Notes under the pieces: model-generated | Told to the model about the DNA's origin: nothing | The model's database searches: none | Seen by the model: only the letters and a program-made list of their open reading frames with translations | Program-made: the position numbers and the translations under genes | Shown: one piece after another, positions 1 to 64,000 of the stretch | Position numbering within the stretch: the first letter of the stretch is position 1 | How the letters are laid out: every line of letters starts with the position of its first letter | Source: Alphaproteobacteria bacterium | Lineage (GTDB): Bacteria > Pseudomonadota > Alphaproteobacteria > RF32 > CAG-239 | Assembly (NCBI GenBank): GCA_017528205.1 | Contig: JAFXPE010000032.1 | Location: forward strand, 6,430-70,429 | Direction: 5' to 3' | Length of the DNA stretch: 64,000 nt

Positions 1-196
1 CGAACAATTTTTCTATATTCGGAGTGTCATTCGGAGTTGAAATAATCAAAATATCCCTGATTCCGAAAAGCATCAAAGTAGAAAGCGGATAATAAATCAT
101 CGGCTTATCATAAACCGGCAACAATTGTTTTGAAATAGTCATTGTTAGCGGATATAACCGGCTTCCGCTGCCACCTGCAAGCAATATTCCTTTCAT
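1..196 (-). CDS. rfbA: glucose-1-phosphate thymidylyltransferase, N-terminal 65 codons only (gene runs off the left edge)
   Basis: Hand translation of the minus strand from ATG 196-194 gives [59 protein letters not shown]. This is nearly collinear with the RmlA/RfbA N-terminus as I remember it ([40 protein letters not shown]). It is absent from the ORF track because it is truncated. Confidence 0.85.
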
Positions 197-198
197 TT

Positions 199-1647
199 TC
201 AATTCTCCTGTTTATGATTTTCGGTTTCGTTATCAAAATTCAGCGAATAATGAAGATTCGGGTCCAATTTATCATATAATTCGCTTAAATTTTCGCAGTT
301 TAAAACATTTTGCAAAATCGCCCGCGCCGCCTTCGGCTCATAATGAGTCAAATAATGGCGATAATTGTTTTCCACCATTGCCAAACGCGCTGCATCGTCA
401 GCCAAAAGCTTTTTAATGCCTTCGTAAAACTCCGCCACCGTTTCATACATATACGGAAAATCCGGCGCCTGATATTCGTGGAACGATAAGGCGGCATTTT
501 CCGTATTGATTTTAACAATATACGGAACGCGCAAACGCATCAAATCAATAAAAGTAAGCGCCGAAGACATCGGAAAACTGTCTATAAACAAATCGGCACA
601 CTTGAAAAACAGCTCATAATTTTCTTGATATGGCAATCTGATTAAACGGTTTTTTACCGTAGAATCCTTAAAAATTCTCTCGCATATCGCTGTTTCTTTT
701 TCGTTAAATTCGCTGATTAAAACATGCCAAACATTCTGGTGTTCTTCCAGCATTTTTTTTATCATTTCCAAATATGTCGAGCCGTCAGATTCAAAAAACT
801 TGCGACTTGCCGCCCCCGACAAAGTGCAAATTGCACCTTGCGGAATTCCCATTTTAAGGCGGGTTTGAGCAATTTCTTCGGCCGAAAAGTGCGGGTTTTC
901 TTCTTCCGGCTTAGAAATAAGCCCGACAATGTGCGTTTGTTTCGCCTTGCGCAATTTTTGCGTTACATAAGCCGAGCTCGGAGTTTCTTCCAAAATCAAA
1001 TCCGCAAAAGATACGGCCAAAAACGGAAAATCGGTGGCATGGTTTACAAAAAATATTTTTATGTCGGTATGCCGTTTTAACAAGGCCAAAACCGCCGTAG
1101 CAACAATATCGTCGGTATGAATAAACACAAACAGCGCTCGCGGCGCAAACGAAACAATGGCATCATATATTTCGCGAATATTCTTTTCAAAAGAGCAGGA
1201 AAACTGGTTAAAAGTTTTTATTTTCGATATTGACGCAAGATATTTAAGGGCCTGCGGCGCGGCTTTAACAGAAGTTCTCGTGGTTATCAGGAAAAGAGTT
1301 TCTTCATAATCGGAAGACAAAGTTTTTTGCATATCACGCATCCATTTTGTATGCCCGCCCATATCATAAATTTTAGTCGCCAAAAAAGCAACACGTCGCG
1401 GATTTGGCGTACAGCTGCCGATATTTTTATAAGTTGCGACAATTTCATCAATTTGAGAATCCCAGCGGCTAACGTCAAAAGTTTTATGGGCTTCAAAATC
1501 CGCCCGAATGGCATCAAATTTGTTTTTAACCTCAAACAGAGGCAATCCGAAAGCATAAAACTTTGTCCGTCCTTTTTTGTATTTAATTTTAAGCACGGTA
1601 CAATTCAAAATTTTAAATGTATTATCTACAAATTCAAACAGTTTCAT
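199..1647 (-). CDS. putative glycosyltransferase of the sugar-nucleotide cluster (family not recognised)
   Basis: Track ORF 199..1671 (490 aa). I prefer ATG 1647 because it overlaps the upstream stop as ATGA (1647-1644), a coupling arrangement. Its own stop (201-199) lies 2 nt from the rfbA ATG. Function is inferred only from the position between wecE-like and rfbA. Confidence 0.55.
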
Positions 1648-2777
1648 CTTTTTTTCCAAAAATCCCGACAAATTTCAATAACTCTGTCTTGCTGCGAGGT
1701 AGTTAAATCATAATAAAGCGGCAGACGCACCAACGTTTCCGAAACTTTGTCTGTTACATCTAACTGGCCCGAAGTGCGGCAAAAACGTTGGCCGGACGGT
1801 GCCGAATGTAACGGAATATAGTGAAAAGATGCGACAATACCGTTTTCTTTCAAATAAGCGATAAATTCCGTGCGCGTTTTCAAATCATTAAACAACAAAT
1901 AAAACATATGAGCATTATTGGAGCATTCCGCCGGAATTATCGGCCGGCGAACTTTGCCTTGCTGCTCATCTTCGGCAAATGCGTCATAATAGCGTTGCCA
2001 AATTTGTTTACGCTTGGCTTGAATGGTATCGTCCATTTCCAAAACCGAATATAAATAGGCGGCAACAATATCGCTCGGCAAATATGACGAACCCTTGTCA
2101 ACCCAAGTATATTTATCCACCTGACCGCGAAAGAACTTGCTGCGATTTGTGCCTTTTTCACGCACAATTTCCGCACGCTCAGCCAGCAGCGGATTATTTG
2201 TAACAAACAAACCGCCCTCGCCAGCCATAATATTTTTTGTTTCATGAAAAGAAAAACAGCCCATATCGCCTATTGTACCGAGCGGTTTGCTTTTGTAATA
2301 AGCATCATAGGCTTGCGCCGCGTCTTCAATAACCAACAAATTATGTTTTGCCGCAATATCCTTAATCGTATCCATTTTGCAAGCCACACCGGCATAGTGC
2401 ACCGGAACAATGGCCTTGGTTTTTGGAGTTATGGCCGCTTCTATTTTATTTTCATCCAAATTAAGCGTATCCGGACGAATATCCGCAAAAACCGGAACAG
2501 CACCCTGCAAAACAAAAGCATTGGCGGTAGAACAAAAAGTATAAGAAGGCATAATAACCTCGTCACCCGGCTTCAAATCAGCCAAAATTGCGGCCATTTC
2601 CAACGCCGCCGTGCCCGAATGCACCAACAAAGCCTCTCGCGCCGCCAGCTTTTTCTTCATATATTCGTTACATAACTTTGTGTATTTGCCGTCACCGGAT
2701 ACATGTTGCTGTGCAAACACATCGGCAATATACTCGAGCGCTTTTTCCGGAAATACAGGGATATTAAACTTTATCAC
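1644..2777 (-). CDS. wecE: DegT/DnrJ/EryC1-family PLP aminotransferase, dTDP-4-amino-4,6-dideoxy-sugar transaminase (WecE-like)
   Basis: 377 aa. Long collinear stretches match E. coli WecE from memory: GDEVIMPSYTF.STANAFVL.GA, VPVHYAGVAC.MDTI, CFSFHETKN, REKGTNRS.FFRGQVDKYTW.D.GSSYL.SD, NAHMFY, FHYIPLH. Confidence 0.88.
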   Translation of the reverse strand: MIKFNIPVFPEKALEYIADVFAQQHVSGDGKYTKLCNEYMKKKLAAREALLVHSGTAALEMAAILADLKPGDEVIMPSYTFCSTANAFVLQGAVPVFADIRPDTLNLDENKIEAAITPKTKAIVPVHYAGVACKMDTIKDIAAKHNLLVIEDAAQAYDAYYKSKPLGTIGDMGCFSFHETKNIMAGEGGLFVTNNPLLAERAEIVREKGTNRSKFFRGQVDKYTWVDKGSSYLPSDIVAAYLYSVLEMDDTIQAKRKQIWQRYYDAFAEDEQQGKVRRPIIPAECSNNAHMFYLLFNDLKTRTEFIAYLKENGIVASFHYIPLHSAPSGQRFCRTSGQLDVTDKVSETLVRLPLYYDLTTSQQDRVIEICRDFWKKR

Positions 2778-2849
2778 GTCCTTAGTCCTTTCTTTATGTT
2801 GTTTTACAATGATTACATCGTAAGCACAACACTTTTTTCAATCTTAACC

Positions 2850-5800
2850 CTATTCAAACAACCACCGAATTCCGGCCGTAAACTCTACGCCGTCCCGGCC
2901 GCCGCTGAGCAAATTGACTTCTCCGTAGCCGGAAAATCTTTCTCCGGCAGTCTTTTGCAAGCCAACTCCGTATTGAACATACGGTTTAACACTCATTTCC
3001 GGCAAATCAACGCGAGCGGCTTCAAATTTTGTGCCGTTCATCACGCTCCACACCACTTTTGCCTCGGCATAAGGTTGCCAACCGTTTTCGGCGGCATAAG
3101 AAAGCGACAGCCCCGGCGCAATGTTAAAAGCGTGCAACGGCCGCGACTTAATGCCGACGCGAGCGGCGTTATGATAATTTGAAGCATCAACCGAGGTATA
3201 ACTCATCAGCAAATTCGGCTGAACAACAAAATTCTCCCGATACGGCCGCCAGTTATAGCCGGTTTTGTCGGCAATACCGTATCTGAACACATAAAAGTGT
3301 TCTTTTCCGTACATGGTCGAAGCGTCTGCACGGTCAACACCGGCATTGACGGTTAAGGCACTGAACAAATCATTTTTGCGCACACGCGCCACCACACCTA
3401 ACGTTCCGCCCTTTTGGTGAATGGTATTGCCGGAATATTTCTGCCGCGAATAGTTATATCCGCCGTACACACCGTATTGCAAATCCCAATTTCCCGCCAA
3501 TTTGGTGCCTTTAGAATCAACGCCGGCATAAAGATTATACATATTGTCTCTGACTTTCGGTCCGTCTTTCAAGCCGACTTTTTCAAACAAAGAAGAAGGT
3601 TTAATCCACACCGTTTTATCCGGCAAAACCATTGTTTGCCCCATATATTCGGCCGCTTGCCGACTTTCGCCCGCATCACGAAAAGCCTCATCATATGAAT
3701 GTAGCTGAATCAAATATCCGCCGGCCAAAGATGCAACCGGAGCAACCGTAACTGCCGGATTGTAACTCGCATATTCCGACTCCGCCCCTCTTTTGAGCAC
3801 AAAACTGCCGCTGTTTTCATCTTCGCCGTAACCGATATCATACTTAAACACCGGTGTGAACGCCGCAAACGTCGGCATTTTAACCTTGCCAAGCAGGTTT
3901 TGGTTATGCGCCGCTTCATCAACAAACGCTATTTCTATTTCCGCATCCGTCAACGCGGTTTCCCCATTCAGCAAATTAATCTCGCCGATGTTCAAACTGC
4001 CGCCGTTTACCGTTATATCCTCGTCGGCAAAAAACACCAAACGGTCGGCCGACAAAGAGCTCAAATCAATATCAATATTCGCCGTCAAACCACCGTTTAA
4101 GTCCATTTTGCTCAAGTTTATATCCGAGGCTTTATCGTTAATCAAATTCAGCGCACCGCCGTTGGCAACAATCCGGTTGCTGCCGTCGGCAGCCAAAAAC
4201 TCATCATCAGCAACTTTTAATTCGCCGCTGTTTATCTCCCAACTCGTATTGCGCACGCCGGCATTCATTTCCGCCACCGCTTTTTGCAAAACAACATCAA
4301 CATTCTCCATTTCGTTGAAAGATACGGACTTGCCCGTAACTTTAAGCAAATTTTCACCGCCTTCGAAGCCGTTTATTGCACCGTCAACCGTAATTTTATG
4401 TTTTTGGGAATTCAGTTCCGCAGTGGCATTTTTCAAATAAAGCGCAACTTCATCTTGCCGCCCGAGCGTAATATCCTTGTCTTGAGCCACAACTTTCAAT
4501 TTTCCGTCACTTATAACTTTAATATCGCTGTCTTTGGCCCCGAAAATGCCTGTTTTAAGCGTTGTCGACTTATTCAAACGACCATCGACTACCATTCCCT
4601 TATAACCGTTAACATCAACATCTTTTCCGCTCACTTCAAAGGATTTTCCGTGAACAACGCCGATATCCTCATTTTCTTTGTCTTCGGTCACAATATAGCT
4701 GGCGGTTGTTTCATCTTGCGCCGCATCCGGTAAAAACTTATTTTCTCCGGCCTGTTTAACCCGCAATAAATTCTTTTTCTCGGCATCTTGCATAACCCGA
4801 TATTTTTTGCCGTCATAATAAACATTGCCGTAAGAAGTGCCCAAATCCAGCACCTTATCGGCACTGCCAAACAGCTCGTATGTGGCGTTATCGTTCAATT
4901 TATCCGCATTTTTCACCGGCAAAATAATCTGAGATATCGCGGCACTGTTGTTTGTTGAGGCCTTTTGCAGATTATATTTATCCCCCAATTCAAACGAAAT
5001 ATACGCATCATTGGCGTTCAACTGGGCAATATCCAAGGTTTCTACGGCATTGTTTATGGTAGAAAACATAGCATCTTGCCCCAAGTTAACGGTGTTATCA
5101 ATTCGCTCTATTTCGGCGGCCAAATGCAAATCGGTTGCAACATTTAATTCGCCGTTGCCGCCGATAATTCCGTTTTGTACGGCAAGATCTGCGCTTTCAA
5201 CTTCAATAATACCCGAATTCTTCAAAGAATACACCGCAATTGATTTTCCGCTGATTCCGGTATTGCCGGCATTGTTCAGCCTTAAAGTGTTATTACCTTC
5301 GGTTTTGCCGTCAATACTGCCGTTAATTATGCCGGAAAAGTCTTGTGCTATGTTAATATCCGTAAAGTATATTTGCGCTTCATCGGTAGCGTCAACCGGC
5401 GACCAACCGGACAATCTTTGGTCATCTCTCTTTTGTACTTTGGCATTGTCTCCGATTTCTGCCGAATTCCAATCCGAAAGTATATCGCCATTGATTTCCG
5501 CCCCTTTCAAGATATTGATTTCCGCCACATGGGCCGTTTCGCCGATATAAATTGCCGCTCCGGAACCGGTGATTGTGCCGGCAAGGTTAAACTTTTTAAC
5601 CAAAGCCTCATCATATTCGTCTTGCGGAATATTATTTCTTTGGGAATCGCTGGAATAATTGGTATACGAGCCGCGAATATCGGACTTATGGCCGAACATA
5701 TTATCGCCGAAATCAAAACCGACAGCTATACCTTTCTCGCCAGTAGCCGTCACCGAAGAGCCGTTTTCAACGTTTATAACGTGATTTTTACCCCAAGTTA

Positions 5801-7169
5801 CGGCAATTCCGAAGTTTTCTTTGCCGTTTGTTTCGATTTTGCTACCGCTCGAAAGCGAGTATTTGTTGTTCACACCGTCTATTCTGACACCGAATGAGCC
5901 TTCGCCGACGGTTGAAATGTTTGAAGTTTGCGTAATTTTGTTATTATCGCCGTAAACATGCAGGCCGACACCCTGAGCAACGGTGCTCGGATTGCCGGTA
6001 TAAGCACGGCCATCCCATTCGGAATAACCGGTATCGAAGTTTTCCGTTAAATTGCTCAAATAATACGACTTACCAAAAAATCGGCGCAAATCAATATCAT
6101 ACCCGATATCTTTCAAAACTGCCAACTCGGCTTCCATCGGCACCAACCAGTTGCGAAAATATTGGTGCGACATAAAGCTGTTGCGCAATTCCAAGTGAGA
6201 TAAGTCAATTTCATCATCATCGGCATTATGTATCGGCATACCCCACACCCGAGGGAGTGTTTCTTCATTTTCGTAACTTACGGAATAATTGGCAAAACCG
6301 CCGTTTTCGATTATGGCAACGCGAGCTTCTTTATAATCGTCTTTTCCGCTCAAAACCTTAACGGTTGTTTCTCCCACATAATAAGGAGAATACGCAAACA
6401 TATCAAAGTCGAGACCTTTGCCGACGGCCATTGCCGCAGTAGGTACAATTTCATAATCCGAATCAAATTCCGTGGGATCGGTTCCGGTATATATTCTCAA
6501 ATCTTTATCGAAAATCCCCAGACTGCCGTCATCTTTTTCCGCAAAATAATATTTTTTATCACCCTCACGACAGGCAGAAGCTTCGGTGCTGATACCTAAG
6601 GAATGCATTATTTCGTGCAGCAAAACGGTGTGCAAATCCGGCAGCGAATAACCGTGGTATAACGAGTGCAGACCGCTATATTCCTGCCAACCCGGATAAT
6701 CTTCATCAACCCCGTGTCCGATGAAGATAAAGCCGTGAACGTCATCAGGAATATCACCCTCGTCGTCATCATCGTCGTCATCGTCCAACGGCTCTTTTTT
6801 GTTAATCATGGCATTGATAGCCGTCACAAGATAAGGAGATTCCTTTATGGCAATACCCGGACTTATGGCCGAAGCGTTATATTCGTTTTCCGTAAATATG
6901 GCATAACCGGCCGGCTCGGAACCTTCCGGAGAAGATAAAACGGTTGCCCATTTTTTGGCCGCGGTATCAAAGGCATTCAAATAAGATTTTTTGATATCAA
7001 ACGCACTTTCATATACTTCGCTGCCCACATCGATTTTCTCTCCCTTTTTATACACCGAAATCTGGTACGAATAATTATCGCCCACAATGGTGTATTTATC
7101 AACGGCAAAAGCCGGAGAAAGATTGAAAAATATCAAACCGAATAAAACTATTATTTTTTTCATGCGCAT
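2850..7169 (-). CDS. type Va autotransporter with an N-terminal zincin (HExxH) protease-like domain
   Basis: 1439 aa.
- Signal peptide MRMKKIIVLFGLIFFNLSPAFA/VD.
- A run of 8 Asp (DNA ~6760-6790) lies ~40 aa before LLHEIMHSLG (DNA 6601-6630).
- The passenger is long, Gly/Asn/Thr/Ile-rich and repetitive (beta-helix-like).
- The last ~280 aa have alternating aromatic/Gly strands ending ..GVEFTAGIRWLFE, as in translocator beta-barrels. Confidence 0.85.
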   Translation of the reverse strand: MRMKKIIVLFGLIFFNLSPAFAVDKYTIVGDNYSYQISVYKKGEKIDVGSEVYESAFDIKKSYLNAFDTAAKKWATVLSSPEGSEPAGYAIFTENEYNASAISPGIAIKESPYLVTAINAMINKKEPLDDDDDDDDEGDIPDDVHGFIFIGHGVDEDYPGWQEYSGLHSLYHGYSLPDLHTVLLHEIMHSLGISTEASACREGDKKYYFAEKDDGSLGIFDKDLRIYTGTDPTEFDSDYEIVPTAAMAVGKGLDFDMFAYSPYYVGETTVKVLSGKDDYKEARVAIIENGGFANYSVSYENEETLPRVWGMPIHNADDDEIDLSHLELRNSFMSHQYFRNWLVPMEAELAVLKDIGYDIDLRRFFGKSYYLSNLTENFDTGYSEWDGRAYTGNPSTVAQGVGLHVYGDNNKITQTSNISTVGEGSFGVRIDGVNNKYSLSSGSKIETNGKENFGIAVTWGKNHVINVENGSSVTATGEKGIAVGFDFGDNMFGHKSDIRGSYTNYSSDSQRNNIPQDEYDEALVKKFNLAGTITGSGAAIYIGETAHVAEINILKGAEINGDILSDWNSAEIGDNAKVQKRDDQRLSGWSPVDATDEAQIYFTDINIAQDFSGIINGSIDGKTEGNNTLRLNNAGNTGISGKSIAVYSLKNSGIIEVESADLAVQNGIIGGNGELNVATDLHLAAEIERIDNTVNLGQDAMFSTINNAVETLDIAQLNANDAYISFELGDKYNLQKASTNNSAAISQIILPVKNADKLNDNATYELFGSADKVLDLGTSYGNVYYDGKKYRVMQDAEKKNLLRVKQAGENKFLPDAAQDETTASYIVTEDKENEDIGVVHGKSFEVSGKDVDVNGYKGMVVDGRLNKSTTLKTGIFGAKDSDIKVISDGKLKVVAQDKDITLGRQDEVALYLKNATAELNSQKHKITVDGAINGFEGGENLLKVTGKSVSFNEMENVDVVLQKAVAEMNAGVRNTSWEINSGELKVADDEFLAADGSNRIVANGGALNLINDKASDINLSKMDLNGGLTANIDIDLSSLSADRLVFFADEDITVNGGSLNIGEINLLNGETALTDAEIEIAFVDEAAHNQNLLGKVKMPTFAAFTPVFKYDIGYGEDENSGSFVLKRGAESEYASYNPAVTVAPVASLAGGYLIQLHSYDEAFRDAGESRQAAEYMGQTMVLPDKTVWIKPSSLFEKVGLKDGPKVRDNMYNLYAGVDSKGTKLAGNWDLQYGVYGGYNYSRQKYSGNTIHQKGGTLGVVARVRKNDLFSALTVNAGVDRADASTMYGKEHFYVFRYGIADKTGYNWRPYRENFVVQPNLLMSYTSVDASNYHNAARVGIKSRPLHAFNIAPGLSLSYAAENGWQPYAEAKVVWSVMNGTKFEAARVDLPEMSVKPYVQYGVGLQKTAGERFSGYGEVNLLSGGRDGVEFTAGIRWLFE

Positions 7170-7262
7170 CTCCTTATAAAGGGAGATTATAGCAAAAAAA
7201 ATAAATACTGGCGCTATTTATGCAAATTATACACATAAATCAGCCGGATAAACCGAGAAGCG

Positions 7263-10200
7263 TCAATGTCTCGTAAACGCCGCGGCGGCGTAATTTTGTG
7301 AATTTCTTACTCTGTAACTCTTAATATGCCTCATACTGACACCCAAAACCCGTCCTTTTTTATCGGCCTGAGCCAGCGCCTCCACCTCAGATTGCGGCTT
7401 ATCAACGCGCCTGGCCATAAAATCATGGCCTTGTTTTTCTTTCTTTTCGATTTTTATGGACGACGACACCTTTTTCAAACCTTCGCCCAACGAGGAAATC
7501 CAGCCCTTTCTGGTTATGCGGATTTTATTTAATATCGCTTTGGCGGTAATCGTCATTTTTACTTTTTTATCCACCAAGCCGGAATCTAAAATTGCCGTCA
7601 CTATTTCGCCCATTTCCTTGGAAGTCAGCGCTTTTTCCGGCTGAATTACCTTGCCTTTATCGTCTTTAACCTCTTTTTGATAAGTTATAATATCCGACAA
7701 AGCGGTTAAACCCCGCTGTACCTCGTCAATATACAGGGTATTGAAGTTAAGTTTATCGCCGGCCTTATCAATATCTTTTACTTTGTTAACCATATAATCG
7801 GCAATGCTTTCGCCGTTGCGGGCGGCTCTGGCCATACCGTAAAGCAACTCGCCCAACAGCACCTTATCCTTAAATTTAGGGCTGTTTTGCATTTGCGCAC
7901 CGGTATCAAAAATACCGATAACGAATTTCTTAAATCCGTTTTCCGCTAAGTTTTGCTGCCCTTGATGTCGGTCTGTATCCCATTTACTGCCGGAAAGCAA
8001 GTTGGTAAGTTCCAAAGCAACATACGCCACCGCCATGTCGTGTTTGGTTTGTTCCGACATTTTCGCCGAAGTCATTGCCTGTCCTTCCGCCATGGTCAAA
8101 ATTTTATACACCTGGTCGTCTTTACCCTTGCCGTAACTGATCCATTTTGCCACTTCCGGCTCGTATTCGCCCTGCGGCGTAGTAATTTTAACGTCATCAT
8201 AAATTTTCACCGCTTCCGTAAATTTGGCATAATCCGCTTCAATATCGGTTTCGCTCATGGCCGACAAACGCGCCTGAGTGGCAATATTCAACAACGGTTT
8301 ATACATAACGTCCTGATTTGAGAGGTCAACAATGGTATCATATATCATATCCATACCGGACTGCGCCAAATCCTTGGCATAAGGCCGCATTAAGGCCACA
8401 ACGCAAGGCTTGTCCTCATATTCGATTTTAGTTGTTATAAAAAACGAACCGGCGCCCAAAATTTTATCAACTCGCCCGATTTTAGCCAATTCTTCATTCG
8501 GCAACGTTTCTTTCATCAACTTAAACAAATCGGCACGGTCCGGAATATCCGCCTTATCGCGTAACTGAGCCAACGGCTTTCTGATATCCGGATCCAACAC
8601 CGGCAAATAACTCAGCAATTGCCCAAATTTAACAAAGGCCGGACCTTTGTTTTCAAAAAACATTTTCAACCCTTCGCCAATGGCCTCGCCGCCGGTTTTA
8701 ACGTTTTCCTTATCTCGCTGATTGGCCGATACCAAAGCAGCCAAAATCAGGTTGCGTTCATAAGGTTTTAAGTGGTTGAACACTGTTTTAACCACTCGCT
8801 TGGCCTCTTTGTAATAAGGCGATTTCTCGTCAAAATGCATATCCACCACCAAATTCAGCACATCTTCGTCTTTTGAAGAATAAGCCTTAAGAATTCGGTT
8901 CATCAAATATGCCCTGATTGGCAAATCCGCGTGCCAAAAATTATCGTGCAACAGTTGTAAAGCAGAGTTATCCAACGTAATATTGTGATTGGCAACGCCA
9001 TCAACCTTAATTTCGGCACCGCGCCGCAAATCATAATTTTTCGGCAACTTCTCAAACACTTCGTCAATGCTTTCCGGTGTGCATTTTTTGCTTAAAAAAT
9101 CAATGGTAGTTTTGGCGGCTTCTGACGATTTGGCCAAAGTTGAAATTATGCCCTCGGCGCAACGGGCGGTAATATCGAAATCTTCGGCATCTTTTTGCGA
9201 AAACTTGGCACAACCGATGTCTGCCAACATTTGCGACGTCAATTCCTGCGAAACAATTTCATTGGAAAGCCGTTTCATAATAAATTGCAACGTCACGCGC
9301 GGGAATTTTTCGTGATAGCGAAGCCTGCCATCATAATATCCCTCGGCAACCTGTATCTGTGCGCAAATTTCCTCGGCCGTTTCTTTGGCTTTTTCATAAT
9401 AAGCATCGCTACCATCATCAATTCCCAATTCCGCGGCTTTACCTTTAACATAAAAGTCGATTAAAGCGTCTTTTTCTTTGGCAAACTCAATATCATGCGA
9501 TTTTAACTTATGCTGATGCAACGGCCTTCCGGCATATTGCAAACTCAAAAGTTTTTCGGTTATTTGCATGGCCTCATCGTGATTCGGGTGCTTTTCGATA
9601 TCTTTAACGATAGACTTAAAAAACTCCGATTTATTGATATATTTTTCGGAAAACAAATCCAAATCGTTCATAGTTTCATAAACATACAACTTATCTTGAA
9701 GCGGCAGCGAATGAAATTTATTGTGTTTTTGAATCGCCTCGGCCAAAATATCGGTTATAACCGGCGCATAATATGATGAAGTTTCGCAATCGCGAATATA
9801 TTTAAGCATATTTTTCAAATCAAAATCTTTGCCTTCGCGAATGGCGTTGGCCGCCACCAAAATACCGGCTCCGCGCCAAAAATTCAAAGTTTCATCTTTT
9901 CCGCGCATATCGGATAATTTTTGTTGCATTTCCGGCGTTTCGGCAAACAAAGAAGTTTTCGCGGTGCGGCCGGTCAAATGGTCCAAACGCGCCAAAGTCG
10001 TTTCCATATCCGCATTATAATCAAATCCGTACGCCTCCATGGCATTTTTCAAAATCTCGGAAAACTCTCGATAGCGGAAATTCTCCAAAACCGTCGAATC
10101 AAGCTGAGTGGTCGATGACGAACGATACAGCATCGGAAAGCGCACATATTCCTTTAATTTGCTGGCGCGACGCAACTTTTTTTGCTGAATGACTCTGATG

Positions 10201-17292: not shown

Positions 17293-19842
17293 TTATTCAC
17301 GTCCGCCGCGACGACGGTTCATTTTTTTCTGTTTGCGATTGAATTTTCCTTTTGGTTTAGAGGCTTCCTGTTCCAACCATTCCTTATAAGTCATGCGCTC
17401 AATCGAACCGTGGTCCTTATGCTTTTTAGATTGCTGACGCACCCGAATTTCAATATTCGATGCCGACATACCCTCGTTTTCCAGCTCCTCGGCTTTTTCC
17501 ACCGCCTTGCGCATCATATAATCGCCGTCAATGCCTTCACGTTTTTTACCGGTAACATTCATCACCGTAAACAAATGCTCTTGCATCATCAAATTATGGT
17601 CACACAAATCAAAAATAAACAGGTTATTATATCCGGCGCCGGTAATACTGCTGGCACGAACGCAAACCCATTTCTGTCGTTCAAACGAAATCCCTTCCTG
17701 CTTTTTGGTGCCGGCGGAATTGATTAAAAGCGCATCGGAATTAAGACATAAGAAAGGCTTACCCCGTTGTTCGGAAACAATTTCCAACAACGCCGGCAAT
17801 TGCTCTTTATCGCCGTGAACCGCAACGTTAACGATTTCCTGCTCACCGCTTGCCAATTTTTCCTTATTTTTGCAATTTTCAAGCGTCATCTTATGAAACA
17901 GCAGGGTTTCTTCTTTGGTGGCGTGACCGGTACGCTGATACATTACATCGCCGTTTAACACAACTGTTGCCCCCAAACTTTGTATTTTTGCCACCGTCTC
18001 GCGATGCTTGGCTCCGTTAATCGACTCAATCGGACGTTGACGCAACATAAACAAAGTGTTGGCATCAACCGTAAACAGCGGATGTCCGGTATCGCCCTTG
18101 CCTTTAACTTTGCCGTCTTTGCCGACCGACACTTTATTTTGTTCACTCATCAACACCAAACACGACTTACGTCCGGCTTTATCCTCGGCAAACGCCCCGC
18201 TGATAATCATATAGCGCTGTTCCGGCGGATATTTATTCAAATATTTCTGAATATCTGCTTTATCTAAGTCATTCGCGCCGTATATAACATCTTCTATGTT
18301 GATTTTTTCGCCGTTCGGAAACTTCATCAATTCGGTAATAGCTTCAGCCTTAGTCTTAATACCGGCAATCATTGTTTCCTTTTCTTTTTGCGTTAATTCG
18401 GAATCTTTATTGATTTGTGCAATCATTTTGGTCACGGTTTGCTCTTTATTTTTCAGCAAAGCCACCAAGGTTTTCGTAGCGTCGCGCAAGCCCTGACTGC
18501 CGATTAACACCGTTCTTCCAGTCAACGCCGCACTTTTTATATCAATTGCCAAATTCTGCACACTGCGCGCAATCACCGGCGAAAAAATCTGCTTTTCCGG
18601 ATGTTTGGTGATTTCATTATAGGTATTTTCCACTGCCGTATTAAAATCCGGAATTCTGCGTTCATCGTTTTCATCGGTCATTTCCGTGGTTGCCGAGGTT
18701 GAATCCATAAATATGTGCGTAACATTTTTGCGGGCAATAAATTTTTTATAATCCTCGGCGTCAAAGCCTTCACCGAACGGAACTTTATCCAAGTGATAAT
18801 CGCCGGTAAACAACAATCCGGCATTATCCTTGCCGTTTATGGTGGTGGCAACATGAAAACCCAACGCTCCGGCCGTGGAGTGCGAAATATTAAACGGTGA
18901 AACCTTCATATTGTCGCCGATTTCCACCAGCTCACCTTGTTTAACGGTTTCTATTTCCGGCACAAATTCTGCCGGAACACTGTTCTTGCGCATTTGTGTA
19001 TAAATAAAATTACGCGTAAATTCGCTGGTATATATCTTCGGCAACTTAAATTTTGCCGCCGCCAAAAATACCAGCGCCCCGATGTGGTCCTCGTGGCAGT
19101 GAGTTACAAACATAGCATCAATCGGCTTCTCCGCCTTGCCGTACGGACTGTCAAAATACGGCCGCATATCCGGAATCGCCGAATCATAACCTATCCAATC
19201 CGGCGGAAACATTGCGCCGTCATCAATCAAAATCCGCCCCACCGGTTTATCCGGCTCGCTGTGTTCAATTAAAATACTGCTGGCGCCGATGCGATATTCA
19301 TTGTTACCGCCCAAAAAATCAACTCGGGTACCATAACCCTCGTCGTTCATTATTTTTGCCGCTTTCTTTTTCTCTTTATACTGCGTAAACGGATTATTTT
19401 CCGGAACAAGTTGTTTTTCTATATGAGTTGCTTCTTTTAACAAAAGCTTCTTTTTCATTTCGGCTTCTCTTTCGGCTCTTTCCTGCTTCAAGCGTTCCTC
19501 CTCGCCGTTCAGTGCCTCCATTAACTCCGCATTTTCCGCATCCGGCAAATCGGCCAAAGACATCGCCGCAATCTCTGCATAATTTTCATCACGGAAATGC
19601 ACCGTAAAATCTTCATCCGGCCCTTCATAATGAGCATCTTTTTTATATACTCGAGTTGATTTTATATTCGGATTTTTTTGCAAATACTCATATAATTTCA
19701 CAATCTGATGCTCATTAAGCACACAGTTATTTTGAATTATTTTAACGTTTTTGGATTCATCTTCATCGCAAAAAATTTTGACCGAACCGTCACCGTCGTT
19801 ATAATACCCCGGTCTTTCTCTTAATGTTTTAAATTGACTCAT
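17293..19842 (-). CDS. RNase J-like metallo-beta-lactamase / beta-CASP hydrolase with a ~190-aa N-terminal extension and a basic C-terminal tail
   Basis: Track ORF reaches 19902. I prefer ATG 19842 (GGAGAG 8 nt upstream). It carries HCHEDHIGAL (the HxHxDH motif), later FTGDYHLD and MDSTSA, and AVHGD near the C-terminal part. The tail is KPKGKFNRKQKKMNRRRGGRE. Confidence 0.7.
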   Translation of the reverse strand: MSQFKTLRERPGYYNDGDGSVKIFCDEDESKNVKIIQNNCVLNEHQIVKLYEYLQKNPNIKSTRVYKKDAHYEGPDEDFTVHFRDENYAEIAAMSLADLPDAENAELMEALNGEEERLKQERAEREAEMKKKLLLKEATHIEKQLVPENNPFTQYKEKKKAAKIMNDEGYGTRVDFLGGNNEYRIGASSILIEHSEPDKPVGRILIDDGAMFPPDWIGYDSAIPDMRPYFDSPYGKAEKPIDAMFVTHCHEDHIGALVFLAAAKFKLPKIYTSEFTRNFIYTQMRKNSVPAEFVPEIETVKQGELVEIGDNMKVSPFNISHSTAGALGFHVATTINGKDNAGLLFTGDYHLDKVPFGEGFDAEDYKKFIARKNVTHIFMDSTSATTEMTDENDERRIPDFNTAVENTYNEITKHPEKQIFSPVIARSVQNLAIDIKSAALTGRTVLIGSQGLRDATKTLVALLKNKEQTVTKMIAQINKDSELTQKEKETMIAGIKTKAEAITELMKFPNGEKINIEDVIYGANDLDKADIQKYLNKYPPEQRYMIISGAFAEDKAGRKSCLVLMSEQNKVSVGKDGKVKGKGDTGHPLFTVDANTLFMLRQRPIESINGAKHRETVAKIQSLGATVVLNGDVMYQRTGHATKEETLLFHKMTLENCKNKEKLASGEQEIVNVAVHGDKEQLPALLEIVSEQRGKPFLCLNSDALLINSAGTKKQEGISFERQKWVCVRASSITGAGYNNLFIFDLCDHNLMMQEHLFTVMNVTGKKREGIDGDYMMRKAVEKAEELENEGMSASNIEIRVRQQSKKHKDHGSIERMTYKEWLEQEASKPKGKFNRKQKKMNRRRGGRE

Positions 19843-19975
19843 TGAAAACTCTCCAGCACAAAAAAGCGTTTGGTTACGTATATAATACATAATTTTTGAC
19901 AAAAATCAATTATTATTTGCAGAATCTTGAAAATTCTTTTTGAATGGTTATTTTTGCAAAAAGGAGGATGCTGAA

Positions 19976-20455
19976 ATGTTTGATAAACCCGTTTACAATT
20001 TTTTATACAGCCTGATTTTGGTGCTGATAACCGCCGCCTTTTGCTCATATTTTAACCGCATCGGTATGCAAAATTTTTATTCTGACATAAAATTATCGGC
20101 CTTAACCCCGCCAAACATAGTTTTTCCCTTTGTTTGGGCCGTTTTATACATTTTGTTGACCATGGCCTTTTATTTTGTATTGAACAATGCCGATAAAACG
20201 CTTATCCGGCCGGCCGCAACTTTGTTTACCTTCAATATGTTTCTGCAGGTTTTGTGGACTTTTGTGTTTTTTTACAATGCCTATTTTTTCAGCGGTTTTA
20301 TGGTTTTAATCATCTTAGATTTTGCCGGCGCTTTGCTGGTTTGGGCTTTTTATCAAATAAATCGCACTTCTGGACTTATGCTGATTCCGTACTTTTTGTG
20401 GCTTTTGTTTGCCACCTATTTAAACTGGGCGGTTGTATTGCTCAATCACTCTTAA
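19976..20455 (+). CDS. tspO: TspO/MBR tryptophan-rich sensory protein
   Basis: AAGGAGG lies 7 nt before ATG 19976. It has five TM segments and the signatures PPNIVFPFVWAVLYILL and YFLWLLFATYLNW. Confidence 0.85.
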   Translation: MFDKPVYNFLYSLILVLITAAFCSYFNRIGMQNFYSDIKLSALTPPNIVFPFVWAVLYILLTMAFYFVLNNADKTLIRPAATLFTFNMFLQVLWTFVFFYNAYFFSGFMVLIILDFAGALLVWAFYQINRTSGLMLIPYFLWLLFATYLNWAVVLLNHS

Positions 20456-20476
20456 ATTTGACAAAATTCAATTTTC

Positions 20477-20502
20477 AGACCGCAATATCGGCGGTCTTTT
20501 TT
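20477..20502 (+). terminator. intrinsic terminator after tspO
   Basis: AGACCGC (20477-20483) / GCGGTCT (20491-20497) hairpin followed by TTTTTT. Confidence 0.7.
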
Positions 20503-20584
20503 GCCTTTTAAAGCGAAAATTATTTATTGAAAAAAGCGCAAATCCGTATTAAAAATACTGCAAACAATCAACAGGGGCAAAAAA

Positions 20585-21820
20585 ATGATTACGGCAACAC
20601 AATACATCGGCAAAACGATTTATGTAAAAATTGACCGTCCGCTCGGCAGCAAACACCCGAAACACGGCTTTGTTTATCCGCTTAATTACGGCTTCGTGCC
20701 AAACACCGTTTCCGGCGACGGCGAAGAATTGGACGCTTATGTTTTGGGCATAAATCAGCCGCTCGCCGACTTTACCGGCAAATGTATCGCCGTAATTCAC
20801 CGCACCGACGATGATGACGACAAATTGATTATTGTTCCGCAAAACAGCGCTTTTACCGACGAAGAAATAGAAAAGCAAACCGCTTTTCAGGAGCAATGGT
20901 TCAAACACATTTTAATCCGTAATCCCAATGTTAGCAAAACTCATTTCGGTATATACGGCATTATCTGCCGCAACAACCAAATTCTGCTCATCAAAAAAGC
21001 TCGCGGTCCGTATACCGGAATGTTTGACCTCCCCGGCGGTTCGCCCGAAAAAGGCGAAAACGAGGAGCAAACTCTGCGTCGTGAAATTGCCGAAGAAACC
21101 GGCTGTTCAGTCGTTAAAAGCGACAATCGGCGTTTTAAATCGGTAATTTTCGGAGATTTTACCCCGCAAAGCGGCGAGCACGGAGTTTTGCAACATAATG
21201 CCGTATTGTTTGATATTGAAATTTCCGGAACACCGTTAACCGATGGCGACGGCAGAGATTCCGGCGGCTGTGTATGGATTGATGCGGCCGATTTAAACGC
21301 CCAAAACGCCACGCCTTACGCCTTAATCGGCGCCGACAAACCGCTGATTGCCGTTTCTGATGCCAACGACAACGCCATCAGCACCCACATTCGTCGCACT
21401 CCGTTGCCGCAAGGCCGCTATATTATGGTGTCGGCAGTTTTAATGTTTAACTCGGCCGGAAATCTGATTATGCAAAAAATTGCCGCTCACAAAAATTGGG
21501 GCGGTTTATGGACTTACTCCGCCGCCGGTCATGTTGATGCCGGCGAAACTTACGAACAAGCGGCCGTCCGCGAACTCAAGGAAGAAATGAACGTTTCGGC
21601 GCAAATGAAAAAAGAATTGCCGCCTGTTCCCGTTTTCAAAGACGGAAAATTATTTTCCCGCCATCACGTTTTTATAACCCGTTCCGATGCTAAAATCACT
21701 CCAGATCCGTTTGAAGTGGCCGAAATAAAAGAAATTTCTTTGCCGGAATTAAAATCCCAAATCAAAGCCAATCCGGATAATTTTTTTCCGCCTTTTGTGG
21801 CCGCAATTAACAATTTATAA
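20585..21820 (+). CDS. three-domain fusion: short inorganic-pyrophosphatase-like domain plus two Nudix hydrolase domains
   Basis: 411 aa.
- N-terminus: YPLNYGFVPNT..SGDGEELDAYVLG resembles family-I PPase motifs.
- First Nudix box: GGSPEKGENEEQTLRREIAEETG.
- Second Nudix box: AAGHVDAGETYEQAAVRELKEEMN. Confidence 0.75.
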   Translation: MITATQYIGKTIYVKIDRPLGSKHPKHGFVYPLNYGFVPNTVSGDGEELDAYVLGINQPLADFTGKCIAVIHRTDDDDDKLIIVPQNSAFTDEEIEKQTAFQEQWFKHILIRNPNVSKTHFGIYGIICRNNQILLIKKARGPYTGMFDLPGGSPEKGENEEQTLRREIAEETGCSVVKSDNRRFKSVIFGDFTPQSGEHGVLQHNAVLFDIEISGTPLTDGDGRDSGGCVWIDAADLNAQNATPYALIGADKPLIAVSDANDNAISTHIRRTPLPQGRYIMVSAVLMFNSAGNLIMQKIAAHKNWGGLWTYSAAGHVDAGETYEQAAVRELKEEMNVSAQMKKELPPVPVFKDGKLFSRHHVFITRSDAKITPDPFEVAEIKEISLPELKSQIKANPDNFFPPFVAAINNL

Positions 21821-21874
21821 AAACATATTCCTTATACTTTCCTTGCTCTTAACATTTGATATAAGGAAAATTTT

Positions 21875-23824
21875 ATGCATGGGTTACATCCGCTGATTGT
21901 TGATTTAACGCTAATCACCATATACGCAGCCATTACCACGCTTTTGTTTAAAAAAATTAAACAGCCGATGGTTTTGGGTTATTTGCTGGCCGGAATTTTC
22001 GCCGGTCCGTATTTTAATTTGGTGCCAACCGTGACCGACCGCGCCAATTTGGCTTTATGGGCAGACATCGGAGTTATTTTCTTGTTATTCAGCTTGGGTT
22101 TGGAATTCAGCGTTAAAAAAATGCTCTCGGTAGGAAAATCGGCAATTATTACCGCCACCCTCAACATTTTTCTTATGCTTTTTGTCGGCTATTACATCGG
22201 CATGCTCATCGGTTGGAGCACCACCGACAGCTTTTTCCTCGGCTCGATGATATCCATGTCTTCAACCACCATCATTATCAAAGCTTTTGATGATTTAAAC
22301 ATCAAAAAACAAAAATTTACCGATTTGGTTTTCGGAATTTTAGTTATTGAAGATATTGCCGGCGTGTTAATGTTGGTTATTTTACCGACGGTTGCGGTCG
22401 GAAAAGGCTTTGACGGCAGTCAAATCGGACTGAGCATTCTTAAACTCACGGCATTTTTAATATTGTGTTTTGTAACCGGAATTTATTTGATTCCCACCGC
22501 TTTGCGCAAAATACAAAATTTTTTGAATGACGAAATGCTCTTACTGGTTGCCGTGGCACTGTGCCTGATTATGGTATATTTGGCCGTATATTTCGGCTTT
22601 TCATCGGCCTTGGGCGCTTTCGTTATGGGCTCGATTTTATCCGAAACCGGCATTATCGAACGTATCGAACACATCATCAAGCCTCTGAAAGACTTTTTCG
22701 GCGCGGTATTTTTCGTTACCGTCGGCATGATGGTAAATCCGCAAATGTTCATCACCTACGCCTATCCTATCGGCGTAATTACCTTGGTTGTTTTAATCGG
22801 TATGGTTGTCTTTTCGATTTTCGGTTTGGTTATTTCCGGCCAGAATCTGAAAACTGCCGTTTCCTGCGGCTTTTCTTTGGCTCAGGTTGGTGAATTTGCT
22901 TTTATTATTGCCACTTTGGGCATGAGCCTGCATGTTCTTGACGACTTTGTTTATCCGATTATTGTGGCGGTTTCGGTTATTACCACTTTCTTAACCCCGA
23001 TTATGATAAAATCGGCCGGCAGAGCACAAAAAATTATTGAAAACATTTTGCCGGAAAAATGGCTGACTTATATCAATCAAAATGCCAAAAGCCGATCCAA
23101 AGACAAAACTGAAGACAAGCTGTGGCTCGATTTGTTTAAAAGTATGTTTATCCGCCTGTTCATCTTTTCATTTATCTTAACCGCCATCATTGTTTGCGTA
23201 AATCTTTGGATTCGTCCTTATGCTCTAAAATGGTTGCCAAATATTTTGGCTCGCCTGCTTACCACAGCCATCACTCTGCTTTTAATGTCACCGTTCTTAA
23301 AAGGTTTGGTCGGCTGGAACAATTTGCCATCGGGCAAAATCAAAACTTTTTTTGATAAAATCACCATTCCGGAAAAAATCAAAGAATTGCAACCCAAAAT
23401 CAAGTTATTACGGAATAATCAGACACCGAATAGCGGAAATATAGTTAAAAAACACGTTTTTATGATGCCGCAACACTTAAAAACAGTTATTAAGGAAAAC
23501 ACTGACTCGGTTAAAAACATTATATCCAAAGACCGAATATCCCGCATTTATACCGACCTGTGGTTTGCCAACAAAACCAACCGCCTAGCTTTGCTTATTT
23601 TTACCAGCTTTCGAATGCTAATAGTTTCATTTTTCATTGTCACCACCGTGCACCTGTTTTTAACCGAAAATCCAAAAGTAATATTTTTGCTTCTGTTGGC
23701 GACAATTTGGATGATTATGCGCTCTAAATGGCTACTCAACCAATATATAAAAATCGAAAGTCGCTTTTTAGATAATTTAAACGGTGAAGATGAAATCAGT
23801 GAAATCGAAGAAAATCCCGAATAA
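21875..23824 (+). CDS. cation:proton antiporter (CPA2 / Kef-type Na_H_exchanger family) with an extra C-terminal membrane region
   Basis: 649 aa and polytopic. The N-terminus ...QPMVLGYLLAGIFAGP...ADIGVIFLLFSLGLEFS is typical of the CPA2 family. No TrkA/RCK domain was noticed. Confidence 0.8.
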   Translation: MHGLHPLIVDLTLITIYAAITTLLFKKIKQPMVLGYLLAGIFAGPYFNLVPTVTDRANLALWADIGVIFLLFSLGLEFSVKKMLSVGKSAIITATLNIFLMLFVGYYIGMLIGWSTTDSFFLGSMISMSSTTIIIKAFDDLNIKKQKFTDLVFGILVIEDIAGVLMLVILPTVAVGKGFDGSQIGLSILKLTAFLILCFVTGIYLIPTALRKIQNFLNDEMLLLVAVALCLIMVYLAVYFGFSSALGAFVMGSILSETGIIERIEHIIKPLKDFFGAVFFVTVGMMVNPQMFITYAYPIGVITLVVLIGMVVFSIFGLVISGQNLKTAVSCGFSLAQVGEFAFIIATLGMSLHVLDDFVYPIIVAVSVITTFLTPIMIKSAGRAQKIIENILPEKWLTYINQNAKSRSKDKTEDKLWLDLFKSMFIRLFIFSFILTAIIVCVNLWIRPYALKWLPNILARLLTTAITLLLMSPFLKGLVGWNNLPSGKIKTFFDKITIPEKIKELQPKIKLLRNNQTPNSGNIVKKHVFMMPQHLKTVIKENTDSVKNIISKDRISRIYTDLWFANKTNRLALLIFTSFRMLIVSFFIVTTVHLFLTENPKVIFLLLLATIWMIMRSKWLLNQYIKIESRFLDNLNGEDEISEIEENPE

Positions 23825-23831
23825 ATTTTCT

Positions 23832-24101
23832 TTATTCCCTACCGTATTTATTTTTTATTATGATGTATAAAATAATTGCCGCAAACACCAAAGAAATCGT
23901 GTTGAATAACATCATTTGAATTGAATGCAAATAAATTCCGTAGGCAATCCAACACAGCATTCCTATACAATAAATAACATAGGTGCCGAAAGACAAACCG
24001 CTGACATCTTTGGTTTTAATGGTTTGAACCGACTGCGGCAAAAACACTATTGCCGTGCAAATTCCGGCAACATAACCCAATAACTCTCCGATAAAATCCA
24101 T
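23832..24101 (-). CDS. SemiSWEET / PQ-loop sugar transporter half-unit
   Basis: 89 aa, three TM helices, with the LPQ motif (IVFLPQSVQTIKTKD) in TM1. Confidence 0.8.
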   Translation of the reverse strand: MDFIGELLGYVAGICTAIVFLPQSVQTIKTKDVSGLSFGTYVIYCIGMLCWIAYGIYLHSIQMMLFNTISLVFAAIILYIIIKNKYGRE

Positions 24102-24110
24102 AGATCTTCC

Positions 24111-24806
24111 TTAATAAAATTTCAAAGCAACAGTGCAAGTTTTTCTCAAGCAATCACAAGCATTCATCGCCTGCCATTTCGTCATTGTTTGACGATGAAT
24201 TTCGCCATTATCCTTAGATTTGAAAGTTTCTCCCGGATTATCTTCCAACAGATAATAGTTAATATTCTCTACTCCGTTATAAGGTTCGTGCCTGGAAATA
24301 TACGAAGCCTCAATACCCATAAAGTTAGGTGCAATTGCTTTCCAATTGACTATCGCTAAATCAATACACTCTTCACGCCGTAATTCCGTAAACACCACAA
24401 TATAGGCGCCAAGTCCGTCATATCTGGCATTAAACATTTTTTCTTCGCGCTTAATAAAGAAATAATTGCGACGCTCTTCCAACGTACGCGGAGATTCCAA
24501 AAACATCATTTTTCCGCCGAAACGACTATACATTTCGTTACCGTTTTCGGTTTGCTTTATTTTAACATCCATAGGAAAGAATTCACTATAGCTTACATAG
24601 TCGGCGTTAAAATCCTTATATTTCATATTTTCGTAATTGCTTTTTACTTTATTTACAAAGAAAACAATATCTTTTTGAGTTTGATAAACTCTGTTTTTGG
24701 TAACTCGCAAACAAAAAATATATAAAATCAAAAACAAGAATATCACCGGCATAGCGTAAAAAAGGAATTTTAACACTTTTTTTAAAAATAAACCCAGCTT
24801 GCCCAT
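24111..24806 (-). CDS. hypothetical membrane-anchored protein
   Basis: 231 aa. One N-terminal TM segment (FLFYAMPVIFLFLILYIFCL) and a C-terminal CDC..C cysteine cluster. No family recognised. Confidence 0.6.
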   Translation of the reverse strand: MGKLGLFLKKVLKFLFYAMPVIFLFLILYIFCLRVTKNRVYQTQKDIVFFVNKVKSNYENMKYKDFNADYVSYSEFFPMDVKIKQTENGNEMYSRFGGKMMFLESPRTLEERRNYFFIKREEKMFNARYDGLGAYIVVFTELRREECIDLAIVNWKAIAPNFMGIEASYISRHEPYNGVENINYYLLEDNPGETFKSKDNGEIHRQTMTKWQAMNACDCLRKTCTVALKFY

Positions 24807-24879
24807 AGGAAACCTCCTTATTACTCAAATTTGAGGATAACATTATTTTCTTATTTTGCAACCTTCTTTATTTTGTATG

Positions 24880-25533
24880 TTAATATTTGCGAATTATACC
24901 TGATAAAACGCCTTGTATTTTTACGCGTTCTGCTTCGATAATTCTGGTTTTATAATCTTTATTGCACGGAATTAACTGTACATACATTCCATCTTTTTTC
25001 AAAACCTTAAGCGTTGCTTCCTGATTATCCACCAGTGCCACTACAATTTTGCCGTTATCCGCCTGATTTTGTTTGCGAATAATAGCTGTATCGCCATCCA
25101 TTATACCGGCCTCAATCATAGAATCTCCCTCAATTTTAAGGGCATAAAACTGACCGGTGGAAACCATATTGAACGGAACGGCAATGGTTTCTGTTTCATC
25201 AGCAATAGCCTCAATCGGCGTTCCTGCCGCTATTTTGCCGTAAAGCGGAATTTGCACCGAACCGTTCTGAATAGCTTGCTCACGCTTTTTTTCTTCTTCT
25301 ATAATGGCCTGCGGCTTAAAACGCGGCATTCTGACAACTTCCATTGCCCGCGCTTTATGCGGCAGCCGGCGAATAAAATTGCGCTCCTCCAACGAAGTTA
25401 TCAAAGCGTGGATACCCGATTTTGACTTTAAACCTATTGCATCTTTCATTTCATCAAAAGACGGACATTGACCGGTTTCTTTGTTAACCTTGTTAATAAA
25501 CATCAGTAAATTATATTGTTTTTCCGTCAGCAT
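24880..25533 (-). CDS. lexA: LexA SOS repressor (full length, S24 peptidase)
   Basis: MLTEKQYNLLMFI...GLKSKSGIHALITSLEERNFIRRL winged HTH. It has the long linker typical of alphaproteobacterial LexA. The AAG cleavage site, the GDSM serine and the downstream Lys are all present. I chose the second ATG (25533) because AAGGAG directly abuts the first (25539). Confidence 0.92.
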   Translation of the reverse strand: MLTEKQYNLLMFINKVNKETGQCPSFDEMKDAIGLKSKSGIHALITSLEERNFIRRLPHKARAMEVVRMPRFKPQAIIEEEKKREQAIQNGSVQIPLYGKIAAGTPIEAIADETETIAVPFNMVSTGQFYALKIEGDSMIEAGIMDGDTAIIRKQNQADNGKIVVALVDNQEATLKVLKKDGMYVQLIPCNKDYKTRIIEAERVKIQGVLSGIIRKY

Positions 25534-25554
25534 GGGCATCTCCTTATAAAATTT

Positions 25555-25589
25555 GTTCTATTTTAGTTCTATAAAAAAACAAAAGTCAA
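25555..25589 (-). promoter_or_regulatory. lexA promoter with an overlapping alphaproteobacterial SOS box (GTTC-N7-GTTC)
   Basis: The plus strand reads GTTC TATTTTA GTTC at 25555-25569. On the minus strand, -35 TTGACT (25589-25584), an 18-nt spacer and -10 TAAAAT (25565-25560) place the box across the -10 element. Confidence 0.75.
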
Positions 25590-25620
25590 GCCCTATTTGC
25601 ACATTTTTAATCAAAGCAAC

Positions 25621-25657
25621 AAAAAAGGAGAATCTCCGCGGGGAAATTCTCCTTTTT
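25621..25657 (-). terminator. intrinsic terminator after ppdK
   Basis: GGAGAAT (25627-25633) / ATTCTCC (25646-25652) hairpin flanked by an A-run and a T-run. It has hairpin-plus-U-tract geometry on both strands. Confidence 0.6.
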
Positions 25658-25692
25658 CAAACTGCATAACACTAAGGTTATACAAGCTTTTA

Positions 25693-28374
25693 TTAAGCAG
25701 CCTTATTTACCTTGTGTTCCTTTTGGGTTTTGCCGTATTTAACAGCAGCTTGAGCTGCGGCCAAACGAGCAACCGGTACACGGAACGGCGAACAAGAAAC
25801 ATAATCTAATCCGCACTGTTGGAAGAATTCGATAGACTTCGGATCTCCACCGTGTTCACCGCAAACGCCCAAAAGCAATTCCGGATTTGTTTGACGACCG
25901 TATTCGCAAGCGCGACGAACGAGCTTGCCTACGCCTTCGGTATCAATGGAAGCAAACGGATCGGCAACATAAATGCCTTTCGAACGATAGCAATCCAAAA
26001 TAGCGCCGGTATCATCACGGCTCATACCCAAGGTTGTTTGAGTTAAGTCGTTGGTGCCGAAACCGAAGAACGCTGCAGAAGCGGCAATTTCTTCAGCCAT
26101 CAAAGCGGCACGCGGCAATTCAATCATGGTACCTACTTCGTATTCAATAGATTTGCCTTTTTCGGCAAAAATCTTTTGAGCTGTGGTATCAATAATGTTC
26201 TTAACGATATCCAATTCTTTCTTGGAACCGATTAACGGAACTTCGATTTCCGGCGTAACTTTTACGCCTTCTTCGCGGCATTCCATAGCGGCCTCAAGAA
26301 TAGCGCGGGTTTGCATTTCGCAAATTTCCGGATATGTAACGGCCAAACGGCAACCACGGTGACCAAGCATCGGGTTCATTTCGTGCAAAGAATTAGAACG
26401 ATTCTTTACTTCGGCCAAAGTTTTACCCATTTTATCAGCCAATTCCTGCATTTCAGCATCGGTATGCGGCAAAAATTCATGGAGCGGCGGATCCAATAAG
26501 CGGATAACTACCGGATAACCGTTCATGGTGCGATACAATTCTTTGAAGTCTTCCTTTTGATACGGCAACAAACGAGCCAAAGCAGCTCTGCGGCCTTCTT
26601 CATTGTCAGACAAAATCATCATACGCATATCAGAAATACGCTTAGCATCAAAGAACATGTGTTCCGTACGAGCCAAACCGATACCTTCGGCACCAAATTC
26701 AACAGCCTGTCTTGCATCAGCCGGTGTTTCGGCATTAGCGCGAACATGCATGGTGCGAATTTCATCAACCCACTTCATAAAGCGGCCGAAATTGCCGGAG
26801 TTGGTATCAGCCTTAACGGTCGGAATTTTACCTTCGATAATCTGACCTTTAGCACCGTCCAAAGATACCCAGTCGCCTTCTTTAATGCAAGAACCGGACT
26901 TGGTGGTCATGGTTTTTGTGCCATAATCGATTGTAATGTCGGTAGAACCGGAAACGCAAGGAGTACCCATACCTCTGGCCACAACCGCAGCGTGAGAAGT
27001 CATACCGCCGCGAGCGGTAATAACACCTTGAGAAGCGTGCATACCGCCGATATCTTCCGGAGAAGTTTCGTTACGGATTAAGATAACTTTTTCACCTTTG
27101 GCAGCCCAAGCTTCAGCATCTTCAGCGCAGAATACCGCACGGCCCACAGCCGCACCCGGAGAAGCCGGCAAACCGTTAGCAATAACTTTCTTTTCTGCCT
27201 TCGGATCCAACATCGGGTGCAACAATTGATCTAACTGATCGGCACCAACGCGCATAATAGCTTCTTCTTTGGTAATCAAGCCTTCATCGAACATTTCAAC
27301 CGCCATTCTTACGGCAGCGGCAGCTGTTCTCTTGCCGTTACGGCATTGCAACATCCACAATTTACCGTGTTCAATGGTAAATTCCATATCTTGCATGTCT
27401 TTGTAGTGTGCTTCCAAAGCGTTGCGAACATCTACCAATTGCTTATAAAGATTCGGCCACAATTCTTCCAAAGAGTTGCCTTCACCCTTAGAGCTCATCG
27501 GTTGCGGAGTACGAATACCGGCCACAACGTCTTCACCTTGAGCATTTACAAGATATTCACCGTAATATTTGTTTTCACCGGTAGCCGGGTCACGAGAGAA
27601 GCAAACACCGGTAGCCGAATCATTTCCGGCGTTTCCGAACACCATGGTTTGTACGTTACAAGCCGTGCCCCAGTCACCCGGAATGTTGTTTAACTTACGA
27701 TAGGTAATAGCACGAGCCACATTCCAAGAACCGAATACGGCACCGATACCGAGCCATAATTGTTCCCACGGATCTTGTGGAACTACTTTACCCAATTTTT
27801 TACCGATTTCTTTATATTGAGAAACCAATTCCTTCAAATCTTCGGTGGTCAAATCAGTATCCGATTTATAACCCTTAGATTTTTTCATTGCTTCCAAAGC
27901 GCCTTCATATTCATCTAAGTCAGCGCCCAAAACAACATCGGAGAACATTTGAATGAAACGACGATAAGAGTCATAAGCAAATCTTTCGTTGCCCGAAGTT
28001 TGAGCCAAACCTTTAACGCTTTCATCATTCAAACCGAGGTTCAAAACGGTATCCATCATGCCCGGCATGGAAATTCTGGCGCCGGAACGAACCGAGAACA
28101 ACAACGGATTGCTGTTATCGCCGAACTTCTTGCCCATAATTGCTTCAACGCCGGCAACTGCTACTCTAACCTGATCTTTCAAATCAGACGGATAAGTGTT
28201 ATTGTTGGCATAGTAGTATGTACAAACTTCTGTTGTAACCGTAAATCCCGGAGGAACCGGCAAACCAACCTTATTCATTTCTGCCAGGTTGGCACCTTTA
28301 CCGCCGAGGAGGTTACGCATATTGGCATCGCCTTCAGCTTTGCCGTTTCCAAATGTATAAACCCATTTACTCAT
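25693..28374 (-). CDS. ppdK: pyruvate, phosphate dikinase
   Basis: 893 aa. ATP-grasp N-terminus (GGKGANLAEM), phosphohistidine swivel (GGMTSHAAVVARGMG) and a PEP-utilising C-terminus (GSNDLTQ-type: FGTNDLTQTTLG). Confidence 0.95.
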   Translation of the reverse strand: MSKWVYTFGNGKAEGDANMRNLLGGKGANLAEMNKVGLPVPPGFTVTTEVCTYYYANNNTYPSDLKDQVRVAVAGVEAIMGKKFGDNSNPLLFSVRSGARISMPGMMDTVLNLGLNDESVKGLAQTSGNERFAYDSYRRFIQMFSDVVLGADLDEYEGALEAMKKSKGYKSDTDLTTEDLKELVSQYKEIGKKLGKVVPQDPWEQLWLGIGAVFGSWNVARAITYRKLNNIPGDWGTACNVQTMVFGNAGNDSATGVCFSRDPATGENKYYGEYLVNAQGEDVVAGIRTPQPMSSKGEGNSLEELWPNLYKQLVDVRNALEAHYKDMQDMEFTIEHGKLWMLQCRNGKRTAAAAVRMAVEMFDEGLITKEEAIMRVGADQLDQLLHPMLDPKAEKKVIANGLPASPGAAVGRAVFCAEDAEAWAAKGEKVILIRNETSPEDIGGMHASQGVITARGGMTSHAAVVARGMGTPCVSGSTDITIDYGTKTMTTKSGSCIKEGDWVSLDGAKGQIIEGKIPTVKADTNSGNFGRFMKWVDEIRTMHVRANAETPADARQAVEFGAEGIGLARTEHMFFDAKRISDMRMMILSDNEEGRRAALARLLPYQKEDFKELYRTMNGYPVVIRLLDPPLHEFLPHTDAEMQELADKMGKTLAEVKNRSNSLHEMNPMLGHRGCRLAVTYPEICEMQTRAILEAAMECREEGVKVTPEIEVPLIGSKKELDIVKNIIDTTAQKIFAEKGKSIEYEVGTMIELPRAALMAEEIAASAAFFGFGTNDLTQTTLGMSRDDTGAILDCYRSKGIYVADPFASIDTEGVGKLVRRACEYGRQTNPELLLGVCGEHGGDPKSIEFFQQCGLDYVSCSPFRVPVARLAAAQAAVKYGKTQKEHKVNKAA

Positions 28375-28601
28375 AATATGTTTAGCTCCTGTTAGCTGTT
28401 TGTTAAAACAAAGTCTTGGCTTTTACAAGCCGAAACTAAAATCAAATAAATTTGAATTTGCCTCGAATTTATAACACAAAATTTCAATGTTCAAGCAAAA
28501 TCTTCGCTTGGGAAGTAAAAAAATGGTTAATTTTTGCCGATAAGAAAAAACGAACCGAAAAAATCGATTCGTCTTTCATGATAAAATGTTAGGATAACAA
28601 C

Positions 28602-29120
28602 CTAAAGAATTTTTTCTTTTGACAATATATCGTTTAATTTTTTATTGGCATCTTCTATCGAGCAATTGCTGTAAACAGAAACTTCGCTGGCCAAACGATC
28701 TACGGCTTGCTCATAAATTTGGCGCTCGCTGTACGATTGCTCGGCTATATTTTCGTTGCGATACAAATCGCGAATAACCTCGGCAATTGCCACCGGATTT
28801 CCGGAATTAATTTTATTTTCATATTCCTGAGCACGACGTGACCACATAATTTTGCGAACTCTGGCCTTGCCTTTAAGAGTATTAAAAGCCTCTTCCATGG
28901 TTTTTTCATCAGAAATCTTTCTCAAACCGACATTAGAAAGTTTCGCCGTCGGAATCCGCAGCGTCATTTTGTCTTTATCAAAATTAACGACCAACATTTC
29001 TAATTCCGTACCGGCAATGTTTTGTTTGGTAATATCGGATACCTTACCGACACCGTGTGTCGGATAAACAACATATTCGCCGGCGTTAAACGTCAATGAT
29101 GGTAATTTCTTAATACTCAT
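28602..29120 (-). CDS. carD: CarD/CdnL-family RNA polymerase-binding transcription factor
   Basis: 172 aa. FNAGEYVVYPTHGVGKV...LVVNF......LRIP Tudor-like N-terminus and a helical C-terminal domain (MWSRRAQEY). Confidence 0.88.
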   Translation of the reverse strand: MSIKKLPSLTFNAGEYVVYPTHGVGKVSDITKQNIAGTELEMLVVNFDKDKMTLRIPTAKLSNVGLRKISDEKTMEEAFNTLKGKARVRKIMWSRRAQEYENKINSGNPVAIAEVIRDLYRNENIAEQSYSERQIYEQAVDRLASEVSVYSNCSIEDANKKLNDILSKEKIL

Positions 29121-29220
29121 AATTGCTCCTAAAATAAAAATTGTTAAGTGTGAAACAAAGTTGAATATATCACATTTTTAGACTTAAATCCAGTAAAAAA
29201 TACACAAATTTTGAAAAAAA

Positions 29221-30333
29221 TTATCGACCGTTTTTTTGTAACGCTTTGGCCATATATTGCATGGCAACCGCATATTCCGAGTAAATTTCCATGGTTTTAT
29301 CGTCGGCAATAATGCCGGTACGGTTTACAACTTCTTCAATAAACTGTTTTTCCAACGCATAATTAATTTTTTCCTGCGGATGCAAAATATAACATTCCTT
29401 CAATCCGTTTATATAATCCAAGCGCGGATTTAAAATATCTTCCATCAGCGGAAATTGCGAATAATCTCCGTGAGACATTGCTATATGATTGGTTTCGTGC
29501 CATGCCACGGACAAAACTTGTGCTCCGCTTAATTTTTTGAAAGATTCATTATTTACAAACACGGTTTTTTCCGAGGCAAACCCCTCCACATTCATCTCTT
29601 CGTCATCAGAAGCATTTTTAATATAATTTTTTATTTCTTCTTCGCCCAAATACTGAATACTCGGCGTTTTTATGCCGTTATATTTGGCGGTTATTTTACA
29701 AATTCTGGCAAAAAGCTTTTTTTGTTCTTTATCTTCAAGGCTTTGAAAATTCTCCAGCCTTTTCTTTATATTGCGCATTCGAGCAATTTCGGCGGCAATA
29801 AGACGAACTTTTCGCTGTTCTCTTTCCCAAAATTCGGGAGAAATCGGAAATTGCAGCAAAGCGTTTATTTTTTCTGCCTTTCTTTCAAGTGCGTGTTCGT
29901 GCTTTTGTTTGTGGCGCAAAGAAAAATAACAATCTTTATCTATCGACATCAAAATATCCAATTTTTTTCTCGGACTTAATTGCGACAGCTGTTGCGGTGT
30001 CGATAAACGCAAAATATGTTCATATATTTTCCGATTCGCCGGATCATAATAACAACGTCCGGTCGGGTCGTTGTATATAATATCCGAATTATAATCCATT
30101 GCCGTTTTGCAAAAATCGGCAATTGTCAAATCTTTAACTTCCAAATATGCATAATCCTTGCCATCTTTATAAGCCTGCACCTCATGATCGGCAAAAATTT
30201 TCTTAATCTCGGCCAAATGATGTTTTCTGAACAATTTAAACACCACTTTTTCATGGTAACAATCTTCAAATTTTTCGCATTGATTGTCAATGGTAGTGTT
30301 TCTGGTCAGCCATATGTATTCTTTTTCGTTCAT
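29221..30333 (-). CDS. hypothetical protein with a C-terminal HExxH motif
   Basis: The track ORF starts at GTG 30339. ATG 30333 is preceded by GAGGTGAGG. 370 aa, no signal peptide. VAWHETNHIAMSHGD lies near aa 285. No family recognised. Confidence 0.6.
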   Translation of the reverse strand: MNEKEYIWLTRNTTIDNQCEKFEDCYHEKVVFKLFRKHHLAEIKKIFADHEVQAYKDGKDYAYLEVKDLTIADFCKTAMDYNSDIIYNDPTGRCYYDPANRKIYEHILRLSTPQQLSQLSPRKKLDILMSIDKDCYFSLRHKQKHEHALERKAEKINALLQFPISPEFWEREQRKVRLIAAEIARMRNIKKRLENFQSLEDKEQKKLFARICKITAKYNGIKTPSIQYLGEEEIKNYIKNASDDEEMNVEGFASEKTVFVNNESFKKLSGAQVLSVAWHETNHIAMSHGDYSQFPLMEDILNPRLDYINGLKECYILHPQEKINYALEKQFIEEVVNRTGIIADDKTMEIYSEYAVAMQYMAKALQKNGR

Positions 30334-30398
30334 CCTCACCTCATGAACGAATATAACACTTTTATTTTATTTTGTCTAATATTTTTTTATAACAATTG

Positions 30399-30875
30399 CT
30401 ATTTACTTATTGTAGGAAAACCACCGGTTTGGCGCAATCCTTCGGTTATGGCCATAGCCGCCGATACCGCCATATTTATCGAGCGAGCCTGCGGATTCAT
30501 CGGAATAAGCAACTGCGCATCGGCCAGTTCATGCACATTTTCGGGAACTCCGGCGCTTTCACGCCCCATCAAGATAATGTCGTTAGGCTTAAATTCAAAG
30601 TCTAAAAAAGATTGTTTTCCGTGTGTGGTCAATAAAACTATTCGGCCGTATTCCTGAGGATTCGCATCTCTGAATTTTAAAAAATCCTCCCACGAATTAT
30701 GCCGTCTGTAATCGGAAAATTCTAAATAATCCATGCCGGCGCGACGCATTGCCTTTTCATTAAACAAAAAACCGCACGGCTCAATTATATCTATCGGCAA
30801 ATTTAAGCACGCTCCCAAACGTAGGAGCGTGCCCGTATTTTGCGGTATATCCGGTTGATATAAAGCTAAACGCAT
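30399..30875 (-). CDS. trmL: tRNA (cytidine/uridine-2'-O-)-methyltransferase TrmL (SpoU/TrmH family)
   Basis: The real protein starts MRLALYQPDIPQNTGTLLRLGA (ATG 30875) and has a C-terminal knot region (LIPMNPQARSINMAVSAAM). The 63-codon upstream extension in track ORF 30399..31064 overlaps secB and is discarded. Confidence 0.85.
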   Translation of the reverse strand: MRLALYQPDIPQNTGTLLRLGACLNLPIDIIEPCGFLFNEKAMRRAGMDYLEFSDYRRHNSWEDFLKFRDANPQEYGRIVLLTTHGKQSFLDFEFKPNDIILMGRESAGVPENVHELADAQLLIPMNPQARSINMAVSAAMAITEGLRQTGGFPTISK

Positions 30876-30888
30876 TACCGAATATTCC

Positions 30889-31362
30889 TTATTTTTCTTC
30901 TTTCTTTTCTTCTTTTGCTTTTCTTGCGCTGTATAAAGCGGCAAAGTCAATCGGGCTGATAAGCAGCGGCGGCAAACCGGCCGACGACAGATTGTTGGCA
31001 ATAATGCTGCGAACAAACGGGAAAAGCATACGCGGCAATTCAATATACAATACCGGTTCAACATGCTCTTCCGGAATTCTCACGGTTGCCGCACAAGCAT
31101 AAGTCAATTCCAGAATAAACAACTTTTTAGCGTTAATATCGGCGTCCATTTTAGCGGTTAAAGCCACTTCATAAACGTCTTTATCGAGTGTTCTGGTTTT
31201 GATGCTGATGTCAATATTAACATTCGGGTTTTTGCTTTGGCCCAATTCAGCGAAAACTTCCGGTGCCAAAGGCAATTCCAAAGACAAATCTTTAATATAT
31301 TGGCTGTGAATCATCACGCCTTCCGGTTGTTCAACATCAATTTTGTTTTCATTTTCTGCCAT
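30889..31362 (-). CDS. secB: protein-export chaperone SecB
   Basis: 157 aa. IHSQYIKDLSLE....P, LFPFVRSIIANNLSSAGLPPLLISPIDF and an acidic/Lys tail. Confidence 0.9.
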   Translation of the reverse strand: MAENENKIDVEQPEGVMIHSQYIKDLSLELPLAPEVFAELGQSKNPNVNIDISIKTRTLDKDVYEVALTAKMDADINAKKLFILELTYACAATVRIPEEHVEPVLYIELPRMLFPFVRSIIANNLSSAGLPPLLISPIDFAALYSARKAKEEKKEEK

Positions 31363-31493
31363 TTTTTTCTCCTTTTTTTGATTTTTTTATAGAAATAATA
31401 CTAAAAAACGAATACGTCAAATATTTTATATTGATAAAATTTTTATTTGTTATTATATTTAACTCAAATATACGAAACTGAGGAATTTTTGAA

Positions 31494-32159
31494 ATGGTAT
31501 CTTTTGTTGATATAATTTTTTTAGCTATTTTGGCTGTTTTTGTAATATCCAGACTGTACGGTGCTTTCGGTTCACAGCCGGAAAAAAAGGTAAAAGTCAT
31601 CATAAAACAGGTAGATAAAGACACCGAAGCTAAAATTGTGGAAGATTTAACCCAAATTATTCGCGAAAGCAATAAAGAAAACGATATCGACAATATCGCA
31701 GATTTTGAAAATTTATCCGAACAAGATAAAATATTGCATAAAATGAACGGTTTTAACAAAGAAAACTTTTTACACAGCGCTTGTCGTGTATTTGAAATGG
31801 TTTTGCAAGCCTTTAATTCCGGCAATATCGAAAATATAAAAGGTTTGGTCAGCAAAAAAATTTGGAACACCTTTAATCAGGTTTTGAATTTCCGAAAAGA
31901 AAACAATATAACTTCGGAAGTTGATTTTATTTGCTTCAAAAAAAGCGAAATAAAAGATGTTAAACTCTTAAAAAACAGCGTTAAAATAACCGTAGAATTT
32001 GAAAGCGAGCAAATTAACCTCTTAAAAGATGCCGCCGGACACATCATCGAGGGTGATGAAAATTTTGTGCAAAAAATTACGGATGTGTGGACTTTTGAAA
32101 GATTATTCAATGCAAAAAACAAAAATTGGACTTTGGTATCAACCAAAAAAGGCGCTTAG
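31494..32159 (+). CDS. Tim44-like domain protein (alphaproteobacterial membrane-anchored)
   Basis: 221 aa. N-terminal TM (IIFLAILAVFVISRLY). The C-terminal domain ends ...DVWTFERLFNAKNKNWTLVST. It lies divergent from secB, as in many alphaproteobacteria. Confidence 0.8.
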   Translation: MVSFVDIIFLAILAVFVISRLYGAFGSQPEKKVKVIIKQVDKDTEAKIVEDLTQIIRESNKENDIDNIADFENLSEQDKILHKMNGFNKENFLHSACRVFEMVLQAFNSGNIENIKGLVSKKIWNTFNQVLNFRKENNITSEVDFICFKKSEIKDVKLLKNSVKITVEFESEQINLLKDAAGHIIEGDENFVQKITDVWTFERLFNAKNKNWTLVSTKKGA

Positions 32160-33309
32160 CACCGTTTTATGTTTATTGTTAACTTCTTTAAGCGGATGTC
32201 ATAAAGATATACCTTCCGCCTCCGTTTCGGGTAATATTGAACTTAAAGCTGTTAATTTTGAAGAACTTTCCGGCTGGCAAAACGAAAATTTTGCCGAAGT
32301 TATTCCCGTTTTTGCAAAAAATTGCGTGCAAATTCAAAAAAATAAAAACACTTATATCAAATCGGATTCTCTAAATATAAAAACTGCAGATTTACAGGAA
32401 GTATGCCGCAAATTTTCTGCTTCTGACATTAAAACCGGAGCCGAATTTAAAAAATTTATGGAAAGCGAATTTAAACCTTATGCCGTTACCGACAACGGTA
32501 AAGCTGAGGGAAAATTCACTTCTTATTATGAAGCGGTTATCAATGCATCTTATAAAAAAAGCGCCAAATATAAATACCCGATTTACGGCAAACCAAATGA
32601 TTTAATTGAGTTAAATTTACACGATTTTGATAAAGATTTACCTAACACCCGCTTGGTCGGACGCGTAGAAAACAACAAGTTTGTTCCTTATTACAACCGT
32701 CGCGACATTGAAAACAACGGTATTTCCGCACCGGTTATTATGTGGGGCGATGACTTAGTCGACATTCATTTTATGCAAATTCAAGGCTCGGCCGTAGCAA
32801 ATATGGATGACGGAACTCAGGTCAGAATAGGTTATGCCGACAACAACGGCCATAAATTCAAGGGAATCGGCAGTATTTTAATATCTAAAGGACTTATCAA
32901 ACCTGAAGATTCTTCTATGCCGAAAATTCGTGAATGGCTCCGTAAAAATCCGGAAAAAGCGCAGGATTTAATGGCTGAAAACGAAAGATTTATTTTTCAA
33001 AAAATTAACAATTCCGACGGTCCGGTCGGCGCTTACGGAATATCTTTAACCGCCGGTCGCAGTTTGGCCGTAGACACGCGTTATATTCCGCTCGGCACAA
33101 TGCTGTGGCTTGATACAATCAGTCCGGATAAAAGAGGTATTCATAAAATTGTTTTTGCTCAAGATATCGGCAGTGCCATAAAGGGCGTGGTTCGCGGCGA
33201 TTACTTTTGGGGATACGGCGAAGAAGCTCTAAAATATGCCGGAAGTATGAATTCCGCCGGAAAATATTATCTTTTGGTTCCTAAAGAAACCGTAATAAAG
33301 GTAGATTAA
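32110..33309 (+). CDS. mltA: membrane-bound lytic murein transglycosylase A (lipoprotein)
   Basis: I chose ATG 32110 because it gives MQKTKIGLWYQPKKALSTVLCLLLTSLSGC with a lipobox LSGC. MltA and 3D domain signatures are present (DIHFMQIQGS, GHKFKGIG, AVDTRYIPLGTMLWLD, AQDIGSAIKG). The 50-nt overlap with the Tim44-like gene leaves the start uncertain. Confidence 0.85.
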   Translation: MQKTKIGLWYQPKKALSTVLCLLLTSLSGCHKDIPSASVSGNIELKAVNFEELSGWQNENFAEVIPVFAKNCVQIQKNKNTYIKSDSLNIKTADLQEVCRKFSASDIKTGAEFKKFMESEFKPYAVTDNGKAEGKFTSYYEAVINASYKKSAKYKYPIYGKPNDLIELNLHDFDKDLPNTRLVGRVENNKFVPYYNRRDIENNGISAPVIMWGDDLVDIHFMQIQGSAVANMDDGTQVRIGYADNNGHKFKGIGSILISKGLIKPEDSSMPKIREWLRKNPEKAQDLMAENERFIFQKINNSDGPVGAYGISLTAGRSLAVDTRYIPLGTMLWLDTISPDKRGIHKIVFAQDIGSAIKGVVRGDYFWGYGEEALKYAGSMNSAGKYYLLVPKETVIKVD

Positions 33310-33310
33310 A

Positions 33311-33859
33311 ATGTTTCCCGATGAAGAAGACGAGTTATTTTGGCAGGAAGTAACCAAAGATATAGATAAATTTCCGCAAACCAACCTTATCGAAAATAAT
33401 AAAGAATTACCTCCGTTAGAAATAAAAGAACACCGACAATACGCCGTAAAGCAAGACTTTACGACTTATTCCAAAAATTTGGAAGATATGGAAAACGGCG
33501 GTATCGATAAATCCACACTTAATAAATTCAAAAAAGAAGAATTTAAAATTGAGGCCGTGCTTGACTTGCACGGTTATAAAGAAGACGATGCTTTTGAAAA
33601 AGTGGAAGATTTTATTACTCGTTGCTATAATAAAGGCAAGCGTTGCGTCATAATTGTCACCGGCAAAGGACATCTGCACCAAAATGAAGATATTTATACT
33701 CCGACCGGAATTTTAAAAAGACAAACTCCGCAATGGCTTAATATGCCGCGTATTCGTTCGATGATTTTAGTGTTTAAAAATCCATCAGAACGCCTTGGCG
33801 GCAAAGGCGCCTTGTATATTCTATTAAAACGCAATAAAAATTTATTAGATAAAATATAG
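33311..33859 (+). CDS. smr: Smr (MutS2-C-like) domain protein
   Basis: 182 aa. LDLHGYKEDDAFEKVEDFI...GKRCVIIVTGKG is the Smr nuclease core. It follows mltA by 1 nt. Confidence 0.85.
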   Translation: MFPDEEDELFWQEVTKDIDKFPQTNLIENNKELPPLEIKEHRQYAVKQDFTTYSKNLEDMENGGIDKSTLNKFKKEEFKIEAVLDLHGYKEDDAFEKVEDFITRCYNKGKRCVIIVTGKGHLHQNEDIYTPTGILKRQTPQWLNMPRIRSMILVFKNPSERLGGKGALYILLKRNKNLLDKI

Positions 33860-33974
33860 AATAAGGTAAATACGCCGGAACACTTTTCCGCCGTGCAATA
33901 AACTTCTAAAAATTATTTCTATTAGCTTAATATTTCCATCCTACTAAAAAATTCATTTAATGTGTATAATAGAA

Positions 33975-34025
33975 AAAGTTTTTTTCCCGTAGTGTACAAC
34001 AGTAGTACATGAGGGAAAAAACTTT
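33975..34025. terminator. long AT-rich hairpin between convergent smr and rho (probable bidirectional terminator)
   Basis: AAAGTTTTTTTCCC (33975-33988) pairs with GGGAAAAAACTTT (34013-34025) with one bulge and a 24-nt loop. Confidence 0.45.
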
Positions 34026-34051
34026 GATTAGAATACCATTAAATGAATTTT

Positions 34052-35305
34052 TTACGAGTTCATATTTTGGAAAAAGTCATTATTATCTTTCGAATTTCTG
34101 AGCTTATCCAATAAAAACTCCATACCGTCGGTCATACCCATTTGCATCAGCACGCGACGTAAAACCCACATTTTGGTAAGTGTAGCTTTATCCACCAGTA
34201 ATTCCTCTTTACGCGTGCCGGAACGTGTTATATCAATTGTCGGGAATAAGCGTTTATCGGTTAATTTTCTATCCAATATAATTTCCGAATTACCGGTACC
34301 TTTAAATTCTTCAAAAATAACTTCATCCATGCGTGAACCGGTATCAATGAGAGCTGTGGCAATAATAGTTAAAGAACCACCCTCCTCAACATTACGCGCC
34401 GCACCCAATAAACGCTTCGGACGTTGCAGGGCATTAGCATCAACACCGCCGGTCAAAACCTTACCGGAAGATGGTACAACCGCATTATAAGCACGACCTA
34501 AACGAGTTATGGAATCTAAAAGAATAACCACATCTTTTTTGGTTTCAACCAAGCGCTTGGCTTTTTCAATACACATTTCCGCCACTTGAACGTGTCTGGT
34601 GGCAGGCTCATCAAAAGTAGAAGAAATAACTTCACCTTTTACCGAGCGTGTCATATCCGTAACTTCTTCCGGACGTTCATCAATCAAAAGCACCATTAAA
34701 TATACTTCCGGATGATTTTCGGCAATTGCATGTGCAATATTTTGCAACATAACCGTTTTTCCGGTACGCGGCGGAGCCACAATCAGTCCGCGCTGACCTT
34801 TACCTTGCGGAGAAATCAAATCAATAACTCTGGTAGTATAATCTTTATCGCCGCAAATAATATCAAAATTAAGCTTCTCAGTCGGATAAAGCGGCGTCAG
34901 GTTATCAAAATTAACCCGCATTTTAGACTTTTCCGGATCATCAAAATTTATGGTATTAATTTTGGTTAAAGCAAAATAACGTTCATTTTCTTTTGGGGCA
35001 CGAATTTCACCTTCTACCGAATCACCGGTGCGCAATGCAAACTTTTTAACTTGTTGCGGCGAAACATAAATATCATCGGCACTGGCTAAAAAATTAGATT
35101 TTGCCGAGCGCAAAAAGCCAAAACCGTCTTGCATAACTTCAATAACGCCGTCACCGCATATAACAGTGTCATCTTCGGCCAGTTTTTTCATAATGGCAAA
35201 AACCAAATCTTGAACGCGCATAGAAGATGCGTCTTCAATCCCCATATCTTCAGCTTGAGTCAAAAGCTCAGTCGGAGACTTATCTTTCAATTCTCTTAAA
35301 TGCAT
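34052..35305 (-). CDS. rho: transcription termination factor Rho
   Basis: 417 aa. N-terminal [14 protein letters not shown], the RNA-binding OB domain (GFGFLR), Walker A PPRTGKT, and the Q- and R-loop regions. Confidence 0.96.
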
Positions 35306-35737
35306 GATAACCTTTTTATGATTGTTAAATTAAAGAAACGAACTTTATTTTCGTTGCCATCCTTATATTAAATAAAAAGAACAAAGTCAATCTTTTTTGC
35401 ACAAAAAAATCACTTTATAAAATATTTAAAAATAGATTATTATTGTTATATACCCTTGTGCTTATTGTTAATAAAAAATGAGTACATCTTTTAATCAACA
35501 ACCGACTGTTAAAAGTTAATAATAATTTGATTGATATTCAATATATTAAAAAATAGTTAATTTTTTTATTATCACAATTAACAGCCTGTGCAAAATTTTA
35601 CTAACATGTTAATAACTGAGTCTAATATTTTTACAATGAGTACATATTTTGTTAAAAAACTAAATAAGCTTTGTTTTATACACATTTCAATACAAACTTG
35701 TGTATAAAAATCATAACTTTTTGTTTTAGGATAAAAA

Positions 35738-36334
35738 ATGATAACAGTAGGTATAACCGGTTCTATCGGCTGCGGAAAAACATATTTGGCAAACATTATT
35801 CGCAGTTTGGGTTATGGGGTTTATAATCCCGATAAATGGGTGGCCGGTTTATATAAAAAACCGCAATTTTTAAATATAATAGCAAAAAATTTTCCAACCT
35901 CTTTTGAGAACGGTGTTTTTAATAAAAGAAGCCTCCGAAATATAGTTTTTAACGATAAACAACAGCTTAACAAATTGGAAAATTTAATTCATCCGTTTTT
36001 AAAACAAAAAATAAAATCAATTATCCATAAGTTCAGCAGTAAATCAGATATAATATTTTTTGATGCCGCTTTATTATTGGAAAAAAATTGGAATATTTAT
36101 TGCGATTATATAATTGTTGCTGATATAGATGAAGAAACGCAAAAACAAAGAGTTATGAAAAGAGATAATGTAACTGCCGCCGATTTTTACAAAATTATAA
36201 AAGTGCAAATTCCTCAATCGGAAAAATGCGAGCACGCTGATTTTATAATAAATACCGGTTTAGCGGAAAATGTAATTAAAACGGAAATAATAAGAATAAT
36301 TGATTGGATATTAAATGAGAGAAATATGCTTTGA
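35738..36334 (+). CDS. coaE: dephospho-CoA kinase
   Basis: 198 aa, P-loop GITGSIGCGKT. It is followed by dnaQ, the conserved alphaproteobacterial order. Confidence 0.88.
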   Translation: MITVGITGSIGCGKTYLANIIRSLGYGVYNPDKWVAGLYKKPQFLNIIAKNFPTSFENGVFNKRSLRNIVFNDKQQLNKLENLIHPFLKQKIKSIIHKFSSKSDIIFFDAALLLEKNWNIYCDYIIVADIDEETQKQRVMKRDNVTAADFYKIIKVQIPQSEKCEHADFIINTGLAENVIKTEIIRIIDWILNERNML

Positions 36335-37016
36335 TACGGAAACTACCGGAAAATCAGTTGATTTTGGTGATCGAATTGTCGAAATAGGTGCGTTGGAATT
36401 AATAGACCATGTTCCGACCGGTAAAACTTTTCATGAATACATAAATCCGGAACGCGATGTTCCCGATGAAGTTGTGGCGGTACACGGTTTAACTAATGAA
36501 TTTTTGGCTGATAAACCTAAATTTTATGAAATTGCACAAAGTTGGATAGATTTTGTGGGTGATGACGGTGTGTTTGTGGCGCATAATGCTCCGTTTGATA
36601 TGAGTTTTTTAAATTTTGAGCTTAAAAATTGCGGATTTAATACTTATGACAACGACAGAGTTATAGATACTCTGGTTATAGCACGCAAAAAATTTCCGGG
36701 AAAACATAACAGTTTGGATGCACTTTGTGAAAGATTTAGTGTTGATGCTTCGGCGCGTACTTTTCACGGTGCGTTGCTTGATGCGCAATTATTGGCCGAA
36801 GTGTATTATAAACTGATTTACGGTGACGGAAATCAAGGTTTTTTATTAAATGAAAGCAATTTTAAGATAAATAAAGCTATAAATACTCAAAAAGTGCAAA
36901 TAATAAACCGTAAATTTACTCTTTCTGAGGCAGAATTGGCCGAGCATCGTGATTTTTTGGAAAAAAATATAAAAAATCCGCTATGGCTTAGTGATGAGAT
37001 AAAAGAAAATGCTTGA
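36315..37016 (+). CDS. dnaQ: DNA polymerase III subunit epsilon (3'-5' exonuclease)
   Basis: 233 aa. ExoI FDTETTG, ExoII AHNAPFDMSFL, ExoIII HGALLDAQLLAEVY. Confidence 0.92.
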   Translation: MREICFDTETTGKSVDFGDRIVEIGALELIDHVPTGKTFHEYINPERDVPDEVVAVHGLTNEFLADKPKFYEIAQSWIDFVGDDGVFVAHNAPFDMSFLNFELKNCGFNTYDNDRVIDTLVIARKKFPGKHNSLDALCERFSVDASARTFHGALLDAQLLAEVYYKLIYGDGNQGFLLNESNFKINKAINTQKVQIINRKFTLSEAELAEHRDFLEKNIKNPLWLSDEIKENA

Positions 37017-38298
37017 ATATTTGAAAAACATCAAAGAAATCTATTTTAATAAACGTATGATAGATATGTTATTATTAGGTTTTTCAAGCGGTTTTCCTCT
37101 TCCTTTAGTGTTTGGAACATTAAGTTTTTTATTAAAGGATTACGGTATTGAATATGCCGCTATCGGGGCAATATCTTTGGTTAAAATACCATATTCTTTA
37201 AAATGGTTATGGTCGCCGATTGTAGATAATGTAAAAATACCTTATTTATACAAGATGGGCAGAAGAAGATCTTGGGCTTTGATAACGATGATTTTACTGG
37301 GTATATCAATTTTATTGATGTCAACGGTAAATCCGCAGCAAAATCTGTATTTATTGGCCGTATTTGCTTTAATAACCAGTTTTTTATCGGCAACGCAAGA
37401 TATTATATTAGATGCTTATCGAGTGGAATCTTTTAATGATGAGCCGGAAAAACTTTCTTCCGGTGTGGCTATTTTTGTTTTGGGATATCGTTTCGGACTG
37501 ATATTTTCCGGAGCCGGTGCTATTTATTTGGCAGCAAAAATTTCGTGGTCAAACGTTTATATAATAATGTCTTTGGGTGTTTTAATAGGCTTAATTGCGA
37601 TTATATTTTCAAAAGAAGCAGTTAAATATGAATATAAAATATTGAATTTAGATGTAAAAAATATAAAAGATTTTTTCAATAATTCACTTATCGATCCTTT
37701 CAGATGTTTTATAAAAAACAATAATTGGTTTTGGATTTTAGCCTTTATTTTTACCTACCGATTGAGCGATTCCTACTTTGGACCGATGAGTAATCCTTTT
37801 TATGATGATATGGGTTTCAGTAAAGAAGAAATAGCCTTTGTTACCAAAATTTACAGTATAGTAATGACAATAATCGGCGGATTGCTCGGCGGAATAATTG
37901 TGTTGAAAATAGGTATGCGTAAAAGTTTATTATTATTCGGATTTACGCAGTGTATAACCACAACATTATTTTCTTTGCAAGCTTACTTCGGACATAATAT
38001 GCCTTTATTTATGGTTGTCGTTGCTCTGGAATATTTATCATCAGGATTGGCAACCACAGCGTTTGTGGCTTATATTTCCTCTTTGTGTAATAAACTTTAT
38101 ACGGCAACGCAATATGCTCTGCTTTCTTCGGTAATGAGCCTTTCCAGAGATTTATTTTCCGCCACCAGCGGAGTATTGTATCAACAAGCCGAAAATGCTT
38201 TTCCGGGTTGTGGTTGGATAATATTTTTCATAATCTCCGGTTTAATGAGTTTACCGAGCATATTTATAATTTTATTCTGTTTGAAAAACGAAAAATAA
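37009..38298 (+). CDS. ampG: AmpG-family muropeptide MFS transporter
   Basis: 429 aa and polytopic. LLLGFSSGFPLPL, PYSLKWLWSPIVD and GRRRSW match AmpG signatures. Confidence 0.82.
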   Translation: MLEYLKNIKEIYFNKRMIDMLLLGFSSGFPLPLVFGTLSFLLKDYGIEYAAIGAISLVKIPYSLKWLWSPIVDNVKIPYLYKMGRRRSWALITMILLGISILLMSTVNPQQNLYLLAVFALITSFLSATQDIILDAYRVESFNDEPEKLSSGVAIFVLGYRFGLIFSGAGAIYLAAKISWSNVYIIMSLGVLIGLIAIIFSKEAVKYEYKILNLDVKNIKDFFNNSLIDPFRCFIKNNNWFWILAFIFTYRLSDSYFGPMSNPFYDDMGFSKEEIAFVTKIYSIVMTIIGGLLGGIIVLKIGMRKSLLLFGFTQCITTTLFSLQAYFGHNMPLFMVVVALEYLSSGLATTAFVAYISSLCNKLYTATQYALLSSVMSLSRDLFSATSGVLYQQAENAFPGCGWIIFFIISGLMSLPSIFIILFCLKNEK

Positions 38299-38358
38299 AT
38301 AATTGTCAAATAAAAAAAATTAATATAGAATAGCCGTATTGGGAAAGAGTGCTTTATA

Positions 38359-39459
38359 ATGACTAAATACGGTACAAAGCATAGCAAAACAAAGCAAGTA
38401 GAAAACTCGACCATAGAAATTTTGGAAAAAAGCGAGTCTTGGAAAGCTGTGGCTAAAATAACAGAAGAAGAAGAACCTTCTGAAAAGCCGATTGTTTTTG
38501 TCGGAAAAGTTTTGCAAGGCGGAGATTTCAGCGGAGAAAATTTAAAAAACGCCGATTTTACCGGCAGTAATATGCAGGAAATAAATTTAAGCAAAGCCAA
38601 TTTGGAAAATGCCGATTTTACCGGTGCCGACTTGAGCGGTGCCGATTTAAGCGAAGCAAATTTAGATGGTGCTGTATTTGATGGTGCAAAATTGATTGGA
38701 ACAAACTTTACCGGTGCGCATATGCACGGTGTTTCGTTCAAAGATGCCGATTTACAAGACGCTATATTGCTTGATGCCGATTTAGACAGTCTTTCTATTG
38801 AAGAATTACAGGAACTTATAGAATATTTGGCGCTTTATTATCCGCACAAGCTTAATTTAACCCGCCTTAATTTAACAATGTTGGATTTGCGACGTATTGA
38901 TTTAAGAAAAGTCAATTTACGCGGTGTTGATTTTACCGGTTGCAATTTTTTCGGCGTTAATATTTATGAATTGGATTTAAGCGAATGTATTATTTCTCCG
39001 GCGCAAATAGAGCAAGCAATCGGTCATCAACCAACGCCGGAAGAGCTGAAAAAAATATTGGCGCCTAAAAAGAAAAATAAAGCTAAATCCAAAATGAACG
39101 GCATAGATTTCGGTAGTTTGTTCAACGAGGGCGGCAGTTTTGATTGGGACGCCACCAAGGGCGGAACCGACGTAACTTCTTTGGTTAAATCGGGCAAGGA
39201 ATTGCTTGCTAAATTAAAAAAAGAAGATTCTGACGAAGATATAATCAATAAATTTAACGAACACAAGGCGGAACATAATATTGAGCCTAAAGAAAATAAT
39301 AATGAAGAATTGCGAAAATCTATCGAACAATACAAAAAAGAAGTTTTGGAACAGCGCAAAGAACAGCGAATAAACAAAGAAAAGAATATGGAAGAAATAA
39401 AAGAAAAAATTGCTGAAACCAAAGCGATGATAAATTCACATAAATCAAACGAGAGATAA
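38359..39459 (+). CDS. pentapeptide-repeat protein with a Lys/Glu-rich C-terminal half
   Basis: 366 aa. It has runs of A(D/N)LxG-type pentapeptides (NADFTGSNMQEINLSKANLENADFTGADLSGADLSEANLDGAVFDGAKLIGTNFTGAHMHG) and a second block near aa 170-210. Confidence 0.85.
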   Translation: MTKYGTKHSKTKQVENSTIEILEKSESWKAVAKITEEEEPSEKPIVFVGKVLQGGDFSGENLKNADFTGSNMQEINLSKANLENADFTGADLSGADLSEANLDGAVFDGAKLIGTNFTGAHMHGVSFKDADLQDAILLDADLDSLSIEELQELIEYLALYYPHKLNLTRLNLTMLDLRRIDLRKVNLRGVDFTGCNFFGVNIYELDLSECIISPAQIEQAIGHQPTPEELKKILAPKKKNKAKSKMNGIDFGSLFNEGGSFDWDATKGGTDVTSLVKSGKELLAKLKKEDSDEDIINKFNEHKAEHNIEPKENNNEELRKSIEQYKKEVLEQRKEQRINKEKNMEEIKEKIAETKAMINSHKSNER

Positions 39460-39460
39460 A

Positions 39461-40786
39461 ATGGAAGATACGCTTTTTTCCGGCGATGTAAAGCGCCCTT
39501 TAGCCGACAGATTACGCCCTAAAAAATTAGAAGAAGTTGTTGGACAAACCCACCTTACAGGCGATGATGCGCCAATCGGCAGAATGCTTAAATCGGGCAA
39601 AATAACCTCGTTTATTTTGTGGGGACCGCCAGGATGCGGCAAAACTACCATTGCTCGCTTGATTGCCGAATATACCAACCTGTATTTTGAACAAATATCA
39701 GCGGTATTTTCCGGAGTTGCCGACTTAAAAAAAGTTTTTCAATATGCCAAAGAACGTCGCCGCGGACAAGGTAAAGGTACTCTGTTGTTTGTAGATGAAA
39801 TTCACAGATTCAATAAATCGCAACAAGACGGATTTTTGCCTTATGTGGAAGACGGAACAGTGATTCTGGTGGGTGCCACCACCGAAAATCCTTCTTTTGA
39901 ACTTAATTCGGCTTTGCTTTCGCGTTGTCAGGTTTTTGTGTTGAATCGCTTAACTCCGGATAATTTTGAAGAACTTTTGCAACGCGCCGAAAAAGAAGAA
40001 GGCGAAAAACTCCCGATAGATGAAGAAGCGCGGGAATTTATCAAAAATATTGCCGATGGCGATGGTCGCTACATATTGAATATTGCCGAAAATATCTGGT
40101 CTTATGCCCAAAAGGGCGAAATTTTTACCAAAGAGCAAATTATAAACATAATTCGTTCACGGGCGCCGATTTATGATAAAGGCAACGACGGTCACTACAA
40201 CCTGATATCCGCCGTACACAAGTCTTTGCGCGGCTCGGATGTTGACGCGGCAATGTATTGGGTGGGGCGGATGCTTGTGGCCGGTGAAGATCCGCGCTAT
40301 ATTTTGCGGCGTTTATTGCGTTTTTCAATAGAAGATGTTTCTTTGGCTGATCCGAATGCCGTGGCTCAGGCAATAGCTTGCTGTGAAACTTATGAGCGCT
40401 TGGGTTCTCCGGAAGGAGATTTGGCTATTTTGCAACTGACGGCATACTTAGCTACGGCACCGAAATCGGCTGAAGTTTATAAAGCAATGTATAAAGTTTT
40501 TGATGCGGCAAAGCAAACCGGTTCTTTAATGCCGCCAAAGCATATATTGAATGCACCTACAAAACTGATGAAAGAGTTGGGATATCACGACGGATATATC
40601 TATGATCAGGATTTAGACGACGGTTTTTCGGGGCAAAATTATTTTCCGGAAGGTATGTCGCGGCGCAAGTTTTATTATCCGGTAGACCGCGGTTTTGAGC
40701 GCGAAATCAAAAAGCGCATAGAATATTTTGACAAACTGCGTGCCGAAAAGCAAAAACAAATGAAAAAAGAAAAAACGGATGCTTGA
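39461..40786 (+). CDS. rarA: replication-associated recombination protein A (AAA+ ATPase, MgsA/RarA)
   Basis: 441 aa. Walker A GPPGCGKTT, Walker B LFVDEIHRFNK, GATTENP, and the MgsA C-terminal domain (HYNLISA..KS.RGSD.DAA.YW). Confidence 0.93.
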   Translation: MEDTLFSGDVKRPLADRLRPKKLEEVVGQTHLTGDDAPIGRMLKSGKITSFILWGPPGCGKTTIARLIAEYTNLYFEQISAVFSGVADLKKVFQYAKERRRGQGKGTLLFVDEIHRFNKSQQDGFLPYVEDGTVILVGATTENPSFELNSALLSRCQVFVLNRLTPDNFEELLQRAEKEEGEKLPIDEEAREFIKNIADGDGRYILNIAENIWSYAQKGEIFTKEQIINIIRSRAPIYDKGNDGHYNLISAVHKSLRGSDVDAAMYWVGRMLVAGEDPRYILRRLLRFSIEDVSLADPNAVAQAIACCETYERLGSPEGDLAILQLTAYLATAPKSAEVYKAMYKVFDAAKQTGSLMPPKHILNAPTKLMKELGYHDGYIYDQDLDDGFSGQNYFPEGMSRRKFYYPVDRGFEREIKKRIEYFDKLRAEKQKQMKKEKTDA

Positions 40787-40788
40787 AA

Positions 40789-41160
40789 ATGACCGCTGAT
40801 AAAATATTTGCCATAATTTTGGAATATAGTGATTTTGTTAAAATACCGGAAGAAAAACGCCGAAAAATGCTTGCGGAAGAGCGTGTGGAATGGCGTGTGT
40901 ATATTCCGCGTGAAAAAGAGAATTTGCTAAGCGCAGAAGAAAGAGAACAACTGGAAGGTTTCAAAATAACTCATGTCGAGCCGCTTAAAATCAGAACTTT
41001 TTCGCCCCAAGAAATGTTCCCTGTTCCAAAGGAAATGCCGGTATTGATTGATACCGAAAAACAATCCAAGTACGAAAAAAGAGCCGAGCGCCAACGCTTA
41101 AAGCGTATGGTACCGCTGAAAATGGGTGTGGTTAACAGCAAAAGAAAAGGAGGTCGCTGA
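40789..41160 (+). CDS. hypothetical basic protein
   Basis: The track ORF starts at TTG 40783. The first ATG is at 40789, 2 nt after the rarA stop. 123 aa, Glu/Lys/Arg-rich, no motif recognised. Confidence 0.5.
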   Translation: MTADKIFAIILEYSDFVKIPEEKRRKMLAEERVEWRVYIPREKENLLSAEEREQLEGFKITHVEPLKIRTFSPQEMFPVPKEMPVLIDTEKQSKYEKRAERQRLKRMVPLKMGVVNSKRKGGR

Positions 41161-41161
41161 A

Positions 41162-42091
41162 ATGGCCGGAGTAAGTGTGGTAAAAATAAAACCGGAAGAT
41201 GACGGAATCCGCTTAAACAGGTGGTTTTTGCGCGAATATCCGTCACTCAGTTTGAGCCGATTACAAAAATTGTTGCGCACCAAACAAATAAAGGTAGACG
41301 GCAAAAAGGCCGAAACTTCAACTCGTCTTTGTGCCGGTCAGGAATTACGTTTGCCGCCGCTTGACAACGAAAAAGCCGTAATTGTTGAAAAAGAATTGAG
41401 CACCAAAGACGTTGAATTTATAAACTCTATGATTATTTTTAAGGATAAAAACATAATCGTACTTAACAAGCCGTCGGGTTTGGCTGTTCAAGGCGGCACC
41501 AAAACCGAACGACACATTGACGGAATGTTGGATGCCTTAAAGTTTGAAAATTCCGAACGTCCGAAGTTGGTTCACCGCATAGATAAAGACACCAGCGGAA
41601 TTTTGCTGCTGGCTCGCAATAGGCAATATGCCGATATTTTAACTAAGGCGTTTCGCGAACACGCTTTGCAAAAAACATATTTGGCACTTGTTCGCGGCTG
41701 TCCGGAACCCAAAGAGGGAACAATAAAATTTCCTTTAGAAAAAGTCGGTGAACGTATGGAAGTTGTTGATGATGGGCAAAAAGCATTGACGGAAATCAAA
41801 GTATTGGATAATGTCGGTAAAAAGTATGCTTTGGTTGAGGCCAAACCTTTAACCGGACGCACACATCAAATCAGGGTGCATTTAGAGAGCATCGGTACGC
41901 CGATTTTGGGCGATAATAAGTATTTCGGAGCCGAAAGACTGCGTTTGAAAGAGGTTGCGGATAAACTTTATTTGCACGCTTATAAAATAGATTTAAGCGC
42001 CGTTTACGGCAAAAAAACGATAATAAAAGCAGAATTGCCGAAACATTTTGCGGAGGCCTGTAAATTTTTCGGATTGGAGGTAAACAAATGA
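41162..42091 (+). CDS. rluC: RluA-family 23S rRNA pseudouridine synthase (RluC/RluD-like) with an S4 domain
   Basis: GGAGG lies 7 nt before ATG 41162. S4-like N-terminus (IRLNRWF....SLSRLQKLLR...IKVDG), catalytic HRIDKDTSG, and LTGRTHQIRVH. Confidence 0.88.
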   Translation: MAGVSVVKIKPEDDGIRLNRWFLREYPSLSLSRLQKLLRTKQIKVDGKKAETSTRLCAGQELRLPPLDNEKAVIVEKELSTKDVEFINSMIIFKDKNIIVLNKPSGLAVQGGTKTERHIDGMLDALKFENSERPKLVHRIDKDTSGILLLARNRQYADILTKAFREHALQKTYLALVRGCPEPKEGTIKFPLEKVGERMEVVDDGQKALTEIKVLDNVGKKYALVEAKPLTGRTHQIRVHLESIGTPILGDNKYFGAERLRLKEVADKLYLHAYKIDLSAVYGKKTIIKAELPKHFAEACKFFGLEVNK

Positions 42092-44274
42092 AAAAACTGT
42101 TTGTGATATTGCTGATAATAATATTGATTCCGGTGTTTATAATCGGCGGAGCCATTGGATTTTTGAAGTTTGCCGACTTGAATAAATACAAGCCGCAAAT
42201 AGAAGAAATGGCGCAAAAATATGCCGGTTTGGACGTTAAAATAAACGGTGATTTGGATATCGGTGTATCGTTAAAGCCGAGCATAGAATTGAGCGATGTT
42301 ACCATAAATCAGGAAGATAAAAAACTGGCTCGCATCGGCAACGCCTTGGTGCAAATTTCGATTATGCCGCTGTTGCATAAAGAAATAGTTGTTGACCGCG
42401 TAGAAACCGATAATACGGAGATTTTTTACGGCGAAAAAGACAGCGTTTTAATCAACGAATTAAACGCCGGAATGGAAAGTGCCGACGCGCCGATTAATTT
42501 TGATTTTGATACTACGGTTGCCAACATTGATATTGTCGGCAAAGGCACGGTTTCTTCCCTCAATCAGATAAAGGCTTCGGGATATAATCAGATTGACCTG
42601 GATACCGTAATCAAAGCCATGGGATATGAGCTGAATTATAAAGGAAATATCGACGGCTTAAAAGAAAAAATCAAAGCTGTCGGAGATTATGTCGTGGCTT
42701 ATAAAAGCAATCAAATTAAAGGCAATATCAAAGCCGATATGGAAAACGAGGTTCCTTATGTGCAATTAAGCGCCGGCAGCGACGCCATCAACGTTGCCGA
42801 CTTTACCTCTAAGCAACAGGCTGGTTTAAGCGGTAATTGGTTTATTAAATCGGCCGCGGCGGCGGATTATATACCAAATACGCAAATACCTTATGATTAT
42901 TTGAAAATGGTAAATGCTGATGTTACGATTGATGTCAAAAAAATTGTGGTTGATAAAGATATTGTTTTAACCAACGTTAAGGGTGATGCTTCAGTTAAAA
43001 ACGGTGTATTTAAAGCCAATATTCAAAATGTTGGGTTTAATGGAAACACTATTTCCGGAAGTGCGGAAGTAACTTCGCCGAAAGCTTTGCCTTATGTGAA
43101 AGTAAATATTAAGGGTGAAGGTTTTAATCTGCAAGATTTTCAAAAAAAAAATGAAATAAAGAAAACCAGTACCAAGAAAAAAGCCGATTTGATGGACTTG
43201 TTTATAAGCTCGGCGAATGCCTCCGAGTTGGTTGCCAACACGCCGATACCTTATCAATATTTGAAAATGGTTAATGCCGACGTAAACCTGAATTTACGCA
43301 ATCTGACCATCAATAAAGATGTTGCCTTGTCAGATGTAAAAGCAACGGCCGCGCTCAAAAACAGCGTATTGAACGTCAATATTCAAAACATTACGGCCGG
43401 AACCGGAGCCATCAGCGGTACGGTTACCTTAAACGCCGCTAAAAAGAATATGGCAACGAATATTTCAGGAAAAAATATTATTTTGCAACAGTTGTATAAA
43501 CCGCTTAACAATTCCGGCAATGAAGTTTATTTTAAGGAAGGCGGAAAAACCAATTTGTTGCTGAAAATCAACACTTCCGGCGACAATACCGACCAATATT
43601 TGGCAAATATGAGCGGTCAAATCATCGGTTTGGTAGATAAATCGGTTTTAAACGTAAAGAGTTTGGAAAAGTTGCAAGGCAATATTCTGGTGCAGTTGCT
43701 GAATATGATAAAAATCAACGTCAACAACAAAAACTTAAATATGAAATGTGCGGTGGTGCGTGGCGATATTACTGGCGGAACGGTGAAATTTCCTAAAGGT
43801 ATAGCCTTTGATGCCAGCGATTTTTATTTGGTTGCCGACGGAAAAGTAAATTTGCAAAATGACAAGTTAAACTTGGATTTGCAACCGTTTTCCGGTAAAA
43901 TTACCGATGTGAATATATCTTCCGTTTTGGGCGGATTGGTAAAAATCAGCGGCACAATTAAAAATCCGAAACTCGGCATAAATGAAACCGCGACGGCTAA
44001 AAACGTTGTGGGTATTTTAGCTTCAGCCGGTGCTTATAACGTTGGCGATATGATGCTTTCGGCCGACAGTGCACCTTGCCACACCGCGTTAAGCGGCACG
44101 ACTTATGCCGATTATTTTCCGGCGGATAAGTCGGCAAAAGGCGCGGTTTCCAAAGGATATACCAACACCAAAGATGCCATTAAGGGACTTGGTAAAGATA
44201 TAAAGGAGCAAGCCAAAGGCGTTAAAAATCAAGTAAAGGAAATAGGAACACAGTTAAAAGGTTTATTTAAATAA
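42088..44274 (+). CDS. asmA: AsmA-family outer-membrane biogenesis protein
   Basis: 728 aa. N-terminal anchor KKLFVILLIIILIPVFIIGGAIGFL followed by a long beta-rich periplasmic region. An internal ~120-aa duplication repeats IPY.YLKMVNADV near aa 270 and aa 390. Confidence 0.75.
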   Translation: MKKLFVILLIIILIPVFIIGGAIGFLKFADLNKYKPQIEEMAQKYAGLDVKINGDLDIGVSLKPSIELSDVTINQEDKKLARIGNALVQISIMPLLHKEIVVDRVETDNTEIFYGEKDSVLINELNAGMESADAPINFDFDTTVANIDIVGKGTVSSLNQIKASGYNQIDLDTVIKAMGYELNYKGNIDGLKEKIKAVGDYVVAYKSNQIKGNIKADMENEVPYVQLSAGSDAINVADFTSKQQAGLSGNWFIKSAAAADYIPNTQIPYDYLKMVNADVTIDVKKIVVDKDIVLTNVKGDASVKNGVFKANIQNVGFNGNTISGSAEVTSPKALPYVKVNIKGEGFNLQDFQKKNEIKKTSTKKKADLMDLFISSANASELVANTPIPYQYLKMVNADVNLNLRNLTINKDVALSDVKATAALKNSVLNVNIQNITAGTGAISGTVTLNAAKKNMATNISGKNIILQQLYKPLNNSGNEVYFKEGGKTNLLLKINTSGDNTDQYLANMSGQIIGLVDKSVLNVKSLEKLQGNILVQLLNMIKINVNNKNLNMKCAVVRGDITGGTVKFPKGIAFDASDFYLVADGKVNLQNDKLNLDLQPFSGKITDVNISSVLGGLVKISGTIKNPKLGINETATAKNVVGILASAGAYNVGDMMLSADSAPCHTALSGTTYADYFPADKSAKGAVSKGYTNTKDAIKGLGKDIKEQAKGVKNQVKEIGTQLKGLFK

Positions 44275-44275
44275 A

Positions 44276-44764
44276 ATGAACTTCTCGGAAGCTGAAAAAT
44301 ACATAGCAACACATCGCCGCGAAACGATACAGAATTTTTGTCGGTTTTTGGATACGGATGTGTTGCTTTTTTGGAGCGACAAGCCGGATTTGTTCGCATA
44401 TCAAAATCAGCATTGGCAGCCGCTTTTGAATAAATTGAACAGCGTATTTAAACTCGATTTGCAAAAAACAACAACCTTGTTGCCCCCAAAAAATAAAACA
44501 GCGGAAATTATCTTTGAAAAAATATTGACCGAGATGCCTGATAAAGAGCTTACGGGGTGTTTTTTAGCCGCCTCAGAGCTTAAATCGGTGTTGTTGGGAT
44601 TGTTGCTGGCAAAAAAAGAAATCAGTGCCGCAGAGGCGTTTGAGGCGTCTTTTTTGGAAGAACTTTATCAAAATAAGTTTTGGGGTGAAGATGTTGCCGC
44701 CGCAAATGCACGCAATACCACCCGCAAATCGTTGTCGGAAGTGGAAGGATATTTAAATTCTTGA
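44276..44764 (+). CDS. short ATP12-like (F1-ATPase assembly chaperone family) protein
   Basis: 162 aa. The C-terminal SFLEELYQNKFWGEDVAAANAR resembles the conserved E..Q...WG.DEEA motif of ATP12. The usual ~70-90 N-terminal residues of alphaproteobacterial homologs appear to be missing. Confidence 0.5.
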   Translation: MNFSEAEKYIATHRRETIQNFCRFLDTDVLLFWSDKPDLFAYQNQHWQPLLNKLNSVFKLDLQKTTTLLPPKNKTAEIIFEKILTEMPDKELTGCFLAASELKSVLLGLLLAKKEISAAEAFEASFLEELYQNKFWGEDVAAANARNTTRKSLSEVEGYLNS

Positions 44765-45045
44765 TGGAAGCGTGTATTAAAATCAGCGGACGCGTGCAGG
44801 GCGTCGGGTTTAGATTTTGGGCGGTGCGTATGGCCAAAAGCATCGGCAATATTTCCGGTTATGTTTGCAACTTGCCGCAAGGTGAGGTGTTGGTTTTTAT
44901 GCGCGGCGAAAAAGAAGCTTTGGACCAAATGTTGCTCAATTTATATCGCGGTCCGCTCTTTTCGCGAGTTGATAAAATCGACTTTGTGCCGGAATTAAAA
45001 TCATATTTTCCACCGATAGAAAACGGTGTATTTAAACGCTTGTGA
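44764..45045 (+). CDS. acyP: acylphosphatase
   Basis: ISGRVQGVGFRFWA......GISGYV.N...GEV signature. ATG 44764 overlaps the upstream stop (TGATG). Confidence 0.88.
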   Translation: MEACIKISGRVQGVGFRFWAVRMAKSIGNISGYVCNLPQGEVLVFMRGEKEALDQMLLNLYRGPLFSRVDKIDFVPELKSYFPPIENGVFKRL

Positions 45046-45187
45046 AAAATATTTTTCTCTTTTTGCCTTTTTCAAATCATTTTTTTAAATCGACTTTGGT
45101 TATCGAAATAAAAAAAACGCTGTATTTAAACCAAAGTAGAGTTTAAATGCGACAATAAAGTGTTATTTTTTTGGCGAGGAGAATAAA

Positions 45188-45466
45188 ATGATTGTTGAAA
45201 AAAGTTTAGATAATTTAAAAAAATGCCTTTGTATGAAATGCCCGTCATACAGCAACCATTGCAAACTTAAAAACGCTCCGGATAACTTTATAAAGCTGAT
45301 GCGTAATTTTAACGACACGGAACATTATGAAAAAATGTTCTGCGCCTATGAAAAAAGCGATTGTATTTTTGAGGCCAACGGTTGTTTATGCGCTTCTTGC
45401 GAAGTGTTCAAAACCTATAATCTCAAACATCAGAATTATTGTTTGCATACCGGAGGAATAGCCTAA
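45188..45466 (+). CDS. small cysteine-rich protein (DUF2769-like)
   Basis: 92 aa with 10 Cys. CLCMKCPSY...C near the N-terminus and CLCASCEV later match my recollection of DUF2769. GAGGAG lies 7 nt upstream of the ATG. Confidence 0.6.
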   Translation: MIVEKSLDNLKKCLCMKCPSYSNHCKLKNAPDNFIKLMRNFNDTEHYEKMFCAYEKSDCIFEANGCLCASCEVFKTYNLKHQNYCLHTGGIA

Positions 45467-45505
45467 AAAAAATCCCGATAAGCAATGCACTTATCGGGAT
45501 TAAAT
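45465..45505. terminator. hairpin terminator between convergent DUF2769-like gene and pssA
   Basis: AATCCCGATAAG (45471-45482) / CTTATCGGGATT (45490-45501). The A-run on the left gives a U-tract for the minus-strand pssA transcript. Confidence 0.65.
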
Positions 45506-46320
45506 TATTCGGCTTTTTCTGCCTGTTTTTTATCTTTCATAAATTGCCATATCGTAATCGGAATGGTTAGAATATAACACAAGGTGAATATCCCCAAAGT
45601 CAGCCATGGTTTAGTGATAAGACAGCTGACAAACAAAGCAAGCAAAATCATCAGCGGCACAAACCAATCACTGCTGACCTTTGTTTTTTTCAAAGAAAGC
45701 GTCGGGATTCTGCTTACCATCAAAAAGGCAACCAAAATCATCATAAAGCTACAAAAATACGGATTGCGCAAAATAAATTCCAACTCTTTGAAATCAAACC
45801 AAATCAACAACGGCATAACCCCCATTGCCGCCGCCATCGGAGCCGGAACGCCGACAAAATAATGCGACCAATATTCCGGAACCGCGGAATCTTCAAGCAT
45901 GGTGTTAAATCTAGCCAAACGCATAGACATAGCCGCGGCAAACATTAGTGTAAAAATCCAACCCCAATGCGGAATGGCGCTTAATGACCATTGATACATC
46001 AAAATTGCCGGTGCCACACCGAAACTGACAAAGTCGGAAAGGGAATCCAACTCTGCTCCAAATTTTGACGATGCTTTCAATTTGCGTGCCACTCGCCCGT
46101 CCAAACCGTCAAATATGCAGGCAAAGAAAATGCACAAAATGGCGGAAGTCCACTTGCCCATAATGGCAAAACGAATAGTGGTAATTCCGGCGCACAGAGC
46201 CATTAAAGTTACAATGTTGGGAGCCATTTTGCGAAAAGGAACTTCTTTGAGTTTCTTTATGGCTTTCTTTTTAATTTCCGCACCATTAGGTGCTTTAATA
46301 TCTTTTACTTTTTTTATCAT
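45505..46320 (-). CDS. pssA: CDP-diacylglycerol--serine O-phosphatidyltransferase
   Basis: 271 aa. The CDP-alcohol phosphatidyltransferase motif DGLDGRVARKLKASSKFGAELDSLSD, and multiple TM segments. Confidence 0.9.
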   Translation of the reverse strand: MIKKVKDIKAPNGAEIKKKAIKKLKEVPFRKMAPNIVTLMALCAGITTIRFAIMGKWTSAILCIFFACIFDGLDGRVARKLKASSKFGAELDSLSDFVSFGVAPAILMYQWSLSAIPHWGWIFTLMFAAAMSMRLARFNTMLEDSAVPEYWSHYFVGVPAPMAAAMGVMPLLIWFDFKELEFILRNPYFCSFMMILVAFLMVSRIPTLSLKKTKVSSDWFVPLMILLALFVSCLITKPWLTLGIFTLCYILTIPITIWQFMKDKKQAEKAE

Positions 46321-47027
46321 TATCTGATTTCTCCTTCAATGCGGGGAGCATCTGATTTTATGTCGGCAATAATGGTTTCGCCGCCAATCATTATTTGGCC
46401 GACGCACACCTGAGGTTCAACTTTTTCCGGCAGGAAAATATCCACATAACCGCCGAAACGAATAAACCCGAAACGCTGTCCGGCGTTAAATTCGTCGCCT
46501 TTTTTAAGGTTATAAACAATGCGTTTGTTGCAAAAAACAGCGGTTTGTTGCAACACAAATTCAAAACCTTCGCTTTGTTTTAAGGAAACGAGCATTTTTT
46601 CGTTGCCGATAAAGTTTTTATCGGTTGTGCCCGTATAATTTTTTCCGCAATCATAAAAAAGTTTGTTAACTTTAGATTTTATGGGAATGCGGTTGATATG
46701 CACATCAAAAAGGCTGCTGTAAATAGAAACTCTGGTGAATTTTTTGTTTTGCAATCCCAGGGCGTCCGGACCGTTTTCTTTGCTTATGGCCACAACATGA
46801 CCGTCGGCCGGTGCGATGATTGCGCCCGACAAAACCGGAGTTATGCGTACCGGATCTCTGAAACAATAAAAACACCAAATTGTCAACAAAAACGAAATGC
46901 CGCCGAGCGGAAGCCAAATAAGCGCCAAAATCAGCGAAATCGCCGCCATAGCGCTGATAAACTTCCATCCGTCATCATTTATATTCGGAAAAAAATATTG
47001 ATGAAACGAAGTATCGACCGATTTCAT
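46320..47027 (-). CDS. psd: phosphatidylserine decarboxylase homolog (short alphaproteobacterial type) lacking the Gly-Ser self-cleavage site
   Basis: 235 aa. The stop overlaps the pssA start. It is collinear with rhizobial Psd (FRDP.R..P, APADG.V, ...RFG.IRFG.). However, the motif reads RFGFIRFGGYVDIFLP rather than ..FGSR.D..LP. Confidence 0.8.
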   Translation of the reverse strand: MKSVDTSFHQYFFPNINDDGWKFISAMAAISLILALIWLPLGGISFLLTIWCFYCFRDPVRITPVLSGAIIAPADGHVVAISKENGPDALGLQNKKFTRVSIYSSLFDVHINRIPIKSKVNKLFYDCGKNYTGTTDKNFIGNEKMLVSLKQSEGFEFVLQQTAVFCNKRIVYNLKKGDEFNAGQRFGFIRFGGYVDIFLPEKVEPQVCVGQIMIGGETIIADIKSDAPRIEGEIR

Positions 47028-47150
47028 TTTATTACTCCCCTTGAATACCGAAACGCTGTTTCTGTCGTATTCCGATGTTAAACTAAAGAGATGTGTTCTC
47101 TCTTTCCGAAATTAATTAAGCATATTTTACAGAAAAAGACAAGTTTTATG

Positions 47151-47179
47151 TTGCAAAATGAAAAATTTTTATGTATAAA
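47151..47179 (+). promoter_or_regulatory. candidate promoter of tRNA-Leu
   Basis: TTGCAA (47151-47156), a 17-nt spacer, then TATAAA (47174-47179), 13 nt before the tRNA. Confidence 0.5.
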
Positions 47180-47192
47180 ATCTAACAGCAAT

Positions 47193-47279
47193 GCGCTTGT
47201 GGCGGAATCGGTAGACGCTGCAGACTTAAAATCTGTTGGGATTTATCCCGTGCCAGTTCAAGTCTGGCCTAGCGCACCA
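47193..47279 (+). tRNA. tRNA-Leu (anticodon TAA), type II with long variable arm
   Basis: Hand-folded, 87 nt:
- acceptor GCGCTTG/CTAGCGC, with a U6-U67 mismatch
- D arm GCG-GAATCGGTAGA-CGC
- anticodon stem GCAGA/TCTGT, loop CTTAAAA
- variable arm TGGGATTTATCCCGT
- T stem GCCAG/CTGGC, loop TTCAAGT
- discriminator A, then CCA. Confidence 0.9.
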
Positions 47280-47289
47280 ATATGAAAAT

Positions 47290-47327
47290 AAAGGCTTTCA
47301 CGATTTTTAGTGAGAGCTTTTATTTTT
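47290..47327 (+). terminator. intrinsic terminator after tRNA-Leu
   Basis: AAAGGCTTTCAC / GTGAGAGCTTT form an 11-bp stem (with G-U pairs) followed by TATTTTT. Confidence 0.6.
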
Positions 47328-47344
47328 GCCGGTGGAGAAGTTTA

Positions 47345-47392
47345 TCACCAATTTGTCACCAATTTTATATATAAGTTAATCATAGTTAATCA
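47345..47392. repeat. two pairs of short direct repeats at the tRNA-proximal prophage end (candidate recombinase/accessory-factor arm sites)
   Basis: TCACCAATTT at 47345-47354 and 47356-47365. GTTAATCA at 47375-47382 and 47385-47392. Confidence 0.4.
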
Positions 47393-47416
47393 AAAAACGC
47401 GCAGGATCCTGCGCGT
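47392..47416 (-). terminator. intrinsic terminator ending the leftward early operon
   Basis: A perfect 20-bp palindrome ACGCGCAGGATCCTGCGCGT (47397-47416) is followed on the minus strand by TTTTTT. Confidence 0.7.
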
Positions 47417-47484
47417 CATTTAAGTTCAAAAATGATACACAAACTAAACTTATGTATCATGATGATAGATTTATGTTTAGCAAA

Positions 47485-47790
47485 TTAAACTTGGCGTTCT
47501 CCTAACTCAATATCATAAACATAATCGTCGCAATGTAGATCTGTATCAGTTCCTTTTATTACCCGAACACTTTTGATTGCAAAGGTCATGCGTTCTGGGT
47601 TTTTGTAATAAGCACGTTGAAATTGCACAAAATCTGGGTGGCCATAGCTGCCGTCCGGTTTTTCTATGCACATTCTCCACATAAAAAACTGCGTCCACTT
47701 GCGATATTCGTGGGTTTTACGGCCTGATTTTATTTCATCAAACCAGTGATTTGTTAAAACAAGTTTTAAGGTTTTTGCTTTTTCTGGCAT
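47485..47790 (-). CDS. ASCH-domain protein
   Basis: I prefer ATG 47790 (GGAG 8 nt upstream). LTNHWFDEIKSGRKTHEYRK matches the ASCH N-terminal signature from memory. 101 aa. Confidence 0.6.
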   Translation of the reverse strand: MPEKAKTLKLVLTNHWFDEIKSGRKTHEYRKWTQFFMWRMCIEKPDGSYGHPDFVQFQRAYYKNPERMTFAIKSVRVIKGTDTDLHCDDYVYDIELGERQV

Positions 47791-47791
47791 A

Positions 47792-48157
47792 TTATTTCTC
47801 CTCAAAAAGTGGTAATTTCTTGTGTTTGCGCCGATTCTCTCGGTGCTGCTCAATGTCATAATTTAGATGACATTTTTGACAGAGGGCGCGCAGGTTGGCC
47901 GGATCGTTATTTTGTGGGTTATGATCCAAGTGGGCAATGGTTAAGACAATCTTGATGATGTGGAGGCCGTCAAAGGCGTCGGCCTCCTGCTGCATACCGT
48001 AACTCTCTATAAAATGGCCGTCGGCCTCGCGATAGCCCTCTGCATAGTTTTCTACGCCACAAAACTCACAACGATTGCCGGCACGTTCAAGTATAGCCTG
48101 CCGGATCTCTTTCCAGTTTTTAGGATAGAGTTTTTTATTTTCCGGTCTGATCGGCAT
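47792..48157 (-). CDS. HNH endonuclease
   Basis: CEFCG ... IAHLDHNPQNNDPANLRALCQKCHLNYD is the HNH beta-beta-alpha-metal motif with flanking Cys pairs. Confidence 0.82.
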   Translation of the reverse strand: MPIRPENKKLYPKNWKEIRQAILERAGNRCEFCGVENYAEGYREADGHFIESYGMQQEADAFDGLHIIKIVLTIAHLDHNPQNNDPANLRALCQKCHLNYDIEQHRENRRKHKKLPLFEEK

Positions 48158-48344
48158 GGTTTAGATCCTCCGCAATTTTTTCAAAAAGATCGCGACAAAG
48201 GCTGAAAGCAAATTGCAACATTACAAAATCACACACTATGTGATTAAAATTTTCATGGTTTCTGACGCGCCGAATGAGAGCCACTTTTTGCTTTACCCTT
48301 TGCTCAAAATTTATCTCTTTTAGATATTCGTAGATATTTCTCAT
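48135..48344 (-). CDS. hypothetical phage protein
   Basis: 69-aa ORF, same strand, with overlaps on both sides typical of a packed phage operon. Confidence 0.45.
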   Translation of the reverse strand: MRNIYEYLKEINFEQRVKQKVALIRRVRNHENFNHIVCDFVMLQFAFSLCRDLFEKIAEDLNHADQTGK

Positions 48345-48562
48345 TGCGGTCGGCCTTTCTCTTCGTCACTTATTTTCATCATAATTGCAAGTGTATTTGC
48401 TCTCATGGCGTCTAATACCCTTTTGACTGCGATTTGTATTTCTTTTGGTGCACGTTCATCAATCTCACTCTTTACATGCATACCGACTGCCGCTTGGCCG
48501 TTTATGTCATCGGCGACAAGTTCAAGTATATAGCGGCCATAAACTTTTTGCTCTTTAGGCAT
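48341..48562 (-). CDS. hypothetical phage protein
   Basis: 73 aa. ATG overlap (4 nt) with the downstream gene. Confidence 0.5.
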   Translation of the reverse strand: MPKEQKVYGRYILELVADDINGQAAVGMHVKSEIDERAPKEIQIAVKRVLDAMRANTLAIMMKISDEEKGRPQ

Positions 48563-48737
48563 TTTCTTTCTCCTTAATGTATTTACCGGCGCAGCGGTGG
48601 TATTGTGATCTTTTGACTTTTATGACGTCTATTTGCCATTTGGCGCAAAAGTGATACCGGTGACGCTGCGCATATTTATTTGGCCAGTTTTCTAAATACT
48701 GGCAATATTTACAATTTTGGCACATAGTGACTTTCAT
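48555..48737 (-). CDS. small Cys-rich (zinc-finger-like) phage protein
   Basis: 60 aa with CQNCKYC ... C ... C. 4-nt overlap with the upstream gene. Confidence 0.5.
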   Translation of the reverse strand: MKVTMCQNCKYCQYLENWPNKYAQRHRYHFCAKWQIDVIKVKRSQYHRCAGKYIKEKENA

Positions 48738-49099
48738 TTTTTAGCTTTCGTATATGGGCAAGTTAAATATGGGTGGTCACTTTGGCCAAAGAGGCGGCAA
48801 ACTTCCGGCCTCTTGTCATAGATTTTGCATGAGCAAATACCGACAGCGTTACGCTCCAAGAACGGACAAACAAGACTTTCAACAGTGGCCTTAAGTTTAT
48901 CGTCCGGCATTTGTGGGTTTATGCTCTCCATTTTGCGCAGCAGGCTCTTTGGATAAAAGACAAGCTGATCATTAAGCGTGGCTTTTACAAAAGATATATG
49001 CAGCTCTTTGGCCTCGCGTTTAATGGCGCGGTATTCTTTAGCCGTGAACGGCACAAAGCCGCAACAACGGCCGCAGCGGTGGCAAATAAAATCAGTCAT
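48734..49099 (-). CDS. YkgJ-family cysteine-cluster (CxxCxxCC) protein
   Basis: The N-terminal CHRCGRCC and the later CPFL....CSC..Y..RP..CR.F fit the UPF0153/YkgJ zinc- or iron-chelating family. Confidence 0.65.
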   Translation of the reverse strand: MTDFICHRCGRCCGFVPFTAKEYRAIKREAKELHISFVKATLNDQLVFYPKSLLRKMESINPQMPDDKLKATVESLVCPFLERNAVGICSCKIYDKRPEVCRLFGQSDHPYLTCPYTKAKK

Positions 49100-49469
49100 G
49101 AGTTTTCTCCTTTAATCTGGCCAGTGCTTTTTCTATGCGGATTTGCGGCTCAATGTTTTCGGCTGACAGTATGCTGCGCAGGCTGTATCTTAATATTTCA
49201 AGCTCTTCCTGCAGCGCGGCAGCCGACACAAAGTTGAGCAGCGTTGTATCTTTACGCTTGGCTGTTGCCTTAATAACTTCAATGGCGCGTGTTTTGCCTT
49301 TAAGTCGGCGAATATAGCCGCGATCTTCAAGTGCAGTCAAAAGAACGTGAATGCCGGATTTTGATTTTAAGCCAAGTGCGGTGCGCATATCGTCATAAGA
49401 CGGTGCAACGCCGGTGCGCTGTATATATTGCCGGATATATGCAAGCAGTTTATTCTGATTTTGCGTCAT
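49092..49469 (-). CDS. LexA DNA-binding-domain-only homolog (no cleavage site, no S24 peptidase domain)
   Basis: 125 aa. Residues 5-70 ([60 protein letters not shown]) align without gaps to host LexA residues ~5-70, and GLKSKSGIH is identical. The remaining ~55 aa are helical or coiled-coil-like. Confidence 0.75.
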   Translation of the reverse strand: [125 protein letters not shown]

Positions 49470-49641
49470 CGGTTTTCTCCTTTGTTTTGGTTGATCTGGC
49501 TATGCAGTAGGTGGTGAAAAGTTTAAGCACACGCTGCCGGCTTTCCACATTGCGAAACTCTTGAGAACGTGTGCCGCGTGTCCAGTCTTGCAGCGCGCGG
49601 TGGGTGAGTTCTAAAATTTCAGTCTTGTTGAGTTTGGCCAT
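49450..49641 (-). CDS. hypothetical phage protein
   Basis: I prefer ATG 49641 (GGAGG 9 nt upstream). 63 aa. Confidence 0.45.
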   Translation of the reverse strand: MAKLNKTEILELTHRALQDWTRGTRSQEFRNVESRQRVLKLFTTYCIARSTKTKEKTDDAKSE

Positions 49642-49945
49642 AATCAGTGTCCTCCATAAAATTATCACGCAGCCAGTTCTGCAGATAAGTGACAGTGTTT
49701 TTTTCTTGATCTATAAAATTATCACGCAGCCAGTTCTGCAGATAAGTGATTTTGTCTTGATCCCAAGTGTTAGCGCGCAGGCGTTCAAGATCGTGAATAA
49801 CCGGATTGATGGCCGCACGTGCGCTGCGTCTTTCAATAGCTCTACTATCCATACAGCCAAGCTGATAAACAGCCTCTATTGTGCCGGCGGTAGTTAATAC
49901 CGGCCGATGGCTTTTAAGCCAGTGAATAAGTCTATTTTTTATCAT
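49619..49945 (-). CDS. hypothetical phage protein containing an in-frame 57-bp tandem duplication
   Basis: 108 aa. TYLQNWLRDNF occurs twice, 19 aa apart. The underlying DNA has a perfect 37-bp repeat at 49656-49692 and 49713-49749. Confidence 0.5.
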   Translation of the reverse strand: MIKNRLIHWLKSHRPVLTTAGTIEAVYQLGCMDSRAIERRSARAAINPVIHDLERLRANTWDQDKITYLQNWLRDNFIDQEKNTVTYLQNWLRDNFMEDTDYGQTQQD

Positions 49946-50030
49946 AATGGTTCTCCATAAATTTTGTTAAAACAAACGCGCCGATAATAATAGCCACGCC
50001 TGCAGCAATAATGATTGCGTTGATATTCAT
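49932..50030 (-). CDS. possible 32-aa hydrophobic peptide
   Basis: Hand translation gives MNINAIIIAAGVAIIIGAFVLTKFMENHYDKK. Its ATG overlaps the upstream stop as ATGA (50030-50027). It is too short for the ORF track. Confidence 0.3.
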   Translation of the reverse strand: MNINAIIIAAGVAIIIGAFVLTKFMENHYDKK

Positions 50031-50209
50031 TTTTTCTGTCCTTTGATGGGTTTGAGTTCTTTTAAGAGTTCGCGCGCAGCGATTTTGACGCGCGCAAGCT
50101 CGCCGAATGGGTTGCCATAGCTTTCGGTAGCCAGATCAGCAATACGCTCAATAATTTTCGGATCAACCGCAATTTTGCGTTTGAATGGGTTAAGCTCTTT
50201 AAATTTCAT
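50027..50209 (-). CDS. hypothetical phage protein
   Basis: I prefer ATG 50209 (MKFKELNPF...), 2 nt after the dut stop. 60 aa. Confidence 0.45.
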   Translation of the reverse strand: MKFKELNPFKRKIAVDPKIIERIADLATESYGNPFGELARVKIAARELLKELKPIKGQKK

Positions 50210-50211
50210 GC

Positions 50212-50649
50212 TCAATCCTTTCCGGTGCTGCCAAAGCCGCGTGTGCCGCGCTCGGTTGGTGTGAGTTCTTTGGCGGTGACGATTTCCGGTTTGAAAATCG
50301 GGCAAACGACAAGCTGCGCAATACGCTCGTTTGGCTCAATGGTTACCGGTTGACTACTGAAATTAAACAGTGTGATTTGGATTTCGCCGCGATAAGAGGC
50401 GTCTATTGTGCCGAATTGAGCAACAATGCCCTTAACGGTATGGCCGGAGCGTGGTCTGACTTGCAGCTCAAGGTCTATGTTCATTTCGGTTGCGACTTCT
50501 ACCGCAATGCCGGTGCCGACAGTGGTGCGGCCGTGCGGATCTATAACAAGAGGCTCTTTGATTGCGGCACGCAGATCATAGCCACTGTCACCGGCACGTG
50601 TGCGTAGTTCTTCTGTTTCCGGGAATAGATATTTAACTTTAAGCTGCAT
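50212..50649 (-). CDS. dut: dUTP diphosphatase
   Basis: 145 aa with all trimeric dUTPase motifs: AGDSGYDLRA, RPRSGH, GTIDASYRGEI, and the C-terminal RGTRGFGSTG. Confidence 0.88.
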   Translation of the reverse strand: MQLKVKYLFPETEELRTRAGDSGYDLRAAIKEPLVIDPHGRTTVGTGIAVEVATEMNIDLELQVRPRSGHTVKGIVAQFGTIDASYRGEIQITLFNFSSQPVTIEPNERIAQLVVCPIFKPEIVTAKELTPTERGTRGFGSTGKD

Positions 50650-50923
50650 TTATTTTCTCCATAATTTTCATGAGTTGATGATAAGACGGCACAGGTGAAA
50701 GCACCGTGAGTGTGTTAAGTTTGGTGCCGATAAATACGCCGTCACCGGTGAATTTAGGCTGTGGCTTAGGCAAGCCGGCCGCCTCGCGTTGTTTGATTTC
50801 AGCAGTGGTCGGATAAGTCCATTTGCAGATATGATGGGCACCGCAATATATGTGATACCACCCTGCCGGAAGTTCGCCGGCGTGATAGGCCTTTGTGAGT
50901 TCGTTACTGTCTGTATTTAGCAT
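50639..50923 (-). CDS. hypothetical phage protein
   Basis: I prefer ATG 50923 (GGAGG 6 nt upstream). 94 aa. Confidence 0.45.
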   Translation of the reverse strand: MLNTDSNELTKAYHAGELPAGWYHIYCGAHHICKWTYPTTAEIKQREAAGLPKPQPKFTGDGVFIGTKLNTLTVLSPVPSYHQLMKIMEKINAA

Positions 50924-51149
50924 TGACAGCCTCCATTCTGGCCATGATCCAGTTAATGAGTTCTTTTTTAGGATAGGCGACTTTGCGGCCGTTGCGCACT
51001 TTGTTTGGCACGCCGGTGCCGCGATGGTCATAAGAGGCCATTGTTGCAGCGGTATATAAACCGCCGGTGTAGTGTTCAATTTTATCACGCGCAATCAGTT
51101 CAGGCCAAGCAGCCTCAAAGTTGGCGCGCAGTTCTTCTAAATTTACCAT
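50904..51149 (-). CDS. putative excisionase/AlpA-like HTH DNA-binding protein
   Basis: I prefer ATG 51149 (AAGGAG 8 nt upstream). ...GTGVPNKVRNGRKVAYPKKELINWIMAR resembles the G-R-x-x-Y-x-x-x-x-(L/V)-x-x-W ending of Xis/AlpA-type winged helices. This is a weak call. Confidence 0.4.
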   Translation of the reverse strand: MVNLEELRANFEAAWPELIARDKIEHYTGGLYTAATMASYDHRGTGVPNKVRNGRKVAYPKKELINWIMARMEAVNAKYRQ

Positions 51150-51162
51150 GCGTTTAATCTCC

Positions 51163-51411
51163 TTAATTGTGTGATGGAAGTTGAATAAAGTATTTGACGT
51201 CAAAGGTATGTTCGCCGATATAATCAGCGTCAACCGGCAGCCAGTGGTTGCCGCACCATATAGCAAGCTCAACGCGGTGGCGCGGTATGTTATGCACTAC
51301 GCCCTGCTTGTTGACGTAAAAGGGGTTAGCAATCAACACAACATAATCAGCCTCTTGCGCTTTAAGTGTGTTGTCCGGTTTTGTCTGTGGGTATGGTTGC
51401 CAGTTATTCAT
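51163..51411 (-). CDS. hypothetical phage protein
   Basis: I prefer ATG 51411 (MNNWQPYPQTKPD...). 82 aa. Confidence 0.45.
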   Translation of the reverse strand: MNNWQPYPQTKPDNTLKAQEADYVVLIANPFYVNKQGVVHNIPRHRVELAIWCGNHWLPVDADYIGEHTFDVKYFIQLPSHN

Positions 51412-51730
51412 AATCAACCTCACCCATAGAAGAGCGCAGCTCGTTAATCTCTTGATCTAAAATTGCCGTGTTGGCGTGGATTTGTTCAAGCAATGCCTCG
51501 CAGCGGTCAAAAGATTGATTATATTCATAGATGTTATAAAAGGTGAAAGCGGTGGCAAGAATACCAAGCACAATGCAAACCGCAGCCAAAAAGCCACATA
51601 TAGTATCTTTTGTTATACGTCTTTCTCTTTCTTTATCTGCCATCAAGCGCAGTCGCTCAAAATGATCAATCGTCATTTGGCCTTTTGGCGATGGTGAGCA
51701 ATCTTTATATTTGTTGAGTAAATCAGTCAT
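51404..51730 (-). CDS. hypothetical phage membrane protein
   Basis: 108 aa. One central TM (ICGFLAAVCIVLGILATAFTFY) flanked by charged helices. Confidence 0.5.
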   Translation of the reverse strand: MTDLLNKYKDCSPSPKGQMTIDHFERLRLMADKERERRITKDTICGFLAAVCIVLGILATAFTFYNIYEYNQSFDRCEALLEQIHANTAILDQEINELRSSMGEVDYE

Positions 51731-51733
51731 GAG

Positions 51734-52021
51734 TTAAGCCTCCAAAGAATAGTTAAGACGGATATGGTTGACGCCATAACTGTCGGTAAAAGTTAAAAAT
51801 GTGAGATTGTATTTTTGAACAAGTGCAGCAAAGGCCGGTGTATCAATTACTCTGGCTTTAATTTCTTCCGGTTTCCATTTGTCGCAGTTGAGTGTAGCGG
51901 TGTGATTTTTGATTTGCCGCTCGGTCATCATTGCCTTTGGTGTTGCGTAGTAGCCGCCGGCAGTGCGAATATCTTTTGCAAACTTTTGCAGATCTTTTTT
52001 AAGTTGGACTGTATTAAGCAT
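51734..52021 (-). CDS. hypothetical phage protein, first gene of the leftward early operon
   Basis: 95 aa. AAGGAGAA lies 7 nt upstream of ATG 52021. It is the first ORF downstream of the leftward promoter/operator pair. Confidence 0.55.
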   Translation of the reverse strand: MLNTVQLKKDLQKFAKDIRTAGGYYATPKAMMTERQIKNHTATLNCDKWKPEEIKARVIDTPAFAALVQKYNLTFLTFTDSYGVNHIRLNYSLEA

Positions 52022-52063
52022 TTATTTTCTCCTTAAATTGTGATTAACCGTGATTTAAGGATA

Positions 52064-52117
52064 AAATAAACCATATATGTTTAAGATGTCAAGAGAAAAA
52101 TAAACCATATATGTTTA
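52064..52117 (-). promoter_or_regulatory. leftward early promoter with two copies of the 18-bp operator (left pair)
   Basis: ATAAACCATATATGTTTA occurs at 52066-52083 and 52100-52117. On the minus strand, -35 TTGACA (52092-52087) and -10 TATTTT (~52068-52063) place the first operator in the spacer and -10 region. Confidence 0.65.
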
Positions 52118-52133
52118 TAAAATATACATAGCA

Positions 52134-52170
52134 TGTGTAAAACCCTCTAAAAATAAGGCTTTCAGAGGGT
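52134..52170 (-). terminator. intrinsic terminator after the repressor-lipoprotein transcription unit
   Basis: ACCCTCT (52142-52148) / AGAGGGT (52164-52170) hairpin. On the minus strand it is followed by TTTTAC. Confidence 0.55.
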
Positions 52171-52211
52171 AAAAATTTTTTTAGATTTATGTTAATTTAG
52201 CGTGATTTGCT

Positions 52212-52730
52212 TTATTCGCAAGTAGTGTATAAATTACCGAATATTCTTTGAGTGGTGCAATTTACACGACGACTAAGCCGTTGAGCCTCACTTTGTGTTT
52301 GAGCAGCACGTAGGCGTATATATTTATTTTCAAGTTCGCGCACACAATCAGTATAGTTTTTTGTTCCGGATTTCATGCCATAATCTTCGCAAGTCATTTC
52401 TTGATCAGCAAAAGAATTTCTTAACTTGCGAAAAGCCTCATCTATACCGTCATATTCACGATCGATACGATATATTGCGCCTATCCGTTCTTGGCAATGC
52501 ATGTATTGCATAGTGCCTTTTTTTGCACCATGAACTTGAATACAACGTTTTTCAATCATAGCCTCGGCCTTTGCGTCCATATCAATAAGTCGTTGCTGTT
52601 GTTTATCTTCCTCGCTTTCATATTCATGACACGCTGCGTCATCAAAAGAGCAATTTATACCTTGTTTAATATTATCATACATAAAGCAGCCAGTTAATAG
52701 CAATGGGACTAAAAATATGATTTTTTTCAT
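52212..52730 (-). CDS. prophage lipoprotein (moron downstream of the repressor gene)
   Basis: MKKIIFLVPLLLTGC lipobox. 172 aa. The internal repeat C-x4-G-x-K-x-GT-x2-Y-x2-C occurs twice (CIQVHGAKKGTMQYMHC and CEDYGMKSGTKNYTDC). Confidence 0.75.
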   Translation of the reverse strand: MKKIIFLVPLLLTGCFMYDNIKQGINCSFDDAACHEYESEEDKQQQRLIDMDAKAEAMIEKRCIQVHGAKKGTMQYMHCQERIGAIYRIDREYDGIDEAFRKLRNSFADQEMTCEDYGMKSGTKNYTDCVRELENKYIRLRAAQTQSEAQRLSRRVNCTTQRIFGNLYTTCE

Positions 52731-52733
52731 GTG

Positions 52734-53102
52734 CTATCTCCCATTTGATTTTTGCGGTGGTGTGAGCGGTTGGCCAGAATGTTCAAGACTGTCTGTTTGT
52801 GTTGATATGTTTTGATTATTACCGCTTTGAGGTGTGGCCGTTTTGCGGATCATGCGTAGGATCTCACGCTCTTCTGGTGTAATTTCTTCCGGTTGCCATG
52901 CCGTTGGTAACACATCAAGAGGCTTGCAACCGAGTGCGGTGGCAATTTTTTCAACCTGCTCAAGATCCATAGAGCGTGCATTATTCTCTAACCGGCCAAG
53001 ATGGACTTGGCTTATACCTATTTTTTCGGCAAGCTGCTCTTGCGTTAATCCGGCTTTTTTCCGCAGTTGCCTGATATTATTCTTAATAATCGTATCAGTC
53101 AT
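52734..53102 (-). CDS. XRE/CI-type HTH phage repressor without a peptidase domain
   Basis: 122 aa. IRQLRKKAGLTQEQLAEKIGISQVHLGRLENN is a canonical HTH_3 motif. The C-terminal 50 aa are Pro/Gln/Thr/Ser-rich with no S24 motifs. Confidence 0.82.
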   Translation of the reverse strand: MTDTIIKNNIRQLRKKAGLTQEQLAEKIGISQVHLGRLENNARSMDLEQVEKIATALGCKPLDVLPTAWQPEEITPEEREILRMIRKTATPQSGNNQNISTQTDSLEHSGQPLTPPQKSNGR

Positions 53103-53127
53103 TTTATACCTCTTTGATTTTAAATAA

Positions 53128-53156
53128 ATTATACCAGAAAGGTTTATTTAATTCAA
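53128..53156 (-). promoter_or_regulatory. candidate repressor-gene promoter
   Basis: The minus strand reads TTGAAT (53156-53151), a 17-nt spacer, then TGgTATAAT (extended -10, hexamer 53133-53128). A 25-nt leader with AGAGG follows. Confidence 0.6.
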
Positions 53157-53180
53157 TAGAAATAAAGGTCAGTTTTCAAC

Positions 53181-53237
53181 ATAAACCATATATGTTTATT
53201 TTTTATCTTGACTTAATAAACCATATATGTTTATTCT
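53181..53237 (+). promoter_or_regulatory. rightward early promoter with two copies of the 18-bp operator (right pair)
   Basis: ATAAACCATATATGTTTA occurs at 53181-53198 and 53216-53233. -35 TTGACT (53208-53213), an 18-nt spacer and -10 TATTCT (53232-53237) place the second operator over the spacer and -10. Confidence 0.65.
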
Positions 53238-53260
53238 GTCATTTAGGAGGTATTACCACT

Positions 53261-53488
53261 ATGATGAAACTTCAAGAATATTTAGATAACAACAAAAAGA
53301 CGGTGGCTGATTTAGCCAGAGCTTGTGAAGTAAAGCACACAGTGGCTTTGCGGTGGGCAAACGGTGCGCGCATACCGTCAAGAGAGAATATGCAAAAAAT
53401 CTTTGCATACACGGACGGCCAAGTTGAGCCGAACGATTTTTATAACATTAACACAGAAGAAGAAAAGGAGCTTAACAGTGTCAACTGA
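53261..53488 (+). CDS. Cro/YdaS-like HTH protein
   Basis: AGGAGG lies 10 nt before ATG 53261. KKTVADLARACEVKHTVALRWANGARIPSRENMQKIFAYTDGQV fits the YdaS/Cro-like pattern (..W..G.R.P......I...T.G.V). 75 aa. Confidence 0.7.
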   Translation: MMKLQEYLDNNKKTVADLARACEVKHTVALRWANGARIPSRENMQKIFAYTDGQVEPNDFYNINTEEEKELNSVN

Positions 53489-53765
53489 TAACATTATCAA
53501 ATACACGCCGGAAGATGTTCAGCGCATTATGGCCGAACGCGTTAGGGTTAATTACAGATCTGCAACGTTTAAGGCCGGCATGATTGCCGAATATTGCTTT
53601 GAATATCCGAACGGCAAGATCCACGCCGATGTTGTGTGTGCTTTTCCGGTTGATCCGGCAAACGCAGATTATGACAACGGCGTGATTGTTTGTAACAAAA
53701 AGATTGAGGCACAAATTTGGCCTTTGATCGGACAGTATTCACTTATTACAGGAGAAAAATTGTGA
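53478..53765 (+). CDS. hypothetical phage protein
   Basis: GTG 53478 is preceded by AAGGAG (7-nt spacing). 95 aa. The earlier part of track ORF 53364.. overlaps the Cro-like gene out of frame. Confidence 0.5.
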   Translation: MSTDNIIKYTPEDVQRIMAERVRVNYRSATFKAGMIAEYCFEYPNGKIHADVVCAFPVDPANADYDNGVIVCNKKIEAQIWPLIGQYSLITGEKL

Positions 53766-54145
53766 GTAACGATATTAAAGATTTCAGTCGAATGATCGGC
53801 GAATTAGAGGACGGTCAATTTAATGCTGACTGCTCGCAGCAGTTTGAAAAGGCGTTGCAGTCCGTTAAGGAACGTTGTGAGATTGATGGTGCAAAATCGG
53901 CTACGGCCACAATAGCTGTCAATTTGAAAATCAGTTTTGTGAGTGGTAATATTGAGGTGAACGCCGATGTTTCAAGCAAACTGCCGGCTAAACCGCGCAA
54001 CCGCTCAATCTTCTGGCTTTCAGAGGACGGCAAAGGGATTTGCCGCGAAAATCCTAAACAGCCTCGCCTGCCGTTTGATGTCATCGCCGGCAAGCGTGAA
54101 GTAGTCAACTATGATAACGAAAGGAAAGATATAAATGGAGAATAA
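53762..54145 (+). CDS. hypothetical phage protein
   Basis: GTG 53762 overlaps the upstream stop (GTGA) and follows AGGAGA. 127 aa. Confidence 0.5.
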   Translation: MSNDIKDFSRMIGELEDGQFNADCSQQFEKALQSVKERCEIDGAKSATATIAVNLKISFVSGNIEVNADVSSKLPAKPRNRSIFWLSEDGKGICRENPKQPRLPFDVIAGKREVVNYDNERKDINGE

Positions 54146-55022
54146 TGAAAATACCGTTGTTGCGGTTAGGGATATTGTTGAAAAATATTTTGAGCCGCGT
54201 GTTGTGCAGGTTGAGGGCACAAAAGGCTTGCTTGTTGCACCGGAGGGCATGAGCGTTGCGCACGTCAAACGGTTTATTGATGATGAGCGTCAAGCACCGG
54301 AAGTGTTAAAAGGCAGCACGACGCTACATAATTGCAAGAGCTTTATTGATTTTGTAAATCGCTATAAATATGATACTTCGGCAATTTTCTATGATCAGGA
54401 TAAGCAAAAAATTACTTGCATATTTGATTGCGCAACAAAGGACGTGACAAGTTTTGAACGTCATAAGGCTGATTATGCTTTCCCTTTCAGTGACGAATTG
54501 AAAGAGTGGAAAGAGCATAACGGTGATATTATGACGCAAATTGATTTTGCTTTCTTTATTGAAAAGAATGTTTTGGATTTAGCTGATCCTGATAAGACAG
54601 CCGAAAGTGAGGCCTTAAAAGAGATCCGGCTACGCATTGGCGGCCATTTTGCTGCCGTTAGCAAAATGGTGGAACTCTCCAGAGGCATTTCAATCCATAG
54701 TGATGAACGCGCTACGGTTAAATATGATCCGAATACCGGTGAAAGCACGGTTGATTTTTCAAGTGAGCATACCGACGCCGCCGGTGAAAAGGTAAAAGTG
54801 CCGAATATGTTTTTGATTGTTATACCTATTCTTAAGGGCGGTAAATCGTATCAGTTGCCATGTCGGCTGCGCCACCGCTTAAAGAATGGACAGATTATAT
54901 GGTGGTATGAAGTGATTGATCTTGATAAGGCCATCGCTGCCGCGATTGATGAAGAATTGAACGAGATTAAAGATAAGATCGGCTTGCCGGTATTCTACGG
55001 AGATTTGCCATCAGGCAGATAA
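54135..55022 (+). CDS. DUF2303 (YfdQ-like) phage protein
   Basis: 295 aa. The pattern ..SFIDFVNRYK....AIFYD......C.FD........ERHKADY.F.FS.E.KEW......M.Q..FAFFIE.N..D...P agrees with my memory of the YfdQ family. Confidence 0.55.
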   Translation: MENNENTVVAVRDIVEKYFEPRVVQVEGTKGLLVAPEGMSVAHVKRFIDDERQAPEVLKGSTTLHNCKSFIDFVNRYKYDTSAIFYDQDKQKITCIFDCATKDVTSFERHKADYAFPFSDELKEWKEHNGDIMTQIDFAFFIEKNVLDLADPDKTAESEALKEIRLRIGGHFAAVSKMVELSRGISIHSDERATVKYDPNTGESTVDFSSEHTDAAGEKVKVPNMFLIVIPILKGGKSYQLPCRLRHRLKNGQIIWWYEVIDLDKAIAAAIDEELNEIKDKIGLPVFYGDLPSGR

Positions 55023-55031
55023 TGTGATTAA

Positions 55032-55056
55032 AGGCGGTGGTGAAATACCACCGCCT
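55032..55056 (+). terminator. strong GC hairpin after the DUF2303-like gene (no clear U-tract)
   Basis: AGGCGGTGGT (55032-55041), loop gaaat, ACCACCGCCT (55047-55056). Confidence 0.35.
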
Positions 55057-55116
55057 GCACCGGTATTATTACGATATTACAATATAAGAGCTTAATTTAT
55101 CAAAGGGTTGAAAATA

Positions 55117-55401
55117 ATGGTTGAAGAAACAGAAAAGAAAAAGGGTTGGGTTGTGCCGGTGGCAGCGGTTGAGGCGTTGCGATCGGAGGACGCTGAACTG
55201 TTTAAGGAGGCATTTTTAGCCATGCATGACTATAATATGAACGGTGATGTTGATATGACGGCCATGACGCCTGCAGCGCGTGTGTTGTTTAGTTTGTTTA
55301 AGGAAACGATTGACGGCAATATGCGCCGCTATGAGGCTATAAAAAAACGCAATCAGGAAACAGCCAAGAGCCGAAAACCGCGCAAGAAAAGAGGAGAATA
55401 A
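55117..55401 (+). CDS. small DUF6291-like protein (domain seen at N-termini of phage replication organisers)
   Basis: 94 aa from ATG 55117. ...LFKEAFLAMHDYNMNGDVD...TPAARVLFSLFKETIDGNMRRYEAIKKRN....K.RKP resembles the DUF6291 pattern (..Y...G.......F...K..ID.N..RYE). This rests on recollection only. Confidence 0.4.
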   Translation: MVEETEKKKGWVVPVAAVEALRSEDAELFKEAFLAMHDYNMNGDVDMTAMTPAARVLFSLFKETIDGNMRRYEAIKKRNQETAKSRKPRKKRGE

Positions 55402-55748
55402 AAATTTTTACCAAAAGTTACCAGTGGTAAAAAAACACGCAAAATTTTACCAAAAGTTACCAGTGGTGACGAAAAACGAATAAAGGCAGCCAAAACCGGC
55501 CGCAAACGCAGTAAAATGATTTTTAGTTAAAAATTTGGTAGCGGTTGGTGAGGTTTGGTGAAAAAAAAGAAAAGAAAAAGAAGCAAAAAGAAAATAAATA
55601 AAAAATTATTTTGGTTGTTGGTTAAAAGGTAGTCGGTTTAAGGGTTAAAGGTTTAAGTTATGGGTTACAGGGAAAAGGTTAAGAGGGTTACAGGGAGAAA
55701 GGAAAAGGTTGCAAAACTTGTGGATAGATCCACACGTTTTGTGGATAA
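55401..55748. repeat. non-coding repeat region: 27/28-bp direct repeat x2, polypurine tract, GGTTA-type iterons and three DnaA-box-like sites (candidate phage origin)
   Basis: - AAAATTTT(T)ACCAAAAGTTACCAGTGGT at 55401-55428 and 55441-55467.
- A purine run at 55561-55607.
- GGGTTACAGGGA at 55662-55673 and 55685-55696.
- TGTGGATAG at 55719-55727, AGATCCACA at 55726-55734 and TGTGGATAA at 55740-55748. Confidence 0.55.
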
Positions 55749-55987
55749 ATGCTTGTCACATAAACGCGCCTTTGCGGACAAGCCTGCCGGCTTACCCTCG
55801 CAAAGACTGCGTTATACAAGCATTTTGGAGATGATTGCAGGCAAAGCTGCAATCATTAGTGCGCAAGTTAAAACTTGCTTATTGCGCCTATCGGCGCAGG
55901 CTCGGCAAGGAAAAGGAGCGCGTTTTTGGCTTTGTGCAGCAATTTCTGTCTATTTTTTGGTTGCAAGTGTTGTATGGGAGGTTAAGA

Positions 55988-56377
55988 ATGTTATCAAAAA
56001 TCAGAACGATTGAAGATGTTAAGTTTGAATTGACGCGGTATTTTGAAACATTGCGCGCCTTACCGGCACCGGAACGGCCGGATTATGCCAAGAATTACCT
56101 CTGGCAACTGCTGCCAAGTGAGCCGAATGACGATGACAAAGAGGCAGCCGGCAAAAGATTTCAGCCGACAACGGTGGATATAGCAGATTGTTGGTATATG
56201 GACGCCAATTTTATACCGCTGCTGACTAAGTTTGAATATAAATTGCTTAGCCGCCGGCTGCGTGATAAGCCGCTGCCGTGGAAAGTGATTGAACATGAAA
56301 CAAATTACTCACGGCAATGGCTTAAATTCTACATGGATAAAGCCTTGCAACGCCTTTTTGTCCACATGAAAAGTTAA
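55988..56377 (+). CDS. putative late-gene regulator (in the position of lambda Q / RinA-ArpU-type activators)
   Basis: GGGAGG lies 6 nt before ATG 55988. 129 aa. The C-terminal LLSRRLRDKPLPWKVIEHETNYSRQWLKFYMDKALQRL looks like a sigma-region-4-type HTH. It is the last gene before the terminase leader. Confidence 0.45.
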   Translation: MLSKIRTIEDVKFELTRYFETLRALPAPERPDYAKNYLWQLLPSEPNDDDKEAAGKRFQPTTVDIADCWYMDANFIPLLTKFEYKLLSRRLRDKPLPWKVIEHETNYSRQWLKFYMDKALQRLFVHMKS

Positions 56378-56454
56378 TTTTTAGACACAAAATGAGTTAT
56401 TAAGAGATACAAAAAGATTAAATAATATGATAAATCAAGCACTTATAATGATAA

Positions 56455-56530
56455 TTTACATCACTTTACAAACACTTTACATCAATTTACAAAAAATGAC
56501 TTTACATAATCACGTTAATCAAAGTATAAA
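56455..56530 (+). promoter_or_regulatory. five phased TTTACA repeats, the last forming a candidate late promoter
   Basis: TTTACA occurs at 56455, 56465, 56476, 56486 and 56501 (spacings 10, 11, 10, 15). The last copy, an 18-nt spacer and TATAAA (56525-56530) form a sigma70-like promoter. Confidence 0.45.
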
Positions 56531-56566
56531 AATTGTAGGATAGGGTTTTTAGACTTTATCCGGTAG

Positions 56567-56596
56567 AGGCCACTCATTTGAGCGGCCTTTTTGTTT
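56567..56596 (+). terminator. intrinsic terminator ~35-60 nt downstream of the candidate late promoter
   Basis: AGGCCACTC / GAGCGGCCT stem (one mismatch) followed by TTTTTGTTT. Confidence 0.55.
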
Positions 56597-56641
56597 GGTG
56601 TAACACTGAACAATAACCCTGCGACGGGTTAAGCTCCAAAG

Positions 56642-56675
56642 GCCACGCGCTATTCAACCGGCGCGTGGCTTTCTT
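56642..56675 (+). terminator. second GC-rich hairpin terminator immediately before terS
   Basis: GCCACGCGC (56642-56650) / GCGCGTGGC (56661-56669), then TTTCTTG. It ends 2 nt before the terS ATG. Confidence 0.5.
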
Positions 56676-56677
56676 GT

Positions 56678-57205
56678 ATGGTGAATGAAATGACAAAGGA
56701 AAAGAAAACAACAAAGGCAAAAAAGTCGGTTGGCCGGCCGAAAGTGAAATGGAAGAGCAAGGCAAACGCTGACAGGATTTTTGCGGCCATGCAAGACGGC
56801 AAGAGCTTGCGACAGATCTGCAGAGAGAACGGTTGGCCACACAGCACGGTGCTTGCTTGGTTGAATGGTGAGTTTTCTGACCAATACACGCAAGCGCAGG
56901 AGCGGCGCGCGGATTATTACTTTGAGGAAATACTTGAGATCGCTGACAGTTGTCCGGCTGATAAGGAGGAAGTGGCTGCAGCCAAGTTAAGAATTGATAC
57001 GCGCAAGTGGATCATAGGCAGAATGAATCCCAAAAAATACAGTGACAGGGTTAATGTTGACATGAGCGGTGAAACAAAGGTGACGCATGACGGAACAGTT
57101 GAATTTACCCCGACAGATATGGCAATATCGCGACTTGATGAAATCGTTAGCAGAGCTATCGGGGAAAGAAAAGATACAGGCTTGGAGGACACTGGCGAAA
57201 AATGA
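56678..57205 (+). CDS. terS: terminase small subunit
   Basis: 175 aa. N-terminal HTH (GRPKVKW.....DRIFAAMQDGKSLRQICRENGWPHSTVLAWL) and the conserved ...RIDTRKWIIGRMNPKKYSDR pattern of small terminases. It lies directly upstream of terL. Confidence 0.72.
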   Translation: MVNEMTKEKKTTKAKKSVGRPKVKWKSKANADRIFAAMQDGKSLRQICRENGWPHSTVLAWLNGEFSDQYTQAQERRADYYFEEILEIADSCPADKEEVAAAKLRIDTRKWIIGRMNPKKYSDRVNVDMSGETKVTHDGTVEFTPTDMAISRLDEIVSRAIGERKDTGLEDTGEK

Positions 57206-58580
57206 TTTGTTTTTTCTTCTGGTGTATGTGCTCGGCGTTAGCTTTGCGAATAATCAATGGGCGCTTGACCGGTGCAGAGAATACCAAGAAGATCCTTACG
57301 GCTTTTTGGATTTGTGGGCACGCGGCCACTTTAAGAGCACAATTATTACATACGCGCACACGATATTTGAAATATTGAACAATCCGGAGGTTACGATCGG
57401 AATTTTCAGCCATAAACTGCCGATCGCAAAATCCTTTGTGATCCAGATTAAAAACACGTTGGAGAGCAATGAACTGCTAAAGCTCTTGTTTCCTGACATA
57501 CTTTATGCCAAGCCGGCAAGGGAAAGTCCAAAGTGGACAGAGGATAAAATTTGCGTGAAAAGACAATCATCACGCAAAGAGATGACGGTTGAGGCCTGCG
57601 GTGTTGTTGAGGGGCAGCCGACAGGAATGCACTTTGATATTTTGGTGTATGATGACTTGGTGACTTTGGAGAGTGTGAACACGCCGGAGCAGATCCTCAA
57701 GACAACGGCGGCGTATAAAATGAGCCTTAACTTGGGCAGCGCAACAGCAAAGCGCGCCATGATCGGCACATTTTATGCGTTTAATGATACATATAACGTG
57801 ATTATTGATGAGGGCGGCGTTATCCCTCGGATATATCCGGCAATGACAGATCCGAAGGATTTTAACACTTCTGTCTTTTTACCGCCGGAAGAGTTAAAAC
57901 AAAAACGTATTGAAATGGGCGCAGCAACATTTGGCACACAGATGTTACTGGATCCGTCTATTGCAAACAACAGATATTTTCTGCCGGAATGGGTAAAATA
58001 CTATGACGGCAATGGCCATGAAACAATGATTAAATACATCATTGTGGATCCGGCCTCAAGCAAGGAGAAACGCAGCGACTACACTGTCATGCTTGTCTTG
58101 GGTTTAGGCAAGGACGGCAACTATTATGTTGTTGACGGTGTGCGCGATCGGCTTAATTTGTCTGAACGAACAAACATGTTATTCAGGCTTGTTGAGCAAT
58201 ACCGGCCAAAAGCGGTGTGGTATGAAAGTTATGGGCAGCAGGCTGATAATGAGCATATTCAATCTGAAATGAATGTGCGACATTTTCGGTTTGCGATCAA
58301 TCGGCTTGGCGGCACAATGGCTAAAAAAGCAAGGATTGAACGTTTGCAGCCTTTATTTGAGCAAGGCAAAATCTGGTTTCCGACAAGGCTGCCGTTTTTA
58401 ACGGTGGACAACGGCTATCAGGATTTTACCAAGCTCTTTTTGGACGACGAATATTTGAAATATCCGGCCTGCAATCACGACGATATGATTGACTGCTTGG
58501 CTCGGTTGTTTGATATAAACGCTATCTTTCCACAAAGCGGCGCAGCTTATCAAACAATTTTCTATAACAAGAAAGGGTAA
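57087..58580 (+). CDS. terL: terminase large subunit
   Basis: 497 aa. Walker-A-like ARGHFKST, Walker B FDILVYDD, and C-terminal RNaseH-like nuclease motifs (IIVDPASS, ..SYGQQA.., NHDDMIDCLA). It overlaps terS by 119 nt in another frame. An alternative ATG lies at 57138. Confidence 0.85.
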   Translation: MTEQLNLPRQIWQYRDLMKSLAELSGKEKIQAWRTLAKNDLFFLLVYVLGVSFANNQWALDRCREYQEDPYGFLDLWARGHFKSTIITYAHTIFEILNNPEVTIGIFSHKLPIAKSFVIQIKNTLESNELLKLLFPDILYAKPARESPKWTEDKICVKRQSSRKEMTVEACGVVEGQPTGMHFDILVYDDLVTLESVNTPEQILKTTAAYKMSLNLGSATAKRAMIGTFYAFNDTYNVIIDEGGVIPRIYPAMTDPKDFNTSVFLPPEELKQKRIEMGAATFGTQMLLDPSIANNRYFLPEWVKYYDGNGHETMIKYIIVDPASSKEKRSDYTVMLVLGLGKDGNYYVVDGVRDRLNLSERTNMLFRLVEQYRPKAVWYESYGQQADNEHIQSEMNVRHFRFAINRLGGTMAKKARIERLQPLFEQGKIWFPTRLPFLTVDNGYQDFTKLFLDDEYLKYPACNHDDMIDCLARLFDINAIFPQSGAAYQTIFYNKKG

Positions 58581-58584
58581 AACT

Positions 58585-58977
58585 ATGGGATTAGGTAAAA
58601 GTTTGAAAAAAGCCTTTAAGAAAGCAACAAAAGCCGTTACAAAAACGGTTAAGAGTGTTGTAACAAGCGGCACGGACGCAATCAAAGCAGTTAGCAAAGG
58701 TGATTTAACCGGTTTAGCTGACGCTGCAGTGCGCATGTCATCGGCCGGCACAATATCGCTAAAAGATAAAGGTTTGCTAAATGCAGGCTTAGGAGTGGAG
58801 CAGCAAGTTGAGGCACCACCGACACAAACAGAGCAGCCGTATGACGGTTTGCTTGCTTATGTGACAGATCAACGCAATCGCAGAGCAAAGCGCAATCGCC
58901 AAAGCACAAACAACACTAACGGAAACACAAAAGTTGACGGCAATAGATTGTCCGGCACAACTGCTTTAGGAGTGTAA
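58585..58977 (+). CDS. hypothetical small structural-module protein (paralog 1)
   Basis: 130 aa. Lys-rich amphipathic N-terminus. The C-terminus is ..DQRNRRAKRNRQ....GTTALGV. Confidence 0.55.
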   Translation: MGLGKSLKKAFKKATKAVTKTVKSVVTSGTDAIKAVSKGDLTGLADAAVRMSSAGTISLKDKGLLNAGLGVEQQVEAPPTQTEQPYDGLLAYVTDQRNRRAKRNRQSTNNTNGNTKVDGNRLSGTTALGV

Positions 58978-58981
58978 TGAT

Positions 58982-59299
58982 ATGTCTTTCAGTAGAGTAT
59001 TTAGGAAACTGCGCAAATACGTTATTAAAAAAGCTAAAGCCACAGCTCAAGCTGCTGAACAAGCGAAAGCGGCAGAGCAAGCAAAAGCTGCCGAAACTGC
59101 CGCAGCAACGCAGGCGGTGGCCACGCAGCCACCGGTGCAAACAACGGCAATACCGGTGCAAACTACCGGCACGCCGGTTGATCAGGATAATGACAGCCTT
59201 GATCTTTATATCAATACAATGCGCAATCGGCGTAAAAGAGGAGCGCAGCTGCCAGATGTGGCTGCGTTATTAGGACAAACAGCCACATTGGGGGTTTAA
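58982..59299 (+). CDS. hypothetical small structural-module protein (paralog 2)
   Basis: 105 aa. Lys-rich N-terminus, an AEQAKAAEQAKAAE repeat, and the C-terminus ..TMRNRRKRGAQ....GQTATLGV. Confidence 0.55.
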   Translation: MSFSRVFRKLRKYVIKKAKATAQAAEQAKAAEQAKAAETAAATQAVATQPPVQTTAIPVQTTGTPVDQDNDSLDLYINTMRNRRKRGAQLPDVAALLGQTATLGV

Positions 59300-59300
59300 T

Positions 59301-61025
59301 ATGGATAACACGGAAAACGATTTGGCCAAAAGAATTGTCAAGGAGCTTGGCGAACTTGAAAGCAAGCGTAAGCCTCTTGAGAATGTTTGGCAGAGTATTA
59401 TGGAAATGGTGGATCCGGCAAACGCTTTCATCAATCGCGAATACTCGGCAGAAAATATGTTTAAGGAAGATCTTTATTCAACTTCTGCCCTGCGCGCGAT
59501 ACCGAAGTTTGTGGCTGCTTTGCAATCTACCGTTACGCCGCCGAATGAACAGTGGCACCGTTTAATACCGCCGACACGCAAGCTCAAAAAAGATCAAACA
59601 TGTATTTCTTGGCTTGAAGAATTGGCAGAGGATTTATTTGAACGCAGATACCGGCCGGCTGCAGGTTTTAATAAGGCTATTATCAAAATTTGGTATAGTA
59701 TGGCTAAAATCGGCGTCGGTTGTATGTTTATTGATGAGGCAAGCGACGGCACTGGTGCAGAATATACCTGCGTCAACATGAAAGATTTTTATGTTAGCTT
59801 GTATGATAATGGCCAGATTAAGAAGTGTTATCGCAAACTCAAGAAAAGCTTTTGGGAGCTTTGTGAGGATTTAGAGGATAAAGGTGTTAATCCGCAAGAG
59901 GTGATACCGGTTGAAATATATAATCGTTGCAAATTATCTCCGAACTCGGAGCTTAATCTTATTCATGCGGTGAAAAAGTTAAGCAATAAAGAAGTGAGTG
60001 CTTTTGCGATTGATATACCAAAGGTTGACGGCGGCGTTGAAAAAATAAAACGCCGCTATGCGCATTATTTGGTGTTAGCTGACGGTGGCCGGCCGGTAGT
60101 TTTACACTCCGGCTTTTTCTTTACTTGTCCGTATATGTTTGCGCGTTTCAAAGAGCTTGATTATGATATTTATTCAAACTCTCCGTCAATGCAGGGTTTG
60201 CCAGATATACAAATGCTGCAGCGTATGCGTAAATCTATGATTGAGGCCGGTGAAAAAGCGGTTGATCCGACAATCTTGGCTAAGCAAGACGCAGCAATGG
60301 GCGGTATTGAACCGGTGGCCGGTGCGATTATTCCGGGAGGTTTGGACGATCAAGGCAAGGAAACAATGAAAGCCTTGCAGGTTACCGGATCAGCTGCGCT
60401 CGGTGTTGACTTGGAAGAGCTGATCACTAAAGGAATTGAGGATTTTTACCTTGTGCCTTTGTATATGATGTATTATCAAGAGGGTAAGATGACGGCAACA
60501 GAGATCAATCAGCGCGCAATGGAAAGAGCAATGTTAATGTCTATCAATGTCTTTCCGGTTGAAAATGAGCTGCTTTCTCCTATGGTGGCCAGAGAACTTG
60601 ATATTATGGAACGCCTTGAAGTTTTACCGCCGAATATGCCGAAAGATTTGGCTGCTTTGATGAATAAAGATGTGCCGTATTATGCGATCCAGTATGAGGG
60701 TGAGCAGCATAAGGCGCAGGAAATTATCAAGGCTAACGGTATTATGGTGACTTTAGAGGGCGCAGCCTCGCTTAGCCAGTATGAGCCGACGATTGGTTTA
60801 GCTATTAAAGGCTATGACTGTTTATCTACACTCGGCAGAGCAAACGGTATGCCTATGGATCATCTACTTACGCAAAAGGAATATAAGAAAGTCACAGATG
60901 ATTTAAAGACACAGCAGGCGGCTCAACAACAAGCCGCTGCTGCAGCGATAGATCCGCGCGCCGCTGAAACAGCCGGAAATACAGCTGACCGTTATCAGCA
61001 ACAACTTGCAAGCATGAGGTATTGA
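59301..61025 (+). CDS. portal (head-to-tail connector) protein
   Basis: 574 aa. The size and the position after terL, together with the N-terminal pattern (R...L..LE..R.P.E..W..I...V.P), are reminiscent of podovirus-type connector proteins. Confidence 0.72.
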   Translation: MDNTENDLAKRIVKELGELESKRKPLENVWQSIMEMVDPANAFINREYSAENMFKEDLYSTSALRAIPKFVAALQSTVTPPNEQWHRLIPPTRKLKKDQTCISWLEELAEDLFERRYRPAAGFNKAIIKIWYSMAKIGVGCMFIDEASDGTGAEYTCVNMKDFYVSLYDNGQIKKCYRKLKKSFWELCEDLEDKGVNPQEVIPVEIYNRCKLSPNSELNLIHAVKKLSNKEVSAFAIDIPKVDGGVEKIKRRYAHYLVLADGGRPVVLHSGFFFTCPYMFARFKELDYDIYSNSPSMQGLPDIQMLQRMRKSMIEAGEKAVDPTILAKQDAAMGGIEPVAGAIIPGGLDDQGKETMKALQVTGSAALGVDLEELITKGIEDFYLVPLYMMYYQEGKMTATEINQRAMERAMLMSINVFPVENELLSPMVARELDIMERLEVLPPNMPKDLAALMNKDVPYYAIQYEGEQHKAQEIIKANGIMVTLEGAASLSQYEPTIGLAIKGYDCLSTLGRANGMPMDHLLTQKEYKKVTDDLKTQQAAQQQAAAAAIDPRAAETAGNTADRYQQQLASMRY

Positions 61026-61026
61026 T

Positions 61027-61317
61027 ATGGCTTTGACTAAGGAAGAAAAAGAAAAAATCCGCCTGAATGTTAGGCTTATTAAAGAGGCTTATGAAAAGGC
61101 CTTTAAAGGTAATCAGGTGATTATACAGGATTTGCGCAGCTTTTGCGATGTTAATGTGCCGACGGACATGAATCCGGCAATGGGTAATATTGACGTGAGC
61201 AAAGTTTTGGTAAAAACCGGCCGCGCAAGTGTGTTTCAGCGGATAGAATATTGGCTGAACACGCCGGTTGAACAAATTGAAACAGACACTTTGAATAAAT
61301 GGGAGCATAAAGCATGA
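61027..61317 (+). CDS. hypothetical head-module protein
   Basis: 96 aa, tightly coupled to portal (1-nt gap) and to the next gene (4-nt overlap). Confidence 0.5.
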   Translation: MALTKEEKEKIRLNVRLIKEAYEKAFKGNQVIIQDLRSFCDVNVPTDMNPAMGNIDVSKVLVKTGRASVFQRIEYWLNTPVEQIETDTLNKWEHKA

Positions 61318-62000
61318 GCGAAGAAAATGCAAATACTACCGATCAGGTAGGAACTAACGCAGGGGAAAACGCCGGAGCAGATCCGGCTTTTTTGTTTGAG
61401 AATACTGACGCCTCAAGCTATGGAGAGGCAAACGTCAATTTCTTAAAAGAGAACAATTTAAGCAATATGTCGGATTTAGTTGCTTTGGCCACAAAGGGCA
61501 AAAATGCTCTTGAGCTGCCAAAAGATAACGATCAAGACAGCTTGCTCAACTTCCGTAAAGCCTGCGGTTATCCTGAAACCGCTGACGGTTACGGATTTAA
61601 GGCTGAAACGGAAGAAGAAAAAGGAATTGCTGACTTTGTGCACAAATGTCAACTTGATAAATGGGCGGCCAAAGCCGTTTATAATCAAATTATTGCAAAT
61701 ATTAAGGCAGAGGACGCCGAAGATAAAAAGCAATATGACGCCGAAGTTGCTAAGATAAAAAGCAACTGGGGTGAAAATGCACAAGGCAATGAAAGCTTAC
61801 TGCAGCGCGGTGTTAAGGCAATCGGATTGTCGGAGCAACAACTGCAGGAGATCTCCGGTATTATCGGAGTGGAGGCAGCCCTCAATCTTATGCTGACGCT
61901 TGGCCGTGTTAAGTCTGATCATGCAGGCATAACCGGTGGCAGCGGCAGTGGCGGTGAAGAGAGCTTGGATAGTTTTATATATTCACGTCGCGGAATGTAA
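61314..62000 (+). CDS. putative scaffolding protein
   Basis: 228 aa, acidic and helical. It sits between the portal and major capsid genes. Confidence 0.5.
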   Translation: MSEENANTTDQVGTNAGENAGADPAFLFENTDASSYGEANVNFLKENNLSNMSDLVALATKGKNALELPKDNDQDSLLNFRKACGYPETADGYGFKAETEEEKGIADFVHKCQLDKWAAKAVYNQIIANIKAEDAEDKKQYDAEVAKIKSNWGENAQGNESLLQRGVKAIGLSEQQLQEISGIIGVEAALNLMLTLGRVKSDHAGITGGSGSGGEESLDSFIYSRRGM

Positions 62001-62065
62001 CGGAATGTATAAAGCTTTGTTTTAACCGGAGGCGTTTGCCTCCTTTTTTAATAGGAAAATGATAA

Positions 62066-63052
62066 ATGTTAAACGATACTTTACAACGCATTGCATTAAA
62101 TCAATCTAAAATGCAGCAAAAAGTCGTTGATCACTTTACAAGACCTACAGAATTTTTGAAAAGAGTGCCTTTTATTGTATCAAGTCACGGCTTTCAAAAT
62201 CAGTATGAAGAGTGGTCAAACGTAGAGGGCGGTGAGTTCAGAGAATTTGACGCGCCGTCTGTTCAAATTCATGCAGATACCGCTGCTCGTCAAGTCAAGC
62301 TCGGCGTTATCGGTGGTGAAATGAGCGTGGGTGAAGAGGCAGCTTTAAATATGGCTATCGGATCAACCACCGACAGCGCAGAGGCAGCCGCAAGATACTT
62401 TGCAAAACAAACTCCGCAGATCTTGAATAAATCCGGTAAAAATACCGAATTGCATTTTATTTACAACATTTTGTATGGTGAAATGAGAAAATATAATGCT
62501 AAGGTCGCAAGTGACGCCACAAAGCACACAATGATCAACGCCGGCGGCACCGGTAATACTAACTATTCAATCTTTGCAATCCGTCAAGCACCGGAATTAA
62601 ACTGCGGTTTATTCTCTCCTTGCGGCAAAAACAAAGATGAAACCATGTATATGGAATGGCTGAACGGTGGCGAACGTCACCGTATTGTCGGCGGTAAAGA
62701 TGACGGCAAGATCGGCTATGAGGCTACATGGAAAGCCTTTTTAGGTTATCAGTTAGCTTGTCCTGAATATTTAGGCGGTATTTTCAATATTGATCCGGCA
62801 AACAATCACGGTGTTACAGCTGCAATGATTGATGACTTGCTTGATATGATTGAGGCTGATACCTCCGATACTGTTCTTGTTATGGCACGCACCATGAAGA
62901 GCAAACTCGGTGCCTTGAAGTGGGATAAAGTTGAGCTTGAAACTCGTGAAGAAAATGTCAATACCAAAGTTATGACTTGGAACGGTATTGAAATGATCGG
63001 CACAAATACCATGCTCAAAGGAACTGAAAGCAAGGTTATATTGCCTTACTAA
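62066..63052 (+). CDS. major capsid protein
   Basis: 328 aa. It lies after the scaffold-like gene and is followed by a strong terminator, as is common for highly expressed capsid genes. Confidence 0.7.
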   Translation: MLNDTLQRIALNQSKMQQKVVDHFTRPTEFLKRVPFIVSSHGFQNQYEEWSNVEGGEFREFDAPSVQIHADTAARQVKLGVIGGEMSVGEEAALNMAIGSTTDSAEAAARYFAKQTPQILNKSGKNTELHFIYNILYGEMRKYNAKVASDATKHTMINAGGTGNTNYSIFAIRQAPELNCGLFSPCGKNKDETMYMEWLNGGERHRIVGGKDDGKIGYEATWKAFLGYQLACPEYLGGIFNIDPANNHGVTAAMIDDLLDMIEADTSDTVLVMARTMKSKLGALKWDKVELETREENVNTKVMTWNGIEMIGTNTMLKGTESKVILPY

Positions 63053-63057
63053 GGATA

Positions 63058-63091
63058 AAAGAGCCGTCTTAATGGCCGGCTCTTTCTTTTC
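63058..63091 (+). terminator. intrinsic terminator after the capsid gene
   Basis: AAAGAGCCG (63058-63066) / CGGCTCTTT (63077-63085), then a T-rich run. Confidence 0.7.
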
Positions 63092-63124
63092 AATAATTTT
63101 CAATAATTTGTAAAGGATAAAAAC

Positions 63125-63514
63125 ATGGTAAAAAATTTTGGTTTTTATAAAGAAAACTTTACCGATGAATCAGAGGCCGCTGCAAGTATTTCCGGCACAC
63201 GCGGCTTGCGTGTTGGTGGTGCATTAGGCCACGTTTATGCTCAATGTATTGCCGGATCCGGCGGATTTTCTATTGCCGCCGGTAAAGCGGTTACATTAAC
63301 CGGTAAAGAATGCGATACCGCTACCGGCACTTATGCTGCTAACGGTGTGACTGTTGTTCGCACATTTGCTGCTGCAGAAACTTTTGCAGAGGGCGATGTT
63401 ATTGCTGAAATTCACTTTCCGTCTTACGCAAAAGAATACGGTAAAGTTGATTTTGCTACTAACGACAGCGGTGCAACTGGCGCGATCAAAATTGTGCCGA
63501 ATGCTATGGGATAA
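63125..63514 (+). CDS. hypothetical head-associated protein
   Basis: 129 aa, Gly/Ala/Thr-rich. AAGGA lies upstream of the ATG. It could be a decoration protein, but there is no motif support. Confidence 0.5.
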   Translation: MVKNFGFYKENFTDESEAAASISGTRGLRVGGALGHVYAQCIAGSGGFSIAAGKAVTLTGKECDTATGTYAANGVTVVRTFAAAETFAEGDVIAEIHFPSYAKEYGKVDFATNDSGATGAIKIVPNAMG

Positions 63515-63520
63515 TCTGAC

Positions 63521-63910
63521 ATGGCACAATTTAGAGCAAAAAACGATACCTTTTATAACTTTCAATATGTTCGCAAAGGCAAAGTTATTTATGGCGGCGA
63601 TGATCTCAAAGCAAATGAAAACTTTGAACTGATCGGCGATGAAAGCAAAAAGGCTGCAGCTCCGGCGACTGGAGATAACGGCGGCGAAAATACGCCGCCG
63701 GCAGCACCGGCAGCTAAACCGGCAACTTATAATGATCTTGTGAAGTATGCACAAACTCTGAATATTGCCGGCGCAAACCGCATGAAAAAGCCTGAATTGC
63801 TTGAGGCTATTGCTAAAGCAGAGGCAGAAACAGCGGCGCCGACAGCTGATGATGTAAAAGGTGACGGTGAAGTCAATGGCGATAGCGTTGACAAAGATCC
63901 GGCAGCTTAA
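63521..63910 (+). CDS. hypothetical phage protein with an HeH / Rho-N-like helix-extension-helix motif
   Basis: 129 aa. TYNDLVKYAQTLNIAGANRMKKPELLEAIAKAE resembles the Rho_N/HeH (SAP-like) module common in phage proteins. It has low-complexity Ala/Pro linkers. Confidence 0.5.
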   Translation: MAQFRAKNDTFYNFQYVRKGKVIYGGDDLKANENFELIGDESKKAAAPATGDNGGENTPPAAPAAKPATYNDLVKYAQTLNIAGANRMKKPELLEAIAKAEAETAAPTADDVKGDGEVNGDSVDKDPAA

Positions 63911-63917
63911 TGATATT

Positions 63918-63946
63918 GAGGAGGCTGAAACGGCCTCCTCTTTTTT
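63918..63946 (+). terminator. intrinsic terminator
   Basis: GAGGAGGC (63918-63925) / GCCTCCTC (63933-63940) followed by TTTTTT. Confidence 0.7.
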
Positions 63947-63961
63947 ATGGAGAATAAAAAA

Positions 63962-64000
63962 ATGGTAGCAACTTGCTCAACAGAATTAGACATTTTTAAT
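63962..64000 (+). CDS. start of a further phage ORF (truncated by the window edge)
   Basis: ATG 63962 is preceded by GGAG at 63949-63952. Only 13 codons are visible (MVATCSTELDIFN). Confidence 0.25.
   Translation, partial: MVATCSTELDIFN

Follow-up and report, generated by a model that had tools for sequence, protein, structure and literature searches.

A single large gene in the 64,000-nt stretch of DNA analysed here (the window), which stems from an uncultured gut alphaproteobacterium, encodes what is, judging from its sequence, a soluble enzyme of ~190 kDa with two apparently intact active sites: an M48 zinc peptidase at the N-terminus and a divergent UbiB-like module towards the C-terminus. 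This fusion protein is a typical member of a large family of Alphaproteobacteria that awaits characterisation; at 50% identity the family falls into at least 561 clusters, whose members mostly have 1,400-2,600 aa and the same architecture. The preliminary description named no characterised protein with this architecture, which is not unique but standard within the family: the M48 head is present in 132 of 176 sampled members. Below, conservation of kinase-like positions is counted over 174 relatives and that of M48 positions over 132. The gene and the promoter-like site upstream of it are located as follows:

7263..12275, minus strand: whole open reading frame, uninterrupted, 1670 codons plus stop codon
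12286..12314, minus strand: possible promoter (weak evidence), TTGACT-17-TACAAT plus an extended -10 TG, immediately 5' of the start

As described previously, the reading frame is uninterrupted over its whole length. The true start is probably Met6 (ATG at 12258-12260), giving a protein of 1665 aa, because the database copy (P0001) has this length and the N-terminus of the 77% identical ortholog L002 (MTGRILSDND) aligns there with MSGRILDDNN. The promoter-like site has the joint best score in the region (10/12 matches) and is the sole top scorer with the TG; such sites show no excess, with 13 found versus 14.5 expected from shuffling. The frame and its L002 ortholog differ with a dN of 0.154 and saturated synonymous sites (pS about 0.79), a sign that strong purifying selection acts over the full length. 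The possibility of a chimeric mis-assembly, raised at the outset, was not borne out: the identical 1665-aa protein occurs on 7 contigs, the four shown come from four different samples, the neighbouring genes are concordant wherever the flanks overlap, and the full-length architecture recurs in about 30 relatives at the species level. With an overall pI of 5.8 the protein is acidic and, in agreement with the earlier reading, has neither a signal peptide nor a TM segment (maximum Kyte-Doolittle 19-residue mean of 0.85). The gene stands alone amid housekeeping genes, without operon partners, and its position is non-syntenic within the clade of the source organism.

By its sequence and predicted fold, the N-terminal domain is a bona fide, intact M48 zinc peptidase with the following elements:

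11706..12218, minus strand: M48 zinc metallopeptidase domain, residues ~20-190 (Pfam, PDB profile match and fold)
11955..11969, minus strand: HExxH motif HECGH, residues 103-107 (H103, E104, H107), zinc-binding and catalytic
11907..11909, minus strand: E123 of ERASD, third zinc ligand, aligning with E162 (ENQAD) of 3c37

The domain passed the Pfam check suggested for it, as PF01435 was matched with 45.9 bits versus a gathering cut-off of 20.3 (residues 36-109). The family profile matched PDB 3c37 with an E-value of 1.2e-9, and Foldseek returned BepA (6sar, E 8e-5) and 3c37 (E 3e-4, TMt 0.54), so that the M48/Ste24-style core proposed before is now backed by Pfam, profile and fold. H103, E104, H107 and E123 are each kept in 130 of 132 relatives and D127 in 124 of 132. 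The HExxH...E zincin core and the fold are shared with Geobacter Q74D82 (3c37) and E. coli BepA (6sar, 6ait), and BepA, too, combines an M48 head with helical repeats (a TPR domain). However, the spacing between HExxH and the Glu is 16 residues in the fusion protein versus ~50 in 3c37, and the helical region, compared to BepA and 3c37, is about 650 residues long. Unlike soluble or periplasmic M48 peptidases, the fusion protein lacks a signal peptide and bears an attached kinase-like domain.

The C-terminal domain is, by profile and structural comparison, a divergent homolog of UbiB/ABC1/COQ8, in which we assigned the following features:

7836..8738, minus strand: UbiB/ABC1-like atypical kinase-like domain, residues ~1180-1480 (profile and fold)
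8619..8630, minus strand: KxGQ motif KFGQ (K1216, Q1219), a UbiB-family signature, aligning with KLGQ of true UbiB
8445..8459, minus strand: nucleotide loop LGAGS, in the place of the UbiB Ala-rich loop (AAAS)
8382..8402, minus strand: beta3 strand VVALMRP, residues 1292-1298, with A1294 at the invariant-Lys position
8244..8255, minus strand: alphaC motif SETD, with E1342 and D1344 as the UbiB ExD, aligning with UbiB ELDY
7950..7979, minus strand: catalytic loop DTDRHQGQQN, residues 1433-1442, equivalent to HxDxHxGN by alignment to UbiB
7899..7910, minus strand: DFG equivalent FDTG, residues 1456-1459, with D1457 as the metal-binding Asp (conservation)

Alignment of the family profile to a profile of true UbiB proteins by hhalign gave a probability of 99.4% (E 4e-21, 270 columns). 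In Foldseek, the first 11 matches were all UbiB-family structures, led by COQ8A (5i35 and 4ped, E 3.8e-7 to 6e-7) and followed by mycobacterial UbiB-family structures. BLASTP against a PF03109 protein yielded an E-value of 2e-8, and the family profile, run against 5.8 billion sequences, matched PF03109 proteins at E 3e-11 to 1e-5. The resemblance to UbiB/ABC1 kinases noticed earlier thus held in profile-profile and fold tests, whereas the Pfam check suggested along with it failed: the fusion protein itself did not reach PF03109 at E up to 1. A distant relative, P0085, does pass this model (28.0 versus 22.9). The next-best structural matches, Rv3197 and MSMEG_1954 (5yjz, 7cyr, 7cz2; E 9e-6 to 1e-3), are bacterial UbiB-fold soluble-domain proteins solved with nucleotides; in contrast to the fusion protein, they are single-domain proteins of ~400 aa without a protease, with 13-16% identity in the structural alignments.

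With COQ8A/UbiB/ABC1, the domain shares the fold and profile, the KxGQ motif, the Glu of the alphaC ExD, the catalytic Asp and His and the DFG Asp. It differs from UbiB/COQ8 by the missing beta3 Lys (A1294), by Gln for the loop Asn and by G-A-G-S for A-A-A-S; moreover, it has no membrane anchor, is located C-terminally in a ~190-kDa chain behind a protease and a solenoid, and has relatives in a lineage without respiratory quinones. K1216 is kept in all 166 and Q1219 in 165 of 166 relatives, E1342 in 168 of 169, D1457 in 169 of 170 and G1459 in 165, while D1433, D1435 and H1437 are each found in 171 of 171. The nucleotide loop follows G-[AS]-[GA]-S family-wide, with the Ser retained and Ala partly replaced by Gly (G1274 in 164, S1277 in 161 aligned relatives). 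In the catalytic loop, D1435 corresponds to the catalytic Asp and H1437 and G1439 are kept, whereas the first His is exchanged for Asp (D1433) and the Asn for Gln. The latter position is Q1440 rather than N1442, the last residue of the motif as quoted in the preliminary description; across the family it reads Q in 153 relatives, N in 17 and something else only once. The suspected absence of the beta3 Lys was confirmed: A1294 occupies the place of the Lys of VAVK, and across the family this position is A in 50 relatives, S in 44, R and K in 18 each, Q in 12 and G in 10, with R1297 kept in 149. Taken together, the near-invariant catalytic and nucleotide- or metal-binding positions look like those of an altered but active enzyme, with a working site and changed chemistry, rather than of a dead pseudokinase. 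COQ8 and UbiB are ATPases that respond to cardiolipin membranes and phenols with increased activity; proteins are sterically barred from their active site, in which the Gln of KxGQ holds the attacking water (bioRxiv 10.1101/149823).

The remainder of the chain falls into four segments:

9756..11678, minus strand: all-alpha solenoid or linker, residues ~200-840 (AlphaFold2 model), the fastest-evolving structured part
8736..9758, minus strand: conserved helical pre-kinase region, residues ~840-1180 (HMM; helical in the model)
7476..7838, minus strand: residues 1480-1600, the segment with the highest conservation in the close family (dN 0.047)
7266..7478, minus strand: residues 1600-1670, a C-terminal tail that is basic (net charge +10) and little conserved (dN 0.32)

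In the AlphaFold2 model, residues ~200-840 are almost wholly helical (mean pLDDT 85.6) and form one continuous structure, which, together with the lack of a TM segment, bears out the soluble, helical middle region described before. Structure prediction thus delivered an all-helical solenoid, while the accompanying Foldseek search returned weak, non-significant karyopherin/HEAT-like matches only (E >= 4e-3). The solenoid has a dN of 0.22 to the L002 ortholog, and an HMM of this region finds 60 of 176 relatives. The pre-kinase HMM matches 148 of 176, including P0156, a relative with SidE-PDE and ankyrin repeats; among the relatives searched, this region travels with the kinase-like domain. Residues 1480-1600 are 92.6% identical to L002, with Y1515, Q1520, L1526, L1550 and S1565 invariant, and a fold match to known structures was not found for this segment. 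As noted previously, the C-terminus is rich in Arg/Lys, with the net charge of +10 spread over the last 70 residues, of which the last 15 are modelled with pLDDT < 50. Across the family, the last 40 aa have a mean charge of +2.8 versus a background of -0.8 +/- 2.7. This basic tail is a candidate signal for secretion without an N-terminal signal peptide.

The named family members are alphaproteobacterial MAGs from animal guts, resembling Rs-D84/Enterousia, and one MAG of Micavibrio, a genus of epibiotic predators; the proposed survey of homologs thereby confirmed an association with host-associated alphaproteobacteria. MAGs named Ca. Enterousia carry one or two copies of the ~5-kb genes. Where two paralogs occur in one MAG, they can be 35-48% identical in the C-terminal half only, with rapid divergence of the N-terminal and middle parts; tandem copies are present in L012. 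In P0156, a SidE_PDE domain and ankyrin repeats replace the M48 head before the same pre-kinase and kinase-like module, and another relative, P0135, has an added EF-hand. For Ca. Enterousia, of the order Rs-D84, genomes under ~1 Mb without a TCA cycle or respiratory chain have been reported, and the reduced genomes of this order were predicted to go along with a partner-dependent lifestyle (PMC12306168).

The explanation that we consider best, and put forward tentatively, is that the fusion protein combines a soluble M48 peptidase with a UbiB-like ATPase into a partner-directed effector enzyme that is exported independently of Sec. In COQ8, the cleft for protein substrates is covered by the KxGQ lid, which the UbiB-like module retains; the module would therefore most likely be a lipid- or small-molecule-triggered ATPase or a small-molecule kinase, neither a protein kinase nor a dead pseudokinase. 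It may link engagement of membranes or lipids to the M48 protease on the same scaffold. Most likely, the protein would be exported without a Sec signal and act on the membrane or the proteins of a partner, host or prey cell, a type IV system being the leading candidate route, as relatives encode VirB4.

This translocated-effector reading is plausible and unproven. Circumstantial support comes from the gut and predator origins of the named members, the reduced genomes and partner-dependent lifestyle described for Rs-D84, the diverged paralogs and tandem copies, the non-syntenic position of the gene, the modules fused in P0156 and P0135, virB4 in related genomes and the basic C-termini. A secretion signal or secretion-associated domain was not identified in the fusion protein; there is no secretion gene among the annotated ORFs of the window, and tblastn detected no virB4 there. 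In 12-13 related genomes, virB4 (PF03135) is located 0.8-6 kb from the gene, but it is VirB4 alone that is seen, without VirD4 or other type IV components, and the C-termini in the virB4-linked clade are weakly basic (0 to +3). The proximity may be inherited gene order, because that of DUF374-lpxK-lpxC is equally conserved, with lpxK and lpxC, which serve lipid A synthesis, adjoining the gene in 14-16 loci of relatives. Micavibrio aeruginosavorus possesses neither a T3SS nor a T4SS (PMC3189940). Parallels in organisation are offered by large multi-domain Legionella effectors with atypical kinase-like or SidE-type modules (the SidE family and SidJ), which are of a size comparable to the fusion protein and, like it, lack a Sec signal and carry several enzyme modules per chain; a true SidE_PDE domain with ankyrin repeats even precedes the same kinase-like module in P0156. 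Nevertheless, the Legionella effectors share no sequence homology with the fusion protein, and a survey of Legionella kinase-like proteins cites the ABC1/UbiB family solely as a non-effector kinase (PMC9758233).

Somewhat less likely, the protein may be an intracellular housekeeping machine, an ATP-coupled protease in the bacterium's own cytoplasm or at the inner face of its membrane that serves membrane-protein or lipid homeostasis, by analogy to quality control by HtpX, Oma1 or BepA combined with UbiB-type lipid handling. The stability of the architecture and of both active sites over at least 561 clusters, the strong purifying selection, the absence of a signal peptide, TM segment and known secretion domain, the solitary position of the gene among housekeeping genes and its place beside lpxK and lpxC in the 14-16 loci of relatives would all fit such a role, as would the finding that separate ABC1K kinases and an M48 protease reside together on plastoglobule and cyanoglobule lipid droplets (PMC12223511). 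However, it would be unusual for such functions to reside in lineage-specific genes of 5 kb that occur once or twice per genome of less than 1 Mb; also against this reading are the paralogs, with their rapidly diverging N-terminal and middle regions, and the relatives in which the module is fused to SidE-PDE and ankyrin repeats or to an EF-hand. In addition, the named members, all of them alphaproteobacterial MAGs and the Micavibrio MAG, do not span a broad taxonomic range.

We consider it quite unlikely that the UbiB-like domain is a pseudokinase, as the preliminary description had suggested, dead without the beta3 Lys and reduced to a binding or regulatory scaffold for the M48 protease. By the formal definition, loss of the VAIK Lys, the HRD Asp or the DFG Asp, the domain is a pseudokinase with the Lys alone missing, a classification that says nothing on activity. 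Besides the Ala at 1294, a position free to be A, S, R, K, Q or G in the family, the exchange of the loop Asn for Gln and the failure to reach PF03109 would be in line with a dead domain. Catalytically dead domains usually lose their catalytic residues, but K1216, Q1219, E1342, D1435, H1437 and D1457 each recur in 165 or more of the aligned relatives; together with Q/N1440, these positions are near-invariant over the 174 relatives. The domain is also among the slowest-evolving parts of the protein (dN 0.065 to L002, with synonymous sites saturated).

Even less probable, in our view, is a self-processing toxin or polyprotein, from which M48 frees the kinase-like module, or an antibacterial toxin of the polymorphic kind that a T1SS or T6SS would deliver. 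The very large size, the terminal protease and the alternative N-terminal modules of relatives are reminiscent of such toxins, Micavibrio-type predators have a T1SS, and the protein is acidic with signal-like information possibly located at its C-terminus. However, M48 was the only domain that Pfam reported, with no RTX, Rhs or PAAR, a conserved adjacent small ORF as an immunity candidate was not seen in the contexts examined, and PADLOC gave no match. Nothing was found in support of self-processing: a conserved linker or cleavage motif did not emerge, and in the model the solenoid is one continuous structure.

A role in CoQ biosynthesis is unlikely, because the protein has no TM anchor and the related order Rs-D84 has no respiratory chain; if the source genome lacks one as well, the fusion protein would have no part in ubiquinone synthesis. 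A canonical ubiquinone-biosynthesis UbiB fused to a protease, or a chimeric mis-assembly, can practically be dismissed, since the match to TIGR01982 is weak (E 2e-6; 26.6 bits versus a cut-off of 487.55), the anchor is missing and the related order has no respiratory chains, and since the identical protein on 7 contigs and the same architecture in about 30 species contradict an assembly artefact.

The same two protein families occur side by side on a lipid surface in photosynthetic organisms, where ABC1K proteins and the M48 protease PGM48 or sll1280 share plastoglobules and cyanoglobules (PMC12223511; PMC8956952). These are separate polypeptides involved in prenylquinone metabolism, which we liken to the fusion by family, orthology aside. 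By this analogy, the M48-UbiB fusion could be a Rosetta-stone version of the ABC1K and PGM48 pairing. A far-reaching extension, which we regard as unlikely, is that ATPases of the UbiB family act in general as lipid-triggered partners of M48 proteases on the surface of membranes or lipid droplets, turned into a T4SS-delivered weapon against host or prey membranes in partner-dependent or predatory bacteria; we raise it because hundreds of lineages conserve the fusion, among them relatives in a quinone-less order. If it were true, plant and cyanobacterial ABC1K with PGM48 would represent the unfused version, and the family would provide a soluble, quinone-independent model for the biochemical activity of UbiB/COQ8.

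Proteins of the UbiB/COQ8/ABC1 superfamily are ancient and tied to human disease, and their membrane tether complicates biochemistry. Their biochemical activity and direct role are largely unclear (bioRxiv 10.1101/149823). The literature searched offered no mechanism by which Rs-D84/Enterousia-like gut bacteria or Micavibrio-like predators exploit their partners; the family genes are prime candidates for this, because genes of ~5 kb are maintained in one or two copies within genomes reported under 1 Mb. The family is a naturally soluble branch of the UbiB superfamily that is physically coupled to a protease and has lost the beta3 Lys but none of the other catalytic residues. Its members in an order without a respiratory chain suggest that the core chemistry of the fold is separable from CoQ biosynthesis, and the fusion itself suggests an M48 protease as a functional partner of the UbiB fold. 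The family may thus help to explain how UbiB-type enzymes work outside quinone synthesis.

The main gene of the window reads on the minus strand from 12275 to 7263 as a single ORF of 1670 codons plus stop, and encodes a giant M48/UbiB-like protein whose residues are numbered here by these codons. Its database copy (P0001) comprises 1665 aa, and the N-terminus of the closest full-length ortholog (locus L002, about 77% identical; MTGRILSDND) aligns with MSGRILDDNN in the window protein, so that the true start is probably Met6 (12258-12260). A promoter-like site directly upstream is a good match of unremarkable statistical significance. Chimeric mis-assembly, which the preliminary description had raised as a concern, was ruled out for this ORF: the identical 1665-aa protein occurs on 7 contigs, four of which come from different samples and agree in their neighbour genes wherever flanks overlap, and the full length is also preserved in about 30 species-level relatives. 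In comparison with L002, synonymous sites are saturated (pS ~0.79) and the overall dN is 0.154, distributed as follows.

Regional dN of the window protein against L002
Kinase-like domain (residues 1180-1480): 0.065
Residues 1480-1600: 0.047
Middle region: ~0.22
C-terminal tail: 0.32

Low dN values next to saturated synonymous sites show, at the level of codon substitution, that the ORF is a translated and strongly constrained protein. All motifs quoted in the preliminary description were found where it had placed them, and its view that a transmembrane segment is missing agrees with the lack of any hydrophobic segment (best 19-residue Kyte-Doolittle mean 0.85). The protein has a pI of 5.8 and carries a net charge of +10 over its last 70 residues.

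The N-terminal head had been proposed to be an M48 peptidase domain, and the window protein is in agreement with the M48 family in every feature tested. PF01435 (Peptidase_M48) scored 45.9 bits (cut-off 20.3), and a profile of 30 relatives matched the M48 peptidase 3c37 in the PDB with an E value of 1.2e-9, aligning the HExxH motif as well as the downstream Glu (E123; ERASD against ENQAD). The AlphaFold2 model of residues 1-859 (mean pLDDT 85.6) gave BepA (E 8e-5) and 3c37 (E 3e-4, TMt 0.54) as best PDB matches. Each of H103, E104, H107 and E123 is conserved in 130 of the 132 relatives with an M48 domain, and the distal His, H167, in 111/113. Judged by these residues, the protease site is intact across the whole family. 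Weak Pfam matches of the window protein to Hit1_C and SATase_N were treated as noise, as was PF19778 (RE_endonuc), which scored 20.5 bits, below its cut-off of 23.4, over residues 1355-1419 inside the kinase-like domain. The following residues, ~200-840, were modelled confidently by AlphaFold2 as an uninterrupted array of helices with weak fold matches to karyopherin/HEAT-type solenoids (E >= 4e-3), and may be read as a scaffold or substrate-binding solenoid. This is the least conserved structured part of the protein; its HMM finds 60 of 176 relatives.

Searching PDB sequences with the single sequence or with a whole-protein profile recovered nothing but the M48 domain, and the link of the C-terminal domain to UbiB therefore needed a fold search and profile-profile comparison. 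PF03109 did not match the window protein and TIGR01982 (UbiB) did so weakly (E 2e-6, 26.6 bits), so that the curated cut-offs are missed. Three independent tests nevertheless establish that the C-terminal domain is homologous to UbiB/ABC1/COQ8, as had been suspected from its motifs. By BLASTP, 304 residues aligned with a bona fide PF03109 protein (itself 196.8 bits) at E 2e-8. In hhalign, eight diverse family members matched 12 true UbiB proteins with a probability of 99.4% (E 4e-21, 270 columns), and a profile of 8 diverse kinase-like domains matched PF03109 proteins in a 5.8-billion-sequence database at E 3e-11 to 1e-5. Finally, the AlphaFold2 model of residues 840-1670 (pLDDT 77.6, pTM 0.74) had UbiB-family structures as all of its top 11 PDB matches, led by COQ8A (5i35 and 4ped, E 4e-7 to 6e-7) and followed by MSMEG_1954 and Rv3197, whereas ordinary protein kinases matched only at E ~1e-2.

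UbiB active-site motifs, their counterparts in the window protein, and conservation among relatives
KxGQ: K1216 and Q1219; kept in 166/166 and 165/166
Ala-rich loop AAAS: G1274-A-G-S1277; G in 164, S in 161
Lys of VAVKVQRP: A1294; in the family A50, S44, R18, K18, Q12, G10
ExD: E1342 and D1344; E in 168/169
HxDxHxGN: D1433-x-D1435-R-H1437-x-G-Q1440; D, D and H in 171/171; Q in 153, N in 17
DFG: F1456-D1457-T-G; D in 169/170

The beta3 Lys is indeed missing, as first noticed, its position being taken by A1294; the residue equivalent to the loop Asn is Q1440 and not N1442 as initially assigned. The loss of this Lys had led to the proposal of a pseudokinase, and the domain might accordingly be a dead-kinase scaffold. 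Apart from the Lys position, however, the active site hardly varies in a family with only 25-30% identity between members. This argues against a dead pseudokinase, which we consider quite improbable, and favours an enzyme with modified nucleotide handling. R1247 (DNA 8535-8537, consensus PxRW) is invariant in 30 close relatives and in an alignment of 8 diverse members and lacks a counterpart in true UbiB proteins, so that it may stand in for the missing beta3 Lys; K1216 is the other candidate for this place. Within the close family, conservation is highest at residues 1480-1600 (7476-7838), a segment without a match to any known fold.

Residues 1100-1670, used as the query of an exhaustive search, yielded 561 clusters at 50% identity (E <= 1e-3), or 421 at E <= 1e-10. 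Most contain proteins of 1,400-2,600 aa with the kinase-like domain near the C-terminus. Among 176 sampled members, 132 possess the M48 head and 148 the conserved helical region preceding the kinase-like domain. Variants exist: in P0156 (2671 aa; L075-L077), assembled identically from three SRA sequencing runs, the pre-kinase/kinase-like module is preceded by a SidE phosphodiesterase domain (93.9 bits) and ankyrin repeats, and P0135 has an added EF-hand. Members are named 'M48 family metalloprotease' or 'hypothetical protein' in the databases, and cluster look-ups returned Alphaproteobacteria MAGs. We found no description of an M48-UbiB fusion or a UbiB-like effector in the literature. A tblastn search of plasmids with the C-terminal 831 aa gave no match.

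In a GTDB scan, full-length relatives occurred solely in uncultured gut Alphaproteobacteria of animals and humans, including several Candidatus Enterousia MAGs. Enterousia belongs to the order Rs-D84; its genomes, mostly < 1 Mb, encode neither a TCA cycle nor respiratory chains and miss several glycolytic steps, and it is predicted to be obligately partner-dependent (PMC12306168). Since respiratory chains are lacking, a ubiquinone role is unlikely for these relatives. A subfamily of ~1900 aa occurs in other alphaproteobacterial MAGs and in one MAG of Micavibrio, a genus of epibiotic predators (PMC3189940). Two paralogs can co-occur in a single MAG, with 35-48% identity over the C-terminal half only. 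A tandem pair of family genes is present in a Ca. Enterousia MAG (L012, 7806-17064); the second copy is intact (1539 aa), and the first is split into ORFs of 655 and 898 aa and may be frameshifted, a pseudogene or misassembled. In a related gut MAG, a 195-aa ankyrin-repeat protein (L079, 4425-5012, minus strand) is encoded 5 kb from the family member P0010 and may hint at association with eukaryotic cells.

In the window, the main gene is flanked by two genes of no known family.

2850-7169, minus strand: downstream neighbour, 1437-1439 aa, with a clear N-terminal signal peptide, MRMKKIIVLFGLIFFNLSPAFA
6603-6617, minus strand: HEIMHSLG zincin motif of the downstream neighbour
12353-14284, minus strand: upstream neighbour, 626-643 aa, with HESGH at 13520-13534

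Searches of Pfam, the PDB and PADLOC matched neither neighbour, and the PADLOC anti-phage defence models did not match the main gene either. Thus, three adjacent genes on the same strand each carry an HExxH motif; by a rough estimate, the chance of both neighbours doing so is ~6e-4. The C-terminus of the downstream neighbour (…GIRWLFE) faintly resembles an autotransporter barrel. This gene follows the M48 gene in all three contigs that reach far enough, and none of the related loci L001-L032 has it. As none of 11 flanking proteins matched in the 32 related loci, the clade of the window yields no operon logic.

In shorter relatives, the gene has orf115-virB4-orf203 on one side (12 loci) and DUF374-lpxK-lpxC on the other (14-16 loci); side and orientation vary. 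The orf115-virB4 (PF03135)-orf203 block is found 0.8-6 kb from the family gene in 12-13 related genomes (loci listed: L010, L012, L013, L016, L017, L018, L020, L022, L023, L024, L026, L032; L078, L080). VirB4 is ~74-100% identical across genomes whose giant proteins share only 35-55% identity. This shows that genomes of the shorter relatives have a conserved chromosomal VirB4; their T4SS genes seem scattered rather than forming one operon. We downgraded virB4 proximity as a sign of functional linkage: the lipid A genes are conserved as neighbours to the same degree, and the adjacency may therefore be simply inherited gene order. No virB4 was found in the 64-kb window by tblastn, and no secretion genes occur among its annotated ORFs.

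Elsewhere in the window, a 411-aa protein (20585-21820, plus strand) unusually fuses inorganic pyrophosphatase and NUDIX domains, and two tRNA-Val genes (gac, cac; 15394-15552, plus strand), 10 nt apart, sit in an AT-rich gap upstream of the gene cluster. A prophage-like block (~54100-63100, plus strand) lies downstream of a tRNA-Leu(taa) gene at 47193-47279 and includes the following genes.

56678-58580, plus strand: terminase small and large subunits
59301-61025, plus strand: portal or head-tail connector protein
62066-63052, plus strand: major head protein

Characterised M48 enzymes (HtpX, Oma1, BepA, Ste24, PGM48) target membrane-associated or misassembled proteins. In the window protein, a single soluble chain carries two active sites, both apparently intact, on either side of the solenoid, and KxGQ is retained. 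COQ8 and UbiB work as ATPases and not as protein kinases; cardiolipin membranes and phenolic lipid head groups stimulate them, protein substrates cannot enter their active site, and the Gln of KxGQ positions the attacking water (bioRxiv 10.1101/149823). The C-terminal module might thus be a lipid- or small-molecule-triggered ATPase or a small-molecule kinase, which would link its engagement with a membrane to the proteolytic activity of the M48 head. That membrane would most likely belong to a partner or prey cell. Export would have to proceed by a route without an N-terminal signal, for which a T4SS is the leading candidate because of VirB4 in relatives and the basic C-terminus; Micavibrio-like members may use a T1SS. 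In our judgement, this partner-directed reading falls just short of an even chance. An internal housekeeping role is conceivable, if rather unlikely, and a self-processing toxin, as once proposed, or an artefact share the little probability left over.

By homology and fold, the window protein belongs within the UbiB superfamily. It should not be filed as UbiB, because it falls below the curated cut-offs and, unlike UbiB, has neither the beta3 Lys nor a membrane anchor, and, judging by relatives in Rs-D84, a quinone context is lacking. The most apt description is a new, widespread and divergent branch of the superfamily with a characteristic protease-solenoid-kinase-like architecture. Separate ABC1K kinases and an M48 protease co-reside on plastoglobules and cyanoglobules (PMC12223511), which makes a Rosetta-stone interpretation of the fusion worth testing.

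Follow-up and report, generated by a model that had tools for sequence, protein, structure and literature searches.

The sole characterized truncated LexA homolog of a phage is gp6 of GIL01/Bam35 (Fornelos et al. 2018, PMC6182141). This early protein binds the sequence GaCACAC GTGTGaC at −43.5 of the late promoter P3, activating P3, and its Lys 38 is essential for binding (PMC6182141). Genes labeled 'LexA DNA binding domain' have also been annotated in mEp460 (gp46), SfV (orf42), SfII, cdtI and Stx2 phages, in Edwardsiella phage EPP-1 (lexA_2), in pelagiphage HTVC106P (gp18) and in Synechococcus phage Ssp-JY39; the literature searched contained no published function for any of them. Judging from their sequences, host-identical recognition helices are not universal among phage LexA-head proteins: the 71-residue LexA head of EPP-1 has a helix, RSPNAAEDHLKAL, that closely matches the one in E. 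coli LexA (RSPNAAEEHLKAL), and the mEp460/SfV type, the commonest enterobacterial analog, has an altered one (RSVNAAVEHLRAL). In E. coli itself, non-cleavable LexA (Ind−) mutants have a RecA*-resistant head that keeps SOS genes repressed, and the free N-terminal fragment of LexA binds operators specifically, but weakly without the dimerization domain, and is degraded. They offer a functional analogy, although they were made in the laboratory by mutation or arise by proteolysis of a host gene product, whereas the protein described here is encoded by a natural phage gene and has a tail of its own. Other phage proteins act on the same regulatory system, namely GIL01 gp7, which modulates LexA (PMC6182141), and Listeria AriS, which is reported to act on SOS (PMC9043618).

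The protein in question, here called LexN, is encoded at 49,092–49,469 (− strand) of the window, by which we mean the whole stretch of 64,000 nucleotides analyzed. The host is a gut or rumen alphaproteobacterium. The LexN gene starts with ATG, is preceded by AAGGAG and has both its ribosome-binding site and its start codon intact. Its 125-residue product combines a LexA-type winged-helix DNA-binding domain with a helical tail behind it, as indicated by the open reading frame, Pfam, BLASTP and an AlphaFold2 (AF2) model compared with known structures using Foldseek. The only Pfam match was LexA_DNA_bind (PF01726), covering residues 1–62 (E = 5.8e-17, 61.7 bits against a cut-off of 23.7), so that LexN has the property that defines phage truncated LexA homologs, a phage protein with PF01726 alone. 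BLASTP aligned residues 1–67 without gaps to residues 4–70 of the host LexA with 35/67 identities (52%; E = 4e-24). The two genes lie 23.5 kb apart, and both the ungapped alignment to the first ~70 residues of LexA and the distance of 24 kb had already been given in the first-pass annotation. Residues 1–66 (49,272–49,469, −) form the winged helix-turn-helix (wHTH) domain in the AF2 model, with helices at residues 3–19, 25–32 and 38–50 and strands at 53–55 and 63–65 (pLDDT 85–91). The comparison with LexA N-terminal domain (NTD) structures that the first-pass annotation had suggested bore out the assignment, as the best Foldseek matches were all LexA NTDs (3K2Z, 1LEA and the DNA complex 3JSO) at rmsd of 1.0–1.5 Å. 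By sequence, profile and fold, LexN is a genuine homolog of the LexA N-terminal domain.

LexN is not a complete LexA. Against the equivalog profile TIGR00498 it scores 61.2 bits, below the cut-off of 110.95, which the host LexA exceeds with 170.6 bits. The host protein (24,880–25,539, −; Pfam, TIGR00498) has 219 residues and combines the wHTH with an S24 domain (PF01726 + PF00717), an IAAG cleavage site (IAAGTP), the GDSM serine and the TLK lysine. LexN shares its wHTH fold, but the Pfam search found no S24 domain (PF00717) in it and there is no Ala-Gly dipeptide anywhere in its 125 residues, in agreement with what had been read from the sequence at first. LexN lacks the linker with its cleavage-site region and the S24 Ser/Lys protease, everything required for RecA-stimulated self-cleavage, and is predicted to escape RecA*-dependent inactivation. 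Nor does it have the SOS-box autoregulation of a cellular LexA: its gene is not preceded by an SOS box and is instead under the control of a phage repressor.

Residues 67–125 (49,092–49,271, −, including the stop codon) take the place of these parts with a basic linker of 8 residues and two helices, both amphipathic. The first-pass annotation had foreseen a helical tail of ~55 residues, and AF2 places its helices at residues 74–102 and 108–124 (pLDDT 55–75), with the heptad series L86-L90-L93-L97-I100. A search with the tail by itself returned nothing, and a profile–profile comparison (hhalign) of five tails with the linker and C-terminal domain of 16 LexA sequences revealed no relationship (probability 0.1). 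The same probability rules out a vestigial cleavage site at the start of the tail, which had been considered because of a HMMER alignment to the cleavage-site region of T. maritima LexA. Head and two-helix tail are both under purifying selection with dN/dS of about 0.1 (0.06–0.14 for the protein overall and 0.10–0.14 for the tail, in comparisons with dS from 0.66 to 1.75). Moreover, a 12-residue motif of the first tail helix is also present in a distant ortholog, P0123, which is 44% identical overall. Many NTD-only relatives have short amphipathic, zipper-like tails as well, unrelated in sequence. The LexN tail is a candidate dimerization module.

We asked how LexN relates to other truncated LexA proteins. 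A full-length homology search at E ≤ 1e-30 returned its own cluster only, PADLOC gave no match for LexN or the neighboring gene, and the related PHROG families (phrog_3502, 24920 and 362) are labeled 'transcriptional repressor' or unknown. Seven more distant alphaproteobacterial NTD-only relatives are all found in phage gene neighborhoods, mostly in recognizable early regions; six of the seven have a host-type helix of the form SKSGI(H/Y/N), and the phage location of these six is in every case an early region. In the phages of two of these six a perfect SOS box is present in the intergenic stretch of the immunity region (L015, 3298–3312; L018, 3249–3263). The annotated enterobacterial and marine phage LexA-head genes likewise encode small head-only proteins close to replication, Dam or RusA genes, in the lambdoid cases within the nin-type early region, and mEp460 gp46 (108 residues) has the same layout of head and short helical tail. 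On the other hand, these enterobacterial and marine proteins belong to other host clades, carry another LexA signature and have unrelated tails. BLASTP produced no alignment between LexN and mEp460 gp46, and the link of LexN to the mEp460 group is through a tblastn match to EPP-1 and annotation. LexN had been presented as something unusual in the first-pass annotation, which does not hold given GIL01 gp6 and the annotated phage genes: LexN is a new member of a known, mostly uncharacterized group of phage truncated LexA genes.

LexN and gp6 both have a LexA DNA-binding domain without the cleavage/dimerization domain and both are early genes of temperate phages. They are 33% identical over 66 residues, and the binding-essential Lys 38 of gp6 aligns with Lys 37 of LexN. 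However, gp6 has 66 residues and no tail, whereas LexN has a helical tail of 59 residues; gp6 has a diverged recognition helix (SHKTAHRY) and its own palindrome, whereas the LexN helix is of the host type; and gp6 belongs to a Bacillus tectivirus, LexN to an alphaproteobacterial tailed phage.

The recognition surface of LexN was compared with that of LexA residue by residue. Residues 36–50 (49,320–49,364, −) make up the recognition helix, which bears the LexA signature of alphaproteobacteria, SKSGIH. The segment GLKSKSGIH is the same in the host LexA, as first noticed by eye and seen again in the BLASTP alignment. Identity between the two proteins amounts to 13/16 in helix 3, 9/13 in the wing and 13/38 in the rest of the domain (Fisher p 0.0007–0.002), so that it is concentrated in what are, by homology, the DNA-contacting parts. 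In an alignment of NTD-only proteins and full-length cellular LexAs (A3), residues S36, K37, S38, G39, L47, E48, R50, G51, I53, R54, R55 and R61–V65 are invariant or at least 90% conserved. LexN and cellular LexA probably have a half-site in common. At the same time, helix 3 is conserved in the LexA family generally, which counts against reading LexN as a mimic of the host repressor at SOS boxes, and the frequency of SKSGIH among the top database matches is biased by ranking. LexN is also no closer to its present host than to others, being 52% identical to this LexA and 55–60% identical to other alphaproteobacterial LexAs. The helix signature, together with the SOS box of the host lexA gene described below, lends partial support to reading LexN as an SOS-box mimic.

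The genomic context suggests when LexN would be made. The prophage is recognized by an adjacent tRNA-Leu, by terminase, portal and capsid genes and by synteny with a 42.4-kb contig that bears an integrase. The tRNA-Leu(TAA) gene (47,193–47,279, +) probably marks both the site of integration and the left end of the prophage, and a related prophage, L012, is present at the same psd/pssA locus. Next to attL, an intrinsic terminator (47,396–47,417, −; a 9-bp stem, 6 of its pairs being GC, and then a T-run) closes the early-left operon, in which LexN is preceded by a 72-residue gene without assigned function (49,450–49,668, −; 20-nt overlap with the LexN start) and followed by a CxxCxxCC gene (PF03692, YkgJ-like; 48,734–49,099, −). 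The operon is driven by a PL-like early-left promoter, TTGACA-18-TATTTT, located between two 17-bp operators (52,066–52,082 and 52,100–52,116, within 52,063–52,116, −). Two more identical operators make up the cI/cro intergenic switch (53,181–53,232, −), adjacent to the gene for a cI-like repressor of 122 residues (52,734–53,102, −), which has an XRE-type HTH and no S24 domain, confirming that the phage repressor lacks a cleavage domain. The four exact copies of the operator in the window compare with 0.78 matches expected even with up to 3 mismatches allowed, and four were reached in 0/100 shuffles. Moreover, the operator sequence co-varies with the repressor type among related phages. Since the LexN promoter and the cI/cro switch have their 17-bp operators in common, we infer that LexN is a lytic-phase gene of the early-left operon rather than a lysogeny gene; its position is that predicted for an early gene in a temperate phage. 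The first-pass annotation had proposed dampening of the host SOS response and a block on the induction of competing prophages; because the gene is part of a repressor-controlled early-lytic operon, a function in the lysogen (such as SOS dampening in lysogens or immunity against competitors) is less probable than one in the lytic phase.

LexN was present in 5/5 close relatives examined and in a distant ortholog. Its neighborhood consists of accessory genes (dUTPase, HNH, ASCH and, in relatives, Dam) and is far from the late promoter. A translational coupling of LexN to the YkgJ-type gene had been put forward at the outset. The 8-nt overlap (ATGACTGA) is real, but the coupling is not conserved: L023, a 98%-identical relative, has a 169-residue gene between the two, L022 has the CxxCxxCC homolog without LexN, in L020 the LexN ortholog occurs without the CxxCxxCC gene, and the ortholog P0123 is followed by YopX. 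This varied arrangement rules out a functional pairing. In addition, dS values on the two sides of the junction are about four-fold apart. The overlap is incidental.

We then searched for DNA sites that LexN might recognize. A perfect alphaproteobacterial SOS box, GTTCTATTTTAGTTC (motif GTTC-N7-GTTC, defined in PMC8565304), is located immediately 5′ of host lexA (25,555–25,569, +). The host thus does use the canonical box, and this copy is the most obvious candidate target of LexN. In line with the earlier scan of phage intergenic DNA, which had revealed no canonical box, no perfect GTTC-N7-GTTC was found between 47.3 and 64 kb, the visible two-thirds of the phage, so any phage-borne target of LexN would lie outside the visible part. 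One-mismatch boxes are less frequent in the window than expected by chance (21 versus 39), and inverted GTTC/GAAC pairs with spacings of 0–15 do not occur in the phage intergenic DNA. A GTTC-N8-GTTC is present at 50,056–50,071, inside a small coding gene. A one-mismatch SOS-like box, GTTCTCAAGAGTTTC (GTTC-N7-TTTC), lies 85 nt 5′ of LexN at 49,554–49,568, within the 72-residue gene, and is kept in relatives. Although no other candidate for an autoregulatory box of LexN was seen, it is uninformative, because the entire coding stretch is ~90% identical between phages; the GTTC-N7-TTTC variant is not enriched either (3 found, 3.8 expected).

Our best explanation, which we hold tentatively and at somewhat less than an even chance, is that LexN is a lytic-phase transcription factor, a dimeric SOS-box binder that re-imposes LexA-like repression. 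LexN would be transcribed from the repressor-controlled PL-like promoter upon prophage derepression or infection. It retains the recognition helix and wing of alphaproteobacterial LexA, with the unrelated two-helix tail in place of the dimerization and self-cleavage domain. The tail would turn LexN into a dimer, and the dimer would occupy the GTTC-type half-sites of SOS boxes such as the one at host lexA. Having no cleavage site or protease domain, LexN would stay bound while RecA* destroys the host LexA, and LexA-like repression would be restored in lytic development at host SOS promoters and, where present, at phage SOS-box promoters. Silencing of the host DNA-damage response by LexN would be plausible. 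As small phage proteins that keep SOS/LexA-controlled promoters off and affect co-resident elements, gp7 and AriS are comparable; these act through LexA binding or other routes, are not LexA homologs and have no known SOS-box binding of their own. The geometry is less favorable to the mimic model. The linker before the LexN tail has ~8 residues, compared with ~30 in the host LexA, and a symmetric tail-mediated dimer may fit poorly onto a box made of direct repeats.

The precedent also argues against the mimic model, since gp6, the one case studied experimentally, is an early activator of the late promoter P3 with its own site (PMC6182141). If LexN worked like gp6, it would bind a phage-specific site and tune phage promoters, for example in middle or late timing, with no direct action on host SOS. 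The identity to gp6, the aligned Lys 37, the early position and the PHROG labels all suit such a role, and an orphan site can even be proposed for it: five phased, conserved TTTACA repeats, with no assigned binder, lie upstream of the late operon in the AT-rich spacer beside terS (56,455–56,510). However, TTTACA is unlike the GTTC half-site, and no variation is seen in the array whereas LexN differs by 15–21%, so that LexN alleles do not co-vary with visible phage sites. The visible phage DNA yielded no cognate site for LexN, and neither a palindromic nor a GTTC-type site was found near the late promoter. The combination specific to gp6, a diverged helix and a phage palindrome at a late promoter, is not seen for LexN on sequence, its helix 3 being 13/16 identical to that of the host. 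Furthermore, the late region resembles a Q-type promoter–terminator cassette and is immediately preceded by a candidate Q-like gene; the structured late leader matched no Rfam family. As the late operon seems to be governed by a separate Q/PR′-tR′-like control region, a gp6-like late activator may be dispensable. With LexN in addition sitting among accessory genes, away from the late promoter, we regard a gp6-like function as unlikely, if still a serious contender.

Considerably less probable is that LexN works through protein–protein contacts, the tail touching host LexA, RecA or another factor and the head serving just as a DNA tether, much as GIL01 gp7 modulates LexA. The tail is as strongly constrained as the head and keeps its first-helix motif in the distant ortholog, and gp7 and AriS are examples of LexA or SOS being acted upon by proteins from phages (PMC6182141, PMC9043618). 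Yet no similarity could be detected between the tail and known interaction domains or the LexA linker and C-terminal domain, and the sequence-unrelated tails of NTD-only relatives are a better fit to generic dimerization than to a specific partner. Slightly more doubtful still is a factor for DNA transactions instead of transcription, acting on repeated sites to organize replication initiation or packaging in the manner of an origin- or cos/pac-binding winged-helix protein. LexN weakly matches a replication-initiation family with a LexA-like wHTH (phrog_270, E = 0.006), the visible part of the phage has no recognizable replication initiator or helicase gene, and the phased repeats lie beside terS. 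But the phrog_270 match is marginal, LexN is small, NTD-only relatives coexist with dedicated replication modules (DUF1376, DnaB, primase) in other phages, and the repeats are more simply explained as TerS sites or promoter elements. Finally, a truncated host-type gene in a mosaic accessory region might be a decaying, functionless remnant of a captured lexA, but this is very improbable in view of strong purifying selection on head and tail at dS of 0.66 to 1.75, the intact translation signals and the retention of the gene in all close relatives examined and in the distant ortholog.

The mimic model can be extended beyond this phage. It is possible, though we would sooner doubt it, that an anti-SOS strategy is widespread and has gone unrecognized. 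Temperate phages of Alphaproteobacteria, and similarly those of enterobacteria and marine bacteria, would use uncleavable LexA heads with private dimerization tails to occupy SOS boxes in lytic growth, so that the host DNA-damage regulon, antirepressors under SOS control, and rival prophages or defences inducible by SOS would all stay off during the destruction of host LexA. If LexN does bind SOS boxes, some phages would actively counteract the SOS response provoked by their own induction or replication. In gut and rumen communities this could affect other prophages in the same cell, defence or bacteriocin genes under SOS control, mutagenesis and the response to antibiotics. If it is instead a gp6-like regulator, LexN would be an ordinary addition to a known family. 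Since gp6 is diverged and has its own site, whereas LexN is of the host type, conservation of the recognition helix could serve to sort mimics from re-targeted regulators. LexN provides a simple hypothesis for a type of gene that is annotated in many well-known phages (SfV, Stx2 phages, pelagiphages) and has been studied only once.

LexN is encoded on the minus strand at 49092–49469, with AAGGAG ahead of its start, and comprises 125 residues. BLASTP aligned it without gaps to the full-length host LexA (24880–25539, minus strand; PF01726 plus PF00717), with 35 of 67 identities and an E value of 4e-24. This bears out the match to the first ~70 residues of host LexA reported in the first-pass annotation, including the identity of the recognition-helix segment GLKSKSGIH. 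Pfam detected only the LexA DNA-binding domain in LexN (E 5.8e-17), returning no match to S24, and the 125-aa sequence contains no Ala-Gly dipeptide, so the absence of both, asserted earlier, stands. Against the NCBIfam LexA equivalog model (cut-off 110.95), host LexA scored above the cut-off at 170.6 bits, and LexN below it at 61 bits. In an AlphaFold2 model, residues 1–66 form a winged helix (pLDDT 85–91), followed by helices 74–102 and 108–124 (pLDDT 55–75), in agreement with the helical tail proposed from the sequence. The top PDB matches of this model in Foldseek were LexA N-terminal DNA-binding domains (NTDs) throughout, the E. coli LexA–DNA complex among them, with an rmsd of 1.0–1.5 Å across 66–70 residues. 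Because the S24 domain, the cleavage site and the autoregulatory box are all absent, LexN stands outside LexA proper and belongs to the phage truncated-LexA proteins. Judging by its sequence, LexN is predicted to be incapable of RecA-dependent cleavage.

Among genomes, a roe-deer rumen MAG most closely matches the host, an alphaproteobacterium of low GC content (40%). The prophage starts at a tRNA-Leu (47193–47279), continues past the window end and carries terminase, portal and capsid genes. Two tRNA-Val genes with different anticodons, GAC and CAC, stand side by side elsewhere in the window (15394–15552). The prophage is syntenic with a prophage of another assembly at the same psd/pssA locus (L012) and with a 42.4-kb contig (L011) bearing an integrase and a diversity-generating retroelement; the latter (L011 16490–19531) consists of a reverse transcriptase (RVT_1) beside an Mtd-like tail-fibre gene. 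The 80-kb contig JAFUSH010000052.1 of rumen MAG RGIG4780 holds two near-identical copies of the phage region, L001 and L002, 42,130 bp apart, representing a tandem prophage or else a phage genome of ~42 kb assembled as a concatemer.

The XRE-type repressor of the phage (52734–53102) faces a cro-like gene and, as noted previously, has no cleavage domain. Four identical copies of a 17-bp quasi-palindromic operator, AAACATATATGGTTTAT, occur at 52066–52082, 52100–52116, 53181–53197 and 53216–53232. Two lie in the cI/cro spacer and two flank a TTGACA-18-TATTTT promoter (52063–52116), so that together they bracket PL-like and PR-like promoters. Only 0.78 matches with three or fewer mismatches are expected by chance versus the four exact copies, and none of 100 shuffles reached four. 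At the PL-like promoter of related phages the operator varies with the repressor allele, being TGCCAAATTGGCATAT in L001 and TAATCGTTTTATGATTA in L012. This promoter heads a leftward operon of small overlapping genes, including those for a dUTPase, LexN, a CxxCxxCC protein, an HNH nuclease and an ASCH-like protein, which ends at a strong terminator (47396–47417). The operators shared between the PL-like promoter and the cI/cro switch point to LexN as a repressor-controlled, early-lytic gene, like those of the lambda PL operon. Under such control, LexN would be more likely to act after induction or infection than in the quiescent lysogen. No replication initiator, helicase or primase was recognisable in the visible early regions of the phage family (47.3–57 kb in the window), where the search matched only uncharacterised YfdP, DUF2303 and DUF6291-type proteins (PHROGs 204 and 210). 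The ORF at 49619–49945 (minus strand; 108 aa) contains DNA coding for ITYLQNWLRDNF twice, about 57 bp apart (49650–49760, read by eye), a duplication unlisted by Tandem Repeats Finder at score 40; the 93-aa proteins of L001 and of the 98%-identical relative L023 have a single copy.

When the window was compared with L001, L011 and L012, four phage genomes in all, dN/dS of LexN was 0.06–0.11 for the head and 0.10–0.14 for the tail, with dS from 0.66 to 1.75, indicating that head and tail alike are functional. The distant orthologue P0123, with 44% identity to LexN, shares a tail motif starting L(I/L). We detected no homology of the tail to the LexA linker or CTD, nor, in Pfam and a tail-only search, to anything else. 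Its heptad pattern (L86, L90, L93, L97, I100) and two-helix layout would fit a dimerisation module. LexN is a real, selected and probably early-lytic phage protein in which a LexA DNA-binding head carries a helical tail of its own.

LexN does overlap the PF03692 CxxCxxCC gene by 8 nt (ATGACTGA), but that gene was rejected as a conserved LexN partner on four points: in L023 a 169-aa gene lies between them; the IMG/VR phage L022 has the CxxCxxCC gene without LexN; a YopX gene follows the P0123 orthologue instead; and CxxCxxCC dS is about four-fold below that of LexN (48734–49469 versus L001, L011 and L012). This dS step marks a mosaic junction and, as the stretch upstream of LexN is ~90% conserved in the same comparison, LexN is an old, divergent allele between recently shared flanks.

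How widespread are such genes? Of 1.84 billion representative proteins searched, 6730 matched LexN at E ≤ 0.001. Full-length matches were confined to LexN's own cluster, all others sharing the head alone; most top-ranking matches were shorter than 160 aa, some short ones being pieces of genuine LexA from short contigs. We took genomic context from six distant relatives that are NTD-only and have complete genes (P0086, P0084, P0060, P0118, P0076 and P0123). All six are surrounded by phage genes, and five have early-region neighbours, among them cro-like, ERF, YqaJ, DnaB, GcrA and S24-repressor genes. Our survey of a curated phage collection found head-only LexA genes in pelagiphages, one Synechococcus phage and Edwardsiella phage EPP-1. 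A further 68 records, mainly lambdoid enterobacterial phages (SfV orf42, SfII, mEp460 gp46, cdtI, Stx2 phages), carry the annotation 'LexA DNA binding domain protein'. In mEp460, the one lambdoid locus inspected, gp46 (L021 3492–3818) is flanked by rusA and a gene for a Dam methylase in a nin-type region and, at ~108 aa, resembles LexN in having a LexA head and a short helical tail. The single functional study found on a phage truncated LexA concerns GIL01 gp6, a 66-aa early product 44% identical to the LexA head of its host, which activates the late promoter, where its site is the palindrome GaCACAC GTGTGaC at −43.5 (Fornelos et al. 2018, PMC6182141); no study of lambdoid or alphaproteobacterial representatives was found in the literature searched. 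The kind is therefore already known and the novelty lower than the first-pass annotation supposed, LexN adding a new member with an unusual tail. The underlying observation was correct and its interpretation a reasonable hypothesis.

As to its DNA target, we tentatively favor the reading that LexN, being RecA-proof, occupies SOS boxes of the GTTC type while the phage grows lytically, although at somewhat less than an even chance. In Alphaproteobacteria the LexA motif is a direct repeat, GTTC-N7-GTTC (PMC8565304), and a perfect box, GTTCTATTTTAGTTC, lies at 25555–25569, directly upstream of the host lexA ribosome-binding site. A second perfect match (GTTCTCGGTTCGTTC, 28085–28099), within an 893-aa ORF (25693–28374, minus strand), is probably due to chance. 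Identity between LexN and host LexA is highest in DNA-contacting elements (13/16 in the helix-3 region and 9/13 in the wing versus 13/38 elsewhere; Fisher p = 0.0018 and 0.0007). Across 28 aligned sequences, NTD-only and cellular, S36, K37, S38, G39, L47, E48, R50, G51, I53, R54, R55 and R61–V65 are invariant or at least 90% conserved. Context-verified phage proteins carry SKSGIH, SKSGIY, SKSGIN, QKSGVH, SKSQIH or SRSGAH, whereas gp6, with its other target, has SHKTAH at these residues. The 71-aa EPP-1 protein has RSPNAAEDHLKAL versus RSPNAAEEHLKAL in E. coli LexA. Several observations argue against SOS-box binding. The conservation of the helix is a LexA-family-wide property, the motif counts are biased by the ranking of matches, and the mEp460-type helix departs from its E. 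coli LexA counterpart in two or three residues. The head–tail linker of LexN spans ~8 residues versus ~30 in host LexA, which could put direct repeats out of reach of a symmetric dimer. Finally, the visible phage DNA contains no canonical SOS box, as the first-pass annotation had stated for the intergenic regions it scanned, and its intergenic stretches contain none in inverted arrangement either; as a positive control, the scan recovered two perfect boxes ahead of a Rhodobacterales lexA (L003).

Alternatively, LexN might regulate phage promoters in the manner of gp6, a reading we consider somewhat less likely. Here the relevant region is the spacer between a 180-aa gene and terS (56455–56675), invariant in four phages, which contains five TTTACA repeats with 10–11 bp phasing, a promoter-like TTTACA-18-TATAAA element and a highly structured leader (MFE −65.9 kcal/mol, z = −6.1) in which two terminator-like hairpins precede terS; Rfam gave no match. 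The spacer looks like a lambdoid Q/PR'/tR' late-control cassette, or TerS-binding repeats, and a cassette of that kind suggests that late genes have a dedicated regulator distinct from LexN. No protein is assigned to the TTTACA array, so LexN might be what binds it. What probability remains falls to LexN as a DNA-transaction factor, a protein–protein modulator or a decaying remnant.

Also in favor of SOS-box binding, two of the six distant phages have a perfect intergenic box in the immunity region (L015 3298–3312 and L018 3249–3263), that of L015 directly after a TTGATC-17-TACAAT promoter. With ~0.07 intergenic matches expected per locus (p about 0.06 by our own estimate), two in six is suggestive only. 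L015 3230–3320 and L018 3225–3265 are candidates for SOS-controlled promoters of the antirepressor type, and a LexN-like protein could turn such promoters off again.

Follow-up and report, generated by a model that had tools for sequence, protein, structure and literature searches.

A prophage module of a rumen bacterium that probably forms an iteron-type replication origin with its own DUF6291 protein

Why should about 590 bases of DNA that lie between two genes be conserved more strongly than these genes themselves? This question is raised by the gap at 55402-55987 in the prophage of a rumen bacterium, which lies within the 64-kb stretch of DNA that was analyzed (the window). The initial annotation had proposed a theta-type phage origin here, made of iterons, a melting-prone asymmetric tract and DnaA boxes, and had considered that the region might instead be a non-conserved spacer. 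The latter does not agree with the comparison of related phages: more than 16 relatives with 40-kb genomes, from uncultured gut and rumen Alphaproteobacteria, share the gap module, with a mean column identity of 78%, as against 53-75% amino-acid identity for the flanking proteins, and the same architecture recurs in numerous 40-kb genomes that appear complete and in virome contigs, from different animals. The gap had also been described as lacking a convincing ORF, and indeed the frames of the ORFs predicted in it by gene callers are not kept among relatives. For this reason, two candidates were dropped, a leader peptide after AAGGAG and a small ORF in the inter-cluster spacer; the latter is open in some relatives but is stopped or startless in L003 and in the window. 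The module sits between the early genes and the Q-position gene, which in lambdoid phages is the location of O and P. All sequence features reported for the gap were found again, and their rarity is far past chance expectation. From left to right, the locus contains the following features:

55117-55401, plus strand: gene of a DUF6291-only protein of 94 aa, the proposed origin-binding mini-initiator
55402-55469, no strand assigned: putative iteron cluster A, two tandem 39-nt units, with TTACCA half-sites at 55408, 55418, 55447 and 55457 and full palindromic sites TTACCAGTGGTAA (55418-55430) and TTACCAGTGGTGA (55457-55469)
55470-55530, no strand assigned: A/T-rich inter-cluster spacer, partly conserved (GCAAAcGCAGTAAAAtGATTTTTAGTTAAAAA), without conserved ORF
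55531-55561, no strand assigned: putative iteron cluster B, three half-sites in inverse orientation, TGGTAG (55536), TGGTGA (55546) and TGGTGA (55556), in exact 10-bp phase
55560-55611, plus strand: A-rich polypurine tract, 44 purines in 52 positions, about 17% G+C
55612-55712, plus strand: C-depleted G/T/A tract of about 100 nt with GGTTAA / GGGTTACAGGGA units, ending in AAAGGAAAAGGTTGCA
55719-55727, minus strand: predicted DnaA box 1, CTATCCACA with one mismatch (plus-strand reading TGTGGATAG)
55726-55734, plus strand: third 9-mer, AGATCCACA, the right arm of palindrome TGTGGATAGATCCACA, unconserved
55740-55748, minus strand: predicted DnaA box 2, perfect TTATCCACA (plus-strand reading TGTGGATAA)
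55745-55930, plus strand: conserved multi-hairpin element of about 180 nt that begins directly at DnaA box 2; predicted helices P1 (55747-55756 with 55816-55825), nested P2, P2a and P2b, then P3, P4 and P5
55988-56377, plus strand: gene of a 129-aa "late regulator" in Q position (context gene)

The putative iteron array begins at the stop codon of the DUF6291 gene. A repeat search recovered two 39-nt direct-repeat copies that are 85% identical (55402-55440 and 55441-55479), each containing TTACCAAAAG followed by TTACCAGTGG, which substantiates the palindrome-containing direct repeat of the initial annotation. Cluster B was absent from the feature list of that annotation. Seven half-sites fall within 159 nt, as compared to 1.05 per kb across the whole window, and in total 7-9 TTACCA/TGGTRA half-sites are distributed over the two clusters, about 40-fold above background. 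Iteron-type phage origins possess arrays of at least three repeated initiator-binding sites, and the putative iterons form such an array. The TTACCA motif is conserved and 10-bp phased in relatives and also occurs inside the initiator genes of the Vibrio phages BT-1011 and 1.214.O; the reverse complement of cluster B includes the 10-mer TCACCAACCG, which is also found in the 1.214.O origin. The GGTTAA / GGGTTACAGGGA units that had initially been taken for iterons are present (repeat families D4 and D6), but relatives conserve them as composition and not as phased repeats, and they are therefore not the iterons; this role falls to the TTACCA / TTACCAGTGGTAA repeats of the two clusters. The spacer between the clusters may be a bend or the site of an accessory protein.

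Next to the iterons lies the polypurine tract, which is nearly invariant among relatives (GCAAAAAACAAAAGAAAAAGAACCAAAAAGAAAAATAAAAATATAT). An A+T-rich element beside the iterons is a usual part of iteron-type phage origins, and the tract is a candidate DNA-unwinding element, albeit not the least stable DNA of the prophage, as the immunity region and the spacer at 56400-56550 are lower in G+C. The "nearly pure purine run" described earlier is present, with the purine count listed above. The C-poor stretch was described accurately: of the 183 nt at 55530-55712, exactly 6 are C (A76 G55 T46), and this is the sole place in the 64 kb where a 183-nt interval has ≤8 C or G. The GC skew reaches +0.85 in this stretch, and the G content of the tract is only 30%. 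Its terminal AAAGGAAAAGGTTGCA is nearly invariant, being exact in every fetched anchor-bearing locus except L020 and L021, which have one mismatch each; the anchor is absent from L016. In all rumen loci examined, the equivalent C-free run is the longest of the locus (51-168 nt), and the same holds for 5 of 6 loci with full-length initiators (41-69 nt); the C-free tract is a family-wide trait of these origins that is present even inside coding sequence. The C-depleted tract may extend the unwinding zone or act as a strand-specific element.

The right edge of the putative origin is marked by DnaA boxes 1 and 2, which have the same orientation and start 21 bp apart. This spacing is kept in 13 of 16 rumen loci though the sequence between the boxes varies, and most relatives have a perfect TTATCCACA at the position of box 1. 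Perfect DnaA boxes occur only twice in the 64-kb window and are few elsewhere in the rumen loci; L027/L016 and L029 have degenerate boxes only. From the initially described cluster of three boxes, those at 55719 and 55740 hold as conserved elements, and the 9-mer at 55726 does not. The palindrome TGTGGATAGATCCACA was also considered as an operator and dropped, as its right arm is unconserved. No DnaA-box pairs were found near the origins of phages that encode a full-length initiator and a loader; only the rumen phages carry them, and the boxes may have been acquired by this lineage. Consensus boxes at the edge also belong to Rep-plus-DnaA plasmid origins, and the recruitment of host DnaA, which the initial annotation had suggested, is probable. 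The 9-mers could, however, be bound by another protein or act on transcription.

To the right of the boxes, the hairpin element was predicted with RNAalifold, and a search for copies with the resulting model R1 found one per phage. Paired cells make up 94.8% of the alignment, compensatory changes are seen at 25 of 37 pairs, and none of 500 shuffles matched this. As there are 51 G.U cells versus 4 A.C, it is the plus strand that folds, and the element appears to be a separate covarying plus-strand RNA structure, with a conserved loop GGCAAGGAAAAGGAG after helix P5. It had no Rfam match at gathering score or at E-values up to 10. Most likely, the late-regulator mRNA has this element as its structured leader. 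An interpretation of the hairpins as intrinsic terminators was dropped, as U-runs after the stems are inconsistent among relatives. In a promoter scan, the plus strand of the gap showed no sigma-70-like site; for this reason, and because manual fits were poor, the idea of a promoter on TGTGGATAAAT was dropped. RNA data consist of one 291-nt metatranscriptome contig of a relative that spans 55621-55910; in RNA runs, the polypurine tract draws spurious low-complexity matches. In X24, the one raw-read DNA run, only the tRNA was present and the phage was absent. As to the late regulator itself, its AF2 model gave weak, non-significant Foldseek matches (E >1), mostly to sigma-factor chains (region 4 in two of them), and a profile search against PDB sequences returned nothing significant.

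Which protein would bind the iterons? The 94-aa protein scores 41.3-41.5 bits against PF19808 (DUF6291; gathering cut-off 27.2), and its AF2 model shows three helices, the C-terminal one being long and running into a basic tail. PF19808 and the PHROGs 16304, 19415 and 15768 are annotated as of unknown function, NCBIfam has no family for this protein or for the late regulator, and no paper in the literature library that was searched mentions the family. In the INPHARED phages, neither tblastn with the 94-aa protein nor blastn in distant mode with 54100-57100 gave a match. Most of the 67 remote homologues are 200-330 aa long and have DUF6291 at their N-terminus, and the C-terminal parts of the ten scanned match PHROGs annotated as "replisome organizer", "replication initiation O-like" and "DnaD-like helicase loader" as well as Pfam Phg_2220_C. 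The cultured DUF6291 phages compared have Vibrio and Riemerella hosts: in Vibrio phage 199E37-1, the full-length gene lies beside a "putative replication protein P", in BT-1011 beside a DnaC-like loader, and in RAP44 the DUF6291 gene itself is annotated as primosomal/replication protein. In phage initiators of the O-like kind (replisome organizers), DUF6291 is the N-terminal domain. The protein of our prophage, like that of the related rumen phages, ends after this domain and does not have the C-terminal helicase-recruiting part, and the initial view that no initiator is recognizable needs to be corrected, as the small DUF6291-like protein corresponds to a stand-alone N-terminal domain. Among the phage initiators compared, a 94-aa initiator without the helicase-recruiting part has no described precedent. 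No Pfam match to a winged-helix Rep of the Rep_3/RepA/TrfA type was found for the protein, and Foldseek with the DUF6291 model against the PDB as well as a profile search against PDB sequences returned nothing significant, with no detectable relation to solved structures by sequence profile or fold. As the model has no significant fold match, we infer DNA binding by the domain from analogy with lambda O and SPP1 G38P.

The full-length genes also link the domain to the DNA elements. Their 10-bp-phased iterons lie inside the gene, directly past the domain-coding part (TACCA...TACCACTGGTAA in BT-1011 and 1.214.O, AACCCA...AACCCAGTGGGTT in 199E37-1), and a C-free tract follows. Three iteron types track two residues after an invariant (K/R)N-x-x, namely T/I-A with TTACCA, N-G with AACCCA, and I-S with GACTTAA; in the 94-aa protein, the type I motif ...KKRNQE-TA-KSRK, with T-A at residues 83-84, is located at the junction of helix and tail. 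No covariation with the iteron type is seen for the small terminase (TerS), the late regulator, the repressor or Cro, and all four were therefore dropped as candidate iteron binders. Binding sites beside the gene of their putative binder, together with a covarying specificity, are characteristic of iteron-type phage origins, and at the sequence level both are seen here. Adjacency confounds this correlation, because the swap boundary falls within the gene's 3' end, and in the full-length genes the iterons themselves encode part of the "tail" peptide. The pairing recurs in both the rumen and the Vibrio lineages, which weakens the adjacency objection and does not remove it. The 94-aa DUF6291 protein is the probable iteron binder.

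The initial annotation had pointed out that a canonical replication module elsewhere in the prophage would argue against an origin at this site. Neither early operon of the window was found to contain a replication gene, and the same is true for the gene tables of all relatives and for tables that cover about 37.6 kb of a 40.9-kb relative contig, where no canonical module was seen. Genes for a loader or a helicase are missing from the window and from the relatives. What iteron-type phage origins otherwise have, a helicase- or loader-recruiting domain and a partner loader gene (P, G39P), is likewise absent.

We therefore regard the stretch 55402-55750 and the gene at 55117-55401 as the probable replication module of the prophage, in which an iteron-type (theta) origin is combined with an origin-binding protein of its own. 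The comparative evidence strongly supports the theta-type origin of the initial annotation, and the computational data point to an origin of the lambda/SPP1 type in a truncated, plasmid-like (Rep plus DnaA) variant. Anatomy, statistical rarity, conservation, DUF6291 homology, the covariation of motif and iteron, and the contrast in DnaA-box presence were observed directly, and from comparison the following mechanism can be proposed. The 94-aa protein would be made by early rightward transcription, and its dimers, which are implied by the palindromic iterons, would bind the TTACCAGTGGTAA sites as well as the TTACCA/TGGTRA half-sites that recur in 10-bp phase in clusters A and B, with a specificity that would be set at the junction of the long C-terminal helix and the basic tail. 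The nucleoprotein complex would destabilize the adjoining polypurine AT-rich and C-depleted tracts, and transcription through the region may assist opening, as it does at ori-lambda, which is activated by transcription (PMC5043065). Because the protein is without a DnaD/O-like domain at its C-terminus and no loader of the P-like or DnaC-like kind is encoded by the phage, it would be host DnaA on the two phased boxes at the right edge that recruits the host helicase, as at Rep-plus-DnaA iteron plasmids. A more far-reaching version, which we regard as possible and put forward tentatively, is that the 94-residue three-helix protein is the complete phage-side initiator, with a two-residue iteron code, with domain and loader shed, with helicase loading left to host DnaA, and with the adjoining RNA coupling origin activity or transcription to the late regulator.

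What alternatives exist for such an origin? The position of the module directly upstream of the Q-position gene, its end in a covarying plus-strand RNA structure, the lack of a sigma-70-like promoter between module and late-regulator gene, and a DUF6291-only protein without helicase-recruiting part would all be compatible with a regulatory array, in which the protein is a reused transcription factor or roadblock that controls read-through of the early operon into the late regulator, in which DnaA boxes and hairpins are part of the control region, and in which replication takes place elsewhere or by another route. This is unlikely, as the same iterons and C-free tract occur inside bona fide replication genes of cultured phages, as the gene tables of the 40.9-kb relative contig show no other origin or replication gene, and as iterons, AT-rich tract and DnaA boxes are the layout of an origin (PMC4980987). 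The extreme positive GC skew with a C-free sense strand could alternatively point to an R-loop origin, comparable to T4 oriF/oriG (reviewed in PMC3016281) or ColE1, in which a rightward transcript forms a hybrid at the C-free tract and thereby opens or primes the origin, while hairpins and DnaA boxes load the helicase on the displaced plus strand and the iteron binder is accessory. The family-wide presence of the tract even within coding sequence would suit this idea, the displaced strand would be the plus strand, on which the hairpins fold, and the palindrome at box 1 could form a hairpin with a DnaA box. But G makes up only 30% of the tract, the spacing of G-runs (by eye) is unlike the usual pattern of R-loop initiation, the frequent and conserved G.U pairs suit RNA better than single-stranded DNA, the box 1 palindrome is unconserved, and the joint swap of iteron specificity and protein motif would be left unexplained, which makes this mechanism rather improbable.

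Another conceivable scenario is decay: a full-length initiator gene with an internal origin might have lost its 3' half, leaving phages that are replication-defective or helper-dependent. The protein indeed comprises only the N-terminal domain of its longer homologues, and origin-like DNA is found where linker and C-terminal domain would be encoded. However, tblastn with full-length homologues detected no C-terminal coding trace in the gap, the gap is under higher constraint than the neighboring genes, the architecture recurs in many apparently complete genomes and virome contigs from various animals, and DnaA boxes and RNA element are new, conserved, lineage-specific parts, so that a relic is highly improbable. 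Least probable is a packaging region (pac or cos) recognized by the Sf6-like small terminase, whose gene lies 1 kb downstream; the initial annotation had raised this possibility for pac. Regions of the pac and cos type typically show repeats and bent A-tracts upstream of terS, and terS (56678-57205) is near, but one gene and a 300-nt spacer lie between, the same iterons occur in initiator genes of phages with unrelated packaging modules, and the N-terminal regions of TerS are near-identical in L002 (type I) and L005/L020 (type II). It is this lack of covariation between TerS and iteron type that disfavors a pac site.

The proposed iteron-type origin resembles ori-lambda and gene O in several respects. 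In both, palindromic iterons suited to initiator dimers are followed by an A+T-rich, strand-asymmetric tract, the early regulators lie on one side and the Q-position gene on the other, rightward transcription is likely to activate the origin (PMC5043065), and origin and initiator gene are physically linked, so that specificity and sites are inherited together. The full-length DUF6291 proteins are in the O position as well, with a P-like gene next to it in 199E37-1. Unlike in lambda, the origin of our prophage is non-coding and lies past the stop codon, the 94-aa protein has no C-terminal domain, its putative DNA-binding domain is DUF6291 and not Phage_rep_O, there is no P-like loader gene, and DnaA boxes are present. 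As with the iterons and C-free tract of the full-length DUF6291 genes, ori-lambda lies inside gene O and SPP1 oriL inside gene 38 (PMC5043065, PMC6316719), the latter with direct repeats as well as an AT-rich unwinding element that are bound by the organizer encoded there (PMC6316719). Full-length DUF6291 proteins match "replisome organizer" PHROGs, G38P being the replisome organizer of SPP1, but SPP1 requires its own loader G39P and helicase G40P, neither of which is present in our prophage. The same parts, with helicase recruitment shared with DnaA, are found in the iteron plasmid origins P1 oriR, pSC101, F oriS and RK2 oriV (PMC4980987, PMC5043065). These differ from the module described here, which is in a temperate phage genome and has a putative three-helix binder of 94 aa in place of a two-winged-helix Rep, palindromic 10-bp-phased iterons and a long C-free tract.

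The analysis suggests an origin-binding role and a candidate recognition code for a widespread unannotated domain, whose proteins hold the O position in phages of very different hosts. Our prophage may encode a natural minimal phage initiator, as host DnaA boxes appear to replace the helicase-recruiting domain and the loader, and this would link phage origins of the lambda/SPP1 type with Rep-plus-DnaA plasmid origins. For annotators, it becomes possible to place origins in many gut and rumen phages that seemingly have no replication genes. Swappable types of origin specificity bear on the replication incompatibility of co-resident phages, and a new structured RNA with covarying pairs is described upstream of the late regulator.

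Within the window, the prophage and the gap behind its DUF6291 gene (94-aa protein, Pfam PF19808) are organized as follows.

Gene order of the prophage and elements of the gap, in window coordinates
47193-47279: tRNA-Leu, after which the prophage starts
first in the gene order: leftward early operon of small genes (HNH, LexA-like DNA-binding domain, dUTPase)
52734-53102: HTH repressor
next, in order: Cro-like gene, phrog_204 protein, DUF2303 protein
55117-55401: DUF6291 gene
55402-55987: gap, 586 nt
55402-55440 and 55441-55479: two 39-nt tandem units
55536, 55546 and 55556: iteron cluster B (TGGTAG, TGGTGA, TGGTGA), inverse orientation
55719 and 55740: DnaA-box-like 9-mers TGTGGATAG and (perfect) TGTGGATAA
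55745-55930, plus strand: multi-hairpin element, starting at DnaA box 2, just outside the region delimited by the initial annotation
55988-56377, plus strand: Q-position gene ('late regulator', 129 aa), then Sf6-type TerS, TerL and portal

In neither early operon of the window was a helicase, primase, polymerase, loader or member of a known initiator family detected, which agrees with what had been stated for the early-right operon, and direct reading of the gap recovered all elements listed in the initial annotation. The direct repeat described there is a tandem pair with 85% identity in a repeat search of the window; both units hold TTACCAAAAG, then TTACCAGTGG, and the first forms the perfect palindrome TTACCAGTGGTAA (55418-55430). 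The second iteron cluster, with its spacing of exactly 10 bp, had been overlooked. Iteron half-sites number 7 in 159 nt, compared with 1.05 per kb across the window, an enrichment of about 40-fold. The stretch at 55530-55712 indeed contains only 6 C in 183 nt, is the sole spot in the 64 kb so poor in C or G, and reaches a GC skew of up to +0.85; at 55560-55611, 44 of 52 bases are purines. In some relatives the spacer between the clusters (window 55470-55530; 6383-6598 in L001 and 2480-2665 in L005) carries an ORF with an ATG start (MPRKANK... / MCRKPNK...) and an SD-like sequence. As this frame is stopped in the window and startless in the relative L003, the spacer is conserved as DNA.

Viral, metagenome and GTDB contigs were searched with protein queries, which together with exact-protein look-ups yielded more than 16 distinct relatives. 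These are ~40-kb phages or prophages of uncultured Alphaproteobacteria that live in the guts of roe deer, rabbit, cattle, pig and other animals. The interval from cro to the DUF6291 gene is variable (YfdP/DUF2303 in some, GapR-like protein plus methyltransferase in others), and the block of DUF6291 gene, gap and Q-position gene was found in every relative. Mean column identity of the aligned gap is 78%, and protein identities are 66-75% for DUF6291 and 53-58% for the Q-position protein. The repeat architecture, whose conservation had been suggested as a check, has a constant order: iterons in one or two clusters (10-bp tandem arrays or ~40-bp units), A/T-rich spacer, nearly invariant polypurine tract, C-free G/T/A tract, AAAGGAAAAGGTTGCA, two TGTGGATAA 9-mers, and hairpins. 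The G/T/A tract is the longest C-free run in every rumen locus (51-168 nt), and AAAGGAAAAGGTTGCA is nearly invariant, with one mismatch in L020 and L021 and absence from L016. A replication module elsewhere, which the initial annotation regarded as evidence against an origin here, was not found: in one relative with a 40.9-kb contig, gene tables for ~37.6 kb contain an integrase and early genes, a structural module like that of epsilon15, a lysis hydrolase, a 2792-aa protein and a diversity-generating retroelement (RVT_1 + Mtd_N), and no replication gene.

What is the function of the DUF6291 protein? Searching 1.8 billion representative proteins with a profile turned up 67 remote homologues, most of them 200-330 aa long with DUF6291 at the N-terminus, and in ten scanned homologues the C-terminal parts matched the PHROGs replisome organizer, replication initiation protein, O-like and DnaD-like helicase loader, as well as Phg_2220_C (Pfam/TIGRFAM). 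By these profile matches, DUF6291 is an N-terminal domain of replication proteins. In cultured phages such genes belong to replication modules: in Vibrio phage 199E37-1 one immediately precedes the gene of a 'putative replication protein P', in Vibrio phage BT-1011 one immediately follows a DnaC-like loader gene, and that of Riemerella phage RAP44 bears the annotation primosomal/replication protein. In the full-length genes, the origin anatomy lies inside the coding sequence, directly past the DUF6291 domain: BT-1011 and 1.214.O have type I iterons (CTACCAAATCTACCACTGGTAA... and GTTACCAAATCTACC) that share the 10-mer TCACCAACCG with cluster B of the window, 199E37-1 has type II iterons (AAACCCAAGATAACCCAGAAAAACCCAGTGGGTT...), and in all three the iterons are 10-bp phased and followed by a C-free tract encoding a D/S/N/G/V linker. 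This internal arrangement resembles ori-lambda, which lies within gene O and has palindromic iterons that O dimers bind and, next to them, a 40-bp A+T-rich tract (PMC5043065), and SPP1 oriL, which lies within gene 38 (PMC6316719). That the C-free tract is kept even within coding sequence indicates that it matters; it may extend the unwinding zone, serve as a strand-specific binding element or be prone to R-loops. The low-complexity linkers encoded directly after the iterons (DSDSDS, NVNVN, NGNGNG; L034 4334-4377, L035 4304-4364, L038 2804-2872, L039 2836-2899) may be by-products of this DNA-level origin element.

Three types of iterons occur among the loci.

Iteron types and the loci carrying them
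Type I: TTACCA / TTACCA(G/C)TGGTAA; window, L017, L001-L003, L030, L033
Type II: AACCCA / AACCCACTGGGTT; L005, L019, L020, L021, L025, L029, L031, L032
Type III: GACTTAA / GACTTTAAGTC; L016/L027

As L027 and L029 have the whole downstream part in common and differ in iteron type, the iterons constitute an exchangeable specificity cassette. Four proteins do not follow them: TerS of L002 (type I) is nearly identical to that of L005/L020 (type II), the Q-position protein of L002 resembles that of L020, and L019 has the window's immunity type (Cro and repressor) together with type II iterons. Only the end of the DUF6291 protein tracks iteron type: after the invariant (K/R)N, the aligned sequence is x-x-(T/I)-A-(K/E) in every type I phage, x-(E/N)-N-G-(K/L) in every type II phage, and A-S-I-S-K in type III. 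The rumen lineage shows this pairing and so, as regards types I and II, does the Vibrio lineage, where the two proteins of differing type are ~80% identical on either side of the swapped segment. Since the boundary of the swap falls within the final codons of the DUF6291 gene, tracking alone could be linkage; the presence of DUF6291 in replication proteins and of iterons inside the full-length genes argue for a functional basis.

Among other readings of the gap, a packaging site is disfavoured, because TerS does not covary with iteron type and phages with different packaging modules have these iterons too. A decayed gene relic is likewise disfavoured, as the gap holds no C-terminal coding remnant and is strongly constrained. 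With lower probability, the module may instead be a purely regulatory array or an R-loop-primed origin. It is quite probable that the gap is an origin whose iterons are bound by the DUF6291 protein, DNA binding by this domain being supported by analogy and covariation, and the whole statement, a phage origin with DUF6291 initiator and use of host DnaA, appears fairly likely on what is entirely computational evidence.

With respect to DnaA, the 64-kb window has only two perfect boxes. Of the box cluster initially described, the same-orientation pair is what relatives keep: the TGTGGATAA pair is spaced exactly 21 bp in 13 of 16 loci although the intervening 12 nt vary freely, so the palindrome present in the window is not the conserved feature. 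Perfect TTATCCACA boxes of rumen phages concentrate at the module, usually paired, with few in the 8-20 kb flanks, and none was found near the origins of six full-length-initiator loci. The lineage without C-terminal domain and loader is thus the one with DnaA boxes, and this contrast suggests that helicase recruitment may have been handed over to the host. The parts list is that of iteron plasmids in which a Rep protein works together with host DnaA (PMC4980987), and functional DnaA use by the rumen phages is somewhat favoured.

For the hairpin element, RNAalifold (10 and 19 sequences) predicted helices, some nested and some in series, that show many compensatory changes, and a covariance model found exactly one copy per phage. 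In the model-fitted alignment, which somewhat favours pairing, 94.8% of cells pair, versus 78.5% after shuffling and 33-48% when partners are slid, and 51 G.U versus 4 A.C cells (somewhat favoured likewise) indicate that the plus strand folds. Both sides change in 25 of 37 pairs, a level reached by 0 of 500 shuffles, and L021, L030, L031 and L033 re-form helix P1 with sequences that are entirely different. An RNA is more likely than single-stranded DNA, and the element, with its conserved single-stranded motif GGCAAGGAAAAGGAG (about 55903-55917), is probably a structured leader of the Q-position mRNA. An Rfam search gave no match, and scanning found no promoter inside the gap. A 291-nt pig-gut metatranscriptome contig (RNA read run X25, ~93% identity) covers window 55621-55910, i.e. 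the C-free tract, the DnaA boxes and the greater part of the hairpin element, and gives weak evidence of plus-strand transcription across the origin. The 'late regulator' itself has no Pfam, NCBIfam or PDB sequence match; its AF2 model (pLDDT 79) gave only weak Foldseek matches (E above 1), mostly to sigma-factor chains (region 4 in two).

Upstream, a 10-bp perfect hairpin, AGGCGGTGGT / ACCACCGCCT, lies shortly past the stop codon of the DUF2303 gene, where it overlaps a promoter-like site (55032-55056, 55040-55069); the DUF6291 gene may have its own transcription signals. The 80-kb MAG contig JAFUSH010000052.1 carries the DUF6291 gene twice, ~42 kb apart (L017 60476-68757, L018 18345-26626), both copies 95% identical to the window protein; a tandem double lysogen or a concatemer from assembly may account for this. 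The retroelement lies in the tail region of the relative contig L041 (14761-17786, Ga0310696_10001037), with a 367-aa RVT_1 reverse transcriptase near a 351-aa Mtd_N-domain protein. The 2792-aa virion-region protein (L040, 15181-20642 and beyond), very large for a 40-kb podovirus-like genome, matches LPD23 and, faintly, Peptidase_M78.
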